From: Leidyana gryllorum EB-2025a
Taxonomy: Eukaryota > Protista > Apicomplexa
Assembly (NCBI GenBank): GCA_048772705.1
Contig: JBLWGC010000167.1
Location: 1-34,626 of the forward strand
Reading direction: 5' to 3'
Length of the DNA: 34,626 bases
Shown: positions 1 through 34,626 of the stretch, in pieces
How positions within the stretch are numbered: the stretch's first letter is position 1
How the letters are laid out: every line of letters begins with the position of its first letter
Position numbers and translations under genes: made by a program
Notes under the pieces: generated by a model
What the model was told of the DNA's origin: nothing
Databases searched by the model: none
The model's input: only the letters and a program-made list of their open reading frames with translations

Positions 1-4
1 CCAT

Positions 5-66
5 CCCCCGCTCCAGACTCATTGCCTTGTGGTCACCCCCGCTCCAGACTCATTACTTTGTGGTCA
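5..66. repeat. 31-bp tandem duplication of the Trp-Gly spacer
   Basis: 5-35 and 36-66 differ at 2 nt; single copy near 7591 and 16405. Confidence 0.9.
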
Positions 67-82
67 GGAATGGAGGTGTCAC

Positions 83-153
83 GCATCTGTGGTCTAGTGG
101 TAGAATGTCTCGTTGCCATCGAGACGACCCGGGTTCGATTCCCGGCAGATGCA
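83..153 (+). tRNA. trnG: tRNA-Gly(GCC), intact
   Basis: Full cloverleaf GCATCTG/CAGATGC, GTTCGATT T-loop. Confidence 0.95.
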
Positions 154-228
154 GAGGACACATGGTTGTTTTTCACCATTCCAGAAATTCATGCGTGAGT
201 TGGTGTTTGACCCTCCGATCACATCGCA

Positions 229-310
229 CGACAACTGCTGGATTTGAACCAGCGCGGGCCAGGCCCAGTAGATTTCGAGTCTACCCCCTTAACCACTCGG
301 GCAAGTTGCC
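229..310 (-). tRNA. trnS: tRNA-Ser(CGA), intact
   Basis: 82 nt, long variable arm, G73, loop CT-CGA-AA. Confidence 0.93.
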
Positions 311-431
311 AACGGTAGAACTCGGCATGCCGCAGGCAGTGGCTTCACATACGGTTCAGCAGCTTGACTCGGACCGCTCGCGCTGTCCGAACCCGCGGTC
401 TCTCCATTGAAAGTCTTGCGCTCTCCAGACT

Positions 432-1589
432 ACCCCGCGTGTGAATAGGGAGAGAAAGCCGTGTCGCAGGGTGCGAGAGCCGATCGGAGGCGAGTGGTAA
501 TGTCGACGAGCGTAGCGGAGCAGCAGGCGGTAGCGGAGAGGTATCGGACCGGGGAGGGGCACCCTGGCTTGATTCATGGCTAGAGGCAGATGAGTTGCGG
601 AAGTGACGTGGCCCGGCCGGCCGTTGCAGCATTGAACTAGCAGCTGAGTTCAAAAGGGCGGTGGTCCCCGACTGGAGAGATTCAGTCATTGCGGTCTGGA
701 GGAATACAGCGGCAGCTTGTAGTTGGCCTTCGGTGGCAGTATGTGGATCACAATCAATGGTAGTCACCGGAGCAGAGGCGAGGGCGGTCTTCGAGGCGGT
801 GGTAGTCAGCGGAGCAGCGGTGGTGGTAGTCAGCCGAGCCTTAGCATACAATATTTGACACGCAGCCAGCGTCGATTGCAATGGGATGGCGATGGGGGTG
901 GCGTGGATTCCTCCTTTACGTGGGTTGGGCTGAGGGGTTGAAGGAACGTCAAGAAGATTACTTGGGGCTGAAAGCAGCCCAAGAAGGCGTGCTCGAGTGC
1001 TTGCGGGACAACCCAAGCTAATGGCGGAACCGCGATCTGCCTATGGACGTTCTTTCGGCCCTATTCAAAGCGGAGTGTGAGCAACGAGGAGTATGGGACC
1101 CGTTTGGGTACTCGCGAAATGACGATGTCCGCCTTTATAGAGTGAGGGAATGGTGTAGTGCTTTACTTGACTGTATTGAGCTCGGTTTATTCGAGGTGCT
1201 GGAGGTCAACCCCCTTCATAAAGCAGGAAGAGGGAGACTAAGTTTAGTTAAGTTGTAATTCAGCTGGACCATCTGTGTCCCCTTTTTCGTGCTGCATGTC
1301 TCCTCAACCGAGCCGCTAAGGCCCTTAGTCGAGACCCCGTCCAGTCATTAGAACCTTACCAAAGCCCATCTCATCCAAGCTATGAGTCGTACACTAGCTC
1401 TGTAACGCCCGAGCCTTAGCGAAGGCAACACGAGCTCTGCTGTACCGTTTCAGAGGCCGGTCGCCTAGGTACTAGGGGTGTGCTAGGGCTAGAGATCTGT
1501 CCAATATCGTAGCGTTACGATCAGTTCCATGCCGCTACAGCACTCCTACGTGCTCTATCAGCTCCAACGAGTAGCAGAAAGCATATATA
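432..1589. repeat. Left arm of long inverted repeat (non-tRNA)
   Basis: Reverse complement of 2843-3993, with ~6 substitutions and ~5 indels by eye; looser symmetry extends out to 221/4205. Confidence 0.95.
1043..1258 (+). CDS. Hypothetical ORF (MDVLSALFK...), possibly part of a longer interrupted frame
   Basis: ATG start; mirrored at 3012-3374(-); in frame with the MPLQH ORF at 1529. Confidence 0.2.
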   Translation: MDVLSALFKAECEQRGVWDPFGYSRNDDVRLYRVREWCSALLDCIELGLFEVLEVNPLHKAGRGRLSLVKL

Positions 1590-2051
1590 GACTAGATCTA
1601 AACTCGAGATGGTTCACCATTCTACCCAGATTTCAAGGTTTGCGCTGACTAACTATTCCCGATCTTGAACTCCCCTCCGTCTGTTGACCTTTCGCAGGAA
1701 GGGCAAGAGACAGGAGTAGGGCCCGTTTCACTACAAAACCTCGAATCCTTTTTGTCTGCAATGTCCTAGCGTGTTCTCGTGTTCTCTCGGTTGTCTGTCA
1801 CTGAACGAAGTACCATGATGTCGGGGCTCTCTGCTGCTACTACCACTATCATCGATCAGTTGAAGCCAGAGTCGTGGGGCCAGGTACAATTCCGACTCAG
1901 CTTCCCCCCTCTGAACGATGGAATGCAAGATGGGCGAGTTGCTGGTGCGGGTGAAGCCTGTGCGAGCTGCAGTGACCACTCCCTCGGTCGCAACGGTGCA
2001 TACCGTCCGGATCCGTCAGCGGAGCAGCGGCGGTGGCAGTGGCGGTCGTAG

Positions 2052-2903
2052 TCAGCAGATCATTGGCGGCGGCGGTCTTCGAGGCGGTGGCAGTGGCGGT
2101 GGCGCCCCGACGCTTGGCTCCCGGCGGAGCAGAACGCTTGACGGCTTGGATCGCAACGCTTTGTAATTTTTAGTTGCGACACTTACTGAGTGCGGGTCTG
2201 GGACTTCGGGGCCCAAATGTCTCCGTCCCCGATAGTGCGACTGGATCGAAATTTTCATTTTCAGTCCGTGTCGCTCACCTCTCTTCACTCGTGGCCGCTC
2301 ATCGGCTCTCGGCTGCGGCGATGCCAGCACGTCCAAGATCTGCGGCGCGGCGCGGGTCAGTCCGAGCGCGGGGTCCGCTCTTAGAACGTGCTCGAGCAGC
2401 TGCGGCCGATCGCACCACTCGACCTGGTTGAGAAGGCTGAATAAAAACAGCCAGTGCCTTCTGAGGTGGTCAGGAGCCGCTGGTAGGTAGATATAGTAGT
2501 GCGTGTGTAGACAACATACTTGAGTGTGGTGGGGGCCACTTCTTAGTCGGTGGGGAGACGCAGCGAGTAGCAGCAGGTAAGGCACTGACGAGTCCCGCGG
2601 TGTGTGGCAGATACCGATCCATACACCCTCGGTCGGAATTCCACGCACGAAAGACTCCCTCGATTGAGAGGAATCTTTCATGCAGGCCGATTGACGGCGA
2701 TAGCGGAGCCCCACCACTCGATAACGAACTCCATTTATGGTGACATCCTCCGAGGCGTGGAGTGTCGTATCATGGAGTTGCTCTCGAACATGGGGCTGGT
2801 GTATCACACAGGCCAATGCGGATGGCTGTGGGACGTACAAAGTATATATGCTTTCTGCTACTCGTTGGAGCTCATAGAGCACGTAGGAGTGCTGTAGCGG
2901 CAT
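2052..2903 (-). CDS. Hypothetical 283-aa protein
   Basis: Longest ATG ORF in the window; first ~20 codons lie in the repeat arm; no domain recognised. Confidence 0.3.
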   Translation of the reverse strand: MPLQHSYVLYELQRVAESIYTLYVPQPSALACVIHQPHVREQLHDTTLHASEDVTINGVRYRVVGLRYRRQSACMKDSSQSRESFVRGIPTEGVWIGICHTPRDSSVPYLLLLAASPHRLRSGPHHTQVCCLHTHYYIYLPAAPDHLRRHWLFLFSLLNQVEWCDRPQLLEHVLRADPALGLTRAAPQILDVLASPQPRADERPRVKRGERHGLKMKISIQSHYRGRRHLGPEVPDPHSVSVATKNYKALRSKPSSVLLRREPSVGAPPPLPPPRRPPPPMIC

Positions 2904-3993
2904 GGAACTGATCGTAACGCTACGATATTGGACAGATCTCTAGCCCTAGCACACCCTAGTACCTAGGCGACCGGCCTCTGAAACGGTTCAGCAGAGCTCG
3001 TGTTGCCTTCGCTAAGGCTCCGGCGTTACAGAGCTAGTGTACGACTCATAGCTTGGATGAGATGGGCTTTGGTAAGGTTCTAATGACTGGACGGGGTCTC
3101 GACTAAGGGCCTTAGCGGCTCGGTTGAGGAGACATGCAGCACGAAAAAGGGGACACAGATACAACTTAACTAAACTTAGTCTCCCTCTTCCTGCTTTATG
3201 AAGGGGGTTGACCTCCAGCACCTCGAATAAACCGAGCTCAATACAGTCAAGTAGAGCACTACACCATTCCCTCACTCTATAAAGGCGGACATCGTCATTT
3301 CGCGAGTACCCAAACGGGTCCCATACTCCTCGTTGCTCACACTCCGCTTTGAATAGGGCCGAAAGAACGTCCATAGGCAGATCGCGGTTCCGCCATTAGC
3401 TTGGGTTGTCCCGCAAGCACTCGAGCACGCCTTCTTGGGCTGCTTTCAGCCCCAAGTAATCTTCTTGACGTTCCTTCAACCCCTCAGCCCAACCCACGTA
3501 AAGGAGGAATCCACGCCACCCCCATCGCCATCCCCATTGCAATCGACGCTGGCTGCGTGTCAAATATTGTATGCTAAGGCTCGGCTGACTACCACCACCG
3601 CTGCTCCGCTGACTACCACCGCCTCGAAGACCGCCCTCGCCTCTGCTCCGGTGACTACCATTGATTGTGATCCACAAACTGCCACCGAAGGCCAACTACA
3701 AGCTGCCGCTGTATTCCTCCAGACCGCAATGACTGGAATCTCTCCAGTCGGGGGCCACCGCCCTTTTGAACTCAGCTGCTAGTTCAATGCTGCAACGGCC
3801 GGCCGGGGAGGGGCCACGTCACTTCCGCAACTCATCTGCCTCTAGCCATGAATCAAGCCACGGTGCCCCTCCCCGGTCCGATACCTCTCCGCTACCGCCT
3901 GCTGCTCCGCTACGCTCGTCGACATTACCACTCGCCTCCGATCGGCTCTCGCACCCTGCGACACGGCTTTCTCTCCCTATTCACACGCGGGGT
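2843..3993. repeat. Right arm of long inverted repeat
   Basis: Reverse complement of 432-1589. Confidence 0.95.
3012..3374 (-). CDS. Hypothetical 120-aa ORF, mirror of 1043
   Basis: Same first 71 aa; a 14-bp indel changes the C-terminus. Confidence 0.2.
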   Translation of the reverse strand: MDVLSALFKAECEQRGVWDPFGYSRNDDVRLYRVREWCSALLDCIELGLFEVLEVNPLHKAGRGRLSLVKLYLCPLFRAACLLNRAAKALSRDPVQSLEPYQSPSHPSYESYTSSVTPEP

Positions 3994-4045
3994 AGTCGGG
4001 AGAGCGCAAGACTTTCAATGGAGAGACCGCGGGTTCGGGCAGCGC
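3994..4045 (+). pseudogene. 5'-truncated tRNA-Lys relic at the island junction (mirror ~380-431)
   Basis: AGTCGG.AGAGCGCAAGACTTT..CGCGGGTTCG matches the Lys genes. Confidence 0.75.
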
Positions 4046-4115
4046 GACCCGTCCGAGTTAAGCTTGCTGAACCGTATATGAAGCCACTGTCTGCGGCATG
4101 CCGAGTTCGACAGGT

Positions 4116-4197
4116 GGCAACTTGCCCGAGTGGTTAAGGGGGTAGACTAGAAATCTACTGGGCCTGGCCCGCGCTGGTTCAAATCCAGCAGTTGTCG
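4116..4197 (+). tRNA. trnS: tRNA-Ser(AGA), intact
   Basis: Identical to 229-310 except N34. Confidence 0.93.
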
Positions 4198-4261
4198 TGC
4201 GATGTGGTGGAGATGATGCAATTCCCAGCATCAAGAACTCATATGGGTCGGGACAGGGAAT

Positions 4262-4333
4262 GCCTCTTTAGCTTAGGGGCAGAGCATTCGCTTTGTAAGC
4301 GAAAGGTCGCTGGTTCGATTCCGGCAGGAGGCT
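4262..4333 (+). tRNA. trnT: tRNA-Thr(TGT)
   Basis: Cloverleaf, TTCGC-TT-TGT-AA-GCGAA. Confidence 0.88.
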
Positions 4334-4510
4334 TCAGTTATGAGCCCAAACATGGTTGCGATATCCGCCCGCATTTTCGGACGGCGGCTTGCAGACAGCA
4401 CTCGACCATCTCGCCGAAGTGTTGTTGGCTCGCCGTTTCACCCGTTTGCCGTGCGTGTACTCTCAATATGCGAGGACTTCTGGGGTTGGGGGCCGGCGTG
4501 TTTACTAGCG

Positions 4511-4581
4511 TCCGAGATAGTATAGTGGTCAGTATTTCCGCCTGTCACGCGGAAGACCAGGATCGATTCCCGGTCTCGAAG
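4511..4581 (+). pseudogene. tRNA-Asp(GTC) pseudogene
   Basis: T-arm damaged (CCAGGATCGA). Confidence 0.8.
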
Positions 4582-4635
4582 CACATTGGTTTCGCTTGAG
4601 ACTGTCTTTTTTGGTGCGTGCTGAAGGTTGCGAGC

Positions 4636-4708
4636 TACAGCCACCGAGGATCGAATTCGGGACCTTCTGCGTGTAAAGCAGACGTCGTAACCACTAGACC
4701 ATGGCTGC
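4636..4708 (-). tRNA. trnV: tRNA-Val(TAC), one T-stem mismatch
   Basis: Val body with TAC anticodon, G53A. Confidence 0.75.
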
Positions 4709-4772
4709 ATGGATGGTCCCCGCAGCCCAAGAGAAGTGGCGAAGCTTCAGGGAGTAGTGAGGACCAGTTCAA

Positions 4773-4842
4773 GGGTCGGGCCGGGATCGAACCCAAGTCG
4801 GGAAATCCAAAATGTCCAGTGCTAACCACCAAGGACGCAATC
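4773..4842 (-). pseudogene. tRNA-Gln(TTG)-like relic (also 12812-12881 -, 18469-18538 +)
   Basis: Aligns to the Gln-CTG genes, stems broken. Confidence 0.75.
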
Positions 4843-5034
4843 GGTTCAGCCCATCCCAGAACAGTCGGACTGGCGCTCCCTCAACTAGAACACATGCAAC
4901 ACGGGTCTCTCTACAAACCTCTGAAGTATTGTAACTGGATTTTGTATACACCCCCCAGCGTAAAGAGTTGGATTCGAGTCGGCCAAAATCCTCAGTTCAA
5001 TCATTGAAGCAGATGCGCTCTCCCCGAATGCTAC

Positions 5035-5116
5035 CGACAAGGGTGAGATTCGAACTCACGCGGGTAGAACCCAACGGCTTAGCAGGCCGCCGCCTTAACC
5101 ACTCGGCCACCTTGCC
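5035..5116 (-). tRNA. trnS: tRNA-Ser(GCT), intact
   Basis: 82-nt cloverleaf with long variable arm. Confidence 0.95.
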
Positions 5117-5224
5117 GACGACATGTCTTACTCGCTGCCATTTTTTCACAACGGTTTGGGGGAGGTTCTGAGATCGAAGACTTCTTTCACCCCACGAGTA
5201 TCGAGATGACCGAAGCCTCTCCAT

Positions 5225-5297
5225 GGTGCGGTGGCCTACTGGATAGGGCATCGGTCTTCGGAACCGGGAGTTGTGGGTCCGAGGCCCATCCGCATCA
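5225..5297 (+). pseudogene. tRNA-Arg(TCG), B-box mutated
   Basis: GTCCGAGG versus GTTCGAGT at 15415. Confidence 0.8.
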
Positions 5298-5521
5298 TAG
5301 CCTCTCACTCGGAAGACGTTCCGTTTCGACCGAGGCAAGCTTGCTAGCTGTATGAGAGCCGCTGCCCCGTATGTCGAGTTGAAATGCTAGTGGTATCAGT
5401 TTCCTTCGTCTGTGGAAGTGCTCGATTCGATCCCCGAACAGTCCGTTTTTGAGTAGGTTGCAGACAGCTGGAAGCAGAAATTGCCCCAGTCTCTCGGGGG
5501 TGCTGCAGATTTTTCGCAATT

Positions 5522-5592
5522 GCACTTGTGGTCTAAGGGTAAGATGCGACCCTTCCAAGGTCGTAACCCGGGTTCGAGTCCCGGCAGGTGCA
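5522..5592 (+). tRNA. trnG: tRNA-Gly(TCC), intact
   Basis: Full cloverleaf. Confidence 0.93.
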
Positions 5593-5656
5593 GCCGTTTG
5601 TAGCTCGAACGACCTGTCTATCGGTGAAGGGGGACGACTCAATACAATACAACGGT

Positions 5657-5736
5657 TGACAAGAGTGGGATTCGAACCCACGCCCTTTCGGACTGCGGCC
5701 TTAACACAGCGCCTTAGACCACTCGGCCATCTTGCC
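5657..5736 (-). tRNA. trnL: tRNA-Leu(AAG), intact
   Basis: 80 nt, variable arm, TT-AAG-GC. Confidence 0.93.
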
Positions 5737-5956
5737 GGAGTATTGTTGGCTCGCCACTTTACACGCTTTCTGTCTGTGAAGTCTCGAGAAGTGAGGACTT
5801 TTGGGGTTGAAGGTCGGAGTATGGAATGGAACAAGAGCCTCACACGAATTACGTTGTAAGAAGTCCACTCCTCAACTCCCGGTGGGACGGCATTTACCCG
5901 CCGAATATGTACCATCTTGAGAGGAGACGGAGCGTCGGGTCAACCGACAAGCAACG

Positions 5957-6028
5957 GGGCTGTTCTGGGAATCGAACCGAGGACTTCTTCCACCCGAAGG
6001 AAGAATCATACCACTAGACCAAACAGCC
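5957..6028 (-). tRNA. trnP: tRNA-Pro(CGG), one T-stem mismatch
   Basis: Cloverleaf, TT-CGG-GT. Confidence 0.8.
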
Positions 6029-6115
6029 GCCTGTCGGTCGTGCAACCCGCTGAGGACAGTTAGATAGTGGTCATACTATGTTGAGAACCAACAAATGCGA
6101 TGGGGTGTGCACAGC

Positions 6116-6193
6116 GGGCGACTAGCTCAAATGATATAGCGCTCGCTTTGCATTGCATGCGAGAGGTACTGGGATCGATACCCAGGTCGTCCA
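6116..6193 (+). pseudogene. tRNA-Ala(TGC) with TTGCA duplication in the anticodon loop
   Basis: 78 nt; D-loop also mutated. Confidence 0.8.
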
Positions 6194-6517
6194 AACTCAG
6201 TAGGGCGGCAGCTGTCGGTGCTACACGACCCAGTAGCAATGTTCTTCCAAACGAGGAAAAATCATACCTTCAGACCAAACAACCCCCAGTCGGCCTGCCT
6301 GGCGACGGCACTCATAGCTGTCAAATCAGTCCGCATCTCAAGAACCACATTTACGCTTCCTTCATGATATCCGACGCTGGAGTAGTGGAACTCAGTGCGA
6401 GAGTGTTGGGCTTATGACTGCAAGGTCCGTCAATCGGCACGACGCACTGTCAAGTGTCCGCAGGAGGATACTCTGCTATGCACTCGGTGGTCTCGTTCGG
6501 CTGTCATTGAATTGATT

Positions 6518-6591
6518 TGCTCCCCGGGGGGATCGAACCCTCGACCTTCGGCACATAAGGCCGATGCTCTAACCAGCTGAGCTAGGGGAGC
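6518..6591 (-). tRNA. trnI: tRNA-Ile(TAT), intronless
   Basis: TCGGC-CT-TAT-GT-GCCGA; one T-stem mismatch. Confidence 0.8.
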
Positions 6592-6967
6592 AATCAACGC
6601 CGTGCCACCGCGTCACTCATATTCGAATTCATCTGAGGGGATTGTTACAGAATGCGCCTGGCTCGTGCCGACCGAGCTTGTCAGTAATATGTCTGACTCG
6701 CTGGCAATTTGCCACACCGGTATAAGGCGTGGCTTCTGCATCTGCCGGGAATTGAATCTGGGTCGTCTCGGTGGCAACGACACGTTCTACATGCAATGAT
6801 TGAAGTGAGCTTTCTGTCCGACCCAAATCCAACGTCTACGCTGGGCGCTATAGACAGGAGCCACTTAAAACATTTCAGAAGTCTGTAGAGAGACCTGTGT
6901 TGCGTGAGCCAGTAGAGGAAGCGCTAGTACGGATAATTCGACAGACTCTTCTGGGATGGACTGAATG

Positions 6968-7039
6968 GGTTGCTTGGTGTAGTGGTTAGCACTGGAGACT
7001 CTGAATCTCCCGACCTGGGTTCGATTCCCGGCGCGACCT
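6968..7039 (+). tRNA. trnQ: tRNA-Gln(CTG)
   Basis: Cloverleaf, 7:66 mismatch. Confidence 0.8.
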
Positions 7040-7102
7040 CAAAACTAGTCCTCACTACTTCGTAAAACCTGGCCACTTCTTTTGGTCTGCGGGACCGCCG
7101 CT

Positions 7103-7175
7103 GCAGCCATGGTCTAGTGGTCACGACGTCTGCTTCACACGCAGAAGGTCCCGAGTTCGATCCTCGGTGGCTGTA
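7103..7175 (+). tRNA. trnV: tRNA-Val(CAC), intact
   Basis: Full cloverleaf. Confidence 0.93.
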
Positions 7176-7230
7176 GCTCGCAACTTTCAGCGGGAACCAA
7201 AGGGGTGAATCTTAAGCGAAATCAACTGTG

Positions 7231-7301
7231 CTCCGAGACCGGGAATCGAACCCGGGTCTTCCGCGTGACAGGCGGAAATACTAACACTATACTATCTCGG
7301 A
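7231..7301 (-). pseudogene. tRNA-Asp(GTC), 1-nt D-loop deletion
   Basis: D-loop GG reduced to G. Confidence 0.7.
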
Positions 7302-7395
7302 CGCTCTGAAGACGCCGGCCTCCAATCCCAAAAGTCTTTCCATATCCAGAATCCAAGAACAGAAAACGCGTGGAGCGGCGAGCCAACACAGTCCC

Positions 7396-7475
7396 GTCAA
7401 GATGGCCGAGTGGTCTGAGGCGCTGTGCCTAAACCGGAGTCCGAAAGGGCGTGGGTTCGAATCCCACTTTTGCCA
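7396..7475 (+). pseudogene. tRNA-Leu pseudogene
   Basis: Anticodon arm degenerate. Confidence 0.8.
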
Positions 7476-7511
7476 GGTTGCGCCCTAAACGGGAAAAACA
7501 TAGAGTCTGTT

Positions 7512-7582
7512 TGAGCCAGAGTGATTCGAAAACCTAACCATCTGATCTGGAGTCAGACGCGCTACCGTTGCGCCATAGGCCC
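7512..7582 (-). pseudogene. tRNA-Trp(CCA) pseudogene
   Basis: TCTGA-CT-CCA-GA-TCAGA intact, T-arm broken. Confidence 0.8.
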
Positions 7583-7637
7583 AAAACCATCCCCCGCTCC
7601 AGACTCATTACTTTGTGGTCAGGGATGGACGTGTCAG

Positions 7638-7708
7638 GCATCTGTGGTCTAGTGGTACAATGTCTCGTTGCCATCGAGACGACCCGGGTGCGATTCCCGG
7701 CAGATGCA
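7638..7708 (+). pseudogene. tRNA-Gly(GCC), B-box mutated
   Basis: GTGCGA T-loop. Confidence 0.75.
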
Positions 7709-7976
7709 GAGGAGATGGCACATGGTTGATTGTGCCACGCCAGGCCCAGTAGATTTCTAGTCTACCCCCTAACCCGTCACATACGGTTCAGCAAGCTTGA
7801 CTCGGACTTCTCGCGCTGCCTGCACCTGCGGTCTCCCATCAAAAGTCTTGCGCTCTACCGACGGAGCTGGCGCGGCAGGGAAGCTCGGACTTGGTAACAA
7901 GCTCCTTTCGTACTGGTCGCAGAGCCTTGGGGCTTCCTCGAGTCCAGGGCGACTCTTTATCAGAGATCCCCTCACT

Positions 7977-8050
7977 TGGTCACGCCCGGGCTCGAACCGG
8001 GGACCTTGAGCTTATTAGGCTCACGCTCTAACCGACTGAGCTACGCGACC
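7977..8050 (-). tRNA. trnI: tRNA-Ile(AAT), intact
   Basis: Full cloverleaf. Confidence 0.95.
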
Positions 8051-8169
8051 GCCTCCGACGACAGATGGCACCGATTCACTTACTTGATGCCTCTGCGTTG
8101 CCACTGCAATCTCAAGCATGTACTGCTGGTGTTTTGAGCCCAGCCGCCTACTCCGATGACCGCAGCACA

Positions 8170-8250
8170 CGACAACTGCTGGATTTTAACCAGCGCGGAC
8201 CAGGCCCAGTAGCTTTCTAGTCTACCTCCTTAACCATCGGGACAGTTGCT
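8170..8250 (-). pseudogene. tRNA-Ser(AGA) pseudogene
   Basis: Many substitutions versus 4116. Confidence 0.8.
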
Positions 8251-8474
8251 GCTGTCGAACTTGGCCTTTTGCGGCCAGTGGCTTCACATACGGTTCAGCG
8301 AGCTTTACTAGGACTGCTCGCGCCGCCCGAACCCGCGGTTCTCCCTTCAAAAGTCTTGCGCTCTACCGACGGAGTTGGGGCGGCAAGGAAGCTCGCCCCG
8401 TACCTGAGGAATCCACGATCAATACCAATGGAATTGGTTACTAAGTCCGAATTTGTATCAGAGATCTACTCACT

Positions 8475-8546
8475 TGGTCAAGCCAGGATTCGGGCCTGGG
8501 TATGCACGGCCACAACTTGCTGTTGTAAGCACTAGACGACCGGGAC
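8475..8546 (-). pseudogene. tRNA-His(GTG) relic fused to the Ile 3' end and flank
   Basis: TT-GTG-GC loop; ends TGACCA plus Ile downstream flank. Confidence 0.65.
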
Positions 8547-8689
8547 AATCTTCAAGTGAGGCTGGTATGGTATGTCCCCGATGTCTCGAATGGGAGACGT
8601 AGGTGAAGTTTGTCCGAACCCACGATCGGGCGTAGCTGCCCATGCCTCTCTTGATCGCTACACACTTCCATTTGACGGCTCCGTTAGTC

Positions 8690-8762
8690 GGCGCTATGGC
8701 CTAATGGATATGGCATCGGTCTACGGAACCGGGGATTCTGGGTATGAGTCCCAGTAGCGTCT
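8690..8762 (+). pseudogene. tRNA-Arg(ACG), B-box mutated
   Basis: GTATGA T-loop. Confidence 0.8.
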
Positions 8763-9090
8763 GGGCGAATGGCCGGGTTGCAGCCTGTTGAGTCAACAAC
8801 GCAGATCCTGTCTTAGCTGTCAGGGACATTGTCCGGGATGGGTCGAGTGCCGTGTTGGGTCAACAACTATCAGACGGGCTGTTCTGGGAATGGAGCCCAG
8901 GACTTCTTTCACCCGAAGGAAAACTCATATAACTAGACCAAACGGCCCCCTGTGGTGCCTCAGGTAGTGGCAGGTTCCAAACCTGCGACTTCGTGGCTAA
9001 GAGACTTACCCTCTGATGGCTGAGCTACGAGGCTCAGCTACGATGATGGGAGTTTGCGATAAGCTTGCAAGTGCCCAGTCGATGCAGTCG

Positions 9091-9162
9091 AGCCTTCTGC
9101 CGGAATCGAGCCGGCGACTTCTCGCTTACGAAGCGAACGCTCTGCCCCTAAGCTAAGAAGGC
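9091..9162 (-). tRNA. trnT: tRNA-Thr(CGT), T54C variant
   Basis: Otherwise matches 33569. Confidence 0.7.
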
Positions 9163-9238
9163 AATGTAAGCCGGAGATAACGAAACAATCGCTATTCACG
9201 GAGATCAGTGTGGCACTTTGCTCGAGTAGTTCAATGAC

Positions 9239-9311
9239 TTCCACTGGCGGGACTTGAACCCGGATCGTGCGGGTGAAAGCCGCATATCCTAGCCACTTAA
9301 AATACAGTGGA
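9239..9311 (-). pseudogene. tRNA-Glu(TTC) degenerate
   Basis: D- and T-stem mismatches. Confidence 0.75.
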
Positions 9312-9407
9312 CAATTCCCTTAGCTGCAGGTTTAGCCGAGAGCCGTACCCTCTTCGAGACACCTCATACTATGTCAAGACCCCTAAACGCTCGCGGGTCT
9401 GCGCAAC

Positions 9408-9480
9408 GGGCGACTAGCTCAAATGGTAGAGCGCTCGCTTAGCATGCGAGAGGTACTGGGATCGATGCCCAGGTCGTCCA
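9408..9480 (+). tRNA. trnA: tRNA-Ala(AGC), intact
   Basis: G3:T70, GATCG T-loop typical of eukaryotic Ala. Confidence 0.95.
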
Positions 9481-9619
9481 AACTTCGTACAGAGGCACCC
9501 ACCGTATTGAAATACTCAGAGTTACGACCTTTGAAGGGTCCAAGACCACAAGTGCGGTTGAGAGAGTAGGGTGCCGCAGAACCCGGCCCTAACAGGTTTC
9601 GAACTTATCGATGCATCAA

Positions 9620-9691
9620 AGCCTTCTGTCGGAATCGAGCCGCCGACGTCTCGTTTACGAAGCAAACGCTCTGCCCCTAAGCTTAGAAGGC
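9620..9691 (-). pseudogene. tRNA-Thr(CGT) pseudogene
   Basis: Multiple stem mismatches. Confidence 0.8.
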
Positions 9692-9840
9692 AATGCAAGA
9701 AGGAAATTACGCATCGAAGCCCGTTGAGGGAGGTTGTTGAAGCACTCGAAGGACTTCCACTGCCCCTTATGTGATCAAGACAGGGCCTGCCTGGTTGGCT
9801 GAGGGGCGAGGAATTCTGACACCAGATGTCACGACCTCTC

Positions 9841-9913
9841 TGCCTCGGCCGTGGATCGAACACGGGACTTCCAGATCTTCAGTCTGGCGATCTCCCAACT
9901 GAGCTACCGAGGC
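9841..9913 (-). tRNA. trnF: tRNA-Phe(GAA)
   Basis: CCAGA-CT-GAA-GA-TCTGG; one D-stem mismatch; only copy seen. Confidence 0.85.
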
Positions 9914-10010
9914 GCTAGAAAGTCATGGAAGGCGGTGAAAATAAGCACTTAGTGCGACCGTATGTAGAAAGAGGAGGGTCTCTATACTAACCTCTGAAAT
10001 ATTGTAGCTC

Positions 10011-10083
10011 CGTCTTGTAGCTCAGTCGGCAGAGCGTGTGGCTGTTAACCACAAAGTCGCAAGTTCGAAACCTGCCAAGACCG
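10011..10083 (+). pseudogene. tRNA-Asn(GTT) variant (twin at 21863-21935)
   Basis: 1:72 and T-stem mismatches. Confidence 0.7.
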
Positions 10084-10200
10084 GTTTCAAAGGCACCCTT
10101 AACACTCACTGCGCTGCTCTCGCAATGGCACTTGTGGTCTGCGACCGTTCAAAAATGTAAGGTTGGGTTTGGCTCCGGCCACGTGCTGCGGTACCTACTT

Positions 10201-10273
10201 TGGACGACCTGGGTATCGATCCCAGTACCTCTCGCATGCGAAGCGAGCGCTCTACCATTTGAGCTAGCCGCCC
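10201..10273 (-). tRNA. trnA: tRNA-Ala(CGC), intact
   Basis: Full cloverleaf, G3:T70. Confidence 0.93.
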
Positions 10274-10333
10274 AGAGGCACCACATGGAAGAGCTACTGC
10301 ATTGGGTAGCTGACCGAGTGCCGATACAACGGC

Positions 10334-10413
10334 TGACAAGAGTGGGATTCAAACCCACGCCCTTTCGGACTGCGGCCTGAACACAGCGCCTTAGACCACT
10401 CGGCCATCTTGCC
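10334..10413 (-). tRNA. trnL: tRNA-Leu(CAG), C56T variant
   Basis: TTTGAAT T-loop. Confidence 0.65.
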
Positions 10414-10803
10414 GGAACATCTTGCCGCAATGTTGTTGGCTCGCCGCTTCACACGTTTTCTGTTCGTGAGTCAAAATAGAAAGACTTCTGGGATTGGAGG
10501 CCGGCGTGTACTTCCGCCTGTCACGCGGAAGACCAGGGTTCGTTCCCCGGTCTCGGAGCATAGTTGCTTTCGCTTAGGATTGTTTCGTTTGGTTCTCGCT
10601 GAAAGTTGCGAGCTACAGCCACCGAGGATCAAACTCGGGACTTCCGGACTGTGAAAGGGGCGTGTGTCTCTGGAAACACATATCATGAAGACCTCACAGA
10701 AATGGGACGGGCTGAAGTGGCGCAGTCCGTAAAGCATCTGACCCTCCTGTTGCATCCCATCCTGATTGATGCCCCGCTACCTTTGTAGTTTCACTCGAAG
10801 ATT

Positions 10804-10873
10804 GTCCGAGTCGTCTAGTGGTTGGGACAGCACGTTGTGGCCGTGCAAAGCCACGCTGATTCCTGCCCGGGCA
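10804..10873 (+). pseudogene. tRNA-His(GTG) relic (copies near 20860, 22670, 27470, 32962)
   Basis: GCACG-TT-GTG-GC-CGTGC arm, T-arm destroyed. Confidence 0.75.
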
Positions 10874-10961
10874 GTATGTCTCTGTCGTCTCGAATGGAAA
10901 CTCTTGCCGGGATCAACAACGCTTGATCACCACATACATCCATTTGATGGCCTCGTTAGTC

Positions 10962-11034
10962 GACACTATGGCCCAATGGATATGGAATCGGTCTACGAAA
11001 CCGGGGATTTTGGGTTCGAGTCCCAGTGGCGTCT
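10962..11034 (+). pseudogene. tRNA-Arg(ACG) variant (copies 20701-20773 -, 22828-22900 +, 27309-27381 -)
   Basis: Acceptor and D-stem mismatches, B-box intact. Confidence 0.65.
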
Positions 11035-11418
11035 GGGCGAATGGTCGGGTTCCAGCCTCGCCTGTTGGGTCAACAACTCAGATTTTGTCTTGGCTGTCGG
11101 GGACTTTGTCCGGGATGGGTGGACTGAGAGCCGCATATCTCAGCCGAGCTTCGAGAGACGTGCCGTGTTGAGTCAACAGCTATCAGACGGCAGACGGGCT
11201 GTGTTGGGAATTGAAACCAGCACTTCTTCCACCCGAAACAAGTGCATACCACCAGACCAAACAGCCGCCTATCGGTGGTACAAGCCGCCGATACAGATGC
11301 TCAGGAAGTGAGCACCCCCGGCCGTACGACTTCTTCGGGGCTGGAGGCCGATACACCGCACCCAGACGACAGTCGCAACGGAAGCCGTTTGCACGCTGGA
11401 ACTCAGAAGGAAAGTTCC

Positions 11419-11502
11419 GCACAGATGCCCGAGTGGTCTAAGGGGCCAGACTCAAGTTCTGGTAGGCGCAAGTCTGCATGGGTTCGAATCCCATTCTGTG
11501 CA
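11419..11502 (+). tRNA. trnL: tRNA-Leu(CAA), intact, intronless
   Basis: 84-nt cloverleaf. Confidence 0.95.
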
Positions 11503-11585
11503 ACGGTTCTCATTCCGGGGCGGCATTGGCCATCACTTCGGGTCTACGGCTGTACGAAGTAGCCGTTATATCCCCCTCCCCATTC

Positions 11586-11657
11586 GGCTGTTTGGTCTAG
11601 TGGTATGATCCTTCCTTAGGGTGGAAGGAGTCCTGGGTTCGATTCCTATAAAAGCCC
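11586..11657 (+). pseudogene. tRNA-Pro(AGG), 3' strand degenerate
   Basis: CCTATAAAAGCC versus CCCAGAACAGCC. Confidence 0.75.
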
Positions 11658-11798
11658 TCTTGGTCGTCGGTTGACCCGACGAGACAAGTTGCCCTCAGAA
11701 CCACACACGCACCCCCTTTAGCCCACCTCGGTAGGGCAGTCAGGGCAATTAACATCTCAGGAATCGCATTTCGGCTCCCTCTTCCATGTTGCAGACTG

Positions 11799-11870
11799 AG
11801 CAGTGTAGCTCAGTGGAAGAGTGTGGGGCTCATAACCCAAAGGTCCGTCGATCGAAACGACGCACTGCTA
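11799..11870 (+). tRNA. trnM: Initiator tRNA-Met(CAT)
   Basis: A1:T72, GGG/CCC anticodon stem, GATCGAAA T-loop; one stem mismatch. Confidence 0.85.
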
Positions 11871-11919
11871 AGTGTGCGCAAGAGGGAAACAGTTATAGAA
11901 TTGATTGGGTCGTGAGCGA

Positions 11920-11991
11920 AGCCTTCTGCCGGAATCGAACCGGAGATCTTTCTCTTACTAAGCGAATGCTCTGCCCCTAAGCTAAGAAGGC
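11920..11991 (-). pseudogene. tRNA-Thr(AGT) variant (copies 19743-19814 +, 23772-23843 -)
   Basis: Anticodon- and T-stem mismatches. Confidence 0.7.
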
Positions 11992-12244
11992 AATATCAGC
12001 TGGTAATCACACATCAGTCACTATTGACGGAAGTTACTGGAGCACATTGTTCCACCAGTCAATCCTTCCACTGCTCCACCCAACGGGTGTAACTAAGTTT
12101 AGGGCTTGGTTCGAAACCTGCCAGGACCGGTTTCGGAGGCACACCAAACACTGAGTGCGCTGCTCTCCCAATGGCACTTCTGGTCTGCGACCCTTCAAAG
12201 ATGTAAGTTTGTTTGGGTCCCCCCACGTGCAGCCGTACGTACTT

Positions 12245-12316
12245 TGGACGACTTGGGTATCGATCCAGTACCTCTCGCATGCGAAGCGAGCGCTCTACAA
12301 TCTGAGCTAGCCGCCC
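12245..12316 (-). pseudogene. tRNA-Ala(CGC) degenerate (mirror 19034-19105)
   Basis: D-loop GG lost, 1-nt T-stem deletion. Confidence 0.75.
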
Positions 12317-12376
12317 ATCCACTCTACATGGAAGACCTATTGCATCCAGTGGCTGACCGAGGGCCGATACAACGGC

Positions 12377-12456
12377 TGACAAGAGTGGGATTCGAACCCA
12401 CGCCCTCTCGGACTGCGGCCTTAACACAGCGCCTTGGACCACTCGGCCATCTTGGG
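12377..12456 (-). pseudogene. tRNA-Leu(AAG) with broken acceptor end (mirror 18894-18973)
   Basis: 5' CCCAAGA cannot pair at positions 1-2. Confidence 0.7.
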
Positions 12457-12552
12457 CGGAGTCTTCTTGGCTCGTCACTTCACAAGTTTTCTGTTCTTGG
12501 ATTCTGGATATGGAAAGACTTTTGGGGTTGGAGGCCGTCATGTTTACTAGCG

Positions 12553-12624
12553 TCCGAGATAGTATATTGGTCAGTATTTCCGCCTGTCACGCGGAAGACC
12601 CGGGTTCGATTCCCCGTCTCGGAG
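12553..12624 (+). tRNA. trnD: tRNA-Asp(GTC) variant
   Basis: One T-stem mismatch. Confidence 0.7.
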
Positions 12625-12675
12625 CACAGTTGGTTTCGCTTGAGTCTTTTTTGGTGCTTGCTGAAAGTTGCGAGC

Positions 12676-12747
12676 TACAGCCACGAGGATCGAACTCGGG
12701 ACCTTCTGCGTGTTAAGCAGACGTCGTAACCACTAGACCATGGCTGC
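12676..12747 (-). pseudogene. tRNA-Val(AAC), 1-nt deletion (mirror 18603-18674)
   Basis: T-stem shortened. Confidence 0.7.
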
Positions 12748-13058
12748 ATCGATGGTCCCCGCAGCCCAAAAGAAGTGGCGAAGCTTCAGGGAGTAGTGAG
12801 GACCAGTTCAAGGGTCGGGTTGGGATCGAACCCAGGTCGGGAAATTCAAAGTGTCCAGTGCTAACCACCTAGGACGCAACCGGTTCAGCCCATCCCAGAA
12901 GAGTGGGACTAGCGCTCCCTCAACTGGACACATGCAACACGGGTCTCTCTACTAACCTCTGAAGTATTGTAACTGGCTCTTGTTTACAGCCCCCAGCGTA
13001 AACAGTTGGATTCGAGTCGGACACCTCAATCATTGAAGCAATTGTCCGCGAGTGCTAC

Positions 13059-13140
13059 CGACGACGGTGAGATTCGAACTCACGCGGGTAAAACCCAACG
13101 GCTTGGCAGGCCGCCGCCTTAACCGCTCGGCCACCTTGCC
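13059..13140 (-). pseudogene. tRNA-Ser body with GCC anticodon
   Basis: Ser(GCT) body, T36C, two acceptor mismatches. Confidence 0.8.
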
Positions 13141-13236
13141 AAGAGTGTAACTGATTACACCTTCCCTCGGGCACCCCGTACGAACTGTTGTAGGAAGAGG
13201 AGGGTCTCTATACTAAGCTCTGAACCATTGTAACTG

Positions 13237-13309
13237 GGTCTTGTAGCTCAGTCGGCAGAGCGTGTGGCTGTTAACCACAAAGTCGCAGGTTCGAAGCCTG
13301 CCAGGACCG
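13237..13309 (+). tRNA. trnN: tRNA-Asn(GTT), intact
   Basis: Full cloverleaf. Confidence 0.9.
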
Positions 13310-13604
13310 GGTTCTGCGACAGTGTACACTCTCGACGGCCCTTGTTCTCTTGGACCCTTCCAAGGTCGTAACTTACCCTTAGACCACAAGTGAGCTGCAG
13401 CACCCCGAGAGACTCGGCGTTTTCTGCGTTGAGCTGTCTGCAACATACTCAAAAACAGACTTCTCGGGAATCGAATCGAGCACTCCCACAAGCGAAAGAA
13501 AATCATATCACTAGCACTTCAACTCGACATGCGCGGCAGTGGCTCCCCATACAGCTAGCAAGCTTGCCTCGGTCGAAACTGAACGTCTTCCGAGTGAGAG
13601 GCTA

Positions 13605-13677
13605 TGATGCGGATGGGACTCCAACCCACAACTCCCGGTTCCGAAGACCGATGCCCTATCCATTAGGCCACCGCACC
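13605..13677 (-). pseudogene. tRNA-Arg(TCG), C56G
   Basis: TTGGAGT T-loop. Confidence 0.7.
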
Positions 13678-13777
13678 ATGGATAAGCTTCGGTTATCTGG
13701 ATACTGGTTGGGTGAAAGAGGAGACACCTCGGGGCAGCCCGCTTTCGTCCCACTCAAAAGTCGGATGCGTCCCGAAT

Positions 13778-13850
13778 GCGGTTGTGGCGCAATGGATAGC
13801 GCGTTGCCCTCCTAAGGCAAAGGTTGAGGGTTCGAGTCCCTCCAGCCGTT
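13778..13850 (+). tRNA. trnR: tRNA-Arg(CCT), intact
   Basis: TTGCC-CT-CCT-AA-GGCAA. Confidence 0.93.
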
Positions 13851-14068
13851 TCCTGCGTGCCTTCGTTTGTGCAAAGTGGAGCACAAACTAGTGAAAGTGA
13901 TGGCTTACTAAACGAATGCTCTGCCCCTAAGCCAAGAAGGCAATGTTAGTTGGAGATCACGCATCAGTCCCTATTGACTGAAGTTACTGGAGCACATTGC
14001 ACCGGTTCAATGACTTTCACTGCTCCACCCAACGGTAAATAGGGTGTAACTAAGTTTAGAGCTTCCTT

Positions 14069-14118
14069 GCCGCCCTAGCTCAGTCGGTAGAGCGCAAGAC
14101 TTTTAATCTTGCAGTCGC
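14069..14118 (+). pseudogene. tRNA-Lys(TTT), 3'-truncated
   Basis: Breaks at TCGC into the Arg-ACG upstream flank. Confidence 0.85.
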
Positions 14119-14149
14119 TACACACTTCCATTTGACGGCTCCGTTAGTC

Positions 14150-14222
14150 GGCGCTATGGCCTAATGGATATGGCATCGGTCTACGGAACCGGGGATTGTG
14201 GGTCCGAGGCCCATCCGCATCA
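14150..14222 (+). pseudogene. Chimeric tRNA-Arg (5' ACG gene / 3' TCG gene)
   Basis: 5' part and flank match the 8690 locus; 3' part and flank match the 5225 locus. Confidence 0.9.
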
Positions 14223-14446
14223 TAGCCTCTCACTCGGAAGACGTTCCGTTTCGACCGAGGCAAGCTTGCTAGCTGTATGAGAGCCGCTGCCCCGTATGTC
14301 GAGTTGAAGTGCTAGTGGTATCAGTTTCCTTCGTCTGTGGAAGTGCTCGATTCGATCCCCGAACAGTCCGTTTTTGAGTAGGTTGCAGACAGCTGGAAGC
14401 AGAAATTGCCCGAGTCTCTCGGGGGTGCTGCAGATTTTTCGCAATT

Positions 14447-14517
14447 GCACTTGTGGTCTAAGGGTAAGATGCGACCCTTCCAAGGTCGTAACCCGGGTTC
14501 GAGTCCCGGCAGGTGCA
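14447..14517 (+). tRNA. trnG: tRNA-Gly(TCC), intact
   Basis: Identical to 5522. Confidence 0.93.
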
Positions 14518-14584
14518 GCCGTTTGTAGCTCGAACGACCTGTTTATCGGTGAAGAGAGGGGACGACTCAATACAATACAACGGT

Positions 14585-14664
14585 TGACAAGAGTGGGATT
14601 CGAACCCACGCCCTTTCGGACTGCGGCCTGAACACAGCGCCTTGGACCACTCGGCCATCTTGCC
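14585..14664 (-). tRNA. trnL: tRNA-Leu(CAG), intact
   Basis: Full cloverleaf. Confidence 0.92.
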
Positions 14665-14760
14665 GCAGTGTTGTTGGTTCGTCGCTCCACCCGGTTTTTG
14701 TCCGTGGAATCTCGAAACTGGTAAGACGTCTGAGGCTAAAGGCCGGCGTGTCTGCGAGCG

Positions 14761-14841
14761 TCCGAGAAATGGGGCTCGAACCCGCGCGGAATCAACCAGT
14801 GGATCTTAAGGCCACCCCCTTAACCTCTCGGGCATTCTCGC
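14761..14841 (-). pseudogene. tRNA-Leu(TAA), degenerate, fused to an Asp 5' end
   Basis: CT-TAA-GA loop, variable arm; several mismatches. Confidence 0.7.
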
Positions 14842-14955
14842 AATGCAGCATAGAAATGAGTAGTCTGGGGTTTCTGCGTTGAGCTGTCTGCAACCTACTT
14901 CAAAACGGACTTTTTGAGAGTTGAATCGAGCACTTCTTCTAGCAAGCTTGCCTCG

Positions 14956-15028
14956 CACCGCCCGCGGGGCTCGAACCCGCGACTGCAAGATTAAAAGTCT
15001 TGCGCTCTACCGACTGAGCTAGGGCGGC
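14956..15028 (-). tRNA. trnK: tRNA-Lys(TTT), intact
   Basis: Full cloverleaf. Confidence 0.93.
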
Positions 15029-15241
15029 AAGGAAGCTCTAAACTTAGTTACACCCTATTTACCGTTGGGTGGAGCAGTGAAAGTCATTCAACCGGTGCAA
15101 TGTAACTTCAGTCAATAATAGGGACTGATGCGTGATCTCCAACTAACATTGCCTTCTTAGCTTAGGGGCAGAGCATTCGTTTAGTAAGCGATCACTTTCA
15201 CCAGTTTGTGCTCCACTTTGCACAAACGAAGGCACGCAGGA

Positions 15242-15314
15242 AACGGCTGGAGGGACTCGAACCCTCAACCTTTGCCTTAGGAGGGCAACGCGCTATCCAT
15301 TGCGCCACAACCGC
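15242..15314 (-). tRNA. trnR: tRNA-Arg(CCT), intact
   Basis: Mirror of 13778. Confidence 0.93.
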
Positions 15315-15414
15315 ATTCGGGACGCATCCGACTTTTGAGTGGGACGAAAGCGGGCTGCCCCGAGGTGTCTCCTCTTTCACCCAACCAGTATCCAGATAAC
15401 CGAAGCCTATCCAT

Positions 15415-15487
15415 GGTGCGGTGGCCTAATGGATAGGGCATCGGTCTTCGGAACCGGGAGTTGTGGGTTCGAGTCCCATCCGCATCA
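15415..15487 (+). tRNA. trnR: tRNA-Arg(TCG), intact
   Basis: GTTCGAGT B-box. Confidence 0.88.
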
Positions 15488-15605
15488 TAGCCTCTCACGC
15501 GAAAGACGTTCCGCAAGCTTGCTAGCTGTATGGGGAGCCACCGCGCATGTCGAGTTGGAGTGCTCGTGATATGATTTTCCTTCACATGGAGAGTGCCTCT
15601 GAAAC

Positions 15606-15678
15606 CGGTCCTGGCAGGCTTCGAACCTACGACTTTATGGTTAACAGCTACACGCTCTGCCGACTGAGCTACAAGACC
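15606..15678 (-). pseudogene. tRNA-Asn(GTT) degenerate
   Basis: Anticodon- and T-stem mismatches. Confidence 0.75.
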
Positions 15679-15794
15679 CAGTTACAATGGTTCAGAGCTT
15701 AGTATAGAGATCCTCCTTTTTCTACCGCAGGATTCTGCACCACGTCTTGTCAAGAGGGTACGGCTCTCGGCTAAAGCTGCAGCTGAGGGAGTTG

Positions 15795-15867
15795 TCCACT
15801 GTAGTCTAAGTGGCTAGGATATGCGGCTTTCACCCGCACGATCCGGGTTCGAGTCCCGGCAGTGGAA
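15795..15867 (+). tRNA. trnE: tRNA-Glu(TTC), intact
   Basis: Full cloverleaf. Confidence 0.93.
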
Positions 15868-15927
15868 ATCCAGCTGAGTGATTTGGTAGGTAACAGTTCC
15901 ATTCTTACTCCCACGGAGATAGATCCA

Positions 15928-16000
15928 CACCGCCCGCGGGGCTCGAACCCGCGACTGCAAGATTAAGAGTCTTGCGCTCTACCGACTGAGCTAGGGCGGC
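15928..16000 (-). tRNA. trnK: tRNA-Lys(CTT), intact
   Basis: Identical to Lys-TTT except N34. Confidence 0.93.
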
Positions 16001-16211
16001 AGGAAAGCAAGGACACAAAACCCGATAGCCTGACATTTGAAGTGGCTCCGCTCTCAGAGCTGGTACCCACAGGTCGTTCGCGTGGCAGGCGGGACTACTC
16101 TTTGATACCATGTCGGAGGCGCGTGACCCCCCAACCTTGGAGCCCAGCCTTTCCATTCTCTAGCTTCAAACAGACAGGAAACGCTTGAAGTGGCGGGACA
16201 GACACCGAGCT

Positions 16212-16291
16212 GGTAAGATGGCTGAGGGGTCTAAGGCGCTGTATGCAAGTCGCACTCCGAGAGGACGTGGGTCCAAATCCCACTCTTTCCA
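16212..16291 (+). pseudogene. Old tRNA-Leu relic
   Basis: Heavily substituted Leu body. Confidence 0.75.
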
Positions 16292-16327
16292 GGCTGCGCC
16301 TCACACGGGAAAAAGAAAGGTTCTGAT

Positions 16328-16397
16328 TGAGCCCAGAGTGATTCGAAAACCCACCTTCTGATCTGGAGTCAGACGCGCTACGTTGCGCCATCGGCCC
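16328..16397 (-). pseudogene. tRNA-Trp(CCA) pseudogene
   Basis: Paralog of 7512. Confidence 0.8.
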
Positions 16398-16452
16398 AAG
16401 ACCATCCCCCGCTCCAGACTCATTACTTTGTGGTCAGGGATGGACGTGTCAG

Positions 16453-16523
16453 GCATCTGTGGTCTAGTGGTAGAATGTCTCGTTGCCATCGAGACGACCC
16501 GGGTTCGATTCCCGGCAGATGCA
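16453..16523 (+). tRNA. trnG: tRNA-Gly(GCC), intact
   Basis: Identical to 83-153. Confidence 0.95.
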
Positions 16524-17045
16524 GAGGAGATGGCACATGGTTGATTGTGCCACGCCAGGCCCAGTAGATTTCTAGTCTACCCCCTAACCCGTCACATACG
16601 GTTTAGCAAGCTTGACTCGGACTTCTCGCGCTGCCCGCACCTGCGGTCTCCCATCAAAAGTCTTGCGCTCTACCGACGGACTTGGGGCGGCGACGAAGCT
16701 CGGACTTAGTAACAAATTCCATTCGTATTGATCGTTGAATCTTGGGCCTTCTTCGGGTACAGGGAGAAGCTGTATCAGAGATGCATTCACTTGGTCACGC
16801 CCGGGCTCCAATTGCGGACTCAGAACTTATTAGGCTCACGCTCTGGCCGCCTGAAGTACGCGACCGCTTCAGAGTTGAGGTGAACAGTCACTAGCCGAAG
16901 GAGCCGACTGATGTGTTCAGCAAAGCCTTATGATTGGTACTGAACCGGCCACTCCGGTCATTCCAAAGGCAAATACTGACATCGAGAAGGGGCACTACCA
17001 ATTGGCACGGGATTCCTGATGGAATGTGTAGCCCGTTCCACTCTC

Positions 17046-17127
17046 GGCAAGGTGGCCGAGTGGTTAAGGCGGCGGCCTGCTAAGCCGTTGGGTTTCACCC
17101 GCGTGAGTTCGAATCTCACCCTTGTCG
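17046..17127 (+). tRNA. trnS: tRNA-Ser(GCT), intact
   Basis: Full cloverleaf. Confidence 0.95.
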
Positions 17128-17330
17128 GTAGCATTTGGGAAAAAGCGCAACTCCTTCAATGATTCAAGGGAGCTTTCTGTCCGACCCAAATCCAACGTCT
17201 ACGCTGGGCGCTATAGACAGGAGCCACCTAAAACATTTCAGAGGTCTGTAGAGAGACCCGTGTTGCGTGAGCCAGTTGAGGAAGCGCTAGTACGGATAAT
17301 TCAGCAGACTCTTCTGGGATGGGCTGAACC

Positions 17331-17402
17331 GGTTGCGTGGTGTAGTGGTTAGCACTGGAGACTCTGAATCTCCCGACCTAGGTTCGATTCCCGGCGCGAC
17401 CT
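17331..17402 (+). tRNA. trnQ: tRNA-Gln(CTG), one T-stem mismatch
   Basis: CTAGG/CCCGG. Confidence 0.75.
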
Positions 17403-17453
17403 TGGAACTGGTCCTCACTACTTCGTAAAACCTGGCCACTTCCTTTGGTCCGT

Positions 17454-17526
17454 GAAGCCATGGTCTAGTGGTTACGACGTCTGCTTAACACGCAGAAGGT
17501 CCCGAGTTCGATCCTCGGTGGCTGTA
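17454..17526 (+). tRNA. trnV: tRNA-Val(AAC), 2:71 mismatch
   Basis: Otherwise intact. Confidence 0.78.
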
Positions 17527-17584
17527 GCTCGCAACTTTCAGAATGATAGCATGATGAGTTTGTCGGCGGTTCCGATTTCGACCC

Positions 17585-17657
17585 TGGGAGTGGAGAGGAT
17601 CGAACTCTCGACTTCAGGATTATGAGACCTACGCGCTACCGACTGCGCTACACTCCC
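17585..17657 (-). tRNA. trnM: Elongator tRNA-Met(CAT), intact
   Basis: GGGAGTG/CACTCCC, GTTCGA. Confidence 0.93.
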
Positions 17658-17893
17658 CCTCCGACTTTCTCCGAGGAATCACCTGAATCCAGAACCATGC
17701 TGCCAGGCAGGTTGGGTCAAGATACAACAAAGCGGGCTGTTCTGGGAATGGAACCTAGGACTTCTTCCACCCGACGGAAGTATCATACCACTACACCAAA
17801 CAGCCGCCTGTCGTTCGTGCAACCCGCTGAAGACAGTTTAAAAAGTGGTCATCCTATGTTGAGAACCAACAAATGCGATGGGGTATGCACCAC

Positions 17894-17966
17894 GGGCGGC
17901 TAGCTCAGATGGTAGGGCGCTAGCTTCGCATGCGAGAGGTACTGGGATCGACACCCAGGTCGTCCA
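17894..17966 (+). pseudogene. tRNA-Ala(CGC) degenerate
   Basis: Anticodon-stem mismatch. Confidence 0.7.
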
Positions 17967-18204
17967 AAGGACCTACGGCTGCACGTGGCGGGACCCAAAC
18001 AAACTTACATCTTTGAAGGGTCGCAGACCACAAGTGCCATTGGGAGAGCAGCGCACTCAGTGTTTGGTGGTTAACAGCCGCACGCTCTGCCGACTGAGCT
18101 ACAAGGCCCAGCTACAATGGTTCAGAGGTTAGTAGAGAGACCCTCCTCTTCCTACAACAGTTCGTACGGGGTGCCCGAGGGAAGGTGTAATCAGTTACAC
18201 TCTT

Positions 18205-18286
18205 GGCAAGGTGGCCGAGCGGTTAAGGCGGCGGCCTGCCAAGCCCTTGGGTTTTACCCGCGTGAGTTCGAATCTCACCGTTGTCG
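18205..18286 (+). pseudogene. tRNA-Ser body with GCC anticodon (second copy)
   Basis: One acceptor and one anticodon-stem mismatch. Confidence 0.8.
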
Positions 18287-18725
18287 GCAGCACTCGCGGA
18301 CAGCGCAATTGCTTCAATGATTGAGGTGTCCGACTCGAATCCAACTGTTTACGCTGGGGGCTGTAAACAAGAGCCAGTTACAATACTTCAGAGGTTGGTA
18401 GAGAGACCCGTGTTGCATGTGTCCAGTTGAGGGAGCGCTAGTCCCACTCTTCTGGGATGGGCTGAACCGGTTGCGTCCTAGGTGGTTAGCACTGGACACT
18501 TTGGATTTCCCGACCTGGGTTCGATCCCAACCCGACCCTTGAACTGGTCCTCACTACTCCCTGAAGCTTCGCCACTTCTTTTGGGCTGCGGGAACCATCG
18601 ATGCAGCCATGGTCTAGTGGTTACGACGTCTGCTTAACACGCAGAAGGTCCCAAGTTCGATCCTCGTGGCTGTAGCTCGCAACTTTCAGCAAGCACCAAA
18701 AAAGACTCAAGCGAAACCAACTGTG

Positions 18726-18797
18726 CTCCGAGACCGGGAATCGAACCCGGGTCTTCCGCGTGACAGGCGGAAATACTGACCAATATACTATCTCGGA
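18726..18797 (-). tRNA. trnD: tRNA-Asp(GTC), near-intact
   Basis: Stems pair; G15T. Confidence 0.8.
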
Positions 18798-19220
18798 CGC
18801 TAGTAAACATGACGGCCTCCAACCCCAAAAGTCTTTCCATATCCAGAATCCAAGAACAGAAAACTTGTGAAGTGACGAGCCAAGAAGACTCCGCCCAAGA
18901 TGGCCGAGTGGTCCAAGGCGCTGTGTTAAGGCCGCAGTCCGAGAGGGCGTGGGTTCGAATCCCACTCTTGTCAGCCGTTGTATCGGCTCTCGGTCAGCCA
19001 CTGGATGCAATAGGTCTTCCATGTAGAGTGGATGGGCGGCTAGCTCAGATTGTAGAGCGCTCGCTTCGCATGCGAGAGGTACTGGATCGATACCCAAGTC
19101 GTCCAAAGTACGTACGGCTGCACGTGGGGGGACCCAAACAAACTTCCATCTTTGAAGGGTCGCAGACCAGAAGTGCCATTAGGAGAGCAGCGCACTCAGT
19201 GTTTGGTGTGCCTCCGAAAC

Positions 19221-19293
19221 CGGTCCTGGCAGGTTTCGAACCTGCGACTTTGTGGTTAACAGCCACACGCTCTGCCGACTGAGCTACAAGACC
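19221..19293 (-). tRNA. trnN: tRNA-Asn(GTT), intact
   Basis: Full cloverleaf. Confidence 0.92.
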
Positions 19294-19411
19294 CAGCTGC
19301 AATGTTTCAGAGGTTAGTATGGAGATCCTCCCTTATTCTACTGCAGGATTCTGCAATCATGTCTTGTCAAAAGGGTACGGCTCTCGGCTAAAGCTGCAGC
19401 TGAGGGAGTGG

Positions 19412-19481
19412 TCCACTGTAGTCTAAGTGGCTAGGATATGCGCTCACCCGCACGATCCGGGTTCAAGTCCCGGCAGTGGAA
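19412..19481 (+). pseudogene. tRNA-Glu, 3-nt deletion in the anticodon arm
   Basis: TGCGCTCAC versus TGCGGCTCTCAC. Confidence 0.85.
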
Positions 19482-19541
19482 ATCCAGCTGAGTGCGCTTG
19501 CAGGCAACAGTTCCATTCTTACTTCCAGGGATATAGATCCA

Positions 19542-19614
19542 CACCGCCCGCGGGGCTCGAACCCGCGACTGCAAGATTAAGAGTCTTGCGCTCTACCGAC
19601 TGAGCTAGGGCGGC
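19542..19614 (-). tRNA. trnK: tRNA-Lys(CTT), intact
   Basis: Full cloverleaf. Confidence 0.93.
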
Positions 19615-19863
19615 AAGGAAGCCCTAAACTTAGTTACACCCTATTTGCCGTTGGGTGGAGCAGTGGAAGGATTGACTGGTGGAACAATGTGCTCCAGTAA
19701 CTTCCGTCAATAGTGACTGATGTGTGATTACCAGCTGATATTGCCTTCTTAGCTTAGGGGCAGAGCATTCGCTTAGTAAGAGAAAGATCTCCGGTTCGAT
19801 TCCGGCAGAAGGCTTCGCTCACGACCCAATCAATTCTATAACTGTTTCCCTCTTGCGCACATT

Positions 19864-19935
19864 TAGCAGTGCGTCGTTTCGATCGACGGACCTTTGGGTT
19901 ATGAGCCCAACACTCTTCCACTGAGCTACACTGCT
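19864..19935 (-). tRNA. trnM: Initiator tRNA-Met, intact
   Basis: A1:T72, TTGGG/CCCAA, ATCGAAA. Confidence 0.93.
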
Positions 19936-20076
19936 CAGTCTGCAACATGGAAGAGGGAGCCGAAATGCGATTCCTGAGATGTTAATTGCCCTGACTGCCC
20001 TACCGAAGTGGGCTAAAGGGGGTGCGTGTGTGGTTCTGAGGGCAACTTGTCTCGTCGGGTCAACCGACGACCAAGA

Positions 20077-20148
20077 GGGCTTTTATGGGAATCGAACCCA
20101 GGACTCCTTCCACCCTAAGGAAGGATCATACCACTAGACCAAACAGCC
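20077..20148 (-). pseudogene. tRNA-Pro(AGG) degenerate
   Basis: 3' strand mismatches. Confidence 0.75.
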
Positions 20149-20231
20149 GAATGGGGAGGGGGATATAACGGCTACTTCGTACAGCCGTAGAGCCGAAGTG
20201 ATGGCCAATGCCGCCCCGGAATGAGAACCGT

Positions 20232-20315
20232 TGCACAGAATGGGATTCGAACCCATGCAGACTTGCGCCTACCAGAACTTGAGTCTGGCCCCTTAGACCA
20301 CTCGGGCATCTGTGC
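20232..20315 (-). tRNA. trnL: tRNA-Leu(CAA), intact
   Basis: Mirror of 11419. Confidence 0.95.
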
Positions 20316-21098
20316 GGAACTTTCCTTCTGAGTTCCAGCGTGCAAACGGCTTCCGTTGCGACTGTCGTCTGGGTGCGGTGTATCGGCCTCCAGCCCCGAA
20401 GAAGTCGTACGGCCGGGGGTGCTCACTTCCTAGAGCATCTGTATCGGCGGCTTGTACCACCGATAGGCGGCTGTTTGGTCTAGTGGTATGCACTTGTTTC
20501 GGGTGGAAGAAGTGCTGGTTTCAATTCCCAACACAGCCCGTCTGCCGTCTGATAGCTGTTGACTCAACACGGCACGTCTCTCGAAGCTCGGCTGAGATAT
20601 GCGGCTCTCACTCCACCCATCCCGGACAAAGTCCCCGACAGCCAAGACAAAATCTGAGTTGTTGACCCAACAGGCGAGGCTGGAACCCGACCATTCGCCC
20701 AGACGCCACTGGGACTCGAACCCAAAATCCCCGGTTTCGTAGACCGATTCCATATCCATTGGGCCATAGTGTCGACTAACGAGGCCATCAAATGGATGTA
20801 TGTGGTGATCAAGCGTTGTTGATCCCGGCAAGAGTTTCCATTCGAGACGACAGAGACATACTGCCCGGGCAGGAATCAGCGTGGGTTTGCACGGCCACAA
20901 CGTGCTGTCCCAACCACTAGACGACTCGGACAATCTTCGAGTGAAACTACAAAGGTAGCGGGGCATCAATCAGGATGGGATGCAACAGGAGGGTCAGATG
21001 CTTTACGGACTGCCCTACTTCAGCCCGTCCCATTTCTGTGAGGTCTTCATGATATGTGTTTCCAGAGACACACGCCCCTTTCACAGTCCGGAAGCCCC

Positions 21099-21151
21099 GT
21101 GTAGCCATGGTCACACGCAGAAGTTCCCGAGTTTGATCCTCGGTGGCTGTA
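21099..21151 (+). pseudogene. tRNA-Val with internal deletion (copies near 22450, 27708)
   Basis: D-arm to anticodon deleted. Confidence 0.8.
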
Positions 21152-21360
21152 GCTCGCAACTTTCAGCGAGAACCAAAGGAAACAATCCTAAGCGCAACCA
21201 AGTGTGCTCCGAGACCGGGAAGCGACCCTGGTCTTCTGCGTGATAGGCGGAAATACTAACCGCTATAGAGACCGCGGGTTCGGGCAGCGCGACCGGTCCG
21301 AGTCAAGCTTGCTGAACCGTATGTGAAGCCACTGTCTGCGGGATGCCGAGTTTGACCGTT

Positions 21361-21442
21361 GGCAACTTGCCCTAGTGGTTAAGGGCGTAGACTTGAAATC
21401 TACTGGGCCTGGCCCGCGCTGGTTCAAATCCAGCAGTTGTCG
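21361..21442 (+). tRNA. trnS: tRNA-Ser(TGA) variant
   Basis: Two D-arm-region substitutions versus 29678. Confidence 0.75.
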
Positions 21443-21506
21443 TGCGATGTGATCGGAGGGTCAAACACCAACTCACGCATAAAACTCAACCATGTGCTAT
21501 CTCCTC

Positions 21507-21577
21507 TGCATCTGCCCGGAATCGAACCCGGGTCGTCTCGATGGCAACGAGACATTTTGTCACTTGACCACAGATGC
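21507..21577 (-). pseudogene. tRNA-Gly(GCC) degenerate
   Basis: A-box destroyed. Confidence 0.8.
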
Positions 21578-21673
21578 GTAACACCTTGTTGTTGAAGCTC
21601 GTACACAATAACGGCCGTTTTGCTTCGAATGAGAAGACAGGGTCAAGTTGAGCGAGTATGAGAGACGCCTAGT

Positions 21674-21745
21674 CAGTACGTAACTCAGTGGTAGAGCAGT
21701 TGACTGCAGATCAGCAAGTCTGTGATTCAACTTCGCGCGTGCCCT
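21674..21745 (+). pseudogene. tRNA-Cys(GCA) degenerate (also 29991-30062)
   Basis: CT-GCA-GA loop; acceptor and T-arm broken. Confidence 0.8.
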
Positions 21746-22036
21746 GAAGTTGAGCTGAAACGCTGGAAGATGTTAGACCAACATTTCTGACCACAGTGGG
21801 TTGCAGAATCCTGCGGTAGAAAGAGGAGGGTCTCTATACTAACCTCTGAAATATTGTAGCTCCGTCTTGTAGCTCAGTCGGCAGAGCGTGTGGCTGTTAA
21901 CCACAAAGTCGCAAGTTCGAAACCTGCCAAGACCGGTTTCAAAGGCACCCTTAACACTGACTGCGCTGCTCTCGCAATGGCACTTGTGGTCTGCGAGGTT
22001 GGGTTTGGCTCCGGCCACGTGCTGCGGTACCTACTT

Positions 22037-22109
22037 TGGACGACCTGGGTATCGATCCCAGTACCTCTCGCATGCGAAGCGAGCGCTCTACCATTTGAGC
22101 TAGCCGCCC
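22037..22109 (-). tRNA. trnA: tRNA-Ala(CGC), intact
   Basis: Identical to 10201. Confidence 0.93.
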
Positions 22110-22169
22110 AGAGGCACAACATGGAAGAGCTACTGCATTGGGTAGCTGACCGAGTGCCGATACAACGGC

Positions 22170-22249
22170 TGACAAGAGTGGGATTCGAACCCACGCCCTT
22201 TCGGACTGCGGCCTGAACACAGCGCCTTAGACCACTCGGCCATCTTGCC
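22170..22249 (-). tRNA. trnL: tRNA-Leu(CAG), intact
   Basis: Full cloverleaf. Confidence 0.93.
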
Positions 22250-23264
22250 GGAACATCTTGCCGCAATGTTGTTGGCTCGCCGCTTCACACGTTTTCTGTT
22301 CGTGAGTCAAAATAGAAAGACTTCTGGGATTGGAGGCCGGCGTGTATTTCCGCCTGTCACGCGGAAGACCAGGGTTCGTTCCCCGGTCTCGGAGCACAGT
22401 TGATTTCGCTTAGGATTGTTTCGTTTGGTTCTCGCTGAAAGTTGCGAGCTACAGCCACCGAGGATCAAACTCGGGACCTCCTGCGTGTGACCATGGCTAC
22501 ACGGGGCTTCCGGACTGTGAAAGGGGCGTGTGTCTCTGGAAACACATATCATGAAGACCTCACAGAAATGGGACGGGCTGAAGTAGCGCAGTCCGTAAAG
22601 CATCTGACCCTCCTGTTGCATCCCATCCTGATTGATGCCCGGCTACCTTTGTAGTTTCACTCGAAGATTGTCCGAGTCGTCTAGTGGTTGGGACAGCACG
22701 TTGTGGCCGTGCAAACCCACGCTGATTCCTGCCCGGACGGTATGTCTCTGTCGTCTCGAATGGAAACTCTTGCCGGGATCAACAACGCTTGATCACCACA
22801 TACATCCATTTGATGGCCTCGTTAGTCGACACTATGGCCCAATGGATATGGAATCGGTCTACGAAACCGGGGATTTTGGGTTCGAGTCCCAGTGGCGTCT
22901 GGGCGAATGGTCGGGTTCCAGCCTCGCCTGTTGGGTCAACAACTCAGATTTTGTCTTGGCTGTCGGGGACTTTAGCCGCATATCTCAGCCGAGCTTCGAG
23001 AGATGTGCCGTGTTGAGTCAACAGCTATCAGACGGCAGACGGGCTGTGTTGGGAATTGAAACCAGCACTTCTTCCACCCGAAACAAGTGCATACCACTAG
23101 ACCAAACAGCCGCCTATCGGTGGTACAAGCCGCCGATACAGATGCTCTAGGAAGTGAGCACCCCCGGCGGTACGACTTCTTCGGGGCTGGAGGCCGATAC
23201 ACCGCACCCAGACGACAGTCGCAACGGAAGCCGTTTGCACGCTGGAACTCAGAAGGAAAGTTCC

Positions 23265-23348
23265 GCACAGATGCCCGAGTGGTCTAAGGGGCCAGACTCA
23301 AGTTCTGGTAGGCGCAAGTCTGCATGGGTTCGAATCCCATTCTGTGCA
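23265..23348 (+). tRNA. trnL: tRNA-Leu(CAA), intact
   Basis: Identical to 11419. Confidence 0.95.
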
Positions 23349-23431
23349 ACGGTTCTCATTCCGGGGCGGCATTGGCCATCACTTCGGGTCTACGGCTGTA
23401 CGAAGTAGCCGATATATCCCCCTCCCCATTC

Positions 23432-23516
23432 GGCTGTTTGGTCTAGTGGTATGATCCTTCCTTAGGGTGGTTCCTTAGGGTGGAAGGAGTCCTGGGTTCG
23501 ATTCCCATAAAAGCCC
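23432..23516 (+). pseudogene. tRNA-Pro(AGG) with 13-nt anticodon-arm duplication
   Basis: TTCCTTAGGGTGG twice. Confidence 0.88.
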
Positions 23517-23657
23517 TCTTGGTCGTCGGTTGACCCGACGAGACAAGTTGCCCTCAGAACCACACGCGCACCCCCTTTAGCCCACTTCGGTAGGGCAGTC
23601 AGGGCAATCAACATCTCAGGAATCGCATTTCGGCTCCCTCTTCCATGTTGCAGACTG

Positions 23658-23722
23658 AGCAGTGTAGCTCAGTGGAAGAGTGTTGGGCTCAAAGGTCCGT
23701 CGATCGAAACGACGCACTGCTA
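23658..23722 (+). pseudogene. Initiator tRNA-Met with 7-nt anticodon deletion
   Basis: GGGCTCAAAGG versus GGGCTCATAACCCAAAGG. Confidence 0.88.
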
Positions 23723-23971
23723 AGTGTGCGCAAGAGGGAAACAGTTATAGAATTGATGGGGTCGTGAGCGAAGCCTTCTGCCGGAATCGAACCGGAGATC
23801 TTTCTCTTACTAAGCGAATGCTCTGCCCCTAAGCTAAGAAGGCAATATCAGCTGGTAATCACACATCAGTCACTATTGACGGAAGTTACTGGAGCACATT
23901 GTTCCACCAGTCAATCCTTCCACTGCTCCACCCAACGGCAAATAGGGTGTAACTAAGTTTAGGGCTTCCTT

Positions 23972-24044
23972 GCCGCCCTAGCTCAGTCGGTAGAGCGCAA
24001 GACTCTTAATCTTGCAGTCGCGGGTTCGAGCCCCGCGGGCGGTG
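23972..24044 (+). tRNA. trnK: tRNA-Lys(CTT), intact
   Basis: Full cloverleaf. Confidence 0.93.
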
Positions 24045-24104
24045 TGGATCTATATCCCTGGAAGTAAGAATGGAACTGTTGCCTGCAAGCGCACTCAGCT
24101 GGAT

Positions 24105-24177
24105 TTCCACTGCCGGGACTTGAACCCGGATCGTGCGGGTGAGAGCCGCATATCCTAGCCACTTAGACTACAGTGGA
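24105..24177 (-). tRNA. trnE: tRNA-Glu(CTC), intact
   Basis: Full cloverleaf. Confidence 0.93.
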
Positions 24178-24295
24178 CCACTCCCTCAGCTGCAGCTTTA
24201 GCCGAGAGCCGTACCCTTTTGACAAGACATGATTGCAGAATCCTGCAGTAGAATAAGGGAGGATCTCTATACTAACCTCTGAAACATTGCAGCTG

Positions 24296-24368
24296 GGTCT
24301 TGTAGCTCAGTCGGCAGAGCGTGTGGCTGTTAACCACAAAGTCGCAGGTTCGAAACCTGCCAGGACCG
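24296..24368 (+). tRNA. trnN: tRNA-Asn(GTT), intact
   Basis: Full cloverleaf. Confidence 0.92.
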
Positions 24369-24483
24369 GTTTCGGAGGCACACCAAACACTGAGTGCGCT
24401 GCTCTCCCAATGGCACTTCTGGTCTGCGACCCTTCAAAGATGTAAGTTTGTTTGGGTCCCCCCACGTGCAGCCGTACGTACTT

Positions 24484-24556
24484 TGGACGACCTGGGTGTC
24501 GATCCCAGTACCTCTCGCATGCGAAGCGAGCGCTCTACAATCTGAGCTAGCCGCCC
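24484..24556 (-). pseudogene. tRNA-Ala(CGC), D-loop GG lost
   Basis: GATTGTA D-loop. Confidence 0.65.
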
Positions 24557-24792
24557 GTGGTGCAGACCCCATCGCATTTGTTGGTTCTCAACATAGGATG
24601 ACCACTTTTTAAACTGTCTTCAGCGGGTTGCACGAACGACAGGCGGCTGTTTGGTGTAGTGGTATGATACTTCCGTCGGGTGGAAGAAGTCCTAGGTTCC
24701 ATTCCCAGAACAGCCCGCTTTGTTGTATCTTGACCCAACCTGCCTGGCAGCATGGTTCTGGATTCAGGTGATTCCTCGGAGAAAGTCGGAGG

Positions 24793-24865
24793 GGGAGTGT
24801 AGCGCAGTCGGTAGCGCGTAGGTCTCATAATCCTGAAGTCGAGAGTTCGATCCTCTCCACTCCCA
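24793..24865 (+). tRNA. trnM: Elongator tRNA-Met, intact
   Basis: Mirror of 17585. Confidence 0.93.
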
Positions 24866-24929
24866 GGGTCGAAATCGGAACCGCCGACAAACTCATCATG
24901 CTATCATTTTGCAGTCGGGAATCGCACAC

Positions 24930-25525
24930 GGGTCGTCCAAACTCAGTAGGGCGGCACCTGCCGCTGCTACAAGATGCAGTAGCAATGTTCTTCCAAACGA
25001 GGAAGAATCATACCTTCAGACCAAACAACCCCCCAGTCGGCCTGCCCGGCGACGGCACTCATAGCTGTCAAATCATTCCGCATCTCAAGAATCACATTCC
25101 GCTTCCTTCATGATATCCGACGCTGGAGTAGTGGCTCATGACTGCAAGGTCCGTCGATCGGCACGACGCACTGTGAAGTGTCCGGAGGAGGATACCCTGC
25201 TATGCACTCGGTGGTCGTGTTCGGCTGTCATTGAAGTGATTTGCTCCCCGGCGGGATCGAACCATCGACCTTCGGCACATAAGGCCGATGCTCTAACCAG
25301 CTGAGCTGGGGGAGCAATCAACGCCGTGCCACCGCGTCACTCATATTCGAATTCATCTGAGGGGATTGTTACATCAAGTGTCAGAATGCGCCTGGCTCGT
25401 GCCGACCGAGCTTGTCAGCAATATGTCTGACTCGCTGGCAATTTGCCACACCGGTTTAAGGCATGGCTTCTGCATCTGCTGGGAATTGAATCTGGGTCGT
25501 CTCGGTGGCAACGACACGTTCTACC
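24930..25525. repeat. Diverged direct copy of ~6185-6790
   Basis: Pro relic-iMet relic-Ile(TAT)-Gly block. Confidence 0.85.
25242..25315 (-). pseudogene. tRNA-Ile(TAT) degenerate
   Basis: T8C and T-stem mismatches. Confidence 0.75.
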
Positions 25526-25637
25526 ACTAGACCACAGATGGGTGAGTCGTTGTTGTTCAAGCTCCTACACAATAACGGCCGTTTTGCTCCAAATGAGAGG
25601 ACAAAATCGAGTTGAGCGAGTATGAGGGGCAGTTCGT

Positions 25638-25709
25638 GGGTACGTAGCTCAGTGGTAGAGCAGCTGACTGCAGATCAGCAAGTCCGTGGGTCAACTCCGC
25701 GCGTGCCCT
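25638..25709 (+). tRNA. trnC: tRNA-Cys(GCA), best copy, T54G
   Basis: GGGTACG/CGTGCCC acceptor, T73; T-arm imperfect. Confidence 0.65.
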
Positions 25710-25900
25710 GAAGCTAGGCTGGAACGATCGGAGATGTTGGATCTCCTTTCCTGACCACAAGGCAATGAGTCTGGAACGGGGAATGATTTGGGACCTATGG
25801 CGCAACCGTAGCGCGTCTGAATGTCTAAATGGCTCTGATGTTTGGGTCCAGCTCAGGGGGATCCAGCATCCGGGTCGGTGCCATCTGTCGTCGCAGAAGT

Positions 25901-25974
25901 GGTCGCGTAGCTCAGTCGGTTAGAGCGTGAGCCTAATAAGCTCAAGGTCCCCGGTTCGAGCCCGGGCGTGACCA
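25901..25974 (+). tRNA. trnI: tRNA-Ile(AAT), intact
   Basis: Full cloverleaf. Confidence 0.95.
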
Positions 25975-26205
25975 AGTGAGTGGATCTTTGATAAAGAGTT
26001 GCCCTGGAGCCAAGGAAGCCCCAACATTCTGCTTCCAATACGAAAGGAACTTGTTACCAAGTCCAAGCTTCCTTGCCGCTAGCTCCGTCGGGAGCGCAAG
26101 ACTTTCAATGGGGAGACCGCGGGTTCGGGCAGCGCGAGCGGTCCGAGTCAAGCTTGCTGAACCGTATATGAAGCCACTGTCTGCGGCATGCCGAGTTCGA
26201 CAGGT

Positions 26206-26287
26206 GGCAACTTGCCCGAGTGGTTAAGAGGGTAGACTAGAAATCTACTGGGCCTGGCCCGCGCTGGTTCAAATCCAGCAGTTGTCG
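26206..26287 (+). tRNA. trnS: tRNA-Ser(AGA), one D-stem change
   Basis: Paralog of 4116. Confidence 0.8.
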
Positions 26288-26351
26288 TGCGATGTGGTGG
26301 AAATGATGCAATTCCCCGCATCAAGAACTCATATGGGTCGGGACAGGGAAT

Positions 26352-26423
26352 GCCTCCTTAGCTTAGGGGCAGAGCATTCGCTTAGTAAGCGAAAGGTCGC
26401 CGGTTCGATTCCGGCAGAAGGCT
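26352..26423 (+). tRNA. trnT: tRNA-Thr(AGT), chimeric acceptor
   Basis: 5' flank of the TGT locus, 3' flank of the AGT loci; C5:A68. Confidence 0.75.
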
Positions 26424-26472
26424 TTGGTCACGACCCAATCCATTCTATAGCTGTTTCCCTCCTGGGCACACT

Positions 26473-26544
26473 TAGCAGTGCGTCGTTTCGATCGACGGAC
26501 CTTTGGGTTATGAGCCCAACACTCTTCCACTGAGCTACACTGCT
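26473..26544 (-). tRNA. trnM: Initiator tRNA-Met, intact
   Basis: As 19864. Confidence 0.93.
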
Positions 26545-26839
26545 TAGTCTGCAAAATGTAAGAGGTAGCCGAAATGCGACTCTCGAGATGTTAGTTGCCC
26601 TGACTGCCCTACCGAAGTGGGCTAAAGGGGGTGCGTGTGTGGCTCTGAGGGCAACTTGTCTCGTCGGGTCAACCGACGACCAAGAGGGCTTTTATGGGAA
26701 TCGAACCCAGGACTCCTTCCACCCTAAGGAGTATCATACCACTAGATCAAACAGCCGAATGGGGGGGGGATATAACGGCTACTCACGTACAGCCGTAGAC
26801 CCGAAGTGATGGCCAATGCCGCCCCGCAATGAGAACCGT

Positions 26840-26923
26840 TGCACAGAATGGGATTCGAACCCATGCAGACTTGCGCCTACCAGAACTTGAGTCTGGCCCC
26901 TTAGACCACTCGGGCATCTGTGC
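26840..26923 (-). tRNA. trnL: tRNA-Leu(CAA), intact
   Basis: Fourth identical copy. Confidence 0.95.
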
Positions 26924-27946
26924 GGAACTTTCCTTCTGAGTTCCAGCGTGCAAACGGCTTCCGTTGCGACTGTCGTCTGGGTGGGGTGTATCGGCCTCCA
27001 GCCCCGAAGAAGTCGTACGGCCGGGGGTGCTCACTCCCTAGAGCATCTGTATCGGCGGCTTGTACCACCGATAGGCGGCTGTTTGGTCTAGTGGTATGCA
27101 CTTGTTTCGGGTGGAAGAAGTGCTGGTTTCAATTCCCAACACAGCCCGTCTGCCGTCTGATAGCTGTTGACTCAACACGGCACGTCTCTCGAAGCTCGGC
27201 TGAGATATGCGACTCTCACTCCACCCATCCCGGACAAAGTCCCCGACAGCCAAGACAAAATCTGAGTTGTTGACTCAACAGGCGAGGCTGGAACCCGACC
27301 ATTCGCCCAGACGCCACTGGGACTCGAACCCAAAATCCCCGGTTTCGTAGACCGATTCCATATCCATTGGGCCATAGTGTCGACTAACGAGGCCATCAAA
27401 TGGATGTATGTGGTGATCAAGCGTTGTTGATCCCGGCAAGAGTTTCCATTCGAGACGACAGAGACATACTGTCCGGGCAGGAATCAGCGTGGGTTTGCAC
27501 GGCCACAACGTGCTGTCCCAACCACTAGACGACTCGGACAATCTTCGAGTGAAACTACAAAGGTAGCGGGGCATCAATCAGGATGGGATGCAATAGGAGG
27601 GTCAGATGCTTTACGGACTGCGCTACTTCAGCCCGTCCCATTTCTGTGAGGTCTTCATGATATGTGTTTCCAGAGACACACGCCCCTTTCACAGTCCGGA
27701 AGCCCCGTGTAGCCATGGTCACACGCAGGAGGTCCCGAGTTTGATCCTCGGTGGCTGTAGCTCGCAACTTTCAGCGAGAACCAAACGAAACAATCCTAAG
27801 CGAAATCAACTGTGCTCCGAGACCGGGGAACGAACCCTGGTCTTCCGCGTGACAGGCGGAAATACACGCCGGCCTCCAATCCCAGAAGTCTTTCTATTTT
27901 GACTCACGAACAGAAAACGTGTGAAGCGGCGAGCCAACAACATTCC

Positions 27947-28027
27947 GGCAAGATGGGCGAGTGGTCTAAGGCGCTGTGTTCAGGCCGCCGTCCGAAAGGA
28001 CGTGGGTTCGAATCCCCACTCTTGTCA
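27947..28027 (+). pseudogene. tRNA-Leu(CAG) degenerate
   Basis: Stem mismatches and a 1-nt insertion. Confidence 0.75.
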
Positions 28028-28086
28028 GCGTTGTATCGGCACTCGGTCAGCTACCCAATGCAGTAGCTCTTCCATGTTGTGCCTCT

Positions 28087-28159
28087 GGGCGGCTAGCTCA
28101 AATGGTAGAGCGCTCGCTTCGCATGCGAGAGGTACTGGGATCGATACCCAGGTCGTCCA
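28087..28159 (+). tRNA. trnA: tRNA-Ala(CGC), intact
   Basis: Full cloverleaf. Confidence 0.93.
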
Positions 28160-28531
28160 AACTATCTGGAATCTTCGTCTCCAGCTGCCAGAACCCACGA
28201 CCTTGAAGGGGTCACGTCTTACCCTTCGACCACAGGTGCACCTGAGAGCTTGACAGAGGCTGCAGCGGGCGCTGAGACATGAACGAAGTAACCGCAGCCC
28301 GCTTTTTCCCGATCACGGAGCAAACGCGCTCCACCAATGAAAAGCATGTTCCGACGCAGATGAGGAGTCTGTGACCCTCAGCCACAGCAATTTTCACAGC
28401 GCATGACAAGTGACTGCTGAATTGAGCCACCAAGGGCCGGACCCAGAAGGTGTGAAGATCACTCGCTCAACCACTTCCACCTCCTTTCAATATGGCACGG
28501 CTCTCATCTGAAGCCTCAACTCGGGGAATTG

Positions 28532-28604
28532 TCCACTGTAGTCTAAGTGGCTAGGATATGCGGCTCTCACCCGCACGATCCGGGTTCAAGTCCCGGCAGT
28601 GGAA
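28532..28604 (+). tRNA. trnE: tRNA-Glu(CTC), intact
   Basis: Full cloverleaf. Confidence 0.93.
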
Positions 28605-28664
28605 ATCCAGCAGAGTGTGCTTGTAGGCAACGGTTCCATTCCTACTCCCAGAGACATTGATTTG

Positions 28665-28737
28665 CACCGCCCGCGGGGCTCGAACCCGCGACTGCAAGAT
28701 TAAAAGTCTTGCGCTCTACCGACTGAGCTAGGGCGGC
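28665..28737 (-). tRNA. trnK: tRNA-Lys(TTT), intact
   Basis: Full cloverleaf. Confidence 0.93.
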
Positions 28738-28841
28738 AAGGAAGCTCTAAACTTAGTTACACCCTATTTGCCGCTGGATAAAACAATGTGCTTCAGTAAC
28801 TTCCGCCAATAGGGACTCATTCGTGATGTCCAGTTAACATT

Positions 28842-28911
28842 GCCTCCTTAGCTTGGGGCAGAGCATTTGCTTAGTTAGTGAAAGGTCGCCGTTCGATTCG
28901 GGCAGAAGGCT
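28842..28911 (+). pseudogene. tRNA-Thr degenerate
   Basis: Deletions and mismatches. Confidence 0.75.
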
Positions 28912-28959
28912 TCGCTCACGAGCCAATCTATCCTGCAACTGTTCGCTTCTGCGCACACT

Positions 28960-29031
28960 TAGCAGTGCGTCGTTTCGATCGACGGACCTTTGCGTTATGA
29001 GCCTAACACTCTTCCACTCAGCTACACTGCT
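28960..29031 (-). pseudogene. Initiator tRNA-Met degenerate (also 31770-31841)
   Basis: Anticodon stem broken here; acceptor end and D-arm start altered in the 31770 copy. Confidence 0.78.
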
Positions 29032-29249
29032 CAGTCTGCAACATGGAAGAGGTAGCCGAAATGTGATCCTCGAGATGTTAGTTGCCCTGACTGCCCTACC
29101 GAAGCGGGTTAACGAGGTGCTCTGAAGATAACCTGAAACGCTCGAAGATGCTGGAACTCCATTCCTGACCACAATGCAATGAGTCTGGAGCGCGGAATGA
29201 TTTCGAATTACTCAATCAGACCTCATGTTCTTCCTCTATGGGCGCCACC

Positions 29250-29329
29250 TGACAAGAGTGGAATCCGGGCTCGAACCGGGGACCTTGAGCTTATTAGGCT
29301 CACGCTCTAACCGACTGAGCTACGCGACC
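29250..29329 (-). pseudogene. Ile(AAT)/Leu chimera
   Basis: Ile through the T-arm, then Leu-type CCACTCTTGTCA end. Confidence 0.8.
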
Positions 29330-29677
29330 ACTTCTGCGACGACAGATGGCACCGACCCGGATGCTGGATCTCCCCTGAGATTCAGACACTAGCGGACAGC
29401 TGTAGACGGCGCAGCGTTGAAAAGGCGTCGACCCGGGCGTGACCAAGTGAGTGGATCTCTGATAAAGAGTTGCGCTGGACCCAAGGAAGCCGCAACATTT
29501 TGCGACCAATACGAAAGGAACTTGTTACCAAGTCCGAGCTTCCTTGCCGCGCCAGCTCCGTCGGTAGAGCGCAAGACTTTCAATGGAGAGACCGCAGCTT
29601 AGGGCGCGACCGGTCCGAGTCAAGCTTGCTGAACCGTATGTGAAGCCACTGTCTGCGGGATGCCGAGTTCGACCGTT

Positions 29678-29759
29678 GGCAACTTGCCCGAGTGGTTAAG
29701 GGGGTAGACTTGAAATCTACTGGGCCTGGCCCGCGCTGGTTCAAATCCAGCAGTTGTCG
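29678..29759 (+). tRNA. trnS: tRNA-Ser(TGA), intact
   Basis: Identical to Ser AGA/CGA except N34. Confidence 0.93.
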
Positions 29760-29823
29760 TGCGATGAGATCGGAGGGTCAAACACCAACTCACGCATAAA
29801 ACTCCACCATGTGCTATCTCCTC

Positions 29824-29894
29824 TGCATCTGCCGGGAATCGAACCCAGGTCGTCTCGATGGCAACGAGACATTCTACCACCAGACCACAGATGC
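29824..29894 (-). tRNA. trnG: tRNA-Gly(GCC), A14G variant
   Basis: Two substitutions versus 83. Confidence 0.7.
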
Positions 29895-30179
29895 GTAACA
29901 CCTTGTTGTTGAAGCTCGTACACAATAACGGGCGTTTTGCTTCGAATGAGAAGACAGGGTCAAGTTGAGCGAGTATGAGAGGCGACTAGTCAGTACGTAA
30001 CTCAGTGGTAGAGCAGTTGACTGCAGATTAGCAAGTCCGTGGTTCAACTTCCCGCGTGCCCTGAAGTTGGGCTGAAACACTAGAAGATGTTAAACCAACA
30101 TTCCTGACCACAGTGGGTTGCAGAATTCTGCGGTAGAAAGAGGAGGGTCTCTAAACTCACCTCTGAAATATTGTAGCTG

Positions 30180-30252
30180 GGTCTTGTAGCTCAGTCGGCA
30201 GAACGTGTGGCTTTTAACCACAAAGTCGCAGGTTTGAAACCTGACAGGACCG
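30180..30252 (+). pseudogene. tRNA-Asn body with TTT anticodon
   Basis: G34T plus D- and T-arm damage. Confidence 0.8.
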
Positions 30253-30556
30253 GGTTCTGCGACACCGTACTCTCTCAGCGGCCCTTGTGCTTTTGGACCC
30301 TTCCAAGGTCGTAATTCACCCTTAGACCACAAGTGCAATTGCGTAAGAGCTGCAGCACCCCGAGAGACTCGGGCGTTTTCTGCGTTGAGCTGTCTGCAAC
30401 ATACTCAAAAACGGATTTTTCGGGAATCGAATCGAGCAACACTCCCACAAGCGAAGGAAAACCACTTCAACTCGACTTGCGCGGCAGTGGCTCCCCATAC
30501 AGCCAGCAAGCTTGCCTTATTGCATCCAGTGGCTGACCGAATGCCGATACAATGGC

Positions 30557-30636
30557 TGACAAGAGTGGGATTCGAACCCACGCCCTTTCGGACTGCGGCC
30601 TGAACACAGCGCCTTAGACCACTCGGCCATCTTGCC
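30557..30636 (-). tRNA. trnL: tRNA-Leu(CAG), intact
   Basis: Full cloverleaf. Confidence 0.93.
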
Positions 30637-30727
30637 GCACCGTTGTTGGCTCGTCGCTCCACGCTTTTTTGTCCGTGAGCCAAAATAGCAAGACTTCTGA
30701 GGCTGAAGGCCGCCGTGTTTGCGAGCG

Positions 30728-30799
30728 TCCGAGATAGTATAGTGGTTAGTATTTCCGCCTGTCACGCGGAAGACCCGGGTTCGATTCCCGGTCTCGGAG
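30728..30799 (+). tRNA. trnD: tRNA-Asp(GTC), intact
   Basis: Full cloverleaf. Confidence 0.95.
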
Positions 30800-30854
30800 C
30801 ACAGTTGATTTCGCTTAAGATTCTCCCCTTTGGTTCCCGCTGAAAGTTGCGAGC

Positions 30855-30928
30855 TACAGCCACCGAGGATCGAACTCGGGACCTTCTGCGTGTGAAGCAG
30901 ACGTCAGTGACCACTAGACCATGGCTGC
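30855..30928 (-). pseudogene. tRNA-Val(CAC), 1-nt D-arm insertion (mirror 34365-34438)
   Basis: 74 nt. Confidence 0.65.
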
Positions 30929-30991
30929 AGCGAAGGTCCCGCAGACCAAGAGAAGTGGCGAGGTTTTACGAAGTAGTGAGGATTAGTTGTG

Positions 30992-31063
30992 AGGTCGCGC
31001 CGGGAATCGAACCCAGGTCGGGAGATTCAGAGTCTCCAGTGCTAACCACTACACCACGCAACC
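30992..31063 (-). tRNA. trnQ: tRNA-Gln(CTG), intact
   Basis: Full cloverleaf. Confidence 0.93.
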
Positions 31064-31183
31064 CATTCAATCCTTCCCAAAAAAGAGTTGGTAGAGCCAT
31101 CCGGACTAGCGCTACCTCAACTAGATCATCAGGATACGTGTTACCAGAGACACACGCCTTTTTCCCCAGTTCGCAAACCCCGT

Positions 31184-31256
31184 GCAGCCATGGTCTAGTG
31201 GTTACGACGTCTGCTTCACACACAGAAGTTCCCGAGTTTGATCCCCGGTGGCTGTA
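31184..31256 (+). pseudogene. tRNA-Val(CAC) degenerate
   Basis: TTTGA T-loop, stem mismatches. Confidence 0.75.
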
Positions 31257-31311
31257 GCTCGCAACTTTCAGGGAGAACCAAAGGAAACAATCCTAAGCGC
31301 AACCAAGTGTG

Positions 31312-31382
31312 CTCCGAGACCGGGAATCGACCCTGGTCTTCCGCGTGATAGGCGCAAATCCTAATCGCTATACCATCTCGGA
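31312..31382 (-). pseudogene. tRNA-Asp degenerate
   Basis: Many substitutions. Confidence 0.75.
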
Positions 31383-31499
31383 CGCTCCGGAGTTACTAAG
31401 TCCGAATCTGTATCAGAGATCCACTCACTTGATCATACCGACATTCCATATTTTCCAAGACGGCACGGCTCTCGGCCGAAGCCCCAACTCAACCACTCG

Positions 31500-31572
31500 T
31501 CCACTGTAGTCTAAGTGGCTAGGATATGCGGCTCTCACCCGCACGATCCGGGTTCAAGTCGCGGCAGTGGAA
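31500..31572 (+). tRNA. trnE: tRNA-Glu(CTC), one T-stem mismatch
   Basis: CCGGG/CGCGG. Confidence 0.72.
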
Positions 31573-31648
31573 GTCATTGGACCATTCGAGCAAAGTGCTC
31601 CAGTAACCTCCGTCAATAGTGACTGACTCGTGATCTTTGGCGTGCATT

Positions 31649-31720
31649 GCCTTCTTAGCTTAGGGGCAGAGCATTCGCTTAGTAAGCGAAAGGTCGCCGG
31701 TTCGATTCCGGCAGAAGGCT
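31649..31720 (+). tRNA. trnT: tRNA-Thr(AGT), intact
   Basis: Full cloverleaf. Confidence 0.93.
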
Positions 31721-31974
31721 TTGGTCACGACCCAATCAATTCTATAGCTGTTTCCCTCCTGCGCACACTTCGCAGTGCGTCGTTTCGATCGACGGACCTT
31801 TGGGTTATGAGCCCAACACTCTTCCACTGAGCTATACTGCTTAGTCTGCAACATGGAAGAGGAAGCCGAAATACGATTCTCGAAATGTTAATTGCCTTGA
31901 GTGCCGAAGTGGTAACGAGGTGGCTGTGTTACTTCTAAAACTGCTTATCCCATGGGGTCAACCGACAACCAAGA

Positions 31975-32046
31975 GGGCTGTTCTGGGAATCGAACCCAGG
32001 ACTCCTTCCACCCTAAGGAAGGATCATACCACTAGACCAAACAGCC
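31975..32046 (-). tRNA. trnP: tRNA-Pro(AGG), intact
   Basis: Full cloverleaf. Confidence 0.93.
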
Positions 32047-32302
32047 GCCTAGCCGGTGGTTCAACCCGCTGGGTACAGTCGAGAGACTCGTCTCACTATG
32101 TGAAGTATCACTCAATGCCATGAGGTAGGCACAGCGGGAGGCTAGCCCAGATGATGAAACGGTGCTTAGTATACGAAAGGTTCTGGGATCGATTCTCAGC
32201 CCATCCGAACTACATAGATGGAACCCTCGCCGGAGTAGTCTACTTGGCCTATCAACGCTGTCTGCCAAAACCATCAAGTACTTGGCCAATCACCACTCTA
32301 CT

Positions 32303-32382
32303 TCCGGTGGGACGGAATCGAACCGCCGACTATCTGATGCCAGCACTACAGTCAGATGCTCTACCAACTGAGCTACCCCCGG
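32303..32382 (-). tRNA. trnY: tRNA-Tyr(GTA) with 7-nt intron
   Basis: C1:G72, A73; TCTGA-CT-GTA-G[TGCTGGC]A-TCAGA; G5:A68 mismatch. Confidence 0.85.
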
Positions 32383-32576
32383 CCGTCCAACAGCTCCGGG
32401 GTTCGAACGGCTCAACCCCAGATCCTCGCCCTTTCGGACTGCGGTCTGAGCACAGCGCCTTAGACAACTCGGCCATCTTGCCACAATGTTGTTGGTTCGC
32501 CGCTCCACGCGTTTTCTGTGCTTGGAATCTCAAAATGGAAGGACTTTTGGGGTTGGAGGCCGGCGTGTGCAGAGCG

Positions 32577-32647
32577 TCCGAGATAGTATAGTGGTTAGTT
32601 CTTTCGCCTATCACGCGGAAAAGCAGGGTCGATTCCCGGTCTCGGGG
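32577..32647 (+). pseudogene. tRNA-Asp degenerate
   Basis: Many substitutions. Confidence 0.75.
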
Positions 32648-32702
32648 GACAGTTTGTTGCGCTTAGGATTGTTTCCTTTGGATCTCGCTGAAAGTTGCGA
32701 GC

Positions 32703-32775
32703 TACAGCCACCGAGGATCGAACTCGGGACCTTCTGCGCGTTAAGCAGACGTCGTAACGACTAGACTATGGCTGT
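32703..32775 (-). pseudogene. tRNA-Val(AAC) degenerate
   Basis: D-loop GG lost. Confidence 0.7.
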
Positions 32776-33099
32776 ACGGAGCTTCGTGAAAGTGGCGTAT
32801 GTCTTTCGAATCACGTATCCGATGAGCCTGGTTCTATGAACCGGTCTGTATGCTCACAGAATTCGGACGGCATGTAGTAGCTCATTTAGAGAACATCTAA
32901 CGCTCCTGTTACATTTCATCCTGATTCATGCCCCATTGCCTTGAAAGCTACTTGCAGATTTTCCGAGTCGTCTAGTGGTTGCAACAGCCAGCTGTGGCCG
33001 TGCGAAGCCAGTCTCGCTGCTCGACCAATATGTCTCCGGTGTCTCTAATGGAACTCTCTCTTGATGGTTGTACACTTTCATTCGACGGCTCCGTTGATT

Positions 33100-33172
33100 G
33101 GCGCTATGGCCTAATGGATATGGCATTGGTCTACGGAACCGGGGATTCTGGGTTCGAGTCCCAGTAGCGTCT
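33100..33172 (+). tRNA. trnR: tRNA-Arg(ACG), best copy
   Basis: Acceptor pairs, GTTCGAGT. Confidence 0.85.
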
Positions 33173-33317
33173 GGGCGACTGGTCGGGTTCCAGCCCCTCA
33201 CGATTGCTCGACGATTGCTGCAACTCAGTTTTTGTCTCAGCTGGCTTCCTTGTTGTGGATACAGCATCTCCGTGCACCCTTTTGACAGGAGGAGATCCAT
33301 CGAGAGAAGTTCCACTA

Positions 33318-33390
33318 GGGAGTGTATCGCAGCCGGTAGCGCGTAGGTCTCATAATCCTGAAGTCGAGAGTTCGATCCTCTCCACTCCCA
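33318..33390 (+). pseudogene. Elongator tRNA-Met, D-stem mutated
   Basis: G10T. Confidence 0.65.
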
Positions 33391-33568
33391 CGGTCGGAAT
33401 CGAAACCGCCGACCAACTCATCATGCTACCATTTTGCAGTCGGGAATCGCACACAGGTTATCTCGATGGCACCGAGCGACTCTTCCACTAGACCACAGAT
33501 GTAGAACACGATCTTGTGAATCTTGTACGTGGTGACAGCCAATCCTCTTAAGCCTATCGATGCAACAA

Positions 33569-33640
33569 AGCCTTCTGCCGGAATCGAACCGGCGACTTCT
33601 CGCTTACGAAGCGAACGCTCTGCCCCTAAGCTAAGAAGGC
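33569..33640 (-). tRNA. trnT: tRNA-Thr(CGT), intact
   Basis: Full cloverleaf. Confidence 0.92.
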
Positions 33641-33733
33641 AACTTAGATGGAGAATCATGTATCAGTTGTATCGACGAAAGTTAGCCGGGGGCATGCTGG
33701 GACCCAGTCGCAGGTTGTCCTGACTACAACGGC

Positions 33734-33813
33734 TGACAAGAATGGGATTCGAACCCACGCCCTTTCGGACTGTGGCCTGAAGACAGCGTTTGAGACGACT
33801 AGGCCATCTTTCC
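33734..33813 (-). pseudogene. tRNA-Leu(CAG) degenerate
   Basis: Many substitutions. Confidence 0.75.
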
Positions 33814-33908
33814 GGAACGTTGTTGGCTCGCCCTTCCACGCGTTTCCTGTACTTGGAATCTCAAAATGGAAGGTCTTCTGGGGTTGGAGGCCGGGGTATT
33901 CACGAGCG

Positions 33909-33980
33909 TCCGAGATAGTATAGTGGTTAGTATTTCCGCCTGTCACGCGGAAGACCCGGGTTCGATTCCCGGTCTCGGAG
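33909..33980 (+). tRNA. trnD: tRNA-Asp(GTC), intact
   Basis: Identical to 30728. Confidence 0.95.
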
Positions 33981-34035
33981 CACAGTTGGTTCCGCTCAAA
34001 ATTGTCTCCTTTGGTTCTCGCTGAAAGTTGCGAGC

Positions 34036-34108
34036 TACAGCCACCGAGGATCGAACTCGGGATCTTCTGCGTGTGAAGCAGACGTCGTGACCGCTAGACC
34101 ATGGCTGC
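34036..34108 (-). tRNA. trnV: tRNA-Val(CAC), near-intact
   Basis: Stems pair. Confidence 0.85.
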
Positions 34109-34229
34109 ACGGGGTTTGCGGACTGGGGAAAAACGCGTGTGTCTCTGGTAACACGTATCCTGATGATCTAGTTGAGGGAGTGCTAGTCCGGATGGCGCTA
34201 CCAACTCTTTTTTTGGGAAGGACTGGATG

Positions 34230-34301
34230 GGTTGCGTGGTGTAGTGGTCAGCACTGGAGACTCTGAATCTCCCGACCTGGGTTCGATTCCCGGCGCGACC
34301 T
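34230..34301 (+). tRNA. trnQ: tRNA-Gln(CTG), intact
   Basis: Full cloverleaf. Confidence 0.92.
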
Positions 34302-34493
34302 CAAAACTAGTCCTCACTACTTGGTAAAACCTCGCCACTTCTCTTGGTCTGCGGGACCTTCGCTGCAGCCATGGTCTAGTGGTCACGGACGTCTGCTTCA
34401 CACGCAGAAGGTCCCGAGTTCGATCCTCGGTGGCTGTAGCTCGCAACTTTCAGCGGGAACCAAAGGGGAGAATCTTAAGCGAAATCAACTGTG

Positions 34494-34565
34494 TTCCGAG
34501 ACCGGGAATCGAACCCGGGTCTTCCGCGTGACAGGCGGAAATACTAACCACTATGCTATCTCGGA
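34494..34565 (-). tRNA. trnD: tRNA-Asp(GTC) variant (A73, D-stem change)
   Basis: Two substitutions versus 33909. Confidence 0.65.
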
Positions 34566-34626
34566 CGCTCCCAAACACGCCGGCCTTCAGCCTCAGACGT
34601 CTTACCAGTTTCGAGATTCTAGGGAC

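Follow-up and report, generated by a model that had tools for sequence, protein, structure and literature searches.

A single-copy inverted repeat in the tRNA-gene array of Leidyana gryllorum as the probable scar of a fold-back duplication

How does a 3.6-kb stretch free of tRNA genes come to lie inside a huge, scrambled tRNA-gene array, with two long and almost identical arms in inverted orientation that join the remains of a tRNA-Lys gene at the same place? The question is raised by positions 432-3993 of the window, by which we mean the whole 34,626-nt stretch of Leidyana gryllorum EB-2025a that was analysed (contig JBLWGC010000167.1 of assembly GCA_048772705.1, here C167). Only 431 nt separate the island from the contig end. 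The megabase tRNA fields of the organism are almost wholly multicopy, so individual rearrangements in them cannot be ordered; here a single-copy passenger, outgroup fragments on two other contigs (C162 and C71) and paralog-diagnostic flanks provide a readable example. We consider the locus to be, probably, the scar of a single fold-back (snap-back) inverted segmental duplication that was then resolved by recombination inside a repeated cassette of a tRNA-Lys relic and a tRNA-Ser gene. A jumping-element origin is disfavoured, a local fold-back copying accident being the most likely source of the island.

Arms, centre, flanks and joints

The features of the locus are as follows, in window positions.

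228-311, minus strand: tRNA-Ser(cga), outer left homology (ARAGORN; Rfam tRNA, 56.7 bits)
312-431, minus strand: left flank, spacer and the 3' portion of a tRNA-Lys(UUU) relic that belongs to the Ser(cga)-Gly cassette type
387-431, minus strand: the 45 nt of relic nearest to the joint, the same in both flanks except at the private base 427
432-1589, plus strand: left arm, probable source copy of the inverted duplication; non-tRNA, single-copy except for its mirror
1227-1329, plus strand: patch that resembles, at about 82%, part of a different tRNA-free island (C71:24690-24792)
1517-1673, plus strand: 158-nt patch matching the tRNA-Tyr/tRNA-Leu spacer of contig C162 at 95% identity
1583-1589, no strand: ATATATA tract with which the arm ends on its inner side, mirrored by TATATAT at 2843-2849; a candidate for the microhomology that primed the fold-back
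1590-2842, plus strand: single-copy centre of 1253 nt, probable fold-back spacer or loop
2842-2843, no strand: putative novel joint of centre and inverted copy, from the continuity of C162 over 1589|1590
2843-3993, minus strand: right arm, probable inverted copy, with 14-bp and 1-bp deletions and a 6-bp insertion as derived changes against the left arm
3994-4114, plus strand: right flank, 3' part of the Lys relic and spacer, Ser(aga)-Thr type beyond the first 45 nt
4115-4198, plus strand: tRNA-Ser(aga), outer right homology (ARAGORN, Rfam)

The arms are 1158 and 1151 nt long and are 99.4% identical at aligned bases. An earlier note on this DNA had recognised their near-identity and put the difference at about six substitutions; the actual count is seven substitutions (564, 665, 741, 1163, 1410, 1443 and 1559) and five indels, the largest of which span 14 bp (1257-1270) and 6 bp (611), while the remaining three, at 682, 882 and 1475, are of a single bp. 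The 14 bp at 1257-1270 are present in the left arm and in the independent C71 homologue and have been lost from the right arm. TRF reports only trivial arrays of 17-24 nt on the island, and the arms are complex sequence without tandem subrepeats. The only repeated part of the centre is an 84-nt spacer patch, and an older, diverged copy of a GC-rich motif of the arms lies in the centre at 2015-2094.

The flanks tell a different story from the arms: between 312-431 and 3994-4114 there are 10 substitutions and one indel, much as the earlier note had estimated (about 10 in 120), and the contrast between 7 substitutions in 1158 nt of arm and 10 in 120 nt of flank is strong (Fisher p = 4e-7). The inverted homology itself goes on beyond 431/3994: it continues through both tRNA-Ser genes, whose sole difference is the anticodon base 277, and ends abruptly at 220/4206. 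That the flanks represent different Lys-relic paralogs is borne out by separate intact cassette types: cassettes at C141:35141, C161:13367 and C81:29048 (Lys relic, Ser(cga), Gly) match the left flank at 99% identity, and those at window positions 26087-26350 and C188:17941 (Lys relic, Ser(aga), Thr) match the right flank at 97%. At three private positions the right flank departs from the cassette type nearest to it, and the assembly contains no exact donor for it; one has to assume that conversion took place later or that the donor was not assembled. The genome contains about 800 candidate copies of the Lys-relic/Ser cassette. The cassette is truncated elsewhere at many other positions, so breakage within it is commonplace.

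The outer joint is identical in both flanks and lies inside the Lys D-loop/A-box, with the 3' half of the relic kept on both sides, as the earlier note saw. The note was right about a shared joint and too precise about its base (...GGGGT|AGTC), as the position is resolvable only to about 7 nt. The motif GGTAGTC spans the joint and is island-specific, all eight window copies sitting in the arms. The G before AGAGCGCAAGACTTTCAATGG (AGAGCGC) is private to the two flanks, with T in 46 other copies, and the sole two non-T variants after the relic 5' half are point variants. This G may be island sequence, as part of the GGTAGTC motif; it would then show a common joint and not, on its own, co-duplication of the relic. 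The joint-proximal 45 nt were nevertheless probably co-duplicated with the arm: they differ only at the private base, whereas the following 75 nt hold nine substitutions and one indel, a clustering inside the flank that is only suggestive (Fisher p = 0.09 with the private base, 0.014 without). A switch of paralog type after 45 shared nt points either to resolution in a dispersed repeat or to later gene conversion.

The inner boundaries can be polarised with the outgroup. The Tyr/Leu spacer of C162 is collinear with 1517-1673 and shows no break at the boundary of left arm and centre, 1589|1590, while the right arm departs from the C162 homology exactly at TATATAT. Because 1589|1590 is unbroken in the homologue, it is the ancestral boundary and 2842|2843 the derived joint. 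The ATATATA at 1583-1589 is also found in C162 and so is ancestral on the left; with the arms ending in ATATATA and TATATAT at the inner joints, this tract is a candidate microhomology at the one junction available.

Searches for copies, enzymes and hidden genes

One explanation offered by the earlier note was the double insertion of an element that targets tRNA-Lys genes. The island terminus, which begins CCCCGCGTGTGAATAGGG, is found at one locus in the assembly: its 28 nt have no other match in 15.5 Mb with up to three mismatches allowed, and an exact 24-mer of it is absent from the metagenome contigs. A DNA search with both arms and the centre likewise finds no second locus in the 15.5-Mb assembly, the only matches being the patches of 158 nt and about 100 nt. 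The joint base of the Lys relic is no hot spot of breakage, all 46 other close copies being intact there, and no 5' relic half of the subfamily was found that ends at the joint or adjoins the island. Double insertion is thus not supported, a terminus confined to this locus being an outcome that the earlier note had named as speaking against its reading. The same note's judgement that this is no simple insertion with a target-site duplication agrees with what surrounds the island, namely the same relic 3' half in inverted orientation, with no such duplication and no adjoining 5' half.

For coding capacity, 18 ORFs of at least 50 aa on both strands of 345-4137 were compared with Pfam at a cut-off of E<=0.01. 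None contains a family at this cut-off, the single weak match (0.052) falling short of it, and the absence of transposase, reverse transcriptase (RT) and integrase is in this way upheld. An ORF of 120 aa in the arm has no paralogue in the genome and no homologue in a large protein collection, and likewise no relatives were found for the neighbouring ORF of C71. A long frame at 368-1648, whose stops are TAG and TAA only, was rejected as coding, since it has 14 stops in 427 codons (three of them supplied by GGTAGTC) and crosses the non-coding relic. No hidden tRNA relics or structured RNAs came to light in the island with Rfam (E<=1), with ARAGORN at its lenient setting or in a short-word BLAST comparison with the other parts of the array. 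A scan for bacterial-type promoters and terminators gave nothing beyond shuffles, a type of scan that has no bearing on a eukaryote. The island is a passenger, and no function is implied.

A course of events and its rivals

The starting point would have been a 2.4-kb non-tRNA patch (432-2842), a pre-existing mosaic including the Tyr/Leu spacer fragment, that was already attached, at a single joint, to the D-loop of a tRNA-Lys relic belonging to the Ser(cga)-Gly type. We infer a break near 2842-2849, upon which the 3' end would have folded back on its own strand and paired with the ATATATA tract at 1583-1589. Synthesis would then have copied the arm outward, over the joint between island and relic and about 45 nt into the relic, and resolution may have come about by homologous annealing, template switch or crossover with a Ser(aga)-Thr type copy of the Lys-relic/Ser cassette. 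Fold-back copying with resolution in a cassette would yield all of the following together: near-identical arms, a 1.25-kb single-copy spacer, the same joint twice and flanks from different paralogs. The identical docking base in particular is simpler to understand as one joint that was duplicated. The earlier note came close to this with its alternative of a foldback or joined array pieces; the homogenisation of the arms that it invoked is not needed, because an arm identity of about 99.4% matches that of other recent inverted duplications in the contig. The net product of the event is one extra tRNA-Ser cassette, and the locus by itself is an ordinary rearrangement scar and no new element.

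The same duplication could also be read without a switch of partner: the block of Ser, relic and arm would simply have been duplicated as a whole in inverted orientation, after which one or both flanks were converted from array cassettes, so that the flank difference would stem from later patching and not from the way in which the duplication was resolved. The array cassettes are visibly mosaic, the flanks have some 800 candidate donors while the arms have solely each other as partner, and the right flank fits no single donor, all of which would suit conversion. The tract would, however, have to end 45 nt from the homology edge and, on its outer side, to run on beyond tRNA-Ser and into the Thr or Gly cassettes; the abrupt end of homology at 220/4206 resembles a switch of neighbour more than a patch, and a one-ended fringe is also found in other palindromes of the contig. 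We regard this sequence of events as unlikely. An assembly artefact near the contig end, due to a long read that was chimeric or of foldback type or to a false join across repeats, has in its favour the position of the island 431 nt from the end of C167, the extreme repetitiveness of the array and the three 1-bp indels between the arms, which are possible read errors. Artefacts of foldback reads are perfect palindromes with no spacer and with identical flanks. The island, by contrast, has a unique centre of 1253 nt, flanks of different paralog types and arms that differ by seven substitutions and by indels of 6 and 14 bp, one of which is corroborated by an independent homologue; similar palindromes also lie deep inside the contig. 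Such an artefact is very unlikely.

Highly improbable, too, is a mobile element with long terminal inverted repeats (foldback-type) or with tRNA-Lys as its target, which would have entered two Lys relics at the same base, or of which two copies would have recombined, with an inversion as the result that left two 3' halves round one copy. Long, nearly identical arms and the same joint within the A-box of two different paralogs would fit such an element, and mobile elements of compact genomes are known to target tRNA genes (PMC5006619, PMC6101501). Against it stand the single-copy state of terminus, arms and centre in 15.5 Mb, the lack of a reciprocal product or orphan 5' half, the count of 0 in 46 for other close relic copies broken at the joint base, the missing target-site duplication, the 18 ORFs with no enzyme domain and the 120-aa ORF with no relatives, as well as arms that have no FB-type tandem subrepeats and an inner arm end that cuts ordinary array spacer. 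Known tRNA-targeting retroelements, moreover, land beside and not within tRNA genes. There is a very slim chance that the island is the last surviving non-autonomous element of foldback type, or the product of a site-specific nuclease or recombinase that recognises the tRNA-Lys D-loop/A-box. If such a recognising activity existed, it would be one driver of the scrambling of the parasite's tRNA fields, and the missing other copies would reflect loss or incomplete assembly.

Known systems and the other palindromes of the contig

Fold-back duplications have been described in other organisms. Human constitutional inverted-duplication rearrangements have single-copy spacers of 766-70,466 bp, and inverted microhomology of 2-8 bp accompanies fold-back duplications (PMC3907307); in foldback inversions of S. 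cerevisiae the main stabilising route is reported to be a homology-mediated secondary rearrangement in a dispersed repeat (PMC7467729). The island resembles these cases (PMC3907307, PMC7467729) in its two inverted copies round an unduplicated spacer of 1253 nt, in the short self-complementary sequence at the joint of spacer and inversion, a candidate microhomology, and in having one ancestral boundary and one novel one. In contrast to the human and yeast fold-backs, this is a small, interstitial event that has become fixed in the tRNA array of a protist, and the resolving repeat would be a tRNA pseudogene/tRNA-Ser cassette in place of Alu, LINE or Ty; neither a terminal deletion nor a dicentric stage is visible at the island, and the mechanism is deduced from one junction.

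The retrotransposons that target tRNA genes, such as TRE5/TRE3 and DGLT-A of Dictyostelium and Ty1/Ty3 of yeast, encode RT and integrase or endonuclease, are multicopy, produce target-site duplications and insert tens of bp upstream or downstream of the tRNA gene (PMC5006619, PMC6101501, PMC5911963). With them the island shares foreign-looking DNA at a Pol III gene, in the A-box region; unlike them it has neither RT, integrase or endonuclease nor a target-site duplication, is single-copy and has its joint inside the D-loop.

The island shares its long inverted arms (1158/1151 nt) with the Drosophila FB transposons and other long-TIR elements. In these elements long inverted arms surround a central segment and are often non-coding; FB elements, which are multicopy and generate target-site duplications, have arms composed of tandem subrepeats. 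The island differs in its arms of unique sequence, its single copy and its lack of a target-site duplication, in being flanked by the same half-target in inverted orientation, and in a homology that extends into the host cassettes to 220/4206.

Closest at hand is the rest of the tRNA mega-array itself. The locus shows the reshuffling proposed for this array, by recombination through tRNA genes and relics and with nested palindromes; unlike it, the island has a single-copy, non-tRNA passenger that provides landmarks, and these polarise one rearrangement into a source arm, a copied arm, a novel joint and a switch interval. At least five further kilobase-scale inverted duplications are present in the contig, with arms of 0.6-2.6 kb, spacers of about 0.9-4.8 kb and overall identities of 94-99%. 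The five have near-identical cores, and in four of them one end carries a sharply more divergent fringe, as at the island. A simple ungapped walk across their inner junctions was broken by indels and nesting and is uninformative on microhomology. The many other kilobase palindromes of the contig are most likely due to the same kind of accident. The signature seen here combines a core that is nearly identical between the copies, 1-5 kb of spacer, a short AT palindrome where the novel joint lies, and a divergent fringe that marks the switch of the copy into another cassette. If this signature is general for the nested palindromes of the array, it would explain the shuffling and amplification of the fields and point to fold-back duplication with homology-driven resolution.

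The inverted repeat and its flanks

The assembly searched comprises 15.5 Mb in 237 contigs, one of which, in its entirety, is the window (C167). tRNA arrays are seen on many of these contigs; the 34.6-kb window alone holds 125 tRNA genes on both strands (ARAGORN), eukaryotic in type in that no encoded CCA is visible in the window sequence. A cassette made up of a tRNA-Lys relic and a tRNA-Ser has about 770-800 candidate copies in the genome. Two cassettes of this kind face each other across a tRNA-free island, and the inverted homology, which is wider than the earlier note had placed it, spans 220 to 4206.

Features of the island locus
228-311, minus strand, tRNA-Ser(cga), within the inverted homology
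312-431, minus strand, left flank, tRNA-Lys(UUU) relic with spacer
432-1589, left arm
1590-2842, centre
2843-3993, right arm, inverted
3994-4114, plus strand, right flank, tRNA-Lys(UUU) relic with spacer
4115-4198, plus strand, tRNA-Ser(aga), within the inverted homology

The anticodon is the sole difference between the two tRNA-Ser genes. Each flank is a decayed tRNA-Lys(UUU) gene; the 5' half of the relic still aligns at about 90% with the window's working Lys genes, and in the island-bearing copies relic homology starts in the D-loop. In gapped alignments the arms (432-1589 against 3993-2843) differ by 7 substitutions and 5 indels (6 bp, 14 bp and three of 1 bp), and the flanks (312-431 against 4114-3994) by 10 substitutions and 1 indel, a significant contrast (Fisher p = 4e-7) which bears out the divergence figures of the earlier note. 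Its claim that the flanks carry the diagnostics of different paralogs also proved real, as two cassette types are seen when they are aligned with some 60 cassettes taken from across the contigs. The left flank (GGACAG, AAGC-TGCTG, CTGCCTGCGGC, TTCTACC, Ser-cga, then Gly) is 99% identical to intact cassettes on three other contigs (C141:35141, C161:13367 and C81:29048), nearer left-type relatives than the one that the earlier note had named. The right flank (GTATATG, GACAGGTGG, Ser-aga, then Thr) is closest, at 97%, to cassettes at window position 26087 and at C188:17941.

Tests of a mobile element

The earlier note had proposed a tRNA-Lys-targeted element, inserted twice or joining two array ends, and every test run speaks against a mobile element. 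No copy of an arm, the centre or the 28-nt terminus (up to 3 mismatches) was found beyond this locus in the whole assembly, and a terminus confined to this locus is the outcome that the note itself had named as refuting its idea; a 24-nt terminus likewise had no match among metagenome contigs. As that note had said, no transposase, reverse transcriptase or integrase is recognised, the 18 island ORFs of at least 50 aa matching no Pfam family at E<=0.01, and a simple insertion with target-site duplication is absent, both flanks being the same half-target, inverted. The arms contain no tandem subrepeats, and Rfam, lenient ARAGORN and short-word BLAST detected neither RNA genes nor tRNA relics within the island. 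A single ORF looks protein-like; it is 120 aa long in the right arm, is shortened to 71 aa in the left, and lacks both paralogues and homologues. Frame 1 of 368-1648 runs for 427 codons with 14 TAG/TAA stops and a single TGA at its end; a variant genetic code was rejected here, since the frame crosses the Lys relic, itself non-coding, and the GGTAGTC motif supplies three of its stops; it is read as non-coding.

The duplicated joint and its polarity

Both flanks share GTC[G/T]GGAGAGCGC, a state unique in the genome. Going outward from the joint, they agree over 45 nt but for one private base at 427, and the next 75 nt hold 9 substitutions and 1 indel. Over these 45 nt the right flank matches the left one and not its own nearest cassette type, which has GG--GAGCGC and ATGGGGAG. 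Such a pattern is what would be left if a single island/relic joint had been copied with the arm and the copy had then passed into another cassette. Statistically the switch point has modest support (p = 0.09 counting the private base, 0.014 without it). Of the cassettes with the exact 21-mer adjoining the joint, 46 are uninterrupted and show the usual T in front of it, and G occurs only in the two island copies; only two 5'-half copies have a non-T after GTCGG, both point variants rather than breakpoints. Since cassettes elsewhere are truncated at many other positions, the joint base is no break hot spot. All eight GGTAGTC copies in the window lie in the arms (428-434, 759-765, 801-807, 825-831 and their mirrors in the right arm), and because the copy at 428-434 spans the joint, the shared G may be part of the island rather than of the relic. 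Whichever of the two owns this base, left and right have the joint in common, and it may have formed by microhomology between GGTAGTC and the D-arm (GTCGGTAGAGC).

Two short outgroup fragments on other contigs give the palindrome a direction. Window 1517-1673 is 95% identical to a tRNA-Tyr/tRNA-Leu spacer on contig C162, and this homology crosses the left arm/centre boundary (1589/1590) without interruption, while the right arm matches the spacer up to TATATAT only and then departs; the left boundary is therefore ancestral and 2842/2843 the joint created by duplication. The second patch, window 1227-1329, resembles at 82% part of another tRNA-free island, on contig C71; the 14 bp kept in the left arm and in this copy are absent from the right arm, which thus carries a derived deletion. 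The arms end inwards in a self-complementary tract (ATATATA, 1583-1589; TATATAT, 2843-2849), at which a resected 3' end could pair with its own strand.

The best reading of the locus, and a fairly probable one, is a fold-back inverted duplication. We infer a break right of the centre, after which intrastrand pairing at the AT tract would have allowed 1.2 kb to be copied outward over the pre-existing island/relic joint, with resolution by homologous recombination or template switching inside the highly repeated Lys-relic/Ser cassette. Documented cases show a matching pattern: in human inverted duplications the single-copy spacers measure 766-70,466 bp and the joint has 2-8 bp of inverted microhomology (PMC3907307), and in yeast, foldback inversions start from hairpins in single-stranded DNA and owe their stability mainly to secondary rearrangements mediated by homology (PMC7467729). 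A closely related scenario, duplication of the entire block followed by conversion of the flanks, seems rather unlikely. An assembly artefact is more improbable still, since the centre is unique, the 14-bp difference is corroborated and the flanks are not alike.

Other palindromes and islands of the array

Self-comparison of the window yields at least five further kb-scale inverted duplications, built of ordinary tRNA cassettes.

Further inverted duplications (left copy; right copy)
10636-13281; 18063-21099
19034-21256; 22344-24556
22035-23844; 26351-28161
13480-14118; 14979-15596
30690-31387; 33904-34603

Spacers of about 0.9-4.8 kb separate the copies, which are 94-99% identical overall. Segment-by-segment profiles show near-identical cores, with 0-2 substitutions per 60 nt and indels of several bases, the longest named being 384 bp. 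Divergence climbs sharply at an end in four of the five, as it does at the island locus; the fifth (30690-31387) diverges more along its whole length. The arm/flank contrast is therefore common among palindromes of this contig, and the element-specific homogenisation of arms suggested earlier is unneeded. The earlier observation is accurate and the feature real, and its interpretation was partly right: the locus adds one more case to a known class of rearrangement and is not a new element; it is of some value as a polarised example of reshuffling in an unusual tRNA array.

The island consists of 2.4 kb of apparently non-coding DNA, single-copy except for one array spacer fragment and the patch shared with C71. 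The C71 island (C71:22830-25134, that is, 2830-5134 of the stretch L039) contains, besides this patch (about 100 nt), a unique 78-aa ORF with no Pfam match and the decayed remains of a eukaryotic LSU rRNA, a fragment about 1.4 kb long with internal deletions (Rfam RF02543, 330 bits). tRNA fields therefore occasionally hold foreign or captured patches, and we take the window island as another such passenger.

The array also has odd members. On C162, the tRNA at 1198-1271 of the stretch L003 has, according to ARAGORN, the anticodon TTA, which would read UAA; it is probably a mutated array copy, because none of the 125 window tRNAs has such an anticodon. Within the window ARAGORN reports four others.

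Odd array members
13058-13141, 'Gly(gcc)' of Ser-like length (84-85 nt)
18204-18288, 'Gly(gcc)' of Ser-like length (84-85 nt)
32577-32647, Asp-like, with anticodon ATC
19412-19481, anticodon loop unreadable

The contig starts, at 5-66, with two tandem copies of a 31-nt unit (93% matches, TRF).
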